From Lepidodermella squamata (taxonomy: Eukaryota > Animalia > Gastrotricha): a DNA stretch of 64,000 nucleotides. Numbering within the stretch: the stretch's first letter is position 1; the number at the start of each line of letters is the position of its first letter. The translations under genes were made by a program, and so were the position numbers. Under the pieces are notes generated by a model, which saw only the letters and a program-made list of their open reading frames with translations, searched no databases and was not told the origin of the DNA. The stretch lies in contig JBLDXI010000010.1 of NCBI GenBank assembly GCA_047495785.1, forward strand, positions 186,001-250,000, in the 5' to 3' direction. This document shows, piece by piece, positions 1-64,000 of the stretch.

Positions 1-2074
1 AATAGTCGGCATTGCGTTTGATTGAGTCGGGCTCGTTTCAGGGTGTCCATTGCTGTCATTATTGCTCATATTTGAATAAGGTGGAGGCGACGACGGGGCC
101 ATTATCATCGAGTTGCAACTCAACTGAGGCCCTAAATTGGGCAATCCTGAGCTGCTTCGAGTTTGAAGTAACGGAGCACTTGCTATTGACGCGCGTGCTC
201 TACTCGATCGTTCGTGTTCGGTCATGAATTTCGGGGCATTTGGCGATTTTTCCGCCCAGCCAGGGCATAATTTAAGGCATAGAAGGGCGCGAAATTTTTT
301 GTTCAGCAGGAAATACGTGATGAAATTGCCGCTGTATTCAAGCAGTAACAGCGTGTAAGCCAGTAGGAATAAGCTGCGAAATGGCTGCTTATCGAGAACA
401 GCCGGGTTGCCCCATAGTACAGCTGCACTGGTTCGATTGAATAAGGTGGATGGAATTTCACCGGCTAGGGCTAGAATCGTAGCTGCAATTAGGGTCAAAG
501 TCAGCGATCGCTGTTGGCTACTTTGAGCGCCTCGACTCGCCGCCGATGCGACAGAATCTCGGTGGCTTCTCATCGACGACCGGTGCACTAGAATTATTAG
601 CAGTAAATTGAACACTGCTAATAAAATGATTGAGCCTGTAAAAAAATTCAAAGGTGTCAAGTTTCTGCCTGGAAATTTAGGCTTAAATTTCGCGCATACC
701 AACGTTTAAAATCGCGAGTCGCACGTACGAGTAGATGCTGAACCAGCCTTTTGAAGCTTTAGCGTAGTCGCGATACATTCGGCAACCGGTGTTCATATCG
801 ACGGAGATAGCGAACATGCGCGGGATGTTGATTATCCCGCTTGTGACGATTAGCCCTAGGTTAAGTAGGCGGACTATGTTTCTTTCGCGTTGAGACTGTG
901 CGCCTGTTTGAACTTTTGGGTCTCGCACGTAGGCGAATCTGTGAAACGAGAAACAAGGATTTGTTGAGGAATGTTCATTTCAGAGTTGAAAAATTAGAAA
1001 TAACCCTTTTTCCATTTTGTTCTTCTCCCATACTTTTTCACTGGTGGAAGAAATTGAAATGAAAATCGAAATTATGGGGAATGGCGTGATGTTGATGTTG
1101 ATGTGAGTGCGATTGTAAAATTTATTTTGAAAAATGGGAAGGAAGGGAAAAAACGTGTAGAGAATTTTTCCAACAATTTTGTTTCCTTTTTCGACGCAAA
1201 ACATCTTCGAGCGATGCGCAACACGTGTTTCAGCGACAAAGAAATACGAGCGAAACTTGTTTCTGAGCTTCGTTCCGGCGGAAACAGTTTTCTAACGGAA
1301 ATATATTTCGTGGAAAAAGCTGTTCGGAGGTTATAGAAAAGCTATTCTGGGGTTTGCGGTTCGGCTTGAGTGAGAAAATATTTTTTCTTGAGATTTTTAA
1401 AAAATATGTCAAAGTTTAAGTAATAAATATTCAAGTTCTGTTTTTGGTTGAAAATTTTGAATTTGAAGTTTAAAGGATAAAAGTTCCTCCTTTAGAATTG
1501 AAAAAATTCGAAATTTTCACAGATTTCCTGCGAATTTTAGAAACAACATTTCTCTCCGATTATTCTCATTTTCCTGAATATTTCCTTATTATTAATAAAA
1601 TTGGCATATTTACCTGTCAATCGTGAAAGCAACTGTGAGCATAAGTGAGGAAGTAGTGGTTACACTGCCAATGGGTAAATAAACGAAAGCCGTGAAAAGC
1701 TCGTGCCAAAACTGCCCGGCGAAGTGAATTTTCGCTACGAGATCGACAAAGTACAAAATCAGCGTGATGAGATCGGTGAAAGCCAAAAATGCTAGGTACG
1801 TGTAGGTGCGTGCCGACAACCTCCTGTCAGTCAGAACTATTATGTTTATAATATTCGCCACCACGCCGAATAGGCTGAGCCCGGGCAGGCCGTAGCCATA
1901 AAACGCGCGTTCGAGTGGCGCGTAGGCCTTGACTGATTTATTGCAAAAAAGATGGCGAGAATTCGAGAGCAGCACCGAGACAACGGTATAGTTCGGGTCG
2001 AACGGTAGAACGGTTACATTTTCGGTTGATTTCTGATGGTTGATGAATAGTATCTCGCTGATTGTTTCGTTCAT
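1..2074 (-). CDS. Rhodopsin-family peptide GPCR (FMRFamide/sex-peptide-receptor-like); exons 2074-1614, 938-700, 635-<1; C-terminus runs off the window
   Basis: Spliced translation gives TM1 GVVANIINIIVL, TM2 LAFLAFTD, TM3 TIDR|FAYV, TM4 INIPRMF, TM6 AGEIP and TM7 GNFITYFLLNKKFR. GT-AG boundaries keep the frame. Confidence 0.85.
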
Positions 2075-3162
2075 AATAGTAATAATAGCGATGATTCTCA
2101 ACTGATATTAGACGGCATCCGAATGAGCGTGAAATCGTCCAATATCGAGCTGCAGACGAGGGCTCTTCGTTTTCAGAAATATTATCCGGTACTCGGGTGT
2201 TATTATTTGCTTTTCCGCAGCTTCTTCTCCAATAGTATGCTGTCATTACATTATCGACGAAAATCGCTTGTAATTTTTTACGCGCAAGTTGACAAAAGAT
2301 GTAAAATTAATGCACTATATACACGGCAGGGTAGGAAGAAGAGGCTCATTATTGTTCTCAAACACGGGGCAGCACGACAAAAATTGTAAATACAAAGGCT
2401 ATCGATTGCTTCTTACTTACATCAACTGATTAATAATATAATAACTGGGCCTTGAAAGTGATAATGGACGCGATGAATGATTCGTAATATGAGTAGTAAC
2501 ATTTTCTAGCGCGCTTTCAAGTGGAAAGATAACATTTTTCAATGTAATTAAGGCGGATTAAGCATTATTTTTATATATAAAATGGCGCGGAAAATATTTA
2601 CACTCCAGCACACAGACCCATCTGCAAAAACATATGTCGACATGATAGCGTAGTAGAGCGCCAGAAAAATTTCGCCTCAATCGATTGCGACTGTCAAGGG
2701 CCGATATAATTGTGGGTAAATAATAGGTGTTTTCTGCGCGGATATAAAACATTTTATGGACTCGGCGGAAAAAACGTTGTTGAAAATTGATACGCCTTTT
2801 TTACTTATATAATAAGCTGTATACTATACACATATATAGCACTCCGTCCTCAACTAAACAGGAACTGGAAAATCTTAAATCGATAAATTTCAAGATTTTA
2901 TTAGCGGACGCGGTGGATCCTGTGTCCAGAGTTTTTTGAAAAAAACACATCTTAGGATAATGATAAAAAAATTGGGGCTTACTATACAGCGGAAGTATTC
3001 ACGCGCTCCTGCCTTTCAAAAATTGATATATGCATCGTTTTTTTGGCAGTGGTGATGGCATGATTGATGTTATAAGAACCCTCATTATTTCATTATTTTA
3101 CTACGCGCGTTATTTTTGCAGTATTTTTATATAAGTCTTTGTTTTATGTTTTTGCTATACAG

Positions 3163-6100
3163 GCGGTGGAATCTCTGCATTCTATTAGCCAGTCCCGTCA
3201 CGAGATATGGCAGGCGGTTGTAAGCCAGCTTGATTTGGCGTCGTTATCGCGTAATAAAACTACGGAATATTACTTTTACCGCACGCTGGCCGTCGATATC
3301 GTGTACAAATCACTGCTTTTCGGCCCCATTGGCCGGCGATTGCGCTATTTCGCGGAATCTTATTACGCACTAAGACACTTGTACGGGCTGGAATTCGCGG
3401 CACTTGGGCATGAGGAGAGCTGTAATAACTTCGAACGCTTGGTTTCTAAACAGCTGGTCGCGCCGTCTATGATTCGAGTTCAAGCGATGCGATTGCTCAA
3501 CAGTGCCGATTTGCCGGTTGATTTTGTTGAACTTCTCATCCACCAGCTGGTTACCGGGTGTTCTGAGCTGATCGACAAAACAGTCGATAAACGCCCGTTC
3601 ACCAACTCACAAACACATCGCGAAAAACACCGAGTTTTAATTGCGGTTGTTTATTTGCTTGGGAGTTATGGCGAGCGGTTGAAGCCGGCGATTTTCGAGC
3701 AAATTTGGCAGCTTTGCATGGTTAAAATTTTGCCGAAAGAAATTTTCACCTCAGTGAGATTTCTCGCGCAATGGTGTGTCGTCTTACTGATTTCGTTTGG
3801 CCCAGTTGAAAGCAAATTCTTCGAGCAGCTGTTGGAGTCCTACGAAAAGGTGAGAAAGCCCTTGATAAGTGCATTTGGGTTTTTGATTTTATAACGAAGA
3901 AATTAATGTTAAAATGAGATAAACAAGATGAAAAAGAGAGACATAAAAAAATGGAACGCGCAGCTGAATGAAAGTCGTTCAATTAAATTGCGAAAACAAG
4001 GAGGTGTTTTCCAGCTTTTACAGGTGATAAATGCGTAAGAAATTATCATTGAATCTACCCGCTCGGGATTAATGAGATCAAGTAGCGCTTTCTTTCTTAT
4101 TCTTTTCTTGAGGCCTAATAGATTCGATGTGAATGAAGTAATGAAATCGGTGAAATTAGTGACACATTGGAACCTAGATTTCATCTCATTCTCACCTGGG
4201 ACACTCATTCAGTGATCGATATATCAGCTCTCGTATATATGGAATTTAAATGGGAACACTTTTTGCAGCAATAGTCAAGCTTATCAATCCCAGGAAAGCT
4301 GTTTGCTTGACACTTGATCGAAATGTATGGCTATTTTCTGCAAATTAAATTCTTTTCTGCTATGAGTTCTAAGGACATTGGCCGGTCTTTAGTTACAAGC
4401 AATCTCAGCAACAAAGCCAAGTAAAGCCAAGGAAACTGGAAAATAAGGTTAATTCTGATAACCAGTGTTCCTTCGACTTGATTGTCAAATGAGGAAAGCC
4501 AAAATTAGTTATTGGTCAAGCCGTTAACCTTGATGACCACAAGCTAAAATAATTGCGCTCGTTCGCGATGGTTTTCATTTGCTGAATCTATCGATTCTTT
4601 TTATTGGTTTATTTATATTCAACATTCAACAGAATAAAGAGGAAGAAAGAGGGAACGAAGAGAATTTTCACAGATAAGTTTCGAACTCATCAAAAAATTG
4701 TTCCGCTATGTCGCCATCATTTTTGATGGCTTCCTCGTCGTCAATGATTTCTACTTCCGTCTCGGACGATGAAGCATCAAAAGTTGGCGAAAAGTCTATT
4801 TGTCGGCCCTCATCTTCAGTCACCAAAACATCGGCAAAAGCTGTGTCTACCCAGTCTTTAATGGTCGAGGACCTTCTTCTTTCAAAACTCTATCGACCAC
4901 ATCGCTGACCGCAATCATCTTCAGATTGCTTTGAACCGATCGTCGAAAATAGTGCCACTCGGGCTGGTCGATCCATAGCGCGCCTTGTCAGAGGATCGGC
5001 CCGTTCCAGTGTAGATAAACCTCTTCTGAAATCGTTTTCTCGTTGAGGTCGCGGCCTTTCCTATCATGCCGATCCAGGCGGGTCGAGCTGTTTACCGAAT
5101 TAAATGAACGGCTGCAAAGCAGTGGTCCGACTCGACTTGGCTGCTAGGGGGTGTGAAATTTAATGCCAGAAAAATTTCGCTCGCGACGCTAGCGCGTTCG
5201 CTCGCATGTAATGAATTCTTCTCATTTCATTCTTATTTATTGAACAAAGAAACTTTCATTTAGAAGCATTATTCGGGATTAAACAGGAGGTAGTCTTTGC
5301 GGATTCCGAATATCGCATCTTTCGCTACATCTTTTGCCGATGGTTCCTGCGGTTTGCCCATATTTAGAAACTGAGATTTAGAAACGTGAATTTTGATGAA
5401 ATGTTAAGCATTGTTAGAGGTTGAGGTTTTGTACAACAGCTACAGCACACCTGTGACCGCGTTTGCAACAGATGAAAAGTAAACAAACATTTGTGTATGA
5501 TTCAACGGAAACAGTGGGCTCTATCACCAATACGACTTCAGATTCAGATTCGCCGTGAAAATCTGCATAGAAATATACTTATATGACACTGCATGTCTGA
5601 TTCGAAAAATAAGCAAGTGACAATAAAGCAATAAATTTATTACACCCCCTAATTATCTCGGGATCGGTGATACTTACGGAAATTCTGAAAAAGGAGGAGA
5701 ATCAGCATAGCAAAATTAGCCCTTCGAGTTGTTAAGGGGGAATTTGGCCTAAAAAAAGCAAATCTAGCTAGTTTTTTGCGAGTTTTTTCTATTTTTCTAG
5801 AATTTAGACAAAATCATTGCTTCTTTGATGAGCGGAAAACGTTCGGCTCAATTTAAAGGCACAGCCAAGCAATTTTGCTCGGGCGTTCGAATAGCTTGGC
5901 TTCGTTGGCACGACCTTTCACCTTTAGGAACGCCTTCATCAGATCGGCCCGTGCCACAATGTCACAGGAATGTCACCAAATGTTGAGCATTCCAATTGCT
6001 GACGTTACAGTTCTCGTTCTTTTGAAATGACAGGAGAAAGCGGCGGGACCTTCGAATCTTCCCAGTCCACGAAGAGATCCATACTACGCCAGTCATAGAT

Positions 6101-9100
6101 GTAAAAAGCACTCTGAGTGTTTAGCCAGAACGATAGAAGAATGTACCGAACTATGCCCAGGTAGAGATTGTGCATAGGTTCCGCCAGCGCGTCCTTGGTC
6201 GGATCAAGGTTCGGTATATCGAGCAGGCAGGACCAAGCTTTGACGCCGTAGACATGATGATGTCGCTCAGAATTAAAGCCCCCTTTGAACCAGTTAAAGC
6301 GGAAGGTTCAACGCGGCAGCCTGATTGGGCAAGGCGTTTTACGAAAAATTGCAGACCTTTCTGCCGATGAAGTAGCAGACCGGCACATTTCATACATGGC
6401 TAGCATAACGACATTTTTAGCGTTAATGGAAGCTAGACAGCTGCTACGAAGAATAATGGCAAAAACCAGCGAAAACCCGTCGTTTCGAAGCTCTTCCTCG
6501 ACATCAATGAGATGAAATGCGAATTGTAGGAAGCCTGGCCGATGCGGCAATAGGTATTTGAACTCCACCGGGCTGTCATTGCGATTTAGGAAAAGATCGA
6601 AAATGACTTCGAAATCTTCGTGGTCTAGGCACAGGCCGTGTTCAAGGTTCCAGCACCGGTCGTCGACGCTAACTGAGAGCATTGAGGTTGTACAAGAAAA
6701 TCTAAAATGCATTGAAAATTAGTAAGAGAAGGAGATGAAAGCGGATGCTTTATGCTATTATGTGAGCCAGTGGGCTCCTTCTGTCTTGTCACTGAAGCAG
6801 TCTGTTAACACAAGAACACAACATGAGCATCTAGAGGTGAAAAGGAAACGCCAATATGCGGCATTCCAACTTCAAAGCATCTTGTACTCCGATGATACTC
6901 ATCAAAAACGACGATTTTAATAAATTAATATGATGAAGATGAAGCTTGATTGTGAAATCTTGGGTGTTATTGGGTGAGAATTTCAGGAAGAAATTGGAAA
7001 TGGTAGCCATAAGTGACGATCATCTTCAATGAAGCGCAGCATGACATTTTACAGTTTTCCGTTCATAGTGTGGCAAGGAGACCATGCCCGAACAACAATT
7101 TCGTGGGTTATTTCGACATAGTGGCATAGTGGAAACATCTGCGCCGTGAGGTTCACTTCGGACTGTTGATCTAGGCCTGCCTCGTGGCCTCGGTTCGGCA
7201 CGTTCAGTCGGGTAAGGATTGGCGATTTATTGGCGAATTCGGCTTGAACGTCTTGGTTAGCGGCGGCTAAGTAAAAATTGAGAGATGTAATTTGAAAGAA
7301 ATTAAAAATTGGCAATTTTTGCAAGTATCAATTGATTTTATATGCTTGCTCATCTCAATTTACCATATGCGAATCAACTTCATTTTAAACGAATAGGTGA
7401 ATTTAACAGAAATACTGCTTACCCCAACATGAGTAGAGATGACGGCGTTCAACGACTGTTCAGCCATTTCTTCCGTCAGAAAGGAGAAGAGCCGCAGTGG
7501 AATTCGCTGTATTGAATTTTCCATTTTTCAATCTCACTAGATAAAAACAAACTGATACCTACAGTCCGCCACAATAGTCCTGAACTTAAGGCAGAACAAA
7601 AAACTGGAAAATCGATAAGACGTCTTTTTATTATTGATTTTATTAATAATAAGAAATATATTGCCAAAAACATGAACTTATTCTTTTGAACTGAAATAGA
7701 CAGTATTCGCAGCAGTTTTAAGCTGTCTATCAAAATTTGACGCGGTAAGAAATTAATCTCATCGAATTTTATTACTCCACCACGAATGATACGACTATTC
7801 ACCGCGGGGATTTTCTATATTACACTCACAGAAGAAATAGCACCTCGAAATAATGTGTCCCGCATGCAATTTCTTCATCCAGGGCAGTTAATTATCAAAT
7901 TCTTAATTAATGGTGCGGTGAAAGTGGAAAAAGTTTCTCAGGTTGACTTAGCATGAGATGATCTAAAGAATCACCGTGGGATTTTAAAATAACAACGGTA
8001 CATTTTGTTATCCGAAGTCACTAGGACGCATTTACATGGTAATTGTAGGGTTTCAGGTGCAATTCCTATCATTTTTAAAAGTTAGCGTCGGTGAAAATGT
8101 GTGGTAATTGGCAATTTTGGCGGGAAGCACGATTTCATCAATATGACCGCTGGAAATCTCGAAGAAGCCGGTTCATTTAATATTATCGTCTCGCATATCT
8201 TCCTCTGTGTCTTATTGTAGGTGCTAAGGCTAGGGCGTCTGAGCAAAGTCATTCGATATTCTCCCTAAAATCGCAGCTTTGCAGCGCTTAACACCAGATA
8301 GGAAGCCAGATACTTTCGAACCGTACGTCCAATTTAACGCAAACCAGCGCAAGAGAATTGTTAAGAGTTGGTCGGTGATGAAAGATTTTTTCTGCAAGAG
8401 TAATTAATAGCTGCCTAATTCTTTCGATTACTATTAAAGCGCAAACCATGATATATCCTGTTGCCGTTCTTTCTCGGGCATATTGAATGAAGAGTTCAGC
8501 GGCAAAACACACAGCGACAAAGAATATCGAAGATAACTGTCCCGTCAACAGAAGGACGACAAAAAACAGTGCGTATGGCAGGAATTGCCAGTTCTTGAAA
8601 TCTTCGTAACAAAATGGCAGTACTTGGCTCAGAAACGCGCGTTTAAATGGCGAATCAATAAGCACGTTATTGTCTTTTTGCTCCCAGGCATCGCTCACAG
8701 ACTTTTGAAAACGAGATATCATTGTGGAAAAGTCACTAGCGACCAACAGTGGATAAAATTCGTCCATTTTCGAGATATGGAAACAAAACGGTTCAATTAT
8801 TGAGTAGAATAGCGCATAGTTGTCGAAGAACGAGTCATCTTCTAATTCAGCAATGCAAAGCTTGAATGCTTTTGAATTTGAATTTGTGCAGTCTGGAGGT
8901 GCAGTTAGATTTTGGTCAGCTGCTTCGCAAAGCAACATTTTGGCGGCCATCGATCTCCAGTTGGAGTCATCTTCGCACAGCTTTTTTGAATTATTAAAAA
9001 TTGCCCTCCAACAATCGGTTGTCTTCGAGGCAAGAGCGTTATAGTGTTTGTAACCAGTAAATCGGAACCACGATTCCTGATCCGCAGTATCTTCTACGGT

Positions 9101-12100
9101 TGTAGCCGTACAAAGACTGGATTGAACAATTAAGATTAGAAGCTGAAATTTCATTGCTCTTGTTCGCGAAACAAATGACAGAGACGATAATGCCAGCAAA
9201 AAGAAAAAATTATTAACGAAAAAGTGTGGGCTTTTCTTGAGTACTGCATTATAGACATCCTGAACTATGGAAAATATATAGAATTTTTCGCGGTCGCGCA
9301 TCTGCGATTCCGAGACTGCATACATATTTTCTACCAGCAGACTATTCGTTATATTAGTGTAAAGAAGCGCAGACAGAAAACGTCTTATCGATTTTTCATT
9401 TTTTTTCTGATGCCTTGAGTACAAGACTTTTGTGGCGCACTGTATTTTACAAGCGAATGAAAACTAAAAAAGCGGGGTTGTTGTTGTTGAAGTTTTCTGC
9501 CATCGCCTTGAGACAGCGGATGCAATCTTTCCTGTTTTCTTCGCCGATTAGCTTAGCAATCTCCTTAGCAATTGCGTTTAACGCGGTTTTGACGTACGAA
9601 CTTCTGGTCGAGTTATTAAGGTGGGTTTTAGCGGCTGGTTTTGACGAATAAAACACACGTAAACGTAAACGTGAACAAGCAGTACGGGAGGAAAAGAAAA
9701 CGTCTATATGCTGCATTCCAAGCTCCAATCGCCTTGTACGCCGATGATACTCATCAATAACGACGATTTTCATGAATGAACTCATAATATGGTGAAGATA
9801 ACGTTTTATTCATCTTTGGCGTTATTGCGATGAAACGATGTAGAAATAACAACTGGCGTAACGTGTGGGAATTTCAGGAAGAAATTGGCAATGGTGACGA
9901 TCATCTCCAATGAAGGGCAGCATGACTGTAGTCAGAAGAGTCTTTCAGCTCGAAGCAATGAGCGCGAAGGAATTCCGCCGCATATTTTGCAACTTGTTGA
10001 TAAATGCGTTGAAATTCCGCGATATGGAGTTGCGATTCGGTCGTTGAATGTCCACGTAAAATATATTCAAATACCTGCTAAATATCAGCGGAAATTATGT
10101 TTTTGTTGGCAAAAATAGACTTTTGTAACATAAAAAACTGTTTGTTTTTATTGTATCAAAAGGAATAAACAAGTACCGGCCACCGTTGGGCTTTGAGCAC
10201 ACCACAAATATTATTATACATAGTATATAGATATAGTAAATAACATAGGCGTAGTTTGATATAATATGAATTATATACAGAAAAATTATTTATCATACAC
10301 AAAGAAAAATGGATAGATGGATCGTTAGGCTAATAATGCTCCACTTGGCTTTCGATGCCAAACCAATTAAAGGTTTTTACGTTCATGGAAAAATTCATGA
10401 GAACGATCTTTGATAAAAAAAATACAGTGAATCGATGTAGGTAAGAGTTTTTTTCAATAATGAAACGTTTACAAAAATGTAAATTCAGACTTTGGAGTTT
10501 TTCAACAATCATTTGTTTCGTTACAAAAAAAATAAATAAAATAAAAATAGAAATTGGCAATGGTAACCATAGGTGACGATCATCTCCAATGAAGGGCAGC
10601 ATGGCTGTGGTCAGAAGAGTCTTTCAGCTCGACTTCCCCGCCTTAGTCGGATAATTGATGTCACGCAAGTCCACGTGATTGGCGATGCCGATGAGAAAAA
10701 ATTGTCCACTTTGGTTACATCGAAACGTTGACAACCATTTTCAAAAAACAGAAATGAGCTTATAAGAGACCTCAAGCTCAAGCAGATTTTTAGTGAAGAT
10801 AGGGTTGAAGGGCGAGGTTAGCGTGAGGATTTAGGGAATAGCGCCGAAATGCTATGAGCAGAGTTTCGAAAAGATATGTCTATAAAATTATCGCTTCGAA
10901 CTCAACAGGTTGGTTGCTTTTGATCCTGGAGCTTAGAATCGGTTTCCGGTCAGCGTATTTGCGAGTTTTCGAACTTCACGGACGGCTGCCGCACAGTCAA
11001 GTGCATGAATAAAAGATTAAGGAACAATGAGTTAATCGCCAGACACTATTTTCTACTCGCGGTGACCGCAATATAACTTGAATAACTGGTTCAGCTGACA
11101 GATCTTTGAACTGTTTATGGTCGAAAAATGAGCCCGGGGAACCTTATGGGCAAGGAATAAGAAGTGTTAAAAAAAATTCAAAAATTTTTATGCATATTTG
11201 GAAAAATTATTCAATAGTCCGAGTTTCATGAAATTTCATGTTCATAGTTTTAATGACCAATTTTTCTCTCATTTTTTTAGGCTGTTCCGAAGCAACTGTA
11301 TTCGCTGATGTGCTGCTATATCGATATAATGAGCTGCGGCCATTATTTTCTGGCAAAAGCCGAGGTTCAATACTATTTTCAGCGAAATTTATTTATTTCA
11401 AAGTTATTTTTCTATAATCAAGAATAAGCAAAAACGATTTTTGGAGGTTCTCGATCGCGTTTTACCCGCCTGTCTGTTCAACCATTTCGTCACTCGTGCT
11501 CGAGCTCAATCCGCCTTAATCCGCCTGTGGTCATCAGCCGATCGAAGCTTGGTGCCAACCGCGTTCGACTCGCATTTTCTCGAGCAATGCGTCGCAATTG
11601 CGAACCACGATCAGAACAAACCTGTCATTCGAAATCTAGCAAATTTCTATTATAAGCTGCAACCGATGGAGGACTTCAAATCGCTGGAAATTCTCAATTT
11701 TTACCTGCCGAGAAGTTGCGATTTATTCGTGGATGAATTCGCGTTTTTATGCGATTTCAGTTCGGTTGAAGCTAAAATCAGCGGCAAAATCGGCGGCGAT
11801 TTTTGCGTAGCTGAAACCTGGAAAAAATTCGAAGAAAAATTCGGCGTCGATTTCCAACCCGCGAAACCAGACGACCCGGACGATCTTCACGTCGCAGTTC
11901 AAGAGACGTCAGATTCAAATTCCGGTGAAATAATCCAGCGTAAATACACGAATTGGCGTAAATTATTGCCGTGCTACGACGAGGAAAGCGGCGATTCTGA
12001 GGTTAATTTGTCCGTCGATGGCACCCAACCTCGTTCCCGGCCTTGTTCTGAATTGATTTTAATCGCCTCCTTAATCGATAAGGGCTCAAATTTGGGTGGT

Positions 12101-12523
12101 CTATGCCGTTCTGCTGATGTTTTCGGGCTTTCGACTATTACTCTACCCAGTTTGGATAAAACTAAAGACCGGGAATTTGAGTCTTTGGCTGTTTCAGCTC
12201 ATAAATGGCTGAAAATTATCGAAGTGCCACCGCATCAATTGACAGTTTTTCTCATGTCGCTACAACGCGATGGTTACAGCTTAATCGCGGCGGAACAGGC
12301 GACTGAAAGCGTGCCGTTGCCTGTTTTTCAATTTCCGCGAAAAACCGCCTTAATTTTAGGCAATGAACGCGAAGGAATTCCGCCGCATATTCTGCAACTT
12401 GTTGATAAATGCGTTGAAATTCCGCAATATGGAGTTGCGATTCGGTCATTGAATGTCCACGTAACTGGGGCGTTGTTCATGTACAACTACAGCTGTCAAC
12501 ACGCCGCGGCTAAAATCGAATGA
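3163..12523 (+). CDS. TARBP1: TARBP1/Trm3 tRNA Gm18 2'-O-methyltransferase, 3' exons (3163-3849, 11281-11364, 11423-12523); 5' part probably upstream of the window
   Basis: C-terminal SpoU domain (LIASLIDKGSNLGGLCRSADVFG, LILGNEREGIP, IPQYGVAIRSLNVHVTGA). Upstream exon has RPFTNSQTHREKHR and SVRFLAQW. Phase-0 GT-AG joins. Confidence 0.85.
5930..6700 (-). pseudogene. Degenerate CMC (CACTA/EnSpm/Mirage-like) transposase fragment
   Basis: Reading past the stop of ORF 6308-6712 gives GVKAWSCLLDIPNLDPTKDALAEPMHNLYLGIV, which resembles the [DE]xMHxxxLG motif of CMC transposases. Internal stops; no TIR seen. Confidence 0.5.
6885..7045 (+). repeat. Local dispersed repeat; related copies at ~9735-9952 and ~10550-10632
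   Basis: All three copies share variants of GAAATTGGCAATGGT(AACCATAGGT)GACGATCATCTCCAATGAAGGGCAGCATG; two also share CCGATGATACTCATCAA. Confidence 0.8.
8288..9154 (-). CDS. Brambleberry/Gex1/Kar5-like nuclear membrane fusion protein, nested antisense in a TARBP1 intron
   Basis: Signal peptide MKFQLLILIVQSSLC; Cys-rich domain CWRAIF..KKLC..MAAKMLLCE..PPDC..CIAEL..YALFYSIIEPFCFHI; C-terminal hydrophobic segments. Confidence 0.6.
   Translation of the reverse strand: MKFQLLILIVQSSLCTATTVEDTADQESWFRFTGYKHYNALASKTTDCWRAIFNNSKKLCEDDSNWRSMAAKMLLCEAADQNLTAPPDCTNSNSKAFKLCIAELEDDSFFDNYALFYSIIEPFCFHISKMDEFYPLLVASDFSTMISRFQKSVSDAWEQKDNNVLIDSPFKRAFLSQVLPFCYEDFKNWQFLPYALFFVVLLLTGQLSSIFFVAVCFAAELFIQYARERTATGYIMVCALIVIERIRQLLITLAEKIFHHRPTLNNSLALVCVKLDVRFESIWLPIWC
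9955..10059 (+). repeat. 105-bp intronic copy of TARBP1 last-exon sequence 12360-12464
   Basis: Translates as NEREGIPPHILQLVDKCVEIPRYGVAIRSLNVHV; about 4 mismatches to the exon. Confidence 0.9.
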
Positions 12524-14520
12524 TTTATCATTATTTTTTGTTGTTGTCGCCTGAAGAGGAAACGGGAAAAAACAGCCTAATGTGTTAAATAAAGTATAAA
12601 AAATGTCTCATTTTTTGTGATTGATTTACACCCTGGAGCGGTTTTTTTTACACTGTAAACTTGTTTTTTCTTACCATGATGTCTTGAAGGCAAATATATG
12701 TATATGCGGGCTTAAAAAGTTGCACCGAAAATTCGAAAAAAACAAGAAAATCGTGTTAACGATGCGCGGAGAAGAAAAAAGCGGGATTGTAAAATTTGTA
12801 CAAGACGGAAATTAGGCATCGAGTTATTTTTAGATTTTTCCACTAAGATCGCATTATAGTGTAAGCTTTTTGCAGTTGCCAGCACGTGATGCACGCGACG
12901 TGCTTTTCTTCGCGATAAATAGATGCGCGTGTTTACGAAAAATCGGCGATTATTATCTCACACAGCATAATAAAAACGAGTGCGCCTTACTAGTATTCTT
13001 TCGGGGCGGCGGAAAACCCTGGCGCTCACCCAGGCACGTGAAGCTAATGGACAAAGGCTAGCCGCGGTAAATAGGCTCGTTGTTATCTCGCCGAATTATT
13101 CATTTCTATCAAAACAACATTTATTTTTGTCCCTGTTGATTGCATTCTGTCTGGTTTTATTGCATTTAAGGCGACTCGCTTAGTTCAGTCGGCGATTTTT
13201 TTTTTTCATTTCCAGAAGTCAAAAGGCTTGAAGTTTGCCTCTCCCGGTGCATATCGCTCACCGTGTTTTTTTCACTCCCAAGTCACCCGGCTGGCATAAT
13301 GGCGCGTCGCATTTTTTCACTCCCCAGCCGCAAATGTGCACCGGTGCGGTTATTAATATTATTATTATTAAGGGAGGCGCAGTGGTGCGCGCTTTTTTTG
13401 CGCCTTCGTTTTTTACGCGCGCATTTGCATTTTAAATCGAAAGCGCTCACGCAAAGTGACTTAGAAACCAGCACCTATATGACACTTTCAAGTTATATAC
13501 GCGCCGCAAAAAAATAGTAGCGATTTCTCAACTTTCGGTACAAATAAACAAAAGTGTGTATGATTATTATTTTATTGAAATCAATTTTTTCGCCCAGGTG
13601 TGTAAGCGCGTGCGCGCGTCGCGTTTTTTCTTTCTTACCCACCCATGTTGCACCAGAAGCTGAAAGACGGCCGCGTTGAAAATTGGATAGCTATATCGAT
13701 GGCTATTTACTATGTGATATACCTTGGTCAATGAGCGAGCGAACGGTGTGCGCTTTCTTGAACCCAATATATAAAATGTAAACAATGCGCCTCTATTAAT
13801 AAAAATTGGCCACACCTTGGCGCGCACTGTATCGCGCTCTTTTTGTGCTCATTTTGTTTTTGTGCACCCGATACTACTCTAACTGTAAGCGATTTCATCG
13901 CAATCATTAGGTTAGTAATAATAAACACGCCTCAAGAGTACCACCACCCGACACGATTGAAGCAATGCTTTACAACTGCGAGTTATAATGAAATTATAGC
14001 CGCGATTAAATGATACGTAATATTATAATATATGCGTCCAGGTGGTGGCTATTTACCTATTAAAATCCGAAATATTTGTATGAAAGCTTTGCTAAGCTTA
14101 AATATCAAACCACAACCTATAATTTAGGCCGAAAAGGCAACGCGATAATTGCTAGTTACTCTATTTTTTCGCATGTTTCATCACTATAGAAGCAAATGAC
14201 CTCTCGCCGTCACTTGAAAAGCTGATTGACCAGTTGTTGGTTTTTTTCCTAAAGGGAAATAAAAACCCACGCATTTAATTTTTTTGGCGGCTTCGCGTGA
14301 CGAGTGCACGTGTGCGCAGTTGCCTTATTCATTCTCCCAACTTCCCGAATAAATAGCAATTTAGATCGATGAATTTGGCTCTTCAAAGTTTTTAACGAAT
14401 ATGATTTTCTTTTCAATTATATATATTTTAATTATATGCTAAACCAAAGAACCTGACGCATTCTTCATCATCTTCACTTGATTTAATTTTACAACAAGTA
14501 TCTGAATCAACACATTTTGG

Positions 14521-16856
14521 ATGCTTCTGCTTTTTTTAGAAACTGCGATGCAAAAACATAATGCGCACGCTGAGGAAGCTGCTGCTGACAACAAGTGAGT
14601 CTCTTTTTCCAGGATTTTCTACTTCCAAAATTAATATTAGGATGAGAATTATCTGAATTACTGCGGATTAATATTACTGCAGCAAACTGTCAGATTCAAT
14701 TATAGCTCGATTATCTGAATATTCGATTTAATATTTCGCATTTTTCGGGTCGGCGCTTGCGAAATTAAAGAATTCTGAAATCTCAAAACTCGTTCAGAGA
14801 TATGAATTTTAGATACCAATAAGGAGGACTAATAATCTTTTATCATTGGAAATGGGCTAACTTGGTCGAAGCGAAATTATTATCCACATCTTGCCAATGT
14901 CATCGAAAATGGGTTTAGAGGAGGCCTAAAAAATATTGGAATATTTTTGAGACTGGGGAAAATTTCGCGTGGCATGCCAAAAGCTCCGTAAATTGAAAAT
15001 CGGACATTAAATTTGAAAATCGAGCAATGGTCGGCCATCATGCGCATTTTCAGCCTTAACAAGTTGAAAATTTCGATAACTCAACTCTGAAATATTCATT
15101 ATTTTGGCGTTTCTGGGCTCCATTCGAACTGGGCGATAGGCTTTGATTTCAACATTTACGTTTTTAAGATTCGAGACTTGGAGTCTCCTCGATTGTAAGC
15201 CAAATATTACTTTCTATTGGGACAAAGGAAAAGTTGAGCAAGGCTGCAGAAGGTATTAATGCATGGACTGAACGGAACATCTTAAGAATTGTGGGTGGTT
15301 CAAAGCTTGACAACTGCTAATGTTCGGAAAATTTTAGGAATTCCGCCAGCCTCTTCAAAGAAACATTTTAACTGCAAAGTAGGAAATGATACAAAAATTG
15401 AACGTTTTTGAGTAGCTGAAATTCTTTACCCCAAATGACGGTTGAAAAATGATCCTGTAACTTAGCTATGAATAGAATGCAAAAAACGCTCAAAAATTGA
15501 AGGAAAAAAATATTGCGCCGGCATAAAAAATGGACGATTTACAAGTGAGAGGCATCTCGTAGAACAGTTTTTAAACTATATATTCCTACTTTTCCAAACT
15601 TGGAGTTCAAAAATTGACTCTAGAGCAACAATTGCCTTTCAAAATTTGAAATTGCAAATCTGGAAAATTTTACAATTTTATTTGCGCATCGAAGAACGAG
15701 CAATGATTTCAGACGGACGAGTGCATAGAAAAACGAAAAAAAAAGAAAAAATCCATTATCAATTTCAATAATGATTTCCGAGCATAAAAGGGATAGGATA
15801 AATTGTTGGCTATTTTGCATGGAGCTTGGATTTGAGTTTTTGAATTACAAGATTTTAATGATTTTTATAATTTCCAGGCGCCGTTTCACCATCGGCTCTG
15901 TGCGCGATTTCGGCCACCAAACACGCCGCCGATCCGTCAGCCAAGCAGCGCCTCGCCTGCCCGTGCCGCTTCCATCAGACCGCGTCGAGGCGCCGCAGCT
16001 GCCGCCGCCTCTAATCACCCTAAACGACGGCCCGGTTGTCGCGACTTCAAAAACCACCAGCAGCCATCACTCGAATCTACCCCAACTCGGCCATCTAACC
16101 ACGACGACTAGCAGTAGTAAAGCCTCACCGCGGGCGACAAAGCCCTACCTAACCACAGTCCCGATCCGGTCAGACCTAGACGACGACCGGCGCAGGACAA
16201 GTTCGTTCGGCGGCGTGACGCCCCGCGAAACGGCGATAATCGCCGTGAGAAACGCCCGCCTCACCGCCGCCCTAAACCGCATCGATCTCAAAGAAACGTC
16301 TTCAAGCAGCAGCAACAACCCGGTTCTACTAGGCCATCATATGCAACCATCATCACGCCGGTCTTCATTTTCAACCCCGAAAAACAACGCGTCGAAGCCT
16401 GTTAAAGAAGCAGCGAAGGACGAGTCGATTAATCAAAGCAACCTACCCGCCACGGCGGAGGATATGTGGAAGAAACAGTTTCAGGAACTTTTCGACAGCG
16501 TTACGCCGAATTATTGCCGGCTGTCGACGATTAACGAACAGCAGTCACTGCTGCCGTCGATTGGGCATCAGGAGTTGTTGGCGCCACTAGCGCATGAAGA
16601 ACGCGTCTCGTCGCCGATGATTATGCTGCCGCCGAGTGTTGTCAACGAGCCGACGCCGATTACGATGGTCGAGTCGGTGTCGTGCTCGGAGGAGTTTCGC
16701 CGAACGTGGGAGGAGTTGTTCCCGCAGCCGGTTGATGAACCGCGCGCGTTCAACGACGAGTGTTTAGACGTTGTCGGCAAGGAAACGCCGCGGAAGGGCG
16801 GCAAAAGCAACCGGCGGTCGAGTCAGGTCCACTTTGCGCCGACTAGATACCCATGA
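14521..16856 (+). CDS. Paralogue A of an unrecognised disordered CSxEF-motif family (exons 14521-14594, 15878-16856)
   Basis: Phase-2 intron GTGAGT..TTTCCAG gives DNK|RRFTIGS; contains CSEEFRRTWEELF. Confidence 0.65.
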
Positions 16857-16890
16857 CATGTCGGAAGAAATCAATGAAAAAACAGTCATT

Positions 16891-17313
16891 TGACCCTTAA
16901 CAAGTGAAAAGTGGCGAAAAATTTGAAATTTCGAAATTTAAAAATTTTTAGTGAGATTTTGATGTCGCTTTCAAGATCAATTAACGAGGAGTCGAACGAT
17001 ATCAAAAATAGCTTTATAGTCATTAGGGTTGCTGAGAAATTTGCCTTTAAAGTTTACCACTGAAAAATGCTAAAATTTCAAAAAAGTGCGCTTTAAAAAA
17101 TTGATTTTTTTATTGCATCAATTAATAATCCCTCGCGCAGTAAATTTTAATTTTTTTGCTTATATTCTGTCGACCTTTTCAAAGTAATCCGAAGTGAGGA
17201 ATAAAGAGGTCTAAAATTTGAAAATTTAAAATCTTGAAATTTTGTTAAGATTTTAAGAATATTTTGAATTAAAAAATATTCGCCAAATCCCATTTTTCAC
17301 TTGTTAACGGCCA
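16891..17313. mobile_element. Putative MITE with imperfect ~20-bp TIRs
   Basis: Left end TGACCCTTAACAAGTGAAAA, right end TTTTCACTTGTTAACGGCCA; AT-rich non-coding interior. Confidence 0.45.
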
Positions 17314-19094
17314 TTTAAAAGTGTCTCTATTCCTGCAAAACCTAAATTTTTTTTACAATTTCTGTTCGATTTTTCTGGCTTTTAAGGAAGATTTTTTCTT
17401 GTGCAAGTCTCCCCAGCATCTATAAGTTCGAAGCTATTCAACATCTTCCAGATATCATGTGAAATATTGTGAAGTTAGAATATTATAAGAAATTTAGCCT
17501 GATTAAAAAATTATTTTAGCTGATTGATATTATTGTGCTGTATTTATTTTTTAAAAATCGCTGATCGAATCTCACGTCTAATTCAGCGATGCTACCTCTT
17601 TTTAATTCTGTTGTTGATGAATTCCGATTGATTTTTTTTACTTGCAACTTCAAGCCTTTATATAAATCGAAGAAACCGAGTAATTTTAGATGAAATTAAA
17701 TTTTTAATATATTATTCCCATTATTGATGTTTGACTGATATTATTTTGTAAAACCGTTTGAAGAAGTAAAAAACAGCCACTCGAGTGTTTTCAGATTAAT
17801 GAAAAAAAATCCCCATTGCTAATTAGCCTGAGAGAGTGCGACATCGTTGTTATTTCGCAGACGGACAGGATATTTTTCCCATTAACAAAATCAATTTCGA
17901 ATTAAATTGAAACCTGCAACCTGCATCCGAGATTGAGACTCATTTGCGCTGATTAATCGCCGGCTATGTCGCAGTTTTATTTCCCATAAGGTTCGAGATG
18001 ACCCTGCCGAACGACCTCTTTGATTTCGCACACACAAAACAGGCTTGAAACCTAAATCCGTGGTAAACACCGCGCGTTTTCCCCTAAAAAGTGCATATAT
18101 TTTTAGTGCTTTTAAATAAGCTGTTTTTGAATTAATTAGCTAAATTTCTGCGTTCTTAAGCCACACCTTGTAAGCCTTCGCACTTTGCTCGAATGCTCCC
18201 TCATGTGGGAAATGACCTTTTCCTCTCCATTAATAAGCCAAATTCAACCAAACATTGGCGAATAGCCAGAATCGGTAATTAAATTTATCGCTGTTAATTG
18301 CGCGTATTTTACGGTAGGGTTTATCTCCCAATTAGCGCTATAAAATATTCATCGTAATATTGTCTCGCTTCGTTATGCGCAAAATTAAATATTTAATTTA
18401 AAAAAAGTCATCTCCACCCATGCGAAAACTTGAAATTGACATGTGATGTGCGCATTTGTTTTTCCGAGTTTTCGATCACATTTCAAACTCAGTCTAGCTT
18501 ATCAATATTTATTATGCCGCCAAGTATCAAATTTTTTTCTCCCAATATTTATCCTGGCAATTTTCCAAGCAGTCAGTGATTCCGAGCTCAGACTGAATAA
18601 GCTGTATGATTCACGCGCAAATACGCTCATTCCGTCTTGTCCGTGACAGTTCGATAGCGCACCTTGGCGGATACGGCCCATTGACAAAAAGCTATGCGCA
18701 TATATACCTAACTCGCGCCTAAATATCGCATCAAATTACAAAAAGGTGCCGAGTCTTGGATAAATTTATTGCTCAAGTTTTTTTTATAGCGCAAATAAGC
18801 CAGATCACGTCAGCAGTTTTTTCATTGATTTTGAATCGCTTACGCAAATCATCTTTAAATAAACTTGAGATGTAGGCACGACGAAAACATTGGTTTTAAT
18901 GCAAAAAGACGCTGCGGTCTGCGCATCACGCGGCAAAATTAATCATCATCGTTTTGCGCGAATATAAGAAAAAAACATCACGCGTGCGATATGAATGGCC
19001 GCGATTGAATTTCGCTCTGCTCATACCTATGTTTTTTTGCGTAGAGTTTTGTTAGTAAAATATTGCGCATCACCTCCGCTCCGTGTCAACTGTC

Positions 19095-19798
19095 ATGTTG
19101 GAGAGCGTTGAAAAGACACGACCGACAGCTCACAGCTACGATAACATCACACAACTTAAAGACAGGTGGGTGCTAATTTCTCGTGCGTTCTCATCACGCT
19201 ATACGCGCCCTCGCGCATACTTATCACAAGTATTTAATCGCTAAAACACTCAGATCCATTTTTTTCATTATCTAGCCGAAGAAGTTCTATTGAAATGTCT
19301 GGCATGCCCAAAATTGTCGTCATCAACACCAGCTCGCCAAAGCCTCGACCTGTCTCTGGCATATTGGTAAACAGTAAAAGCAGCGAGAAGAATTCCTCGA
19401 AAAATGGCTCCTCAGTCAACTTGCTGGGCTCTGATGAAGATGAGGATGGGACATATCGACGCCACCGAACTGTTTCATTCGCTGGGGTGATCGTGCTACC
19501 AGAGCCTGGCGCTATGGTCCCAGAAGAGAACTGTTCTTCAAAGCCACTCGTCGACCAGAAGCCGCGTTTGAAGCCGTTGCTACGCCGCGATACGCCTCAT
19601 GATATCATGAGCTGTGGTAAAAAGGGCAGCAAACATATCCCAAGCATGGGCGCTTTGAGCCAATCGTCGCAAGACCTATCGAAATCGTCAAGCCTCGATC
19701 AAGTCGCCAACAGTCAAAACGGCGGGCCGGTCGAGCTGATCGACGCCAAATGTTCGGCTGAATTCCGACGCGTCTTCAACGAAATGGCTAACGAATAA
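19095..19798 (+). CDS. Paralogue B of the CSxEF-motif family (exons 19095-19165, 19276-19798)
   Basis: Phase-2 intron gives KDS|RRSSIEM; contains PKIVVI, RTVSF and CSAEFRRVFNEM. Confidence 0.65.
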
Positions 19799-20193
19799 AT
19801 CTGAAAATTGTTTTTGTCTCATGTGTAATTTTATTATAGCAATTTTATGTAAATAAAAGTGGAACAGATTTTTATCCAGGTCACTTGGATCATTTTTTTT
19901 CTTTTCATTCCGGGTGTGAACGAATTGCACTTAGTATTCGCCGCCGTCGGGGTGCGTAATTAATGGGACAATAGTTTAAAGGCGCGATGCACCTGAAATT
20001 GCGTCTTTGACATAATTGAAGCGCGCGTGTGTATCAAAAAAGGAAGGAAAAAACCACTTGATCGTTTATATACCCATGTATGCGCGGCCCTTGGCAACTA
20101 TCGCCGGTGTAGTAGTCACCCTACTTGCAGCCGCAAAATAGCCGCATTAAAAAAATTGACCAGTGCGAGTTTTTTTAATTCCTCATTTTTAAA

Positions 20194-20568
20194 ATGGAAA
20201 GTCAGGGCGAAAAAACTGAGCCTCCGTAAGTGTGATTTTTCAAAAAATCCTCCTTAAAAATATTTTTTCCCAACAGCCGTCGGCATACGGTTGGAGAGGG
20301 TTCAAAATTGCGTTTCATCTTGCCAAAACAACGCCAACGCTCCAAGTCTATCCACGTGGCTAGCTCATCACCGCCGCCACTGAATTTCAATTGTTCGCCC
20401 GAATTCAAGAAAACTTGGCAAGAAATATGGCGCGAAAAGCTGGGCGATCAAAACGGAAACGCGTCAACAGACGAAACACATGCCAAATCTCATAATGGCC
20501 TGAAAAAATCGTCCTTCTATCACCGGATAGCAGCTGATTTTCAACGACGCCATCACCGCTACGCATAA
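20194..20568 (+). CDS. Paralogue C of the CSxEF-motif family (exons 20194-20225, 20277-20568)
   Basis: 51-nt phase-2 intron GTAAGT..CAACAG gives EPP|RRHTVG; contains CSPEFKKTWQEIW. Confidence 0.65.
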
Positions 20569-20945
20569 AAAAGATTCATATTTTTTGCGATTCGAAATTT
20601 CACTCCTTAAGTCATCCACGCGCAATTTTTGGCAATAAATTTTGTTGTTTATTTCCGGACTCACACGTGCATGAATCGGATGTATAATGGGCGTTACGTT
20701 ATGGGCCTTTTTAATGTAATGTGGACAGCGTTGAATTTCTTATAGGAAGAGCGTCACGAGCCTATGCAAAACCCACTCGTTGCTGTCAGTCACTTTCATT
20801 GATTTTCAGGCCGAAAAAAGCTAAAATAGCTGTCAACCACACATTGCGGCGGCGATGACGATGCAAATCTTGATTCATCGTTTTGCGTGTGTTTTTTTCT
20901 AGCGCAATAGGACGCATGGGACAACTTTAAGGTTGAAATAAAATC

Positions 20946-21486
20946 ATGAAAAAATTGAATCGATCCAGACGGTAGGTGAATTTTGTAAATAAATTGCGAG
21001 ACATGATTACGTCAGCTGCAACGGGCGTGGGATCCTTATAAAGTTCAGAAAAAATTGAAAAAAATATTTATAATTTTTGAAAAATCGAATGACAGGAAAT
21101 CAATATAGAAAGTATGCAACTGAATTCTCAAGTTAGCCTGTTTCATTTTCTTTTGCTTCTATAGGCGTTGCCACACCTTCCCGACTGGTCGAGGGAATCT
21201 ATCGTCTCAAGTTAAAAATTTAAAATCGAAATGCCTAAGCGCTCTGAAGGAAACCGATGTCGAGTCTGCGTCAAAATCAATTCCTAATCTGTGCGCGAAT
21301 TGCTCGCCTGAATTCAAGCGAGTTTGGATCGAAACTTGGCGAGAAATTGGCGGCGTTTCCGATCAAGAACTCGAAGCTAGTCTGCAGATAGCTGACATCA
21401 GGAAACCGTTGGAATTTGACGATAGTAACAAATTGACTAATAACCTGCTAACATCGAGATGCAAAACATGCTACAACGGAGGCTAG
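20946..21486 (+). CDS. Paralogue D of the CSxEF-motif family (exons 20946-20971, 21165-21486); absent from the ORF track
   Basis: Phase-2 intron GTAGGT..CTATAG gives SRR|RCHTFP; contains CSPEFKRVWIETW; AATAAA downstream. Confidence 0.6.
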
Positions 21487-21606
21487 GTAACAAATTAAGA
21501 ATAAATAAAAACTGAATTCCAAAGTCTCACAACAATTTATTGAACAAGTGAAACAAGTCAAATCGAATGAAACCACATCAAATTTTCCCTGATTTTTTCA
21601 GGGTTA

Positions 21607-23422
21607 TTATTGGTCTTTGAGCTTAGCAAACCCGAATTTTGCTTTCGAGTAAATATAGCGTAAGGTAAGGAAAATGCCAAAAATTGCAAGAACTAATAAG
21701 AGATAAAGATCCAGGTCATACAGGCGGTAAAATGGAGCTTCATTTTCGAACATTTTCAAATGATCCGAACCTATCGCCATCTCCATTTCAATGAAATCAA
21801 CTGCTGTTTTGAACCGCTGCGAGTTGTAGTAGAGCGACGCTGCCATTTTCATGATATTCGCCATGAGAATCGGATCTTTCCCGAGAAAACGGCTCAGGAT
21901 ATCAGCGGATTTCGAGCAAACTTCAGCTGGATCAAGCGGACCAGTATGCGGTAGAATTTCAGCTACTCCCAACTCTTCACATCGTAAGGCGTTTATCGGC
22001 TGGTCGGCGAATATCGGGTAGATCAGGAGAGGCTTAGCCGCTAGAAACGTTTCGAACAAGCTCTCCAGACCACCATGGCTAACGAATAGATGAACAGCAG
22101 GGTGATTCAATACTTTGATTTGAGCAACCCGCTTTTCTAGCCTGAAATTCGGGAAGTTATCCAAATTTGATAGAACCAAATCAGGAATGTCCCTTGTGAT
22201 GTCTGAAGCTCCATAAGACCATAACAAATTGATTTTGAATGGCCGATTGCACAGCAATAGACCCGAGATTAAATCGTTCATCGCCTGGCTTCTCGGTATG
22301 AAAGCTGAACCGAATGCCATGTAAATCACACTTTCGCCCCTGGAGTGAGCTTCATCGAGCCATTGTTGAAGGCCATGGTCCATTTGATACATATCCTGCT
22401 CGATTGTTGGTCCAAGAACGTGGATGAAAGGAGAGATGTAGCGGGGATATTCGAAACCGACGAAGTTGTGAACGAAAATGTGCTTGTTATTGTACGGCAC
22501 TGTGATGTCTGAGTGATGAGGCACGCCGAATTTCCTTCATTTTCGCGTTGAAAGGGATCAAGTAGTACCACAACTGAATAGGAGCCACGAATTTCTTGTA
22601 AATTCTTTGAAAAATCGTAGCTTTGTATGGGCCTTGCGGGGCGAAGGCGGTCGGGAGAAAATGAGGCACGCCTGGAATGACGATAACCGAAGACAAAGAA
22701 GCAGTGACAACGAAAGGAATGTTGAGAGCATTTGCTACATCCGGGCAGCTGTACGATAGCCAATCGCAAACCAGTAAGTCAGGTTTCCCAAGCTCGCAGA
22801 TTGACTTCAAACTCTTGAAAGCGCCTTCGTAAATGTTCTCGGCTATTTTCAGTCGCATCGCTGCAGAGAAATCAAAATCTGATAAGAAAAGTAAACGTCA
22901 ATTACAATTTTGATGAAATTCAGCAAAATTTAGAAATGGATCATTAAATCAAACGAATTAACAAAAAAACCGAAAAATAATAAAATTTAGGAACTTTCAT
23001 AAAAATACTTCTAACTTACAGCTCATTTTAGTTACACCTAAATCGTCGAGGAAAGCAGACACGGTAAAAGGTTCCTTAGAACTTGTTTGAAGCTTAGAAC
23101 AGCATTCTCGAGTGGAGTTTAGTTTCACGAAGTCATGAAATTGACCCGGCTTGAACCATTGCTTTGTATCTTCGAAACAAGAGGCGAATGCAGTTCGGTG
23201 GCCGCGTTTGATCAAGGCTCCGGATAGAGCGAGGAAAGGCCTCATGTGAGACCTGGTACTGGTTTCAGCTACGAACAAGATGAATCTGGACTTGGAGACA
23301 TGAGCGACCAAATCAGGCGACATGTTCGACTTTATCTGGGTTAATTTGATTGAAGAGTACTCAGAACTTGCCGGTATGAATGACTGCAATATTAACGTGA
23401 TTATAAGCACGAGACACTCCAT
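21607..23422 (-). pseudogene. UDP-glycosyltransferase copy 1 (intron 22861-23019), frameshifted at ~22530
   Basis: UGT signature VAQIKVLNHPAVHLFVSHGGLESLFE..PIFADQPIN, signal peptide, C-terminal TM and KLKDQ. The frame changes at MKEIR/KFGVP with no intron. Confidence 0.8.
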
Positions 23423-24389
23423 GTTCAATTTGGAAAGTGATGCAAATTTTGAAAGAATAAATTTCAATAGTAATTTCGATGTTTTAGGAGTACAGTGTCC
23501 GGCGTGGCATATTGTATTCTCTGGCCGACTTTGCGCAGGTCAAAAAGACAGATTTTGACCTTTTTCACAACAAAAATATGTCCACCGCTAGTAAGGATTA
23601 AAACTACAAAGAAGAAGCAGCTGTTCGCAAATTACAGGTTCCTTGTCAAAACAGCACCTTCCGGTAGACATTTTTTGATCAAATAGAATGTCTCACACGT
23701 CGCGGAACTGCCATCTCACCTGAGTGAGGCCATGATCATCATCCTTCATCTATACCTTCAGGATTTTTGAACTCTGATTGACAACGATCGGATATCACTT
23801 CTGAGTTGCCCGATCTTCTTCCTACAAGCCTGAAAATGGTTTTTTATTCAATAATTTTGATGAAAAATTCTCTGGTACCATAAGACCAACGCATATCGAT
23901 TTTGCGAGGGTGATCACATAAGCTGTCGCAGTGAGGGTGAACCGCCGGGGAATTTCGCTCCTCGGTGATCACGCAGAACCGAGAGAGCCATGTAAACACC
24001 ACTCACGACGTGACTGAGCTTGATATCTAGCCAATTTTGAAGGTTGTCACACTCCTGGACGTCTATCCCAAAAGCAATACACAGGAGCACGAAAGGTGAC
24101 TCATGGCGTGGTCGAAACCAAAATATAATGAATGATGACGTAGGTCTGTTTACTTCGAAAGGGGGCCGTGCGTCGTAAGGTCTGATGTCTGATTGCGATA
24201 AGTCACGCTCACTTTCGCCCCCCATCTCACTCAAAATATCATCCTCATAAGTGATGAACCACGAACGAAGAAACTAAGCTGTGGAATGACATTTGTTTTG
24301 ATAAAAACCTTAAAGTTTTCATGCAATTATGTATTTATTCAATGAAAGATTGCAACACCGAGATAGAAATAGGAAAGCCTTCACATACG

Positions 24390-26120
24390 TCAATCATTTT
24401 TTAGCTTATTGTCAAACGCAGCGGTATTAGAAGTAAGTTTGCGAACAGCCAATACGAGAGCCGTACAAAAAAGAAGAGGTAAAACAAATAGATCAATGTC
24501 ATACAGACGATAAAACGGTGCTTCATCTTCGAACATTCTTAAATGTTCCGATCCTATCGCCATCTCCATCTCCAGGACATCGACAGCGGCTTCAAAACCT
24601 TGCGAATTGTAGTAAAGTGATGCCGATATTCTTCGGATGCTATCAATTAAACTTGGATCTTTTAGGCGGAAACGGGTAAGCAAATCGGCGGCCTTGCTGC
24701 ATACCTCGCTCGACTCTAATTGCCTCGTGTCGAGTAAAGTCGCCGCTACTCCAAGTTCCTCACATCGCATAGCATTCATCGGCTGATCGACCGACATTGG
24801 ATAGATCATCAGCGGTTTCCCGGCCAAAAAGCTTTCGAACAAACTCTCTAACCCACCATGACTGACGAACAGGTGAACAGCCGGATGGTTGAGCACTTTG
24901 ACCTGGGCAACTCGTTTTTCCAGTCTTAAGTTGTCATATTTGCTGAGGTTTTTCAACAAGTCTTCAGGCACACCTCCATAGGACCACAGCAAATTGACTT
25001 TGAATCGCAGTTCGCAAGACAACAGTCCTTTGATGAAAGTTTGAACAGCTTCCTTCGTAGGCACGAAAAATGTTCCAAATGCCATGTAGATAACACTTTC
25101 GCCGCGTGAATGAGCTTTGTCCAGCCAATCTTTCAAATCTGGGTCAATCGGCTTTGCGTCACTTTCCACAATCGGCCCCAAAATGTGGACAAACGGTGAG
25201 GTGTAGCGAGCATACTCAAACCCGAAGAAACTGCTGACAAAGACATGTTTGTTCTTGTATGGATACATTCGGTCAGAAAACGGCGCAACACCAACTTTCG
25301 ATCGCAGCTCTTGCATCTCGTAGAAAAACGTGCCGAGGTAATAAGCAGCCTCGAGTGGAAGGACGAATTTCTTGTAGAATCTCTGAAAGAATGTGGCTCT
25401 GTAAGGTCCATCGGGAGCTATTTCAGTTGGTACAAAACTTGGAACGCCCGGAATGATGGGCGCGGAGAAAGATGAGGCCGTTGCAACGTAAGGAATTTTC
25501 AAAGTATTGGCAACGTCAGGACAGGACATTGATAGCCAGTCACAAACTAGCAAGTCAGGTCTATCTTCCATACAAACGGAGAACAGATGGCGATAGGCAC
25601 CTTCGTAGATAGCTCGCGAAAGCTTCGGATACACCACGCTGAGAAACTGAAGAACTGAAAGATGGCGAAAGATAGGCTTGGTGATGTTATTGATAATTAT
25701 TTATATCTTACAAGGCATTTTCGACGCGGTCGCCATTTCTTCTGTCATCGCTGACATATTCGAAGAGAATGTCTTAGAGCCACAGCTTTTGAAATCCTCG
25801 GTGGTGTTCAGCTTGATAAACCCAAGAAAGTCACCGGGTTCTGGCCAGTTTCTTGCATGTTCAAAGCAGGAGGCAAACGCAGTTCGATGACCCCGCTGTA
25901 TCAGCAATTTGGATAGAAGTCTATGCGACTTCAAGTGCGAACGGGTGCCAGTCTCCGTGACAAACAGAACGTATCTTGGCTTAGACACCAGATCATTAAG
26001 GTCTGGGGACATGTTCGATTTCAAATGGCGTAGCTTCTCAGAGGAATATGCAGCATATGTGAGGTTCAATAATAACAATAAAAGGCAGGGAGCGACTTTT
26101 AGTTGATTCAATAGGTCCAT
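24390..26120 (-). CDS. UDP-glycosyltransferase copy 2 (intron 25655-25711)
   Basis: Intact frame, UGT signature, signal peptide, TM and KLKND ER-retrieval-like end. Confidence 0.92.
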
Positions 26121-26411
26121 TATAGAAGGCAATTCGAAGAGTGACAATTAAATGTAATGTAAAATGTTTGATGTTGAGAATAAGCCTGCTGAAATTCACA
26201 ATTCGAACGTCTGTTTTCCAGTGTGTTGTAGTCGAGCTTGGTGCACTTCTGTTGCCATTCAAAATTCGCTACATCTGTGTTTTTTTCTAGGGCGCTCGGC
26301 CAACAATTTCACTACAACTTTTATTATTTTTTCACTAATCCAGAGACAAAATAAAGAGTTGTCATAAGTGAACTATCAGAGGTGGATATGTTCATTCAAG
26401 TCCCAGTTCAT

Positions 26412-27502
26412 TCAGGCTATTATCGCCGGGTAGCTGGCATAATTAAGAATTCCGCATGTATTGCCACCCCGAGCCATTCTGATGTAACCTTTTTCGCCCC
26501 ATTCCGTCCCCCAACTATTCTTGACGATCCAAAAGCGTTCGCCAGTTCGCGAATCTGTTCCGTATCCAACAACCAACACGCCATGATTCACATTGTCTGT
26601 ACAATCCTGATCTGAGTAGACCCCTGAGGTGTAGTAGACAAACGAATCCAAGCTTGCATCGATCGCAACAGATACAGGGCCACTGAGTAACGCTTCCATC
26701 AAAGCAGTCTCGTTATTCGGTGTCACAGGGCTGAAACCGCTAATAGCAGCAAATTTCGCCGATGAGCTGTCGTTAAACTTGCAGATTTTACTGCTAACCG
26801 CCTTGTAAGGATACGCAGCCGCTGTGTTGAGACCGGAAACTTTCTTAACGTATTTATAGGCCAGGTTCATCCAGCCACCTCGGCATCCATTGTTGCCGTT
26901 ATTCCACGAGCAGTCCATCAAGTTTTGCTCGGAAAGTACAACTGAATTCCCAGTTTGGATCTTGTATCGGCTCTCAAGTGCCCCAGTCGCGGCGAAGGCC
27001 CAGCAAGATCCGCAAGAATCTTGATTCTTAACCGGTGTCACCCAGCCCTTCGCGGCCCAGTTTAGACTCTCCGGGATCTTTGTTGATGGGGTGAAGGAGT
27101 ACTCTACGAATCTATTGACGGCAATTCCTTTGATTTCTTCATCTTTTGGCACTGTCACACCAAATAGTTTGGCAATCTCGCTTTTAGATTTGTCCATGAA
27201 TGGATTCGGCCCAATGGTGAAAGAAGAACGGCTAGCAATTGATCTGACGCGGTTCAGCCTGTTCAGTGTTGCCGTGTTTTGCTTGAAAATTTCGTATCGT
27301 TGAGCTTCCTCGGCCTGGTTGTCATAAGTGATATTATTCGCCGTTTTCCAATCATCCCAACTCTTGTCGATAATTGGCGCTGAATCTGAAGTTAAACCGT
27401 TCTTGAGCTTGCGATTTTGTTGGGAATTTTCTACTATAAGTTACCTGAAAATGCAATGAAGCAAGAAACAGCGACGTAGAGAGCTTGACTGCTCGATACC
27501 AT
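26412..27502 (-). CDS. Cathepsin L-like cysteine protease (C1A); intron 27386-27444
   Basis: Signal peptide, ERFNIN-like EEAQRYEIFKQN, GPNPFMD, and catalytic QDSCGSCWAF, NHGV, KNSWG. Confidence 0.93.
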
Positions 27503-28436
27503 CTTGTTAAGCTGAATTTATTGGAGCAAAGTTTTCGTTTAAAAACAGAATGAACATCATCGTAATTTTGTGATCTTTTTATACTGATTGCCGAGCTTGT
27601 TTACGCTATTAAATGATAGGACCCTCATCGCATCGGTATTTCAAACGTCAGGCCGTTTGGCCTTGTCAACCTTAACGAAGCTAACGAACACTGTCATTAT
27701 CGTGTTACAGCTGTAAATTGACGATGTTTTTTTCGCTTCAAGTCGAGATAAACTCATCGGTGAAGAGTCACCTAAATGATGGTCATCTTTTTAATGGTGA
27801 GTGATGACGTAGGGCAAGAGCACGAACTTAGTGCAATTCGTGTATGGATCCAAAATTTAAAAAGTTAAAGGCGAAATTTACACTGGTGGGATGTGAATCG
27901 TGCACTCTTTATTGTACTATTTATTGTACTAATATTTTAACTGTTAAGCAGCGAATTACAAACGCGATTCGTAAATGTTAAGTCCATCGTAGTTGTTAAT
28001 ATTTTGGTGAGCAGCTTTCCTAAGCTAGGTGTCAATGTTTTTGAAGCTAACCGGTGGCTTTTCACCTTTCTTGTAACAAATTGCCTACCAAAAAGCACCA
28101 GTTTAATTCTTGATCGATAGGTCCCGGTCGAAAACGAATGAAATCAATCCGTTCTATCAAGGTAAAAGCGATTGGGGCGAAGTTGGGTAGCTTTGCCGCA
28201 TGACTATTTCACTCGAGGATTGACCATCTGGCGGAACTAGAACGATGATTTATCGGTGAGCTTTGCTCCACTAGCAAATGATAGTGAGAATTGTACGTGA
28301 GACGAATGGCCAAGTTATCCCATAAAGCGCAGGTGACGATAGCTCTTTAGATTCCCTCACCTATTTCAAAGTCCAATGGGTCATTTGAAACCTGCCTGTC
28401 ATCAATAGGAATCTGCTGCTGAAAACGCATTATCGT

Positions 28437-29225
28437 AATTGATACAAATCACCCGCATTTCCAAAATCCAAACGAAATTTTTGTCGTTTTACTCCCCATG
28501 AATAAACGGGGCATGGAATCAAGCCCGGGAGTAGACGATAGGAGATTATTTTTTGTGAGCCGAATACACGTAAAATATGTGGCGATTTTACTACAACTTT
28601 GTAAAGAGGAAAAACTGAAAACTTTGAAGCTATGCCATGTGAAGATCGGACCAGCTGAACTAAAAGTGTGATAATTGCGATTTGTTTCTCAAATATTATT
28701 TATTTCCAGCAATTTCCAGACCAATGGCGAAAATTCCAGCGTTTTGGCACTTTCTATATCGCAGTCGGGCAGAACTTGGCCGGAAAAGTCAATTAGTTCC
28801 TATAAATTATTCGACAGTCATTGGCACCTCCATTTTCCCGAAAGTGTTCATTCTTTTCCTTCTTTAGGCCTCGAGATTTTGGGCGTTAATACCTCGAAAA
28901 TGCGGGAGCCTAAATGTATCAGCAAACACTTGAGTGAAACGACAGGATAGCATAACAGCGGGCTGATTTTGAGCATGACTTCCTCCATGCAGTTTCGTTA
29001 ACGTTGATCGGCTTCCTTGTCATAAATCGCATCAACACATGCAAAAATTCGACCTGTATTGCCCGCGGAAATATCGTTGAGGCTATCGTCGAAATATTTT
29101 CTTTTTAAACCTGAAATTTAAATAAAGCGTATGTGAGGGAGCATTTAAAATTCTTATTACTTATTACTTCGATCAAATTTAGAGGCCGCTTCTTCAAGGC
29201 CGCGAAGGCTTCTTCAAGGCTGGCT
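28437..29225. repeat. Diverged duplicate of ~48760-49505 (downstream of H2A); 28437-28905 inverted, 28915-29225 direct
   Basis: GATACAAATCACCCGCATTTC matches the reverse complement at ~49230-49250; GTGAAACGACAGGATAGCATAACAGCGGGC is direct in both copies. Confidence 0.85.
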
Positions 29226-29975
29226 GTGAAGAGGCACGGGTTCAAGAGCCACACAACGTCATTCATGCGTCTCCGCACAACATCTGCTTTCCTCTGCGGT
29301 TCTGGGACCGTAAATCAAGCTGCCATAAAGAGTCATGTGGCCAACTGGAACCAAGGATTCTATCCTCGAGTGTGAAAGCTGCTGGGAATTCCTGCCGAGC
29401 AGTTCCTTCGAGACCTCGGCTCCCTTCCTTCCGGTGTAGGACGCCATTCACCGGCAATCAAGAGTTGGCTACTCGGTTCGAAAGCCTGGGGACCATGTAT
29501 CGATCAGCAATAATCGGCTCATGTATAGATGACTCTTAGGCCTCATATAATATGTGATGACATGTGATCCAAGTGCTAAATGTCGTAAGGCAACTTGCGC
29601 AATAAAGCATGCCTATGAGAATGATTAATGATTAAGTCAAATTAAAATAAATTAATAAATTAGTTAATTAATTAATTAAAATATGTTCGGGGCGTAGCTG
29701 AATGAAAGCATATCAGCAACAAAATCAACATAGATGAAGATTCCAAGCGGGTGAATTTTCTTCGCTTGAGCAGTTCGACATGTCAGTCATCTTCGGCCAA
29801 ACTATGCGACCGCAATAATATTGACTGTGAATTTTCATATTTCTTTTCTTTAACCACGAAGAAATTTACTCCTTCACACCGTTGAAATAAAATCAAGTGT
29901 CGTATTGATTGCATGAACTCATGCTTTAACAACCTATAAAATGACCTTACTTGTGTCACTATTAATACTAGCTTC

Positions 29976-31412
29976 GTTTAATTCATTCAATTCTTGCAAT
30001 TCCTTGATATCGAAATCTTTTTCCAACTTTTTAAGAAGTCCCTTTTTCCAATTCCGAACCTTATTATAGGCTTGTTTCGTGATCTCCGCTTTTTGGTACT
30101 GTGCATAGCTGGCTTTGGCTGTTTTCACAGCCTCTGCTGCCTGTTTACACCACCAAGGCGGTTTTGGGTTGAAAATTTTCCCAGCGCGCTCACCACACGC
30201 GACTCTAGTGGCTGTCAAAAAAGTGTTTTTCATATTTTTATATTGTTCGCTGAGGCTTTTAGGTTTCGATGCTTCATCTGCCGCGTTCAAATTTCGGATC
30301 CCATTAATTTGTTCGTTGTAGGAAGCTTTGAACTTATCTTGGCGCAAAAGGTTATTCTTCAATACTTTGTCAGTATTTTCCGCCCTAGGTCTGTTGTAGT
30401 ACGGGAATTTGAATTTAGCAACCACAAGCCGGTGATCTGACTCCAATATAGGTTCCTCAATGATTTGGCACGAATAAATTTGTTGTTTGTTATCAACAGG
30501 CGTTAATATGAAATCAATCATAGACTTGTACCTACCGTCACCTGACACCCATGAATACCCACAGTTTGGGAAAAACGTATTTGCAAAGCACAAATTATTA
30601 CTCGCTGCAAATTCAACCCAACAGTTTCCCTTCGGGTTTGCAGTTTTGTTTGCATATTCACCGACGATTTTTGAATTTAGTTGGCTTTTCACCTGGCCGT
30701 TAAGGTCTCCCATGATAACAATTTTACCGGACTTATTCAGTAACCTGTTGTATTCTATCTGCAAATCAGCGATGAATTTGTCAAGCAACTTCAAATCATT
30801 TGCCGCTGGTGCGTAAACAACTATGACACTGAAAGTCTCACGATAGATCCTAAGCCTGACCGACATCAACCTATCGCTTATATAATTGACAGTTGTGACT
30901 TCAATAAATTTGCAATTTTTAACATACAGACCTGTACCAGAGCGGGCTATTGTACCGTTCTCTAATCCACAAAAGTAAAGGGTTCCAGAGCCAAGATGTT
31001 TTGAACCTTTTCCTTTTAAGCGATGCTCTTGCACCGCAACCACGTGAAAATTCAAAAATTCATCGTCCATCTCCCAATTTTTATGTTTTTCCGTTCTTAT
31101 GTTTATTGTAGCAAACAAAACCACCCTAAATAACTCATAGGCTTGATGGGTACTAAGGGGCTTTTTGAAGCGACGTCTTTTTGCAGGTTGTTCACTTACC
31201 TTGTCGTCATCGTCCGATCGCTCGCCGTCAGCTAACAAAAAATTGTCATCAGTTGTCAACAAATTGTAATCATTTTGCGTTGTTATATCCGCCGAAGTAG
31301 GCCTGGGCAAGCTGGCCCATGAGTTGGGCGTACGGGAACGGGAATCCGAATGGCTGGAACGGGATCGCCGGTTGTCCTTGAAAGGAGCCAGTTGGATGTG
31401 TAACTGGTTCAA
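29976..31412 (-). CDS. LINE ORF2 N-terminal APE endonuclease (RTE-group-like), truncated before RT
   Basis: ATINIR, VAVQEHR, VVYAP, IMGDLNG, IDFIL and SDHRLV motifs. Confidence 0.9.
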
Positions 31413-32355
31413 AAACCCAGCCGCGCTGGCGGCATTCTCGTGCCATGTGACCTGGATTTTTGCACTTGAAGCACCTGAGATCAGGGCAGTCGCGTGCGTA
31501 GTGGCCAGATTTATGGCACGTGCGGCATTTGTCGTCTTTGCCGTGCGTCACCTTGCCTCGTGCCGAGTTTTTGTTGTTTTCGTTCGCCTTGACCTGTTTC
31601 TTCTGGACATCGCCAGTGTCCTCGTTTTCGCCGTCCGATTCGCTGTCCTCGTTATCGGACACATCGTTGTCCTTGTTTCCAGACGCCGGTGGAGCGACCG
31701 GTAGCCGAGACGGGCGGCCGCCACGGCCCTTGGTGACATTCGTAAATTGCTTGTCAATTTCTCCCAGTTCCGGTTGTTCCACAATCCGAGTCATCCTTGA
31801 AATGTACCTAGCCTGTTCTTCGTTCTTGGACTTGTCATAAACGGAGGCACCCCGGATGTCGAGGTTCTCTTTATTCGGCTGTTTGTCGACGTATTCGACG
31901 AGAATTTTGTTCACTTCCACCATGTGGGCAGGCACGAAGTGTTTGACCTTATAGTATTTGTTTGTTTTGTTTTTTCGCACAGCGTTTTCGGCTGCTGTTT
32001 CCGAAAGTAGCTTAACCTTTACCGTCGATTTTCCCAGCGGCTCGACCCGGTCGTAGGTATCGAAGAGTTCAGCCAAAATGTCTCGAACCTTAGACTGGTC
32101 GGCATCCGGTGGTATGCCTGATACCACAACCCAGAGTCGTGCAGCCGACTTTTCCACCATGTGAAGCCGCTGGCTGAAGTCTTCTACTCGGTTGATTGCT
32201 GCTTCTAAACCATTTTCAATTACCTCGCCGTGTATTTGCTGAAGTGTCGCTATCCACTCGAAGTAGGATGTCCAGTCGGCGTTGACGTTTTCGTCTCGAA
32301 GACTTTTGCCGAACGCCAAAAGCAACTCGGCGACTTGAGAGAACTTCGTTTTCAT
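31270..32355 (-). CDS. LINE ORF1 gag-like protein with an RRM-like region and two CCHC zinc knuckles
   Basis: CRTCHKSGHYARDC and CFKCKNPGHMAREC; VVVSGIP RRM-like strand. Confidence 0.85.
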   Translation of the reverse strand: MKTKFSQVAELLLAFGKSLRDENVNADWTSYFEWIATLQQIHGEVIENGLEAAINRVEDFSQRLHMVEKSAARLWVVVSGIPPDADQSKVRDILAELFDTYDRVEPLGKSTVKVKLLSETAAENAVRKNKTNKYYKVKHFVPAHMVEVNKILVEYVDKQPNKENLDIRGASVYDKSKNEEQARYISRMTRIVEQPELGEIDKQFTNVTKGRGGRPSRLPVAPPASGNKDNDVSDNEDSESDGENEDTGDVQKKQVKANENNKNSARGKVTHGKDDKCRTCHKSGHYARDCPDLRCFKCKNPGHMARECRQRGWVFEPVTHPTGSFQGQPAIPFQPFGFPFPYAQLMGQLAQAYFGGYNNAK

Positions 32356-32965
32356 TTAATTTATTTTGTTTAAAAAACCTTAGACACAAATCAAATTTCG
32401 CAGATGGTAATGACCTTACTTGTGTCACTATTAATACTAGCTTCAATTTGTTTAAAAAATCTACGTCTTCGGATGGCTCGGACGGTGTGTTGCTAAAATC
32501 GCCGCGGCGATGCATGCAGGTCAAATTGAAATGAATAAACAAATCAGTAGTTTATTAATTAACGCCTAAAATATGTTAAAAACTGTAAATATTGACTGCG
32601 CGAGTATCAATTCAACGGTAAAGTCTTGCAGCTTCATTCAAAGCTGTCCAAACTACAATTTGATTGCTGCTGAGAGTTCACATCCACGCTTTTCAACTGT
32701 TACTTCTTTTGTCATTACATAGCATTACTCTTTCTCCGTGACTCAAACGTAGACTCGGCTGCTTAGCAGAGTCAGTTAGAAATGTGATTCATTGCTGAAT
32801 GCAAGGTATCGCCTGATTCGAGCAACTTGCAACCTTTAGGTGTACTGTGATTGAAATTGTCAAGAAGCTAGTAAGGTTTAGCACATTTTTTATTAGACAA
32901 GTCAGCAGTTGGGGTGTATACAAGGTGTGCTGTAGCAAATCACTTGTGGGAAGAAAAAGCGTTAA

Positions 32966-33367
32966 CCCTTAGCCGCCGAAGACGTGTACACGCGTTAATT
33001 CCGGAGAAAATTCACCGTGGTCGGAGGATTTGGGCTATTGAACCTATTGTCGCGTCATAAATTATGATAAATCAATAGCAAGAAACAAGCACTCCCCGAA
33101 AATCCAAATTTTCAAAGCCATTCCGACCAGGTCGAAAATAGTGAGAAAATTTTTAAATGACTTGTTAACACGTCATGAAAACGCGTTAACACGTCATAGC
33201 AACGGCAGCCCAGGTAAATTTCGTCTGAAAAAGAGGTTCGGCTTTCAATCTAAGGCTAAATGTAAGACTTTCTGCCGACTCGGAATTTGATTTTAGCCTC
33301 TTCTTGATTTTCTGGGATTTTCTGAAAGGTGCTCGAGTTAACACGTCATTGCGCCGGCGGCTAAGGG
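32966..33367. mobile_element. piggyBac-type MITE (402 bp)
   Basis: TTAA on both sides and perfect 13-bp TIRs CCCTTAGCCGCCG/CGGCGGCTAAGGG. Confidence 0.9.
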
Positions 33368-33714
33368 TTAAGCGTGAACAAATCCATAGTTGAATGCGCC
33401 TGCATGCAGGCAGAAAGTAAGCAGTTGATATTCGGTTTACAACAACATTTCCACAAATGCCTGCATTCTATTGAGGAATAAGCAGCTAGGGCGTGTATAA
33501 TATGGTTGACTACAGTTGACTAGATGATATGCATAGTGACAGTTAATTGGCCGTTTTCGTGAGTCACGCGGCTTGACGCTGCAATCGTAGCTGTTGCACC
33601 TTTTCGCGAAGCTAGATTCTGGCGTAGTGAACCTGAGCTCCCCTGATCTCTCCACTCTTCCGGCAAATTCCCGCCAAGCCACATTCTTTATTGCTAGCGG
33701 TGTAGAAGAACCCC

Positions 33715-34401
33715 TTGCAAGATGTCCTATTAAAACAAGCCTCCGCGCAATCCGACACTGCGGTTGCTCTGACAAAATCAAGGGGCTTACGCGTCGATGG
33801 CCCTCTGCTTCCGCCACGTGGTTCTAGTGGTACTGGCGACTCAAATCGGAGTTATGGATCCCCTCATGAACAGCAGCTCACTCGATTTCAACGAGCGCAC
33901 TACACATTGGCTAAACAGTCGGTAACGAGCTGTAAAGATCCCAACTTTGTCATTCTGCGCAGAAATCGCGACGAGAACAGCACCCTTGATCTCGAGTTCT
34001 TCGTTGGTCATGCAATCGAAATGAACAAGCTCTTCTTCACACGAAAAGGATTATATTTATCGGTTCGAGAACTGCGAATGATTTACGAGAGCATGCAGGT
34101 GGAAGGTGGATGGGTTGACAAGATAAAGCAAGAGCTGAAACAGCCGCGCGGAAAGTTTTGTAATGGACCTAAACATCTCATCGGAGGGATGATTCATGCA
34201 AGAGTTTTCCGCCCAACTGGATCACAGCGCGCCTATGTTGATATCCGCCTTTACGTGAACAATCGAAACAATCAAGCCGAACAACAAGAGCCACAAGAAA
34301 ATTCGAGTGACTTTTCGCAGGACGGATTTTGCGCATCAGATGTGGTCTTTCTGGAGCTCCAGCACATGATTTACTACATGCTGTCGAACTTGAACGAATA
34401 G
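33715..34401 (+). CDS. Tandem PC4-like ssDNA-binding/coactivator protein (Polinton accessory gene); start uncertain
   Basis: Two PC4-like segments: LDLEFF..FTRKGLYLSVRE and RAYVDIRLY..SQDGFCA. Confidence 0.55.
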   Translation: MQDVLLKQASAQSDTAVALTKSRGLRVDGPLLPPRGSSGTGDSNRSYGSPHEQQLTRFQRAHYTLAKQSVTSCKDPNFVILRRNRDENSTLDLEFFVGHAIEMNKLFFTRKGLYLSVRELRMIYESMQVEGGWVDKIKQELKQPRGKFCNGPKHLIGGMIHARVFRPTGSQRAYVDIRLYVNNRNNQAEQQEPQENSSDFSQDGFCASDVVFLELQHMIYYMLSNLNE

Positions 34402-34530
34402 AGCAATCAAGCAAGCTACTTCGCGAGCCCAAACTAACATTGATCATATATCCGCGTGTAAATATGCTTCTCGAGTAATACAATAAAGTGAAAATCTGTG
34501 AAAAGTTCAGTCTTTATTAGCATGTCAATT

Positions 34531-35337
34531 TTACATAGTCAATGGCAGGTTCAGATTTGGTACATCATCCACTTTAACAAAGACGTTGCCGGTGCGGGTA
34601 CCGATAAAATTTCGAAATCGAAGTAACGGCGGGCATGACGCTGTGTTATCAATGAGAAGGTAACCAAATGGAACGCTTGAAGCAAGGTCGAAACTTTCTG
34701 AATCATCAAAGAAAAAGTCCAAATTAAAATGATGAGCAAAGCAAGGATCCTACCTTGCAAGAACCGCCAATCCTTGGGCATAATCTGACGTGCCAGGTGA
34801 GAAAATTGTGTCATATCGCAGGGTGAACGGAACACAATAATGTAGCGAGCGTTCAGAGTCAGGTCGCGAGAGAACTTCCCTCTAAGTAAAGAAGAACAAA
34901 ATGAGATAACAAGGAACGATTAAAGGGAGAGATAGTGAAAACCTGGGGAAGAGGTTATTTTGGGCCATGATAACACTGATCTGGCTGTGATGAGATCCTC
35001 GGTAAAACAATTCAGCAACCTGTTTCATATCTTTTGCATCGCTGTAGTTATCGTCAAATATTATTAGTTTGTGAGCCCCTCCTAAATAGTCAGCTTCATG
35101 AAATGATCCAATGTCGTCGCGAAATTCGATGGGAACGCCACGAGCAAGCAACACCTGCTGACTGAGCTCAGCATGTCCAGGTTGAGCAATTCCTCTGAAC
35201 CAAACTATTCTATCCAAAGGTTTGTCGAAAGATTCGGGATAAAGCAGAATGTCTTTAATGAGTGTCGATTTTCCACCCTGACTCGGGGCGGAAAGGATTA
35301 TAGTACAAGGTGATTGAAAAGCCGTTGTGAAGCTCAT
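34531..35337 (-). CDS. Polinton A32/FtsK-like packaging ATPase; introns 34882-34942 and 34698-34753
   Basis: Walker A APSQGGKS, Walker B LIIFDD. Splicing gives NLFPRGKFSRDLTLNARYIIVFRSPCD and FLQESFDLASSVPFGYLLID; 690-nt spliced CDS. Confidence 0.92.
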
Positions 35338-35348
35338 AGCTACTTGTT

Positions 35349-35858
35349 TTATTTTTCAAATCGCTTCTTTTTATAGTGATCTCTCACAAAGCTAAGAACA
35401 AAGGCGTCATTCTGCTGCCTAGAATTTCTGCCGTGATTAGTGATTAAGGATACAATATTAGGTAAGGAAACACCACGTGCCGACTGATGAAGGAACACCA
35501 AGCAGTATAAGCCACAGTGAATGCTGTCGTAAGCCTGAAGGCTACGGTGGTTATGTGATCGCAACTTTCGCCCACAGTTCGCCATATTACTTATGAAATG
35601 CTCGATCCTAACAGACCAGCTACTGGATTGTTGGCCGTAAGAGTCCATGAAGATGATCGATGAATCGGTAACATGAAGAGCAATCCAATGTGACCCTGCT
35701 GACGAGCTGGGCGAGGCGTTCACAATCAGGAACAGAGGCTTTTGCGACGAGCCAAGATTTTCATAATAGGCAAGCGAGTCGCAAGGAATAGTAGCGAAAA
35801 TGCCTTGGCTAATAACTGGGTCCGAGGCAAGAAAAGCGGTTAATTGATTCGTATTCAT
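35349..35858 (-). CDS. Adenain-like maturation cysteine protease (intronless)
   Basis: GSHWIAL, FMDSYG and LQAYDSIHCGLYC catalytic motifs; the ATG overlaps the MCP stop (TGATG). Confidence 0.9.
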   Translation of the reverse strand: MNTNQLTAFLASDPVISQGIFATIPCDSLAYYENLGSSQKPLFLIVNASPSSSAGSHWIALHVTDSSIIFMDSYGQQSSSWSVRIEHFISNMANCGRKLRSHNHRSLQAYDSIHCGLYCLVFLHQSARGVSLPNIVSLITNHGRNSRQQNDAFVLSFVRDHYKKKRFEK

Positions 35859-37185
35859 CAGAAAAAGTTGTGAATGACAGTGCGGTTCGACTGGAGCTCC
35901 ATCACCCGGTGTTTATACTGCATTACGGCAATAAGAGTTGCCGGGTTCGGCAGCTTTTTGCCGAAAACTAGGTTAATTGCCATCTGACCCGTGGTAATAA
36001 GGCGGCCATTCGGGTCGTTGTCCAGTGACAGCTGAAATGCGAGCACTGTGCCACCACCTTTAACAAAATCGCCCCTACTAATATTGACGCATTTCGAATT
36101 CGAATCGGGGAAAATGGTGTCTTGCATTAGTTGATAAGCCCTAGCGCAATCTAAAGTACCAAAGTTCATGGCCAATGGAGTGCCACCCACAGCTTTCCCA
36201 TCAATTGTTATCGTTATATTTTGAAGGTCAAAATGTTGAAAGTTGAAAGGGTTGGCTGTAGCCGCTCCCTGAAGAGCTGAATCCTCGACCATAACTAAAT
36301 TTGGAATGATTTAAATTAAACATGAATTCCGAGCCGAAAACTTACCTAAAATGAGCTTTTCCGGAATCACACCCATGACTACATTGTTGAGATGGATTGA
36401 TGTCATGTTAGTGGGCAAATTGAAAGGTTTGGCCAGGGTATGGTTGAAAATGTACTTTGCAGGGGTTTCAACTAGTGCTCTCTCCAGAGCCATCGTTACC
36501 TCAGGAACAACTTCGACACGTTTCACCAACAAAACAGCTTCCAGTAGTTTGAACTCGTAATCTTTCAGATCATCAGACATCAAGAAAAAATCCGGTTTAT
36601 GCATAGTTAACTTGATTCGAACACTCGTTTGGGGGATCAAATATTTCTCCTGATTGAAGAAGTCCGTTTGAATTTTCCCGCATAACGAGATAACGGGGTT
36701 CTTTTCTATATCATTGACAAGGCTTAGTCGCTGCACGAAGCCGGAATTAGGTGCCTTCAACTGGTCGAAAGATCCGAATGAGTCTGGATGCCACGCAACG
36801 TTACTCAACTTGGCATTTTGCACATCTTCCGAGGCCGAAAGTAAATGCTCAATGTACGCAGAAATCGGATGTAACGAGGTGTTTTGCGTTATCAGATTCT
36901 CATTCACGTAAACGTGGCAATCGGAAAACATTGAATTTAAAAAATTGTTAACAGGCGCACAACAAAAGTTGTTCTTTGTCATGCCGGCAGCAGTTGAAGT
37001 GATTGAGGCTTTGATGGAAAGGTAAGTATGACTGAGGTCGGTGCGGGGATCGTAAAGGTGATTTGTTGCGCGCCCGAAATGGATGCCATGGGATGGCACT
37101 CCGTGGTGTGAGTACCAGTGACCTCATTGGTGACAGGCGGGGAAGCGAAAATAGCCAACTCTGCCCTAATTGCGTGATCAGACAT
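35858..37185 (-). pseudogene. Double jelly-roll major capsid protein; intron 36295-36345; frameshift at ~37045
   Basis: AELAIFASPP, TDLSHTYL, PVNNFLNSMFS, DFFNQEKYLIP and spliced KLILVMVEDSALQG..NPFNFQHFD. Confidence 0.88.
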
Positions 37186-37240
37186 TGTAAATTCTCGGAA
37201 TAATGTTTTATTAATAATTCATCGCCTTATATATATCAAA

Positions 37241-37654
37241 TCAGAACAGAATGCGCGTAGATTTAGCTGGCCTTTTCCCACGCTTAAATTTTCGTTTGCC
37301 GGAACCGTACTGACGAGCTAGGTGACTGATTGCATCCTTTCCTACTGTTTTTAGGCCTTCCATACCTCGATTCTTGAAAACTTCCGCCATGTTATATTCA
37401 GTTCCAGCTTGCTGCCGCTCAGAAATATCCGAAGCAATGTTTGTCGCTGTTGAAGCAGCTGAAGTGAAAAGTTTAGGCAGAAAAGGTATTAAAGTGTGAC
37501 GAATAAAGCTGCGGATATATGTTCCCAGTCCATTTCCAACTTGAGGCATCAATACGATGGATGGTCCACTAAACGGTTGTATACCGCTTCCGCCTCGTCC
37601 AGTTTGGCTAATGAACCAGTTGTAGTAGGCATCGGAAGAAATGGGTGCTCGCAT
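37241..37654 (-). CDS. Putative Polinton core/membrane-active precursor protein with adenain-type cleavage sites
   Basis: QTGRG, QVGNG and QYGSG sites; amphipathic GLGTYIRSFIRHTLIPFL; basic C-terminus. Confidence 0.65.
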   Translation of the reverse strand: MRAPISSDAYYNWFISQTGRGGSGIQPFSGPSIVLMPQVGNGLGTYIRSFIRHTLIPFLPKLFTSAASTATNIASDISERQQAGTEYNMAEVFKNRGMEGLKTVGKDAISHLARQYGSGKRKFKRGKRPAKSTRILF

Positions 37655-37657
37655 TGC

Positions 37658-38780
37658 TTAGCGACGAATGGGCCGAATATGGATGGTGACAAGAGATTTG
37701 CCTTCCTTATATACAACTTTCTGTCCCGAGTCTAGGCACATCAAAATTGAAATAGTATCCACAAATTGAGTGCGAACAGGGTGATAAAACGGCATTGAGC
37801 CAGCAAAACTGGTCATGCTGTATTTTGTGGCGGAAGCTGAACCCGAAGCTGGAAATACGCGGAGTAATGGTACAAATTTGTCACCACATATTGTGTGTTC
37901 AATCAAATCGCTATAGCAATAAACCAAAGGGCTGTGAAAATGGATCTGTGGCTTGAACTCGGAAAAAATCGGAATCTCATCGTACGTCGGGCGGTAATTT
38001 ACTGCAGCTACCAACTCTGATTCACCACTTTCATTTTTCCGATGCATGTTTAGTCTCAACTTGCCATCGTCACAGTCCTGGTAAGTCGGAATCTTACCGT
38101 GGGCCATTGGCATCTTTGAGCCTTCCTTCCCCGGCAAAATAAATCGCAACATGTGACTAAACAGCGATAAAAACTCGCGCTCATGGCGTATAGAGTCTTC
38201 CAACTCAAGATCCTCGTCATGTGGCGGAATATTCAGCAAAAGAGTCCCACGCTCAAACCCTAGTATTTGAGCAATAAACTCGGGTAAATAGAGACCACAG
38301 CCAGGTTTTAAGTTGAATCTAATACGACTCCTTGATTCCTCATGACTCAAAGTCATGCCGCTCCAATCGGGGAATTCCGCTGTCATATGATTCAGAAAGT
38401 CGTCCATGGTTTCGTAAATTCTGCCGCCAACAGTACATTGCGAAAATTCTTCCGGTGTGTCAAACGGTGAATCATTCAAATTCCCACGCTCGAACCATGA
38501 CGTTTTGAACAAATAGAAATGAGATTTCTTAATGGAAATCACTTGAGAAGGTGTGCAGACTTCCAAAAGCGCCGCTTCATGGCTCCCTATGCATCCCAAA
38601 TCTATGAAAATCGAAACATGGTAAGAACAAAATAATAATATTTGAATCCGCCATACCGATAATTTCCGGGAGCTTGACTTTAAATTCTGCCGCATTATTG
38701 TTGCTAAAAAGATCCATTGACGCGTGAGAAGGAAGTGTCAAAATGAGATCTTTGCCGTAATAATTATTTGCTGGAAGCAT
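37658..38780 (-). CDS. Minor capsid (penton) protein; intron 38602-38656
   Basis: LTLPSHASMDLFSNNNAAEFKVKLPEII|DLG..HEAALLEV; C-terminal YCYSDLIEHTICGD..PLLR and VTIHIR; 1068-nt spliced CDS. Confidence 0.88.
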
Positions 38781-38985
38781 TCGTGGTTGTCGATTGATAG
38801 ATTAGCGGATAAAAAAACCACGTCAATATCAGCAAAATTAAGGTAAGGGTAACAGTCGTAATTTGTTTCGTTCGTTTAGACAAGGAACTGGCAAAGCTTG
38901 GGGATGGTTGCAGCGGCGCAGGCAAAATTAGTGGTCTCTGAATGTGAGACAGGTCAGGAGACGAAAGTGAGTGCATTTTCCCCAA
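38764..38985 (-). CDS. Possible small membrane protein between integrase and penton
   Basis: One hydrophobic segment; fills the intergenic gap; no recognised homology. Confidence 0.25.
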   Translation of the reverse strand: MGKMHSLSSPDLSHIQRPLILPAPLQPSPSFASSLSKRTKQITTVTLTLILLILTWFFYPLIYQSTTTNASSK

Positions 38986-39003
38986 CCTGATTTACTATCC
39001 TTT

Positions 39004-40051
39004 TTATATTCTTTGAAGCTCGAAATTATAGAACACACGATTCAACTGTTTTCCTTGCCCCTCCGGTTTCACTCGATAGGCAACAGTCGAATTTCCATTT
39101 TGAGGAATAACTTTTGATACGAGATAGATTTTCTCAGAAAAAGTAGGGTTCTTCACACGATTCTTGAAAGTTGAACGTTTCTCCATAATACGAACGCGAT
39201 CACCGACCTTGAATTGAACCCGAACTGATCGAATATTCGAGAATATAGTTTCAAAGGCCAGGAAATTATCAAAATGCTCATCATAAACAGTCATTAGTCC
39301 GGGCTCTGAAAGTTCCATGTTCAGTTTGGGAGATGCGCCCAAAGATTATTCGGACTCATTTGAGTAGTTGAATTTGGACAAGAGTTGATTGAGTGAAGAA
39401 AATCACCCAATTTATCGATAAATTTCTTGGTATTGTTCGCCATCAGGTAACGAACAATCCGCATGCGAATATTGCGGATAAAAGTTTCGATTGAGCCGAC
39501 CTTTTCGTTGACTCGGTTAGGTAAAAATGCGAATGCAATTCGTTTTCAATGTAGTTTCGAACTCGCTTGTCCTTGAATTCTGACCCTTTGTCAGTAATGA
39601 ACTGATGTGGAACTAAGCCAACGTCTACCATTATCTCCTTCAATGCAGATAGAACCACCGCCCCAGTTTTATTACGAAGAACTTTTAGCCAACATTTGCG
39701 TGTGTATAAATCTTTTACACATAAGATGTATTTTTGACGCCTATTGTTAAATTGGTACTCCTTGGTAATTTCCAGCAAATCAGCAGCAAAGCAGGAACCC
39801 TTGGAGTAAACAGCCACTCGGCGGAAAAGCTTTCTATTTCGCGTTGAAGCTTGTTTAAACCGAGAATAAGCCGGTTGTTTAGAGAGCCATTCTCTGACTG
39901 ACTTGTACGTGATCAAAGGATTATTTGGATATTTTGAAACTGCAGCATCATATAAAATTTTTATAGAACGGAAACTGCTAGGAAGCTCAGGCGAGTAGTA
40001 CAATGGGTGTAGAATATCATCAAGCTCAACAATTTCGACATCGGAAGTCAT
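39004..40051 (-). pseudogene. Retroviral-like (rve) Polinton integrase; frameshift at ~39510; probable intron 39306-39355; no chromodomain
   Basis: LYYSP..SF, FAADL (D), ITDKGSEF (D), KVGSIETFIRNIR (E, in the shifted frame), spliced TQMKPGLMT, FKVGDRVRI, FYNFELQ. Confidence 0.88.
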
Positions 40052-40073
40052 TATCACAAGTAAAAATGAATTT

Positions 40074-43000
40074 TTATTGTTTATAACCGAATGGGATGGT
40101 TTCAAAGGTTGCAAAGTTCGAGATTACTCGTTTTTGAAATTTGAAACTAAGTGTTTTTATAGTATTTTCAATGGCAACTTTTGCATACGGCTTGCAGTGG
40201 AATCGGCGCCAGACTTGTTGTTCAAGCTCTAGTCGTGTCTTCTCACCACCGCAGTTGACAGATTTCAGGATGTTCATAAAGCTTTGGAAATTCGTACGCT
40301 TTTTGAGCGCGGAAGTCAATTGAAATCCTTTCATCCTGATGCATGTGTTGCCCTGGGATGTTTCGTACATGTAGGTTTTTGGGGCGAGTCCGATAAACCT
40401 GAAATATTATTCCATGAAAAGCTGTTCAATTATAAAAACAAAAAAAATTGACTCACTTGGTAATATGTTCATTTGCATTTAATTCCGGTTTCCATTCCCC
40501 AAGAAAATTGCCAACATGCAACGGCTGAGGTCCTCCAGGTCGCTCGACGTAAATGCAGGAGTCTGCGAAGATATGGTGAGATTTAGCGTCAGCAGATCCT
40601 ACCCTGAGCTTCACCTGAGTTTCAGCTAACCTACCCTGAGCTTCCCCTGAGCCTCAGCTAATCTACCCTGAGCTTCCCCTGAGCCTCAGCTACCCTAACC
40701 TGAGCTTCCCCCTGAGCCTCAGCTACCTTAACCTACCTTAACATGAATCCTAATGATAGGATTCATAAAACCGAATCACTTCGCACTGGTTCAGATCCAA
40801 TGCTAGGCGAAGTTCTGTTGTGGTAACGAAGATTCGGTAGCATCGCTCGTCATCGGAGTGAGTACACTCGGCCTGATGATTCATCTCCATACAGGATCTA
40901 CAGTTGCCTACGATATAATTGTTTAATTTTCGTGAGATTTGAGATAAAAATTTATTACTTACCGAACTTCAGGTACCCTTGAGAGGTGCGATATGCCAAT
41001 AATGGGATGAAAACATCTCTTCGCGGCAAGATCAACACGTGCGTTAACCCGAAAGTCGGTGTAATTGTTGAGTAGAAATGAGCGCGAAGTTCCAAGTGGT
41101 TATTTCGCAGTTTCAAAACGTCCTCATTGACCGGTCCATAAGGTAAGAATACGTCATAGTAACCATCCTCTTGAGATCCGATCTTGCCACTCAAAATTGC
41201 TGGGTAGAGGCTTTTTAAGGTCATATTTACACACGAGTTTTTTTTTTTAAATTATCATTAATTTAACCTATTTACGTCGAGATACTTGATCTTCTGGTCG
41301 GGTGACGAGGAAACGTCGTAAAACAGGCAAAAACTTTCGGTGCGGCCACCCATGAAACTATCACGTGGTAACGCCCTAGAATTCTCAGAATAAGAGACAT
41401 TTTAAAAATTACACCTTAATTCTTACCTGTCAACAATGTCCAGGGTGCGTTCAATCTCCCCGGTCAGTACCGCATCGTCGCTCATGGCTTTCTTGGCTTC
41501 GCACGCCCAAATGCTGGTCAGATTGTATCCTGCAGCGCGAATTGCACCATCGCGTTCTTCTGTATCCTTGAATAAGAACCCAAATGATACTTTCCGGACA
41601 GGATGAATTTTATTGGCCGCTTCAGGAAAGCACCTGGTAAAAATTCAGAAATGTTTTGATTTTAGCTTGTAAGTGTTTTTTGACATACTTCATGCAGCCA
41701 TGGCAAAAACAGCCGTGGTACATGTACACCTCGAGAATCTTGTTGTTTGCGTCGTAAACAACCCCGTCAGGGTGGAATCTTCGGAACTTGGAATTCTCAG
41801 GGAGTTTTATACACAACTCCCCATTTGAGTTGGCTGCATGTTGAATGCGTTTCCCGGTTTTTCGAGCCACGAACTCGAAGTAAACAATAGATTCCCGCGA
41901 GTAATTCGCCCTAAAAATTCCCATGACTTACATTTTATTTGTTTTTCAACTTCAGGATTAATTCATACCCCTTCGCGTAGCCAGTGTTTGGAACAAGGTG
42001 AATAGGTGTCGCAGGATCCAGGTAGAGGAAGCGCCAAATGAAATTCGAAAGAGATGCCAGGGTTCGAACCTCTGAAAGTTATACGAATGAAAATAAAGAT
42101 CCAGGCTGATTTTATAATCATACCCCATATAGCGTCGATGCCTTCCGGACACTTGTCGTCTCGGGTTGTGAATTCTCGCAACACCGATCGGAACTTGATT
42201 ACAGCTCTATGCAGCAAATTTACATCGGACTGGCAGTAATTAATCAGCTGATTACGAAGGTGGAACTTTTGATGCTGATTTTCAGCTAAGAATTGTTGCA
42301 ACTCAGCGAGTTTTGAATCCGAAAGCCGGTTTGTGTCATAGTCATCCAAGGTTGGGAAGTCTCGCTCGTTATCGGAAAGGAAATTCGCTGATGTCAGCAA
42401 TTTATAGGGAAAAAATTCCTTTCCAGTTGCATTCGCATCCTCATCCAGACCGAAGCAGTGGAAAAGCGAAGCCAACGATGACATGGAGAGGAGGTAAAAG
42501 TCTCGAAATACGATTGCTTTTTTCTCAACAGATAGCTCGATAATTGTGTTATTTTTGTAAATATGATCGAACTGATAATCGTGCTGTTGTAACCATTTCA
42601 GGACCATAAAATTATCGAATCTATAGCGAGATTAAATTAAATTTTCGAAATCTAACTCTTCGATTTTCCCACCTTGAACCATTATGAGAGAGAAGTAAAA
42701 TTCCAGAATACTTTTCTCGCAGCAAAAATTTCATAAACTGGTTTACACAGGTGGAATCCGCACCAGTTGAAACGAAGATCTGCTGGCGCGGGTCGTCACC
42801 AGTACACGATTTGGGACACGTTGCGGTGACAAGCATGTGTTGACACGAGTCACAAAACATGTTCAACACTATCACGACTGGCACTAGTTCTCCGGTTTCC
42901 AACTGAATTGTTTCGGTATCCCAAGCTCCGGCAATTCGCAGAGGATCTTTGCGAAGCCTGCCTGGTTGAATGACACAGCTGTGTTCCTCGTCACCCTCCT

Positions 43001-43810
43001 CCGAGCTTATTGGCCCGTTACAAGTTCGACACGTCCGAGATTGACCTATAGTCACATTGTAGCAAAAATTAAGGTGGATTTTTTCACATTTCATCAACTC
43101 ACAGTTATGTTTTCCCTTTTGCGCTATCCCAATTTTCCTACCGCACTTGCCGCACATGAAGTAGGACTGGCAAATGGTCGCAGCTCCGAGTGTTTCAGGT
43201 GTCTGGTGATTCATGAACATAGATATAGTTCAGTAGAGATCGCCCACTCGCGTGAAAAAGGGTGTACGCCATGGGCGCCAGATGGTTAGCTGATTCATCA
43301 GAGGCTTGGAGGCCAAGTAAACAAAATATTCGATTCGTTTTTTGTCGGTTCCGATCGAAATTTCTCAATTTCTCAATTTTCGTTGATGGTTCCAGATAGG
43401 TGACATTACAAGGAACATGCTGGTTATTTTTTCATGATTTTTAACTAAATATGGACCACCAAAATCAAAGAAAAATGATTTTGCGATTGGAAATAAAATG
43501 AATTATCACCAGTAGCGGAATCGAAATTGAAGCAGTTTTTTAGTGGTCCGTGTAGCACAGATCGAGCTCTACAATGTGATACTTGGAGCGGACTTGGATG
43601 AATTTTTATCAATTTCTCTACCAAACCTTCGAATTGCGAATTAATTTTCGATAAAAGTTCCAGTATTTCCAAGCCGCTTTCATCATCCTCATCGGCGTCG
43701 TCTTCAAATCCAAACCCTATCTGATCTGAAGGATCGATCGCTTGCGAGGAATATTTGAAAACGTCCATCTTGAATCGCGGAGAATAGCAGAAAAACCCGT
43801 GAAAATCCAT
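40074..43810 (-). pseudogene. Protein-primed family B DNA polymerase with 9 complete introns; motif B region deleted; 5' end degraded and uncertain
   Basis: Spliced motifs WDTET, HNGSR|FD, YCQSDV, TLASLS, HGCMK|CF, PRDSFMGGRT, YLDVNS|LYP, F|GNCRSC, |DSCIY, GNFLGEW, K|FIGLAPKTY, MKGF, TIPFGY. Confidence 0.92.
40598..40742. repeat. ~33-bp tandem repeat with telomere-like subunits at the pPolB deletion
   Basis: About 4 units of CTACCCTGAGCTTCCCCTGAGCCTCAGCTAA, then CCTTAACCTACCTTAAC; adjacent hairpin at 40743-40766. Confidence 0.85.
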
Positions 43811-44227
43811 TTTTCACTAATGAAGATGGAAAATAGTTGCCCGATTTTCACGAATAATGATAATAAATTGGGTTCGGCTAAAAACTCATAGGGATATAAT
43901 GCTCATTTGAAAACTGTCAAGTTTCATTCCTCGAGAACGTTAGCTTATTTAAATGACTTTTCAACGGTTTACTCGTTTCCGAATGATGTCTCCAAATTCA
44001 TATTTTTATTGCATATTTAGCAACTGTTTATGAATTTTTATTGCTGATCAGCACGCGTTGTAAAGGTCTCCGCACAAACTCTGCATGAAATAAGTAGACA
44101 AGTTTTGCGTTAAGTTTTTTGCCTCGCTCGCATGTTTTAAGAAAAACATATCACATACGACCGATTCACAAACTCTGAATGCGTAAGCGTTATGTATTTT
44201 TGCAACGAGGCCTGATCGCTTAAAAAA

Positions 44228-44303
44228 GTCGTGTGGTGAGCGGGGTTCGAACCCGAGCCTCCCATCGTCGAGGCCAGTCAATAACCAACCTCGCCACAAC
44301 GAC
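44228..44303 (-). ncRNA. tRNA-like Pol III unit 1 (not a canonical tRNA)
   Basis: A box TGGCGAGGTTGG, B box GGTTCGAACCC, GTCGT/ACGAC terminal stem, immediate T6 terminator. Confidence 0.55.
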
Positions 44304-44582
44304 TTACGCAAACAGTGAGATAATTTCTCCGGTTTTAATCGTGCCACCATCACAACTCTGCGAACATTGAAGTTGAAAATATTAATTATTATGACTAATT
44401 GAATAATTATCAAAAACTCGATGGAAATTCAGGAAAAAATCATAAAAATTCCCTGTACCTTTTTGGGATAAATAAATAAGAAATTTTAAGTGCTCTATAA
44501 ATAATTACCAATTATATTAATTAATAATTGTATCACGATGCGTGATCCGTCAAGTACTGATTACTACAACTCGAAATCATGC

Positions 44583-44658
44583 GTCTTGTTAGTGTAATCG
44601 GTGTTATGCCGATCTCACAAACAAGTCACCCGGGTTCGATCCCCGGTCAAAGCAAGCC
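44583..44658 (+). ncRNA. tRNA-like Pol III unit 2 (not a canonical tRNA)
   Basis: A box TAGTGTAATCGG, perfect T arm CCGGG-TTCGATC-CCCGG, CTTGT/GCAAG stem, T6 terminator; anticodon stem does not pair. Confidence 0.55.
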
Positions 44659-45465
44659 TTTTTTAGGTGACAACGCCGTTCAGCAAAAACATAACGCATA
44701 CGCATGCAGAGTTTGTGAATAGGGTCCGTATGTGGTCGTATGTTTTTCGTCGTATGCGTAAGTAATTGGCCGTATGCGTAAGCAAAAAAAAAGATACGGA
44801 GTTTGTGCGGAGACCTTAATAAAAAGCGACCCGATTTCAAGTGTTTCTCAATTTTTATTACAATATCCGCACATTAAATCGCGTACAATCGGGTTGCTTG
44901 AAAACTTTTATTACTTAACGGCGCACCATATTGACACATGTCATCGGGCAGCGTCTAAGAAAAAAAAATACAATGAATTTTGATTGATTTATGTCTTTAA
45001 GAACTTACACTTTTCCGGATCCTGTTCCATATATGATCTGAATGAATGAAATGGAAATTTAGCTATTTTGAATTAAATGTAGTCATGAAAAATCATACCT
45101 GAGGATCCCATCGATTTCCAGTGTGTGTAAAACGGTCTATTTCTAATTTCTATGAATAACTTCGTTCGAGCAAACTGCGACGGAATGTGATGATTCCGTC
45201 AACATTAAAGGCATTGGCGAAACAGTACAACGATGAACTTGAAATGTGGATAACTGCTCCAGATTAGAATTGATTCCCCAGAGTTTCATTGCGAAATCTT
45301 AATTTTTATTACAGCAGTTCTTCTTTCCATAGCATCGGAACAGCCTAAGATCATAGACGCTAAATTTAAGAATAAATGTACGCAGTTTCAATGGCATGCT
45401 ACTACTACATAGTAGCATGGACGTAGGCTATTAACATTCAGTCGAGTGTGTGTCGCGTCCAATTT

Positions 45466-45921
45466 TTATTTCTCATATAGTATCGCATATAATATAGTTT
45501 CAAGCTGCGTCAGAGGTGTAGTTAAATCTTTAATGCCAGTCACTATTATCCACCCCGACGAAAATACATTCACGCATGTTGAACCATTGGTCAAATTTTT
45601 ACACCGCAGTGCCGGAAATCTAGTATTATCATATATCACTCGCGCACAGAGTTTGGCAACACGAGCTATTAAGGCCTCAGTTATGTTTATTCCAGTTGGC
45701 ATCTTTCCCGCAAGAGTACTGTTTACCAGGCGAATCTTAGATACCTTTATGGCAGTGTTGTCTTGTCGCTGTAGTTTCCTTGCCAGTTTTCGCCCATAAA
45801 TTTTTGCCAGTTCAGGATTCTTCGTAAAAAGCACTACTTTCCCGTTTTTAAATAGCAAAGCGTTGAAGTGCGGCTCTTTAATGACGAGAGCATTTGGAAA
45901 CTTTTGTTTAAGCTCAACCAT
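45466..45921 (-). CDS. Divergent TATA-binding-protein-like protein inside the Polinton; true start may be upstream
   Basis: Two TBP-like repeats: KFPNALVIKEPHFNALLFKNGKVV and VNSTL..INI..YDNTRFPALR..VNVFSSGWIIVTGIK. Confidence 0.75.
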   Translation of the reverse strand: MVELKQKFPNALVIKEPHFNALLFKNGKVVLFTKNPELAKIYGRKLARKLQRQDNTAIKVSKIRLVNSTLAGKMPTGINITEALIARVAKLCARVIYDNTRFPALRCKNLTNGSTCVNVFSSGWIIVTGIKDLTTPLTQLETILYAILYEK

Positions 45922-46528
45922 TTTGAAGAGGTGAATAATGCCGGCAAATTGAAATTGAATATAAATTAGCCTTGATTTTGTCTTGTATGTATCTTATATT
46001 TTTATAAAGCTATCCAGCTTGTCAACAATTGCTGTTGCCTAAAAAATTGTTGTTACATCACTACTACACTATCTGCACTCGTAAAAAGCAATTTTTGTTA
46101 TCATTTGCCAATGTCCTATTCATCTGTAAACTGTCCTGCAATTACATGTTTCACTTTCAAAGTACCTCTTGTCAAGCTGCCCTCTTCTGGGCGTTAAAGC
46201 TTATAAATAAATAAATAAATTCCGGAGATCAAATTGTACCCCCAGCGAGAGTGTGGAAACAACATTTTGCACGGTAACATCAATTTCAAGCATTTAATAT
46301 TCCAAGAAAAATGAGAAAATGAGTTGACATGACGAATTTACTTGCTTTTTATTACATTCTACCTGTTAACGACTTCTCTGCATATACATTGTATAAATGG
46401 TGCCGAGATGCAACGCTCAGTTTTTAAAAATAATTTTTTGGCGAAATCTTACAAAATTTATATCAACTGTACAATACCTTGTCATATTCTTACGCATCAT
46501 TTTACTTGGCAACTTTACTTATCCTGAA

Positions 46529-46760
46529 ATGGCTAATCCTCAAATAGCTGAAATTTTCTTTCAACTATTTGTAAACCTGTAAGTATTTAATGTCAAAAAA
46601 TTCAACATACCTTATATTTTTTTCTTTCTTCAGCTACGACGAGGCAGGTCAAATGTATGATCACTTGCAGAACTCAGTAGCCAGCTACAACACTATCATC
46701 CAGATATTATGGGACATTCACGGATTACTCGTACCTCATCCTCCTCCACAGCCCCCCTAG
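46529..46760 (+). CDS. Possible small two-exon accessory gene (intron 46579-46633)
   Basis: Consensus GTAAGT..TTTCTTCAG 55-nt phase-2 intron joins MANPQIAEIFFQLFVNL to YDEAGQMYDHLQ. Confidence 0.35.
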
Positions 46761-47467
46761 TCCTCCTGTGGAGGAGGAAAATGCCAACTGGTGACCTGTA
46801 TATAAAAAAAAATAATCAACATTATTACAATATTATTAAACATTATATTAACCTTTGTATTTCGAAATCGCTATCGAAATCTAATCGAAGTAAATGTAAA
46901 GATTGCACTCCATGGCTTTTCTCAATCCAAGGATACAAATAGAAAATGCAGTCGAGTTTCACTAACTGTTTTATGCTGAAATGTCTTTCATTACCAGAGC
47001 GGAATCTACACATATGACGAAAAGGTTGAGTCCGCATTTATTATCATAGCAAGTTGCCGTTATCTCAAGCTGACATTTTAAGAATATTCGCAGCTGACCG
47101 TTGGCGAGACATAAAACGTGACAATTCCAGAGGGTACTTTCACTCTTGCAAGATGACTCATGCATTGGTTACTTTTGCGTCACATGCCCATTACATTTTA
47201 GAAGTTTGAATTTATGTATGCCGGAAGAGTCAAGGTCATATTTTGGTATTTTGGCGCTGAAATAATGGTTGGCGGGAAAGTTTCAATTTTCCTTTTCAAA
47301 AACTAGCGAGTGACCGTAGAAATTTAAAAAATTCAAATTTTGACTAGGGTTTCGGCGGGAATATCGTGTCTCGGAATTATTTTGACGCTAATATTTTCCG
47401 TCAAGGTCAAATTTTTGCCGGGAAAATTTCAAAATATTTTTCCGTTAGGAAAATCAATCGATATCGA

Positions 47468-47931
47468 TTAGGGTTAGTGTTAATGATTATGGTTAAACCC
47501 TAGGGTTAGTGTTAAGGATTAGGGTTAAGCCCTAGGAATAGTGTTAAGGATTAGGGTTAGGGTTACGCCTATTTTGGCGGGAAATTAATTCAAAATCAAT
47601 CAATATCGGTTGATCGATATCGGTTATCGGCTAGGGTTAGGGATTATCGATTAGGGTTAGGGTTAAGGATTAGGGTTAAGCCCTAGGGTTAGTGTTAAGG
47701 ATTAGGGTTAAGCCCTAGGAATAGTGTTAAGGATTAGGGTTAGGGTTACGCCTATTTTGGCGGGAAATTAATTCAAAATCAATCAATATCGGTTGATTGA
47801 TATCGGTTATCGGCTAGGGTTAGGGATTATCGATTAGGGTTAGGGTTAAGGATTAGGGTTAAGCCCTAGGGTTAGGGTTAAGCCCTAGGACTAGGGTTAG
47901 GGTTAAGGAATCCAGTTAGGGTTAGGGTTAG
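47468..47931 (+). repeat. Degenerate TTAGGG telomere-like array with a 183-bp internal duplication, in the Polinton terminal region
   Basis: Many TTAGGG/TTAAGG/TTAGTG units; 47498-47680 repeated from 47681; CCCTAGGG palindromes. Confidence 0.9.
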
Positions 47932-47988
47932 CTCAAGGTCAAGGTCGCGCGGGAAAAATTCAAATCGGAAAAACCGTTAACTTTTCCT

Positions 47989-48016
47989 CCCCCCCCCCCC
48001 CCCCCCCCCTACTACT
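47989..48016 (-). other. Polinton terminus: 5'-AGTAGTA followed by a long G run on the minus strand
   Basis: Plus strand reads C(n)TACTACT; (AGT)n ends are typical of Polinton TIRs. The next 6 bp, CATGGC, would be the TSD. Confidence 0.7.
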
Positions 48017-48262
48017 CATGGCGATAAGTGAAGCTGGTTGTGAGGGAAAGAAAACGACACTGGTGTTCTATGTGAAAAAAACTGAAAATGCCGATGAAAT
48101 TTGAACATCCCTTTTAAATGCTTATTTGTCTACTTGGTTTGACCATCTGCCTCTGGCTTCGTGGCGCCACTATTGTCGTGACGCAAATGCCGGATGGCAG
48201 TTTGCGTCACCACTGCATTTGCGTGTTTGAGGTGGAAAACAGGCGAACACGATCCCGGGGTA

Positions 48263-48742
48263 TCGGGGCGTAGCTGAATGAAAGCATATCAGCAACAAAA
48301 TCAACATAGATGAAGATTCCAAGCGGGTGAATTTTCTTCGCTTGAGCAGTTCGACATGTCAGTCATCTTCGGCCAAACTATGCGACCGCAATAATATTGA
48401 CTGTGAATTTTCATATTTCTTTTCTTTAACCACGAAGAAATTTACTCCTTCACACCGTTGAAATAAAATCAAGTGTCGTATTGATTGCATAAACTCATGC
48501 TTTAACAACCTATAAAATGACCTTACTTGTGTCACTATTAATACTAGCTTCAATTTGTTTAAAAAATCTACGTCTTCGGATGGCTCGGACGGTGTGTTGC
48601 TAAAATCGCCGCGGCGATGCATGCAGGTCAAATTGAAATGAATAAACAAATCAGTAGTTTATTAATTAACGCCTAAAATATGTTAAAAACTGTAAATATT
48701 GACTGCGCGAGTATCAATTCAACGGTAAAGTCTTGCAGCTTC
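48263..48742 (+). repeat. Right, uninterrupted copy of the 480-bp direct repeat
   Basis: Matches 29687-29975 plus 32445-32635. Confidence 0.95.
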
Positions 48743-49556
48743 CTGCAGTAAGTTCCTGGATTTTCGAGGTATTTAACGCCCGCAATCTCGAGGCCTAAAG
48801 AAGTAAAAGAATGAACACTTTCGGGAAAATTAAGGTGCTAATGACTGTCGAAAATTTTTTTAGAAAAAATGTTGTTGATGTTATTGAATTTTCGAAGATC
48901 AAGTGGCTTTTCCGGACAAGTTCTGCCCGACATAGAAAGTGCCAAAAAACGCTGGCATTATCGCCATTTGCTGGAAATTGCTGGAAACAAATAATAATTG
49001 AGAAACAAATCGCAATTATCACATTTTAGCTCAGCTGGTCCGATCTTCGCATAGCAAAGCTAAATTTTCAGTTTATCAGTTTTACGTGGATTCGGCTCGT
49101 CAAATAATCTCCTTTCGTCTACTCCATGGCTTGATTCCATGCTCCATTTATCCTGGAGTAATAGTACATGTCTATTCCTCCAAGCCATTTATGGGGAGTA
49201 AAACGAAAAAAATTTAATGTGGATTTCGAAATGCGGGTGATTTGTATCAATGTATCAGCAAAACACTTCAGTGAAACGACAGGATAGCATAACAGCGGGC
49301 CGATTTTGATCATGGCTTCCTCCATCAGAAAAATGCGGTTTCGTTAACGTTGACCGACTTGTATTGCCCGCTGGGAAATATTTCGCTGATTCATTTTTCT
49401 TTTGAATCCTGAAATTTCAATAAAGCGGACGAAGAGGGAGCAATTAAAATTCTTATTACTTCGACATCATTTAGACTTTATTTAGAATGGCGGCTTCTTC
49501 AAGGTTTATTATTTTTGTTCACTGAGATAATTTTCAACACTGTTGCAACAACTTGT

Positions 49557-49572
49557 GGCCCTGAAAAGGGCC
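49557..49572 (-). promoter_or_regulatory. Histone 3' stem-loop of H2A
   Basis: GGCCCTTTTCAGGGCC on the minus strand. Confidence 0.92.
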
Positions 49573-49611
49573 GGTTCATGCTTTTGAAAAGCTGCGATGA
49601 TTGTAAGTCGC

Positions 49612-50055
49612 TTATTGAGACTGGCTCGCGGCAGCCTTCTTCTTGCCACCAGACGCCGGCTTGGCAGCAGGAGCCTCGGCGGTCTTCTTTGGCAGCAAAA
49701 CGGTCTGGATGTTAGGCAGAACACCACCTTGAGCAATCGTAACATGCGACAGCAGCTTGTTCAACTCCTCGTCGTTGCGGATCGCCAGTTGGATGTGGCG
49801 GGGAACGATGCGAGTCTTCTTGTTATCACGAGCGGCGTTGCCGGCCAACTCGAGCACTTCAGCAGCGAGGTATTCCATGACAGCGGCTAGGTACACAGGT
49901 GCACCCGCGCCGACACGCTCGGCGTAATTACCGCGCTTCAACAAACGGGTAATACGACCAACCGGGAATTGGAGCCCGGCACGCGATGACTTGGTCTTCG
50001 CCTTCTGGCGGTTAGCCTTGCCTCCCTTACCACGACCAGCAGCTGGAGCGGACAT
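49612..50055 (-). CDS. H2A: Histone H2A with an extended tail ending ASQSQ
   Basis: [43 protein letters not shown]. Confidence 0.97.
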
Positions 50056-50427
50056 GTTTTGATGTTTTAGTATTGAAAGTGAGAAATTCCTCAAATTTAA
50101 ATGAGCACGAACACTAAAAAATGGTAAATTTTCGCTCAAATACCTCGCATCGGCATTAATTTGAGCGCCAAATTTGAAATTTTATGTTTACGATATAATT
50201 AGCCAATAAACGATCGAGGCACGTGCTCTAATAATAATCCTCGCAATTTTATTGGTTGGAAGTGAGCGCGCGGGTGGCAATAAAAACAAAGCACGTGTGC
50301 GCGCGCTAATTCTGTCGCACTAATGCCACGTGCCACGTTTAATGTTTCACGATTTTCACAAACACTGTTCGGAAAAGCTAGTAAATACACGCATTTTTCA
50401 CCTTGCTAAAATCAATCATCTTCGATA
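50056..50427. promoter_or_regulatory. Bidirectional H2A/H2B promoter
   Basis: 372-bp gap between divergent histone genes with CCAAT (~50203) and ATTGG (~50251) boxes. Confidence 0.6.
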
Positions 50428-50802
50428 ATGTCGCCTAAAGTCACTGGTAAAGTTGCTTCGAAGGGTTCGAAGAAAGCCGCCAAGCCGAAGACCGCTGGCG
50501 AGAAGAAAAAGCGCCATCGCCGCCGCGAGTCGTACAACATTTACATCTACAAAGTGTTGAAGCAAGTGCACCCTGACACCGGCATCTCCGGCAAGGCTAT
50601 GGCCATTATGAACTCGTTTGTCAACGACATTTTCGAGCGCATCGCCCTCGAGTCGTCGCGCCTGGCTCACTACAACAAGAAGGCCACCATCAGCAGTCGA
50701 GAGGTACAAACGGCTGTTCGTCTCCTGCTGCCTGGTGAGCTTGCCAAGCACGCCGTCTCGGAAGGCACCAAGGCCGTCACCAAGTACACCAGCTCAAAAT
50801 AA
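50428..50802 (+). CDS. H2B: Histone H2B
   Basis: [40 protein letters not shown]. Confidence 0.98.
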
Positions 50803-50845
50803 GCTGCCTTGAAGACATCAGCACCGTCTTCTTACTGTCCGAACC

Positions 50846-50861
50846 GGCCCTTTTCAGGGCC
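50846..50861 (+). promoter_or_regulatory. Histone 3' stem-loop of H2B
   Basis: GGCCCTTTTCAGGGCC. Confidence 0.92.
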
Positions 50862-52043
50862 ACAAGTTGTTGCAACAGTGTTTTCTTTGTTCTTTGTTTT
50901 TAAATAAAAAATTGTCATGGAAAATTTTATTGACAAGGAAGGCGAAAATAAAAAAGAAAAAATAATGTTCTCAAGATGGCATCTTCCCTTGGACTCGCCC
51001 TCCAAGCCAAGATGAGTAATCTTAAAAAACCTCATGCGCTAATTTCACACGGTTACCAAGCTATCGTTGCTCAAAGTTGAACAAGTGAAAAATAAAAAAC
51101 CCCTGGACGGGGATAATCTCTTTTTCGCCTAACTTAAATATGTGGTTATTTATACAGAAGTGTAATTTTGAAAAATTTAATCCATGGTGTTGGATCAGGA
51201 GCTCCAATTGTATAAATAAGTTTTAAACTTTTACCTCTTAAATGAGGGAAATGAATAAATGTGCGTGGATTCCAATTTCAGAACCAGTCTTTTTCTTTTA
51301 ATTCTCACGCCATAATATTTTTGTCCGCTAAAAAAATTAAGGCAACGACGACAACCCAATCTAAAAAGTATTACCACCGTAAAACGTGCGAATCCTTTCT
51401 GAAAATCAATAACTACCTTAATGTTCACATTAATTCATGGGATTTTTTCGCACATGATTCATGTCAACCTTTTGTAATATGAATAATATAGTACTTAAAC
51501 GGAAAAAATCTCATGAATTCATGTGACAATTCTAGCATATAGATGGTCTCAAATGCAAGCGACGATATCGCTGTGGCTGTGCGCCAGAACGCCTCGCCTA
51601 TAATAAAAACGGCGTAGAACTAAAGTTTTGCTATGCTAGCCAGATCGCTGAACGCCGCCGTTTTTTGGTTGTTTAGATAATGTCCAACATTTCCGGCATT
51701 GAAATTTGGTTTTTAGACTCGACCGTAAACCTTCGTTCTACCTATCTTTCGCACATACAAGCAAAAAACTGATGATCACCGATTTGGCTCGCGATAATAT
51801 TCAATTTTTTAATTTAAATGTAAATTTTGCAATTTAATTTTTAATTAATTATCATTTTGTAATTAGGCGCCGAAGAGGCAACCGAAATATGAGCAATGAG
51901 ATTGGAGCAAAACGAGAACTGTCGGATGCGAAAAATCGCACATTAATGAATCCACCTTTATAAAACTCCGCTAAAAAATCCGCTTATCTCGTTTTGCTCT
52001 CTTGCAAACATCCAGTCTGCGCATCAAAAGCGTTACCTACGCC

Positions 52044-53552
52044 ATGCTTTCTAATCTAGAGGAGTCATTCTTTCTCATAGCCAGCGATATGCTCTCGCAG
52101 CTCGCAGGTATCTCAGTCTCTGATAATTCCACCTTTATAATAACAGTTTTTCCGTCTTTTAGGGGCATTTTATTTATTTTATTATTGTGTTATAAGAGAT
52201 TTATCAATCAATTATTTTTAGTAGTATTTATGGTTATATCGCATGATAAATTAGCTTGCGGTGGAGGATGTTGCATTTCAGAACCCGACTATCACCGCCA
52301 ACTGCTGGACAGTGTGGCCGTACTTGCAGAACACACCGGCCGCTATTTGATGAGTGACACTGACGACGACGGCATCGATTTGGTCGACTCTGATTTACAC
52401 GGATCTGTTTACATCAGCATCCTACATCAAAGTGAAACGTCCGCCAAAGTCTGCAACCTCATCATCGCCGCTATTTTAAAAGGCGATCGTAATTCATTTC
52501 TGGAAGCTATTGGCACAAAATTAACGCCAAAGTTGGAGATTCTGCTACGTTGCGCTGTCGTAACTAGGGACGCTGAAACGTTGCGATGGGCTCTTGAAGG
52601 TGCGAAGCGAGTCACGCTGCTGGCCTGCCTCAGCGCCTCGCTACTTCGCAAGTCGATAACTAGTTTCTTCGACCAGGGTGTTCAAATCTTGCTGGAATTC
52701 GGTGCTTCGGCCAATAAAGGCATCTCCGCAGATTTCTCCTACCGGCCGCTATCTCGCGCTACTTATATATTCGTCGTTTACGATTTTGACCGCTATGCAG
52801 ATGAGGCGAAAGAGATCGAAAGTAGGGTTCAACCTGTCAACGACCGAGTGAAAAGCTTGGAAAAAATTACGGCGGCTCTTATTAAGTTCGGAGCCGATTT
52901 AACGGCTCGAATTTCAGACGTTTCGACTGGTGATATTGCACTCCACCGCGTCGCCTGGATTGCAATGCGAAGCCCAGAGACGGCGCGGCTCATTATCGAC
53001 GCGACACTCGCGGCTGGTTTAACCAACACCTTCGAATCACCCATGCATTCGCCTATGGCCTATTCATTAAACGTGGCAGCTCAACTCTATAGGTCGACCG
53101 AAAATCGGAGAAAAACGGCGAGTATTTTAAAATTCGCTGTGTTACCCCTACTTCAAGCCGGCGCTGCTTCTGGCCTTGATCCGCTGGGCGATGGTGAATT
53201 CATGCGAGATTATGCCACATTTTTTCGATCAACTCGCGACGACGATACGTTGAGTATCGAAATTTGGGGCCGACCGGAGGTTAGCACGGAGTTTCTGATC
53301 GAAGCGCGTCGGAGAGGTTCGCTCAATGTGAAATCAGTCATGCGAGTCTGCGACCATTTCGGGCCGGTTGTTGAGTATTTTTTTCGCCTGATTCGCGCTC
53401 AATTTCCCCGCTCGCTACAGGCGATTTGCCGGCTGCAAATTCTACGCCGCTTGCCGGTTGGCTCAAAGTCACGTGATGCGGCTATCGACGCCTTAGAACT
53501 GCCGCTTCTTCTTTCCGAGTACCTGAAATTTCACGATCTGGACGGCCGGTGA
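52044..53552 (+). CDS. Ankyrin-like repeat and SOCS-box protein (ASB-like); probable intron ~52108-52254
   Basis: C-terminal SOCS box PRSLQAICRLQILRRL..IDALELPLLLSEYL; ankyrin-like VQILLEFGASAN and LIKFGADL..GDIALH. Confidence 0.7.
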   Translation: MLSNLEESFFLIASDMLSQLAGISVSDNSTFIITVFPSFRGILFILLLCYKRFINQLFLVVFMVISHDKLACGGGCCISEPDYHRQLLDSVAVLAEHTGRYLMSDTDDDGIDLVDSDLHGSVYISILHQSETSAKVCNLIIAAILKGDRNSFLEAIGTKLTPKLEILLRCAVVTRDAETLRWALEGAKRVTLLACLSASLLRKSITSFFDQGVQILLEFGASANKGISADFSYRPLSRATYIFVVYDFDRYADEAKEIESRVQPVNDRVKSLEKITAALIKFGADLTARISDVSTGDIALHRVAWIAMRSPETARLIIDATLAAGLTNTFESPMHSPMAYSLNVAAQLYRSTENRRKTASILKFAVLPLLQAGAASGLDPLGDGEFMRDYATFFRSTRDDDTLSIEIWGRPEVSTEFLIEARRRGSLNVKSVMRVCDHFGPVVEYFFRLIRAQFPRSLQAICRLQILRRLPVGSKSRDAAIDALELPLLLSEYLKFHDLDGR

Positions 53553-54138
53553 CGATGATAAATCCAATTTATTACTGCCACAAAGGACTATTCAAAATTT
53601 TCCCGGTTTTTATAATAGGAAACGAGAATTCTTTCAACGAATAATCATTCGAATTGAGTTGATTTATTGAAAACACTGATAATTTATATTTATTCCTGTT
53701 TTGTTTTTTTAACTGTCTTCACATTTTAAATATATTGCTGCTATGCACGTCGATATTTCATTGTTAGAAATTGAATTTCTATCTAAAACAAAATATTTTA
53801 CGAGTAAATTACCATTCGCAGATTACCTCAAATGGCTTAGCCAAAAAACTGCGCAACTCTTCGCCTCTCTTAATTCCTACCTATATATTTTAATGCAAAA
53901 ATTGCTGATGATACTTCAAAATAAAAATATTTGAAAAAATCAAGTTGGTGTGTTTTCAGATAATTTGAGCCGAAGTAGCCACCCAGAATTATTTGCCAGT
54001 TGCGACAATGAGAGCAAAACTCATAACGATGAAATAAACCAGTGTCAGATCTATCTTTTTTATTCATCTATGATAAGAAAAATTCGGAATTTTCGCGCTA
54101 ACTAATGCTGTCGAGAAATATTATGAAGAATACTTTAA

Positions 54139-55706
54139 CCCTCAGCAAATTTATTCTTTTCGTCAGCAAATTGTGTTTTTGCTCAGCAAAATTTTTTTCT
54201 TCAGAACCTATTTTATTTCTTCAGCAAAGGTATTTTTCTCCTCAGCAAGTGTTAATCAACTAATGACTAAAAAATTTATACTATTAGTTGCAAAGAGTTC
54301 GAGCCATTACAACGCGCTTAGTAAGTTTATTAGCAGCAATTTTATCGCAAATTTTTCGCCTAATCAGATCCACATGATTGAGTGAAGTGAAATAATAAAT
54401 TTGCGCAACGCTTTGCGTTTTTGCGCCTCAGAGAACTGGTGCAAGCGAGCGTGTCCTGGTTGAGGACTCGTGGCGAACTTTGATCGGGGCGGCTTGACAT
54501 GAAGTGCCAGTTTTCGGCCCGCAAAGTTCGACCACGATGTGACACGCGTCAGCTTTCTCGATTTCGGAGCACGAATTTAAACTACCTGTTCTGATTCCCT
54601 TCAGGCATCTGTAATATCACACTTGGCGTTTCATTTTTGGTTTCACACCACTGCTAACCCGAAAAGGCTATTTCTGCCTAGTGGCGTAACCAGCTGTTTG
54701 TTTTGGTTGTTCAAACAACTACCAAAATGAAAACTCAAAAACCCCTCTTCGGCCTGTTTTCTCAAATTGGAGGGAATTTTTTCATATTTTCGATAGTTTT
54801 GGAAAATCGGCACTCTTCGACCTTGGAAAAATGAAAAGTTCACTCTCAGATCCACAACAACTAGTCGTCTGTTATCTGGGCGCAGTAGCCTTAGCCACTC
54901 ACAAACGAGCACGCGCGTGACAAAAATTCGAAAAAATAATAAATTAAAATTATTAACACTTGCTGAGGAGAAAAATACCTCTGCTGAAGAAATAAAAGGT
55001 TGTGTGCGAAAAGAGCAAGCGAAATAAGAGCAATGATATTAGAGCAATGACATGAGAGCAAAACGAAATAAGAGCAACGAGATAAGAGCAAGATGACATA
55101 AGAGCAATTATATTATATTTGATTTACACTGTGAATGTATGACTTAAGAGCAAGCGAAAAAAGCGCAGCGAAAAAAGAGCAAGCGATATGAGAGCAAACG
55201 AAAAGAGAGCAAACGAAATAAGAGCATAACGAGATAAGAGCAATGTAATAAAAAGAGCAATTTTTTGGTACATTGATATGGCAAAAATGGCGTCAAGCAC
55301 GCGATGTTGCTCATTATTTCTCATTAGCAGCCCCAAATCCAACCGAAAAAGCGGGTTTCGTTGCCAATTCTTCGAAGAAAAAACTGATTGGGCGCGTGCG
55401 AACTTATTGTTGTGGGACGGAAGCTTGACAGAAAAAATGGCCGCGTAAAAGAATAGCATTTATATAGCGAATAGAAATAACAATATTGCTCTTACATTAA
55501 ATTGCTCTTATGTCGTTCTGCTCTTATTTCGCTGCTCATATCTCGCTGCTCTTATTTCGTTTTGCTCTCATGTCATTGCTCTTATATCATTGCTCTTATT
55601 TCGCTTGCTCTTTTCGCACACAACCAAATAAAATAGGTTCTGACGGAAAAAAATTTTGCTGAACAAAAACACAATTTTCTGACGAAAAGAATAAATTTGC
55701 TGAGGG
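54139..55706. mobile_element. Non-autonomous DNA element with ~115-bp TIRs; right TIR interrupted by a second MITE
   Basis: CCCTCAGCAAATTTATTCTTTTCGTCAG..GCAAGTGTTAAT is inverted at 54952-54997 plus 55634-55706. Confidence 0.75.
54998..55625. mobile_element. Foldback/Mutator-like MITE with modular AAGAGCAA TIRs and an 8-bp TSD
   Basis: Ends GGTTGTGTGCGAAAAGAGC and GCTCTTTTCGCACACAACC; TSD AAATAAAA; the empty site is preserved in the outer element's left TIR. Confidence 0.85.
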
Positions 55707-56194
55707 AAAAAGGTAGGTCCAATATTATTGCATTTTTACAGCTAGCGATGCGAAAATGCGCCCAAAAATTAAGGTTTCCACGCAATTTCGAGAGCCACGA
55801 AAATTTCAACACAAAGTGAAACTATAACGCTCTTTATTTTATATCAAATTCTGTGTCAATATACATAATGATTAGATCGCTTGTTGCCGAAGAAATGAGC
55901 AATTTCTCCATCAGTTTTTTACATTCGAAAAGCGAAAAGTCCTCAGCGGAATTTTTTCGTAACTAGAGTCACTCTGAATCCTCGAATGCAAGAGCACCAA
56001 AATCACATGCTTTACAGAGCAGAAAGGCTGGAAATAAAAGGCGCAGAAAGAACAAACAAGAATAATGGCATCAATTATTATCCAAGTTATACACATTGAA
56101 TTGAAACAAATTTTGCAATAAAGAAATAACAATTTTTATTCTCAATATTTTTCATTTTATCATATAATTATTATGCATTTTTCTAGCAATATTC

Positions 56195-59100
56195 TCAGCC
56201 CAGTTCGGACCGCGATCGATCTGATAATTGGTAACGAGGTGAATCGCCATCGTCGTCCGAATCATCGCTGGTGGCGGCACTGCCATCCTCCGAATCATCA
56301 TCGTCATCCTCTTCCTCCTCCTCAGAAACTTCCTCTTCATCATCTTCCTCAACTTCTTCATCCGACCCAACCGGCTCATAGCTCTAGAAATAAAATAAAT
56401 ATTAAATAAATTGATAAAAAAATATACAAAAATCTGGTATTTGGATGTTTACCTCGTCTTCTGAAGATTCTCCAGGAACCATTTCACCGAATGAACTGTC
56501 GCCCTGCATCAAACTGCTCGCATTTCCGAAAAGAACAGGCGAGCCAACTTCGCTGCTGCCCGCTAGACCACTCGCCCCCAGAACAGGCGGTGGGGATGCG
56601 AGACCGCCTCGACTTCTCGACTCGTGGTCAACGCCTCGTGAAGATCCTGAGCCGATTCTAGGGACTGGCGGGGCAGCGTGACGCCTGCGGCGGTGGCGAT
56701 GTGAGCCGGAGTGGTGGTGAGACGAATCGGACGAGTCGTCTTCGCTCATTGAAGATTCGGAGCCGAGCATCGACGAGTCATCATCATCGCCAGAATCGGA
56801 CGAATCGTCGTCGTCATCATCGTCATCATCATCACCACGCTCATCTTCATGGTCACTCTCGCCGAGACCTGGTAAAAGAAAAGTGGAAAAGAAAAATAAT
56901 TAGCTTCAAATTTTCAAAATAATTAAAACTCCAATTTATTAAGGTGGAATATTTATTTTTTCTACAGTGACTGGATTCTTTTATAGTCATTAAGATGATA
57001 TCGCTTTACCACCAAACCTTACGACTAAATAGTGAGAAAATCCTGGTTTAGAGTTACACCGGACCACAGTTCTCAGGCTTGTCAAAAGGTTTGAAAATCA
57101 CGGGAAAGTTGATGATTCACCGCGAAGCGGCCGCCCGAAAGGTGAGCGCGTTCGACGTTACTACACCTTGAACCCAATGTCCACCACATACCAGCGTTCC
57201 ATTTCATTGCGCCTTAACACGGCTTCAATTTTACGCATTTTGCGAACACGCCTCAAATTCCATCCCTATAAGATGTACATCACGCAGCAGCTGAAGTCAT
57301 TTGATTTTGCTAGTCGACGAACATTTTGTACCTCGATGGCATTCTTGGAGATCGAATTGTTGGTCCCATTATTTTCGAGGGGAATGTGGACGGTGCTGAG
57401 TACCTCAGGAAGCTCAAGGAGGAAATTATGCCCCTAGTACCCGCGTGCCAACAGCGTTACCGCTCATTTTGAACGAGGTTAAAAACTCGGAAAATCCCAA
57501 GTTTCACAAATTGTAGTTATTTCAGGTTTCCCTTGCAGATGCTTTGAATTTTTGACAATTTAGAACGCCCAACTTAAAGAAATTTTTGGCGCTCGTTTGC
57601 GTATTTAATGGCCTCATGAGTTTCAATATTCGACCTTGAAATGGTATTCGAAGTCTCTGAAAATCAATTTTCGCATGAATCACCTGAGTCCAATCTCAAA
57701 CCAAAAATGATAGCACCTACTGAGAATTTCAAGCTAAAAACCCAGATTTCAAACGATCAACCGCGAAAGAGATATTATCAAATGCAAAGCAAGGTTACCC
57801 ACCGCCGCTTTTTTACAATTTTTATGGTGGACAATTTATTTTCTCAGTTTAGCTCAGTTTATTAGAGTTATCTCGGTTAAAAGTCTTAATTAAAATAGGA
57901 TACCTCCCACCATCTTTTAGAAAATAATTCGATAAAAACATACCATCAGCGTTGTCTGGAGGATGAGCCAGACCAACCGCGTAGAGTCTCGAGCAAGAAT
58001 CACCCCCACCATCATTAGTAGCCGTCATATCGTTGTCAACCAGTGCAACGGTGTGATCATCGGGATGAACCGCCAAATCGAAGATATTCCGCTTAACATC
58101 AACACTCGCAATTGGCGTGTAGTCATCGGCATGGAAAGTTCGGAACATCGAACCAAACGGACTCTTCGACCCGGAACCAGGGTGGTTGGCCGATGCGAAG
58201 AAGTCAGGGTCTGAACGCAAAACAGCACCATATAGCACCTCGCCAGTTCCGCTGAACACAATTGAGCACTGGTTCAGATCGGGAACGGTTCGTAACAACC
58301 GGTACGTCCTCAAGTCCCAAACCTCGCAGTTAATAATAACCTCAAGCCCGGACGGGTGGAAAACGCCGGAAACATCCGCGTTCAACTTGTCGAATTTATG
58401 AATGTGTTTTTTCGATTTCACGTCCCAAAGGAGACCGTCAGATAAAACCAGTTTATCACCCGGGTCGAGATGGGCTCGGTTATACGTGTAGCCGCTAGAC
58501 CGTTCCTGGTCGTACAGGGTCATAACCAAACTACCGGTTGTAACATCGTAAAGATGAGCAATCGATTCCTGAGTTCCAATAATCAGAGGGGCGCTTGATG
58601 AGGTCAAAGAGCCATGCCCGAATTCAACGTAGTTATCGTCATTTAAGGAGGCTTTTTGGTCGGGTTGTGAGTCTCGCTCTAAAATTCCGCTTTGAGGCAC
58701 CCGCATCGACCATAACGCTGACAACGGATGGCCCCAGGTTGATGACGTCACGAATAGCTGAGTGTTAGTAAACCACGGCGCGAATTCGATGTGGGTCAAC
58801 GGGCTAGGGTGGCACGTGAATACGCCCGCCTCAGTCCCGGAGTCAGAGTCGAAAATCAAAATATCGCCCGTATCAGTTCCGATGGCCAGCCCGTTCCAGA
58901 CCGTGGGCAAAAAGCTGCAACAAGTGAATTGTAAACCCTCGGCATGTCGAATCGTTCGAATCGGCTGGAAACGGCTGAATACAAACTGCCGGTTCAGCCT
59001 TCGACCTTGCGGGCCGCCCCACCTAGTTACCACGTGACTCATATTGGCGCGACGGGGTAGCGACTGCGGGGCGCAAGTTGCTGTAGCGAGGGGCACTGGG

Positions 59101-62100
59101 CACTTGTGAGGGGTTAGCAGCGAAAAAGTCGGGCAAATCGACATAGGAACTGGGCAACTGGAGTGCTGCTGCCTTAAATAAGCAGCTACGATATCGTCAA
59201 GGGTCGAAGCTAGGGCTTCGTTATTTTCATGAAAACTCCGCGATGAACCCATCAGATTCTCACTCTGCGAGGCTAATTCCGCCCTCTTCAGGAAGGACGG
59301 CTGACGAGGCGCCGGGGAGTGGCGGACATTGATCGGTAATTTCACCCCGGGTGGGGGTGGGTTGGCCTTTTTGACCGGGGCGGTCGCGCCGAGTAAACTT
59401 TGCCGCAGCAGCAAATTATTCGACCGGCTGATTTTCGGAATTTTCGCCGCTAAATTGGTCTTTTTAGCGGGTAATGTGTCCAACATTTCCGTCAAGCTCG
59501 GCATCATCGAACTCCGAACTGGTAAATTTTGCATATTACCCTCAGTCAATAGCTGTTTCATCATATCTTCCATGCCGTTAACTTTCAGGAACGAGTACAT
59601 CAGCATTACTAACTCACGTTTATCGTAACGATACGACGTTCTAGCAACAATTTCTGTCCGTCGAATTTGTTCCCGCATTTCTTCCTCAGTAGGTAGACGC
59701 ATCCCGGAGACGCGTTCGGCTAATTCAGAGGCGTAACGGCAGAACCGGGTGTGTTCCTGCAATTTATCCTGAAGAACCGGCTCTTTAACCAGGGCCTGTA
59801 ATTGGCCGTGGTCGAACAGGGATAAACGGGATAAAATTTGGCGAATTGTGTCAGATTGAGCTAGGCCTAACAAAACCCGGCAGGCGTGCATTCGAATCGC
59901 ATCTGCCTCGGTCACCGGGGTTTTCGTGAACAACAAATCTCTCAATCTCATGATACCATCATTCATCTGAATGCACTCAAACACAGTTGATGGGCTATTT
60001 TCAGTCGGACTTTTATGCTTATCCTCACCGCCATCAGCCGGGTCGAAGGGCGACGGCGGCCGTGACCACTTAGATTTCGACGCAAGTTGCGATAACGGGG
60101 TATTTGGCGCGTTCGCCGGCCGGTTGAATACCATGTTGGTAGACGGGGTCGACATAACAACAGGCGGCGGCCGCATCGACGATGGCGAGTTCGATTTCGC
60201 GTGCTCAGGATTCGCCGAAACGCAGAGGACCGTCAAAAAACTTAAGGCGGATTTAACAACAGACGCATCGCCCGCTCGTTCGGAATGAGTAGCTTCAAGT
60301 GCGACAATCACCCCGGAAGTCTTATCAGGGCAACGAGGGCACTCTAAGCCGTGGCACATCGATGTAGAAACCTGGCGTTCGATGCAGCAAGCGGCTAAGG
60401 AGTCGAAAATTGCGACTAAGGTTTCAGTGCGGCCTGTATACGATTCTTGCCCGACCAACATATGAGCCAATCTCACCAGTAATTCAGGCCCGTTCAACCC
60501 CGAAAATTTCTGAATCGGCAACCACTGGATTCGCTTCGGCAATTTCTGCCCAGTTTCGTTTTGAGCGGCTATCGCGTCGAGGCAAATGTCAAGATCTGCA
60601 TGGCGCTGTTCGGGCGATGCCTGGACAACCGCGACTGACGAGTGAACGGAGGGTGCTGGCAACGTCTGCGGGCCAATCGATGAAGCAGTGGGTGATAGTG
60701 ACCCAATAGGCGGTGCGAAACTAGTCGTAGGGGTGGTTGTTGAGGTGATTAGAGGCAACGCGCCGTTTTGCGACGGTTTCGCTGCGATTGCGGTGGCTCG
60801 AAGGTGGAGATGCGTGTCGAAATAGGCTTTCATAGCCAGGGCCGGGTAACGAGCGGCCTGGCAAGCTGCTATCACTTCATCAGACTCTTTTTCCTCACTT
60901 TCTTCATCCTCATCTTCATCGCTTATATCACTATCGTCCCCTTCGCTATCACTCATTTCAGCCTCGTCGTCCATATTAACGACTATCGGTTCCCAGTCGT
61001 CGTTAGCCGGTATTACAGGGCCTGGGTCGGCTTGAGCGGCCGGTGCATTTGCCTGTGCCTGGTTCGCCGGCTGGTTTTGCTGCCTTTGTCTCGCTCCATT
61101 TATCAGATCCGACAAATTCATCGAACCGTCCTCCAGAAAACTCGGCATGCTCTGGTCAGTTCGATTAGCTATTTCGTCCGGGTTTGTGTGGAAAATTGCG
61201 AGGGTCGACAGGGAGTTGTAAAGGTAACTAATGCCATTGCACGAGTCGAAAACCTCCAGAATTTGATTGTAAGGTAACATAGCTGCCAGGAATAAAGCCG
61301 CGTGATTTCGGCTTGACACGTAACCAGACTGAACCAAACCCAAGGCGTACTCCATCAATTGGAGCAAAACTGGCCGGGTTAACGAGCTACACATTCTATT
61401 CGCGGTGTGTTCGAAATACGAAAGGTAATACAGACAAAGTGCGACGCCAGCAGCTGGTAACGTTGTCCTTGGCACAGAGCTCAATAATCGAGAAACTGAT
61501 GATTGCTGTTGAATGAATTCAGACGCTAGTTTTCGATGGCAAAGTAGACTGGCTAAAAGGCAGAGAGCTTCGAACGTTAATCTAGCATCCCCGACGTATC
61601 TCATATCAAGATAGTAGTCAACCAGCGACATCACATTTGACTTCTGCATTACCGGAAGCAAGTCCTGGTATTGAGCCACCGGGGCCAAAAACTGGAGGTA
61701 CAAGCGCTGACGAACGTTGGGAGTGACTGGATACAACGAATTATCGCCGATAATCAAAGCAACGTCGGATAGCATGGAGCTGATTTCGTCTGCCGGGTTT
61801 TGAGGTGGAGAAACCGCACCGTTTCCGTTTTCCATGCGACGCTGCTTCGCCGATGGTTCGTCGCCATTAGACACCGGAGCTGGCCGTTTCTGGCCAATAG
61901 AAGCCGGATCGGCTTCCTTTTTCGCATTGATAATTTGCCAAATCTCCTCTAGAACCACTCCAGCCTTTTAAAACAACGACGAGGTAACAAATCAAATAAT
62001 TACAAAATTGAAAACTAACAATTCTTTGATTATGTTCTTTAAAATTGACACTTAGCTCAGCTTGCATAGCGCTACCAAGTATGCCAATGCTATACGCCCG

Positions 62101-62647
62101 AAGATCGCTATCGCGCGGTTGTTTTTCAGCCCATTCATAAAGCCGTTCGACGACTTCCTCGTTGTCGCGGAAGAATACAGACGATTCCACGCCCGGTAAA
62201 AGGCTGAGCAATAGCCGCGTTGCCATTACTTGCACAGGACCCGGGTCGCCCCTCGCAGTGCAGTAATCATCCACCATCTATATATGTTTTGATTTACGAT
62301 AGGAAGTGAACTAACAATATACTTACGCGTTGAATCAACCCATCTTCTTTAAATATTCTTTTCAGAATTGAGCCGTACTGACACTCAGGCTTGACCTTAG
62401 CTACAAAAGCACGATATAATTACGATACGAAGTCCAAGTATCATAATAACTCACATGGATGGCGATCGTCGAACGGATCGGGATTGTGTTTCCAAAAGAG
62501 GATACCTTCCTGTTCAACTATTTCAGTCAGACTCGTCAAGAAAGGGAGAGGATCGTGCCCTGCTCGAGAGATATCCGCATCCCATTGCTCGAGCAAGTCC
62601 GAAACAAGCTGGGATGCGTTTCCAGCTCTTCCGGAACGCTCAGGCAT
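56195..62647 (-). CDS. DCAF1: DCAF1/VprBP CRL4 substrate receptor; exons approx. 62647-62455, 62400-62327, 62277-62021, 61964-57943, 56868-56453, 56383-56195
   Basis: PDPFDDRHP, KTPVTEADAIR, EPVLQDK..EH, LisH-like segment, FSRFQPIRT, HKFDKLN..GVFHPSGLEVIIN.EVWDLRT, acidic tail. Confidence 0.93.
57040..57440 (+). pseudogene. Tc1/mariner transposase relic in a DCAF1 intron
   Basis: RLVKRFENHGKVDDSPRSGRPK, ILRTRLKFHPYKMYITQQL and a frameshifted GP.YFEGNVDGAEY segment. Confidence 0.7.
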
Positions 62648-63860
62648 TATCAATTAATACAATCAGTATCTAATAGATATATATATATATAAATTATTGT
62701 GACTGTTAGGTAAGGCATGGGGGAAATGGCGAATAGCGACGAATAGGTTTATCCAGTTTGGCTATTCGGCCAGGTTGGGAAATGCTGTAATATTATCCAT
62801 GTCCTTCCACAGATTCTGGTCCGACAAACAACAATATCACGTGTAAATTAATAATTGATGCCATATCTGTAGCTTCACACAGACAGACAGGCAGATTCAA
62901 GAATTCTTGCAAAGGTATGTAAGGTAACGTTAAGTAGCAACCACTTCTACAACAAGCAGCTACAATGGGCTTCAAGCCAAAATACGTACTGAATTATACA
63001 GCTGGTTAGAACTTGCCCTGAGCCGTTAGTTGAGCCCAGATTCGACAGCTAAAACAGGTTTGCTATACCGCATGCCTTGACTCGGACATTATCCGTTTGA
63101 TAAAACAAGGGCATCATCTGCCATCTGCCGATGAATATGCCTTCGTCCTTCGTCGTTTTCGCTACATTTGCGCAGCTGAAACCCTGTCACGTGGGCACGC
63201 ATGCTGGAAGGTCACGGGTGCCGTCGCGCCAAAACACCTGATTTTGAAAAATTAATTTTGAAAATCATATTTAAATAGCTTTATGCCAATGCTGAACTAA
63301 ATTGACGCTGCTATAATAAAAAGTTCAAAGCGTAAAAGGCAACGAAATTGGACGTCTTCGAAGGACTAAGGACTCTCGACTTTCGACGCTTTTTCGATGA
63401 CGCCGGCTGCAGACTGACGGTACAAAGCTCTGCACTGCGCTTTTCTGCCAGAATGTACTGTTTAACGGAGGCTGGCGGGTGTGGTCGTTTTGGTGGCGTA
63501 ACCGTAACACTCAGAGGGGATTTTTCACAAATTGATCCCAGTTTCAACTTCAGGGAATGCATTTTTCTATCCTCCCCAGAACCGTAATAACTGCTAAATC
63601 ATCACCGTCCCTTTTCCGTACCTCGCTGTCAAAACCGCAAACTGCACGTCAGCGACTCGATGCTTTCGTCTGCATTACGAGGATTGGATCAGTTGTATCA
63701 ATCATCATCTCCATCTCACTATACATAGATTTGAAAGGCTTGGGACGCCGGAAATAAACAATGGGGCCGAAGAATGAACAATTTCTACTTTAAAAGCACC
63801 AATAAGCCTTAATTAATGCCTAAATATGTTCAGGCTTGCTTATTAATTTGAATTTACATC

Positions 63861-64000
63861 ATGGATGCCAAGTTGGAGACGCTATTCCAGCACATTGACA
63901 AGAGGCAGCAGCACTATATTGATCGTTTGGCTGAAGCTGTAGCCATTAAAAGTGTATCTGCTTGGCCTCATACTCGTGATGAATGCGTGCGTATGGTAAA
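63861..64000 (+). CDS. CNDP2: Start of cytosolic non-specific dipeptidase (M20 family)
   Basis: MDAKLETLFQHIDKRQQHYIDRLAEAVAIKSVSAWPHTRDECVRM matches the CNDP2 N-terminus. Confidence 0.8.
   Translation, partial: MDAKLETLFQHIDKRQQHYIDRLAEAVAIKSVSAWPHTRDECVRMV

Follow-up and report, generated by a model that had tools for sequence, protein, structure and literature searches.

Polinton core genes are usually described as intronless, and the locus studied here raises the question of whether an animal element of this kind can have its core genes split by spliceosomal introns. An earlier note on the window, the 64,000-nt stretch of DNA analysed here, had proposed this, and its basic observation of short GT-AG segments splitting core genes was confirmed. 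We consider it quite probable that the locus is a defective Polinton with polymerase, ATPase, MCP and penton genes split by 12–14 likely spliceosomal introns, which would have been gained one by one in a replicating lineage.

The locus is an integrated, now defective Polinton/Maverick element of the adintovirus type. This assignment, already made in the earlier note, is borne out by the gene set (pPolB, rve integrase, MCP, penton, adenain-type cysteine protease and A32-type ATPase; Table 1) and by the viral gene order: integrase, penton, small ORF, MCP and protease follow each other as in the related loci L039 and L092, and in L092 the ATPase is next. Penton, packaging ATPase and cysteine protease are all present, and the integrase scores above the PF00665 cut-off but is split across three frames. 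pPolB is identified by its PF03175 match and by 308 matches at E ≤ 0.001, although the gene is incomplete here. The penton assignment is based on Atlas features of 0.96–0.97, and one cluster set carries PF21507 on 26% of its members. The MCP matches an ORF of L039 (tblastn, E 2e-37), whose model (pLDDT 67) resembles the MCPs of iridovirus, PBCV-1, mavirus and Sputnik, all double jelly-roll capsids. The window's own MCP exon has a poor predicted fold (pLDDT 41); the gene is, indirectly via the model of its relative, a predicted double jelly-roll MCP homologue.

Table 1. Features of the element and an adjoining frame (window positions)
Feature	Position	Strand	Remarks
231-aa frame	33706..34401	+	convergent with ATPase; possible element gene; Atlas ≤0.83, lead only
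Packaging ATPase	34551..35355	-	putative introns 34882-34942 (61 nt, phase 2, moderate) and 34698-34753 (56 nt, phase 1, strong); homologues with A32/IVa2 matches
Adenain-type cysteine protease	35349..35912	-	uninterrupted; PF00770 E 7e-6
MCP gene	35858..37218	-	putative intron 36295-36345 (51 nt, phase 1, strong); non-intron frame break in 5' part
138-aa ORF	37241..37657	-	penton-MCP interval; no sequence match; similar-sized ORF at same place in L039 and L092
Penton (minor capsid)	37658..38800	-	putative intron 38602-38656 (55 nt, phase 1, moderate)
rve integrase	39004..40048	-	three frames; PF00665 E 3e-8; non-intron break between ORFs 39446-40123 and 39324-39545
Integrase segment	39306..39355	-	50 nt, phase 1; doubtful intron
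pPolB gene remnant	40077..43217	-	9 listed introns and orphan acceptor; one exon matches PF03175 (E 4e-13); profile columns covered: 383-981 and 1148-1283
pPolB putative intron 1	43046..43102	-	57 nt, phase 1; weak (keeps the frame, stop-free)
pPolB putative intron 2	42621..42672	-	52 nt, phase 2; within Exo II motif; strong
pPolB putative intron 3	42072..42123	-	52 nt, phase 1; strong
pPolB putative intron 4	41911..41968	-	58 nt, phase 2; strong
pPolB putative intron 5	41634..41688	-	55 nt, phase 2; strong
pPolB putative intron 6	41376..41426	-	51 nt, phase 2; profile support moderate, donor good, internal stop
pPolB putative intron 7	41211..41267	-	57 nt, phase 2; within motif A; strong
pPolB putative intron 8	40908..40962	-	55 nt, phase 1; strong, rank 1 of 606 in length scan
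pPolB gap	40563..40752		32-bp tandem array (40598-40725) and 3' end of further putative intron (orphan acceptor 40563); ~166 profile columns missing
pPolB putative intron 9	40399..40456	-	58 nt, phase 2; strong, rank 1 of 549 in length scan

Homologues are only ~30% identical (best, 35%). A word-index protein search returned a single match, for the MCP exon; the ATPase and the integrase had no match, nor did a PDB sequence search give one. Using the window's own exons as patterns, we found no close relative among viral or metagenome contigs, nor did a pattern scan of such contigs recover one for a TBP-like frame. In a FastTree phylogeny (128 of 146 sequences retained after gap filtering) the polymerase adjoins Logan protein P0033 with a support of 0.98; deeper placement is not resolved, and we claim neither a donor nor a clade from this tree.

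This copy is broken. pPolB has lost motif B and the greater part of motif C, and because the ~166 missing profile columns, including motif B, are absent from the whole window, the copy cannot be autonomous. Two further frame breaks, one in the integrase and one in the 5' part of the MCP gene, are not introns; these breaks and the non-autonomy had been overlooked before. Terminal repeats are expected in Polintons, but no inverted repeat connects the flanks of the gene block, and we regard the locus as a defective Polinton-type copy rather than an intact element. The N-terminal pPolB profile columns 1–382 were not detected in the window; conservation is low there, and the profile could overlook short exons. 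In Polintons, terminal protein and vOTU domains sit at this end of pPolB (PMC11161782). The source name of P0027 and a passage in PMC10748475 hint at a VSR-like nuclease insertion within exons 5–6 of pPolB, which Pfam failed to confirm and which we dropped.

All 14 segments listed in the earlier note run from GT to AG on the minus strand and measure 50–61 nt. Their A+T content is 71%, compared to 56% in the exons. They lie without exception within coding DNA in sense orientation, all in phase 1 or 2 and none in phase 0, and 13 of them would cause a frameshift or add a stop if retained, the predicted single exception being 43046-43102. Along pPolB the phases are mutually consistent and exons 1–9 contain no stops. 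Introns 2 and 7, both strong, lie in the Exo II motif and motif A, respectively, which splicing would rebuild according to the earlier note. The orphan acceptor at 40563 shows a T/C-rich CAG end, and the profile picks up again there at column 1148.

We then performed a blind length scan, in which every frame-compatible removal up to ~110 nt was compared, with no requirement for GT-AG, to profiles of uninterrupted homologues; the pPolB profile was derived from matches to one exon of this gene. At nine of the 14 junctions the best length was exactly the proposed one (pPolB 42621, 42072, 41911, 41634, 41211, 40908 and 40399, ATPase 34698, and MCP, rank 1 of 1467). Three junctions were moderate: the penton (55 nt second, after 58), ATPase 34882 (61 nt third) and 41376, where lengths of 48, 45 and 51 are almost tied and an alternative GT-AG, equally long and placed 8 nt upstream, has an equal score. 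The remaining two were weak. pPolB intron 1 scores equally well retained or removed (45.7 vs 44.8); the integrase segment has a best removal length of 56 (rank 195 of 1837), an A+T content of 0.54 and a donor, rightly called weak before, that fits one of six consensus positions. Two contigs of sequencing run X1 terminate inside this segment. Profile columns continue gap-free at all eight pPolB junctions between 43102 and 40908 as well as at the ninth and at the MCP junction, while short insertions lie just downstream of the penton, ATPase 34882-34942 and integrase junctions. Around a random site, a GT..AG pair of a set length turns up within 6 nt in ~3% of cases. The claim that the ORF pieces join on removal thus stands, at graded strength, and from the ~15 introns first proposed we keep 12–14, with the integrase and first pPolB segments doubtful.

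The splice signals point in the same direction. The donors match on average 3.7 of six consensus positions, compared to 1.7 for all 418 GT dinucleotides of the element (0 of 200,000 resamples), and a pyrimidine precedes the acceptor at –3 in 13 of the 14 segments vs 43%; since the sites had been chosen by such signals, both tests lean in favour. With the exception of the integrase segment, GT-AG ends, an extended donor and a pyrimidine-rich acceptor give the segments a U2-type appearance, and they are likely, on sequence grounds, to be major-spliceosome introns.

When were they acquired? Run X1, which may be the window's own source and is therefore not independent support, holds a related contig ~79% identical to the element at a depth of 418 vs 162. 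Among the substitutions listed, 19 of 29 differences fall on third codon positions (P 0.0004), indicating constraint on the exons. Between capsid and protease anchors this relative spans 775 nt, compared to 757 in the window (706 without the intron) and 695–702 in three intron-free relatives; it thus carries ~70 extra bases in the interval corresponding to the one with the window's capsid intron. The third-position divergence together with these extra bases suggests that the introns predate this copy, and the capsid intron itself may be common to the relative, judging from this one length.

Among the introns, no pair is more alike than expected (best of 91 pairs, p 0.015, as chance predicts), none has terminal repeats and none has a copy elsewhere in the window, so a recent introner burst was ruled out within the window. 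The related idea that host introner-type transposons inserted into the dead provirus after integration, as in dinoflagellate elements, draws on the defective state of this copy and on the description of most introners in dinoflagellate viral elements as younger than integration (PMC11957031). We regard it as improbable in view of the missing common sequence, repeats and copies, the coding and sense position of all listed introns compared to only ~25% reported for viral introners (PMC12166617), the exons that remain open, and the similarly lengthened capsid-intron interval of the 79% relative. The earlier proposal that the introns were gained while the lineage was active receives indirect support from this relative and from the mutual unlikeness of the introns.

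Histone, GPCR, SOCS-box and DCAF1-like genes point to a likely animal host. Host introns in the window had been said to be often of the same size as those of the element. Five hand-picked candidates of 54–69 nt agree with this, but a blind donor-acceptor count shows no excess in host DNA (5 seen vs 5.1 expected), compared to 7 seen vs 1.3 expected in the element. The exons of the neighbouring host genes are long (1.0–4.1 kb), far longer than those of the element, and the suggested host mimicry or expression control has no support; we do not see the introns as adaptations for mimicking the host or for regulation. The same long exons speak against host domestication of the viral genes followed by intron gain as host genes, as do the full viral gene set in viral order, the deleted catalytic core of pPolB and the existence of a related family at higher depth. 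This explanation could account for the constrained exons and for the single-copy depth (~160 in run X1) over most of the element, and we judge it to be unlikely.

None of 113 related loci has a comparable intron series: pPolB is a single ORF in 82 and split in 31, and nearly all of the latter show about zero excess bases at the break. Three related loci with 75–81 excess bases lack convincing splice sites. In L036, L073 and L098 we rejected a candidate intron close to profile column 446, which had no consistent splice sites. Insertions and frameshift debris of a decayed pseudogene, fitted post hoc to chance GT and AG, are plausible for the integrase and first pPolB segments, and Genewise is reported to yield false "introns" in decayed vertebrate Mavericks (PMC8097293), but the narrow size range, the nine exact length fits, the strong signals, the stop-free exons and the breaks without excess bases in decayed relatives make this a very unlikely explanation overall.

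We thus favour single intron gains, likely while the lineage was still replicating. Without splicing in the host nucleus, an intact element with such interruptions would be unable to produce its polymerase, ATPase, MCP or penton. Intron gain may have been tolerated drift in a nucleus-bound element and could act as a ratchet, because introns are rarely lost cleanly and keeping one would break the frame in 13 of the 14 cases. Activity of an intron-bearing element is putative, the present copy being broken and its terminal repeats not found. We hold a wider reading only tentatively and at somewhat below even odds: an animal polintovirus lineage, still active via related families, would be fully spliceosome-dependent, with introns in replication and virion genes that are denser than in neighbouring host genes and never in phase 0, locking the virus into the nucleus, and would represent one of a widespread, overlooked class of intron-rich polintoviruses.

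The element shares its core genes with animal Polintons/Mavericks, and their order with metagenomic relatives (PMC8097293, PMC8502044, PMC10748475, bioRxiv 10.1101/2022.07.12.499685). However, intact vertebrate Polintons are described without introns (PMC8097293), whereas four, possibly five, core genes are split here, and the Maverick of the nematode C. plicata is described with introns in cargo genes but not in core genes. Introners of dinoflagellate elements and the intron-rich mirusviruses come closest as precedents. The former are likewise intron-like inserts within polinton-type proviruses, but are reported as multicopy families, mostly younger than integration and ~75% non-coding (PMC11957031, PMC12166617), whereas here each intron has a sequence of its own and sits in a core gene of what is likely an animal element. 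In mirusviruses, genes for virion morphogenesis carry short spliceosomal introns of the GT-AG type, which their describers read as a mark of nuclear replication and as a ratchet or "evolutionary trap"; mirusviruses differ in belonging to another viral realm and in their giant genomes and protist hosts, and some of their introns encode homing endonucleases (PMC12768974). The word "Polinton" is absent from the main text of that paper. Our literature search recovered no description of spliceosomal introns in animal Polinton core genes, although such cases may be present in Repbase entries or in supplements.

The largest survey of endogenous polinton-like viruses is described as using a prokaryotic gene caller because such viruses "do not contain introns" (PMC10120064). 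With a median pPolB exon length of 207 nt, the present element supports the earlier warning that ORF-based virus searches would miss it. Since short-exon elements are invisible to prokaryotic gene calling, the diversity and host range of Polintons may be undercounted. The element is also a compact system in which to test intron gain, since intron-free relatives supply the ancestral state for each site. If our interpretation is true, the "intron ratchet" idea put forward for mirusviruses would also cover animal hosts and a second viral realm, and, given introns in capsid genes, even late genes would be routed through the host spliceosome.

The element encodes, from its upstream end, pPolB, an rve integrase, the penton protein, a 138-aa ORF, the major capsid protein (MCP), an adenain protease and the packaging ATPase (see table). 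Polymerase, integrase and protease were named by Pfam, the penton by language-model features (0.96-0.97) together with homologues in fetched loci, and homologues of the ATPase have matches in the A32 and IVa2 families. An ORF of the related locus L039 is similar to the capsid gene (E 2e-37), and the structure model of this ORF resembles double jelly-roll capsid proteins, namely those of iridovirus, PBCV-1, mavirus and Sputnik; by way of this model, the gene matches a double jelly-roll MCP. The integrase-penton-small ORF-MCP-protease block is also present in L039 and L092, and in L042 with no small ORF listed. The closest polymerase relatives are ~30-35% identical, those with names, among the ones looked up, being nematode and crinoid proteins; the polymerase tree gave no firm deep placement.

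Positions in the window of the element, its candidate introns and neighboring features
Feature	Position	Strand
Polinton gene block, pPolB to ATPase	43217-34551	minus
pPolB segments	40399-40456
	40908-40962
	41211-41267
	41376-41426
	41634-41688
	41911-41968
	42072-42123
	42621-42672
	43046-43102
ATPase segments	34698-34753
	34882-34942
MCP segment	36295-36345
Penton segment	38602-38656
Integrase segment	39306-39355
Orphan acceptor	40563
Very high-copy repeat	43250-43400
Tandem arrays, 32-bp period	40598-40725; 47462-47931
Direct repeat	29687-29975 + 32409-32635; 48263-48742
Older repeat pair	28438-29199; 48754-49504
Short insertion	32960-33372
TBP-like frame	45466-45993	minus
DCAF1-like gene (presumed)	57849-62454	minus

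All 14 segments that the earlier note proposed as introns indeed run from GT to AG over 50-61 nt, and its statement that all but one would be disruptive if retained was confirmed, since 13 break the frame or contain a stop. The pPolB exons 1-9, translated separately with an X at each junction, contain no stops, and the columns of a profile built from 58 homologues of 850-1800 aa (out of 152 proteins) continue without gaps across all eight junctions between these exons. For the other genes, smaller profiles were made from fetched loci (ATPase 15 sequences, MCP 5, penton 8, integrase 10). We then scored all frame-compatible removals near each site without requiring GT or AG. The best length equaled the proposed one at 9 of 14 junctions overall, including six of the eight pPolB junctions, the ninth pPolB junction (rank 1 of 549), the MCP junction (rank 1 of 1467) and ATPase 34698; for a random site, the chance that a GT..AG of given length lies no more than 6 nt away is ~3%. 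The claim that the ORF fragments join exactly stands at these nine. The penton, ATPase 34882 and pPolB 41376 segments are moderately supported as candidate introns, but the claim is weak for pPolB 43046, whose in-frame retention costs no profile score, and for the integrase segment. In the latter, the donor is poor, base composition is ordinary and the best-scoring length is 56; two contigs of the sequencing run X1 terminate within this segment, which may be a frameshift rather than an intron. Donors, acceptors and A+T content of the segments lie far above the element background, although these sites had been selected on such signals. When counted blindly over the element, strong donor-acceptor pairs cluster at 46-61 nt (7 observed, 1.3 expected; 1 of 100 simulations).

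The related loci that were compared are not intron-rich in this way: pPolB lies in one frame in 82 of 113, nearly all of the 31 split ones are broken by plain stops or frameshifts, and no comparable intron series was found among the 113. Three metagenomic Polintons (L036, L073 and L098) share a break near pPolB profile column 446 with 75-81 excess bases, in which we found no convincing splice sites. That Polinton core genes are usually uninterrupted is borne out by the accessible text of reports on vertebrate Mavericks, where introns are absent (PMC8097293), and on a nematode Maverick with intronless core genes (10.1101/2022.07.12.499685). In the accessible parts of further reports, endogenous viruses are presumed intron-free (PMC10120064), endogenous virophages have no introns (PMC8547959), cryptophyte elements carry group I introns only (PMC12220804) and dinoflagellate elements carry introners (PMC11957031, PMC12166617); those of PMC10748475, PMC8502044, PMC11296320, 10.1101/809541, PMC11161782 and two 2026 preprints contain no relevant passage. 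Literature searches, covering the main text of mostly open-access papers, turned up no report of spliceosomal introns within the core genes of animal Polintons.

Host genes in the window include a rhodopsin-type GPCR, a SOCS-box gene and UDP-glycosyltransferases, besides frames that we take to be histone H2A/H2B, cathepsin-like and DCAF1-like; this gene set suggests an invertebrate animal as the host. The description of the introns as host-sized holds for five hand-picked host candidates of 54-69 nt, but a blind donor-acceptor count revealed no short-intron excess in host DNA. Seven introns of the element are in phase 1, seven in phase 2 and none in phase 0 (P ~0.003 under even phases); four of the five host candidates are in phase 1. 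Nearby host frames are unbroken for 1.0-4.1 kb, compared with 207 nt for the median exon of pPolB. Within the window, the element is more intron-dense than its neighbors, which argues against the suggested mimicry of host gene structure. The presumed DCAF1-like gene is intron-poor; it has an exon of 4.1 kb and two candidate introns of 54-55 nt.

The window copy is not autonomous. Profile columns 982-1147 of pPolB, a range that includes motif B and the larger part of motif C, are absent throughout the window and replaced by a 32-bp tandem array and the orphan acceptor, which would therefore be what is left of another intron. Nor were columns 1-382 detected in the window, and the very high-copy repeat, whose summed depth reaches ~19,000 (versus 162), starts ~40 nt upstream of the first pPolB exon that was detected. 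One frame break too tight for an intron occurs in the 5′ part of the capsid gene and another in the integrase; since X1 contigs and window are not letter-identical in these genes, allele or assembly differences are possible. No terminal inverted repeats were found for the element. Judged from the sequence of this broken copy, a Polinton whose replication and virion genes are putatively split by introns is well supported.

Both tandem arrays contain TAGGGT-like words; the distal one resembles degenerate telomeric repeats, and the other adjoins pPolB exon 9 in a separate low-depth X1 contig too. The direct repeat (~480 bp, ~100% identity) brackets 15.6 kb containing the whole Polinton block; a non-LTR retroelement, accompanied by a 36-nt duplication, splits its left copy. 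Outside it lies the older pair (70-72%, part inverted, part direct). The short insertion, presumably piggyBac-like, is high-copy with TTAA-flanked ends, and one contig joins across it. The TBP-like frame, 2.3 kb upstream of pPolB, is divergent and uninterrupted (PF00352, E 8.5e-12); a contig there has ~2x the depth of the element core. It is possibly cargo of the element, and no relative was found among viral contigs.

Because the segments resemble neither each other nor other window sequence and lack terminal repeats, the introns would be old or have arisen singly. Of the words sampled, 94% occur in X1, from which the window itself may derive. One X1 contig (2764 nt, 2.6x the depth of the window copy) matches the exons of ATPase, protease and MCP at ~79% identity. 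Among 29 displayed substitutions, 19 fall on codon position 3, 8 on position 1 and 2 on position 2 (P 0.0004), indicating that both lines were under coding constraint after splitting. The capsid-to-protease anchor span is 695-702 nt in three intron-free relatives, 757 nt in the window (706 without the intron) and 775 nt in this contig; the simplest reading of that length is that the contig also bears an intron there. In a second, low-depth X1 contig, the alignment reaches the ATPase 34882 acceptor and similarity is lost across the intron, a weak hint.

Polintons integrate in the nucleus and, to our knowledge, encode no RNA polymerase, so that their transcripts meet the spliceosome. The lineage may have tolerated, then fixed, small insertions with usable splice signals, which would be hard to lose; the same ratchet is proposed for mirusvirus introns in the accessible text of PMC12768974. 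Overall, intron gain in a still-replicating, nucleus-bound Polinton lineage, with splicing and such a ratchet predicted, is the best explanation and, we think, a quite probable one. Production of polymerase, ATPase and capsid would then have become dependent on splicing.

What the first reader, a model, noticed from the sequence alone, without database searches (positions are those of the whole stretch)
45466..45921. TBP-like gene carried by the Polinton, next to the Pol III-like units
Seen: a 151-aa ORF with two TBP-like repeats, very divergent from cellular TBP, between pPolB and the terminal repeat. Known: TBP serves TFIID and TFIIIB, and large nucleocytoviruses encode TBP, but it is not a Polinton core gene. 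Inference: with the PC4-like gene and tRNA-like units, the element may carry a small transcription-redirecting module.
Basis: partly seen in the sequence, partly recalled or inferred. Interest (0 to 1): 0.75.

Follow-up and report, generated by a model that had tools for sequence, protein, structure and literature searches.

The report
Polinton's own TATA-binding protein gene
A virus-like Polinton element in an animal genome carries a divergent TATA-binding-protein gene, broken in this copy by an insertion, and has TATA boxes in front of most of its integrase, capsid-type and packaging genes, so intact copies likely use this one protein to switch on their late genes with the host's RNA polymerase II.

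Summary
The ORF is real and TBP-family (Pfam 7e-12; saddle fold), but it is only the 3' part of a ~182-codon gene. A 24-codon first piece lies at 46222-46293, and a 280-nt insertion with a (TAAA)n tail splits this copy; contigs of run X1 join across it. It keeps four intercalating Phe, two Asn and the host-type basic patch, but one of two TFIIB-contact acids and a near-invariant Gly are lost. TATAWA boxes sit 32-59 nt before 6 of 7 late-block starts (0 of 3,000 shuffles), not before TBP or pPolB. Similar TBPs lie beside Maverick genes in nematode-type loci. The tRNA-like units sit in a separate 755-bp palindromic repeat, and 'PC4-like' was not confirmed, so the Pol III module is unsupported. 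In a likely-RNA run the gene lies inside a 1,266-nt intron. Best reading: a one-gene late switch for host Pol II (0.55); host TBP reading those boxes is not excluded. A TBP label appears in a Starrett 2021 figure legend, and this scan noted TBP-bearing Polintons in other genomes.

The parts
45466..45939 (-).
   Evidence: Pfam TBP; AF2 pLDDT 87.7 with 91-row alignment; Foldseek and VIA top hits all TBP
46222..46293 (-). 5' piece of the TBP-like gene (24 codons from ATG; first strand with the lobe-1 Asn)
   Evidence: read through with X it adds 24 bits on a eukaryotic TBP profile, 0 of 200 shuffles reach it
45940..46219 (+). 280-nt insertion with (TAAA)n tail that breaks the gene in this copy; likely a 5'-truncated retroelement
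   Evidence: X1 contigs join across it; many high-depth contigs with other flanks lie on it; ends are not GT..AG
44835..47330 (-). spliced, polyadenylated transcript; introns 46796-46852, 45345-46610 (holds the TBP gene), 45038-45098, 44955-45008; 5' end not defined; no long ORF
   Evidence: four GT..AG joints and a poly(A) loose end at 44835 in run X2
44063..44817 (.). 755-bp imperfect palindrome (MITE-like) whose arms each hold a tRNA-like unit; nested repeat, probably not a Polinton gene
   Evidence: arms 77% alike over 122 nt, 19-nt perfect ends; high depth and foreign flanks in X1
44226..44305 (-). tRNA-like unit A (box A-like, box B, T6)
   Evidence: fold z -4.4; no ARAGORN or Rfam hit
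44580..44665 (+). tRNA-like unit B (box A, box B, T6)
   Evidence: fold z -4.7
40074..43768 (-). pPolB, in pieces with predicted short introns and a repeat near 43265-43590
   Evidence: PF03175 E 4e-13; predicted GT..AG introns; depth peak
39004..40051 (-). integrase (frame breaks near 39.5 kb); TATAAA at 40080-40085
   Evidence: PF00665
38766..38976 (-). small ORF with a hydrophobic segment, unconfirmed as a gene; TATAAA at 39003-39008
37658..38780 (-). putative minor capsid gene (label from a recalled N-terminal motif); no box within 100 nt
   Evidence: no Pfam hit
37241..37654 (-). putative pX-like core protein (label recalled); TATATA at 37708-37713
35858..37185 (-). putative major capsid gene (label recalled; frame breaks near 37.05 kb; one predicted intron); TATATATA at 37228-37235
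   Evidence: 32% identity over 205 aa to unnamed P0160
35349..35858 (-). adenain-type protease; TATAAA at 35912-35917
   Evidence: PF00770 E 6e-6
34551..35337 (-). packaging ATPase with a predicted intron; TATAAA at 35370-35375
   Evidence: 25% identity, E 4e-5, to A32-type ATPases of L003 and L005
33907..34401 (+).
47989..48016 (.). right terminus: C-run followed by TACTACT
   Evidence: match to the Polinton end motif is recalled

Best explanation
This Polinton carries a divergent TBP gene, broken in the window's copy, and intact copies likely use the protein as a one-gene late switch that would bind the TATA boxes found before the integrase, capsid-type, protease and packaging genes and recruit the host's RNA polymerase II machinery. 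Shown here: TBP family and fold; four Phe and two Asn kept; five of five basic helix-2 residues kept; one TFIIB-contact acid kept as Asp and the second changed to Thr; boxes 32-59 nt before 6 of 7 late-block starts and none before TBP or pPolB; no TFIIB-like gene detected in the part of the element held. Inferred: TBP and pPolB are made first from TATA-less promoters; the element's TBP then binds the boxes and docks host TFIIA/TFIIB, perhaps outside TFIID; skipping of the 1,266-nt intron that holds the gene would limit TBP output in the integrated state. The window's own allele is probably non-functional.
For: Pfam TBP; all 44 Foldseek matches at E<=0.001 head a list of TBP chains, next unrelated row E 6e-3; VIA Z 12.5-14.5 for 38 TBP entries, next row 7.8. 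Residue table, read with Ravarani 2020 (PMC7221094, sections 11-13). Boxes: 6 of 7 starts, 0 of 3,000 dinucleotide shuffles (mean 0.25, max 4); 6 of the 7 minus-strand box sites between 34.5 and 40.1 kb are these. Four boxes overlap the coding end of the upstream gene. Recurrence: multicopy divergent TBPs named from Heterodera, Globodera and Meloidogyne; in 6 of 6 fetched loci the TBP is next to a PAZ-like gene, in 4 of 6 near an A32 ATPase, in 2 of 6 next to pPolB; they share the Asp-x-Thr stirrup change. X2 contigs cover much of the TBP frame. Precedent: herpesvirus TATT-binding protein (PMC4893493, abstract).
Against: The boxes are canonical, so host TBP can read them; I had no TBP-less Polinton as control (one search found none). 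The 30-65 nt window was fixed after seeing the data, and one of the six starts is an unconfirmed ORF (5 of 6 without it). The protein lacks a lobe-1 Gly present in 45 of 46 comparison rows, has Phe in place of the preceding Thr, and has Arg at a stirrup position that is hydrophobic in most eukaryotic rows. The second TFIIB-contact acid is lost, and its mutation lowers transcription in human TBP (PMC7221094 section 13). The window copy is interrupted and the element has other breaks and no left end. Kinship with the nematode-type TBPs is not resolved (support 79/80, long branch; AU test does not reject grouping with canonical TBPs, p 0.234), and profile scores favour the eukaryotic set (76.9 bits) over the nematode set (69.0). 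The good AF2 model was built from an alignment of TBPs, so it is not independent; the single-sequence model was poor (pLDDT 48). X2 contigs give no strand and may be unspliced intron.
Confidence: 0.55

Rival explanations
1. Host TBP reads the TATA boxes, and the element's TBP is a decoy or repressor: its intact basic patch would soak up TFIIA, Mot1, TAF1 or Brf1, or it would sit on TATA boxes without passing on to TFIIB.
For: Basic patch fully kept (5 of 5) while the TFIIB stirrup is half lost and a lobe-1 Gly is missing; boxes are canonical; PMC7221094 section 12 describes the patch as a shared, competed surface.
Against: All DNA-contact Phe and Asn and the Arg-contacting acid are kept; the nematode-type Maverick TBPs keep the DNA face and the Asp in most rows but mostly lose the patch (1-4 of 5), which points to DNA binding as the shared function.
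Confidence: 0.2
2. The gene is a captured passenger that is now decaying and has no role in the element's cycle.
For: Insertion in this copy; two one-residue deletions in lobe 1; frame breaks in other genes; phylogenetic position unresolved; no close relative among 1.84 billion representatives (best E 3.8e-9, 32% identity).
Against: At 28% identity to canonical TBP the frame has no internal stop in either piece and all six core DNA-contact residues survive, which implies long selection; X1 carries it uninterrupted with one substitution in the 3' piece; TBP recurs in other Mavericks.
Confidence: 0.12
3. First reader's module: the TBP serves Pol III (TFIIIB-like) transcription of the neighbouring tRNA-like units, with a PC4-like cofactor.
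For: Units have box A/B and T-runs and fold well; unit A has a terminal stem; the kept Asp and basic patch are compatible with Brf1, whose partner residue for the lost acid is variable (PMC7221094 section 11).
Against: Units lie in the two arms of a 755-bp palindrome with its own inverted ends, much higher X1 depth than its flanks and foreign flanks; PC4 label unconfirmed; internal-promoter Pol III genes need no TATA box (established knowledge).
Confidence: 0.07
4. The right-end segment has been co-opted by the host, which expresses the TBP variant for itself.
For: X2 shows a spliced, polyadenylated transcript over this segment; X1 word depth there (234-314) is above that of the element core (145-200), a weak hint of an extra copy.
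Against: The window's allele is interrupted; the gene is still inside the element's terminus; depth in contigs is no copy number.
Confidence: 0.06

Closest known systems
TBP-labelled gene on MELD viruses with adintovirus-like PolB (Starrett et al. 2021, PMC8502044, Fig. 5 legend; I read passages and section 3.4, could not see the figure)
   Same: A TBP-like gene on a Polinton-class element.
   Different: Only a label in a legend in a section on non-animal datasets; no residue, promoter or function analysis in the text I read. Which element bears it is not stated in the text.
Cellular TBP (PF00352; e.g. PDB 7o4i_O, 1cdw_A, 1ytb_A)
   Same: Two-lobe saddle, four Phe, two Asn, basic helix-2 patch.
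   Different: 28% identity; no N-terminal extension; second stirrup acid is Thr; lobe-1 Gly missing.
TBP-TFIIB pairs of large dsDNA viruses (Ravarani et al. 2020, PMC7221094, sections 9, 11, 12)
   Same: Virus-encoded, divergent TBP with the DNA face kept.
   Different: Those viruses almost all encode their own TFIIB and lose the eukaryotic N-lobe patch; this 14-kb remnant shows no TFIIB and keeps the patch, so it would rely on host factors.
TATT-binding protein of beta/gamma-herpesvirus late pre-initiation complex (Gruffat et al. 2016, PMC4893493, abstract only)
   Same: A viral TBP-like protein proposed to direct host Pol II to late genes.
   Different: Herpes late boxes are TATT and the factor is part of a larger viral complex; here the boxes are canonical TATA and the protein is a bare TBP core.
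Divergent multicopy TBPs of tylenchid nematodes (e.g. P0008, P0019, P0075; loci L001-L006)
   Same: Maverick gene neighbourhood; Asp-x-Thr stirrup; shared stretch after the third Phe; introns appear to split pPolB there too.
   Different: At most 33-34% identical; gene order ATPase-PAZ-TBP-pPolB instead of terminus-TBP-pPolB; basic patch mostly lost; common origin not shown.

Membership tests
TBP family (PF00352) | Two TBP repeats above the curated cut-off | tested here: met
   45.4 bits vs 22.9, two stretches; 5' piece completes lobe 1
TBP family (PF00352) | Saddle fold | tested here: met
   pLDDT 87.7; Foldseek E 1e-8, TM 0.70; Z 14.5, rmsd 3.4, 150 aligned; model built from a TBP alignment, so not independent
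TBP family (PF00352) | Four intercalating Phe and two central Asn | tested here: met
   lobe-1 Asn lies in the 5' piece
TBP family (PF00352) | Binds TATA DNA | not testable with these tools
   needs a binding assay
Canonical eukaryotic TBP | Both C-lobe stirrup acids (C.L3.2, C.L3.4) | tested here: not met
   Asp at the first, Thr at the second (PMC7221094 section 11)
Canonical eukaryotic TBP | N-lobe helix-2 basic patch | tested here: met
   5 of 5 positions K/R
Canonical eukaryotic TBP | Thr-Gly at the end of lobe-1 strand 5 | tested here: not met
   Phe and a gap; Gly in 45 of 46 comparison rows
Recent host TBP retrocopy | High identity to canonical TBP and placement among canonical TBPs | tested here: not met
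   28% and 26% identity to two canonical-type rows; tree placement itself inconclusive; the host's own TBP was not available
TRF2/TLF | Loss of most intercalating Phe (recalled) | tested here: not met
   all four kept; no TRF2 sequence was in the tree
Polinton/Maverick | pPolB, rve integrase, adenain protease, packaging ATPase | tested here: met
Polinton/Maverick | Major and minor jelly-roll capsid genes | tested here: inconclusive
   no Pfam hit; one unnamed relative P0160; labels rest on recalled motifs and gene order; not folded
Polinton/Maverick | Terminal inverted repeats at both ends with target-site duplication | tested here: not met
   only the right terminus is present; read as a left-truncated copy
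Large-virus TBP-TFIIB system | Co-encoded TFIIB homologue | tested here: inconclusive
   0 of 79 open frames hit a TFIIB family, but the left end is missing and a divergent or spliced gene could be missed
Herpesvirus late vPIC | TATT late boxes | tested here: not met
   boxes are TATAAA or TATATA
tRNA genes (the two units) | Cloverleaf recognised by ARAGORN or Rfam | tested here: not met
   0 hits
Internal-promoter Pol III units | Box A, box B, T-run terminator (consensus recalled) | tested here: met
   transcription not tested
PC4/Whirly family (ORF at 33907-34401) | Profile or fold match | tested here: inconclusive
   no Pfam, PHROG or PDB hit; Atlas lead 0.84 only; not folded

The most novel reading that the evidence does not exclude
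Several animal Polinton lineages run the smallest known early-to-late switch: one bare TBP that keeps the host-factor surfaces, acts on TATA boxes written into the coding ends of upstream genes, and is itself gated by alternative splicing, since its whole gene can be removed as an intron while the element is latent.
Probability: 0.25. Interest if true: 0.82.

Novelty: new variant of a known kind. Interest (0 to 1): 0.56.

Why it matters
How integrated animal Polintons, which encode no RNA polymerase, time their capsid genes was not addressed in the papers I searched. A single TBP plus matched boxes gives a concrete, testable model and a natural TBP variant that separates the TFIIA/Brf1 surface from half of the TFIIB surface. 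It also suggests that many 'extra TBP paralogues' annotated in cyst and root-knot nematode proteomes are Maverick genes rather than host factors.

Tried and rejected
No whole genome is held, so copy number, synteny in other copies and the host's TBP could not be examined. Word-index search with the single ORF found nothing; three scans of viral contigs found no relative or control element. Single-sequence AF2 model was too poor to use. No RNA holder is on record; X2 is only guessed to be RNA, though its four GT..AG joints fit that. X2 has almost no cover over the element core; this is no evidence on expression. Rejected: that the 280-nt segment is an intron (ends are not GT..AG); that the 18 codons upstream of the 3' piece are the gene's start (they come from the insertion and add nothing to profile scores). 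The 5' piece did not raise the score on the nematode-type profile (69.0 vs 69.0; 2 of 200 shuffles reached it), only on the eukaryotic, archaeal and pooled ones. In one search two start coordinates were 1-2 nt off, so its '5 of 156 non-start ATGs' probably includes two true starts; one search uses corrected starts. Host ORF starts showed 0 of 12 boxes in the same window, a weak control because several may be internal exons. E2F-like motif count is not significant window-wide (11 vs 6.3 expected, 6 of 100 shuffles). Trees left out P0016 (careful tree) and most near-duplicate rows; no animal TBP, TRF or large-virus TBP of known name was in them. Complex prediction was not run: no host partner sequence was available. 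Paper searches gave only the Starrett legends for Polinton plus TBP; term searches in PMC10748475 (text and one supplement), PMC11161782, PMC12220804 and 10.64898/2026.10.13.758929 found no relevant TBP or TATA mention. Figures and bioRxiv supplements could not be seen and may name TBP-bearing elements; subscription papers are not searched.

Full report
Observation. The ORF at 45466-45921 (-) is there and matches Pfam TBP with two stretches, E 7.1e-12. By sequence its best solved relatives are archaeal and eukaryotic TBPs (E 1.6e-5 and up), and 10 of the ten best Atlas hits with a family share TBP (0.96). A single-sequence model was poor, but with a 91-row alignment the 157-residue piece folds at pLDDT 87.7 and matches TBP chains at Foldseek E 1e-8 and Z 14.5, rmsd 3.4 over 150 residues. 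That model leans on an alignment of TBPs, so it confirms compatibility, not independent identity. In the viral structure library the named top hits are large-virus TBPs.

Setting. The window looks animal (histone pair with a stem-loop of the recalled metazoan type, SOCS box, 7tm hit); I did not determine the taxon and no genome is held. From about 33.9 kb to 48016 lies a Polinton: pPolB, integrase, adenain protease, an ATPase related to A32-type ATPases and putative capsid genes (labels from recalled motifs). The right end is a C-run plus TACTACT; no matching left end exists and a PAN-domain frame abuts the left edge. Several genes have predicted short GT..AG introns. Integrase and the putative major capsid gene have frame breaks in this copy.

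Contigs of run X1 join 45939 to 46220. The skipped 280 nt end in a (TAAA)n tail, carry many high-depth contigs with other flanks, and lack splice ends, so they are likely a truncated retroelement. Beyond them, 46222-46293 encodes 24 residues from an ATG that fit the first TBP strand. Read through with X, this piece adds 24 bits on a eukaryotic TBP profile, 13 on an archaeal and 11 on a pooled one (0 of 200 shuffles each), but nothing on the nematode-type profile. The gene is thus about 182 codons, a bare TBP core, and the 151-aa ORF starts at an internal Met. The window's allele is probably inactive.

Residues (read against Ravarani 2020, PMC7221094, abstract and sections 9, 11, 12, 13). All four intercalating Phe, the C-lobe Asn and Pro are kept, and the lobe-1 Asn is in the 5' piece. 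Of the two acids that contact TFIIB, the first is Asp and the second Thr, followed by Arg. All five basic positions of helix 2 are K or R. That paper reports that viral TBPs generally lose this patch and come with their own TFIIB; here the patch is kept and 0 of 79 open frames hit TFIIB. Against full function: a lobe-1 Gly present in 45 of 46 comparison rows is missing. Identity to a canonical plant TBP is 41 of 148.

Relatives. HMMER over 1.84 billion representatives gave 33 hits, none better than E 3.8e-9. Several belong to a multicopy family named from Heterodera, Globodera and Meloidogyne (207 hits with the profile, 120 listed). Six metagenome loci of that family were fetched: 6 of 6 have a PAZ-like gene beside the TBP, 4 of 6 an A32 ATPase and 2 of 6 pPolB, so these TBPs are Maverick-borne. 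They share the Asp-x-Thr/Ser/Cys stirrup in most rows. The tree puts the window protein on a long branch on their side with support 79/80 (74 in the quick tree), and grouping with canonical TBPs is not rejected (p-AU 0.234). One or several captures cannot be told apart.

Cis-elements. Following a lead from earlier scan notes, I looked upstream of the element's genes. TATAAA or TATATA lies 34, 32, 59, 48-50, 59 and 38 nt before the integrase, a small ORF, the pX-like gene, the putative major capsid gene, the protease and the ATPase; the putative minor capsid gene, TBP and pPolB have none within 100 nt. That is 6 of 7 late-block starts, reached by 0 of 3,000 dinucleotide shuffles; six of the seven minus-strand sites in 34.5-40.1 kb are these. 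Four are written as Tyr-Lys codons near the end of the upstream gene. The distance window was chosen after looking, and one start is an unconfirmed ORF. In L001, L003 and L005 a TATATA-containing stretch also precedes the ATPase (by eye, AT-rich DNA, two loci nearly identical).

RNA. Run X2 (kind guessed) shows four GT..AG joints and a poly(A) end at 44835 on the minus strand. One intron, 45345-46610, contains the whole TBP gene. Other X2 contigs cover 45317-45515, 45639-45919 and 46220-46349. Contigs give no strand or level, so these may be TBP mRNA or unspliced intron. The spliced form has no long ORF. I infer an alternatively spliced unit that either includes or skips TBP.

The two tRNA-like units are real sequence features but not tRNA genes. 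They sit in the arms of a 755-bp imperfect palindrome, 44063-44817, with 19-nt inverted ends; X1 depth there is about 860-3,700 against 145-314 on the flanking element, and a contig leaves at 44816 into other sequence. Depth is no copy number, but the structure and foreign flank fit a separate nested repeat. The PC4 label was not confirmed.

Mechanism and odds. Best: intact elements use their TBP as a late activator on these boxes with host Pol II factors (0.55). Rivals: decoy or repressor while host TBP reads the boxes (0.20), decaying passenger (0.12), Pol III module (0.07), host co-option (0.06). No binding or transcription was shown.

What is known. Starrett 2021 (PMC8502044; passages, section 3.4, one supplement searched; preprint 10.1101/697771, passages) lists 'TBP' in figure legends for MELD viruses. 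Viral TBPs are established in large DNA viruses (PMC7221094) and herpesviruses (PMC4893493, abstract). Eight searches and term searches in four further papers found no analysis of a Polinton TBP. This scan has 28 unchecked notes on TBP-bearing Polintons in at least 3 other genomes, none matching this sequence. Verdict: a new variant of a known kind, interest 0.56.

Noticed in passing
window 44063-44817: MITE-like palindrome whose two arms each carry a different tRNA-like Pol III unit pointing outward; parts are also held by runs X3 and X4 of other organism codes.
   Followed up: partly
window 47462-47931 and 47272-47956: Arrays of TTAGGG-like repeats (183-nt period) and four GCGGGAAA sites (E2F-like, label recalled) just inside the right terminus.
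   Followed up: partly
window 34551-43220; L001, L004: Polinton genes appear to carry short spliceosomal introns (pPolB, putative capsids, ATPase); predicted from sequence, no RNA support.
   Followed up: partly
window 46529-46760 (+): Possible 58-codon gene with one canonical intron, divergent from the TBP start and antisense to the spliced transcript.
   Followed up: partly
window 40598-40725: 32-nt tandem repeat, four copies, inside the pPolB region.
   Followed up: no
window 29687-32640 and 48263-48747: LINE (CCHC ORF1, endonuclease ORF2) with a nearly identical, internally deleted copy 16-18 kb away.
   Followed up: no
window 49536-50882: Divergent H2A/H2B pair flanked by perfect 42-nt inverted repeats that include the histone stem-loop.
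   Followed up: no
window 32963-33372: Short TTAA-bounded element with inverted ends, high depth in X1, just left of the Polinton remnant.
   Followed up: no
window 33615-33851 (-): PAN-domain frame (E 2e-6), probably a host exon, at the element's truncated left edge.
   Followed up: no
L001-L006; P0003, P0019, P0088, P0134: Nematode-type Maverick TBPs sit downstream of a PAZ-like gene; public gene models often fuse the two, or TBP with a thymidine-kinase domain. All six loci share a short motif just before the TBP start.
   Followed up: partly
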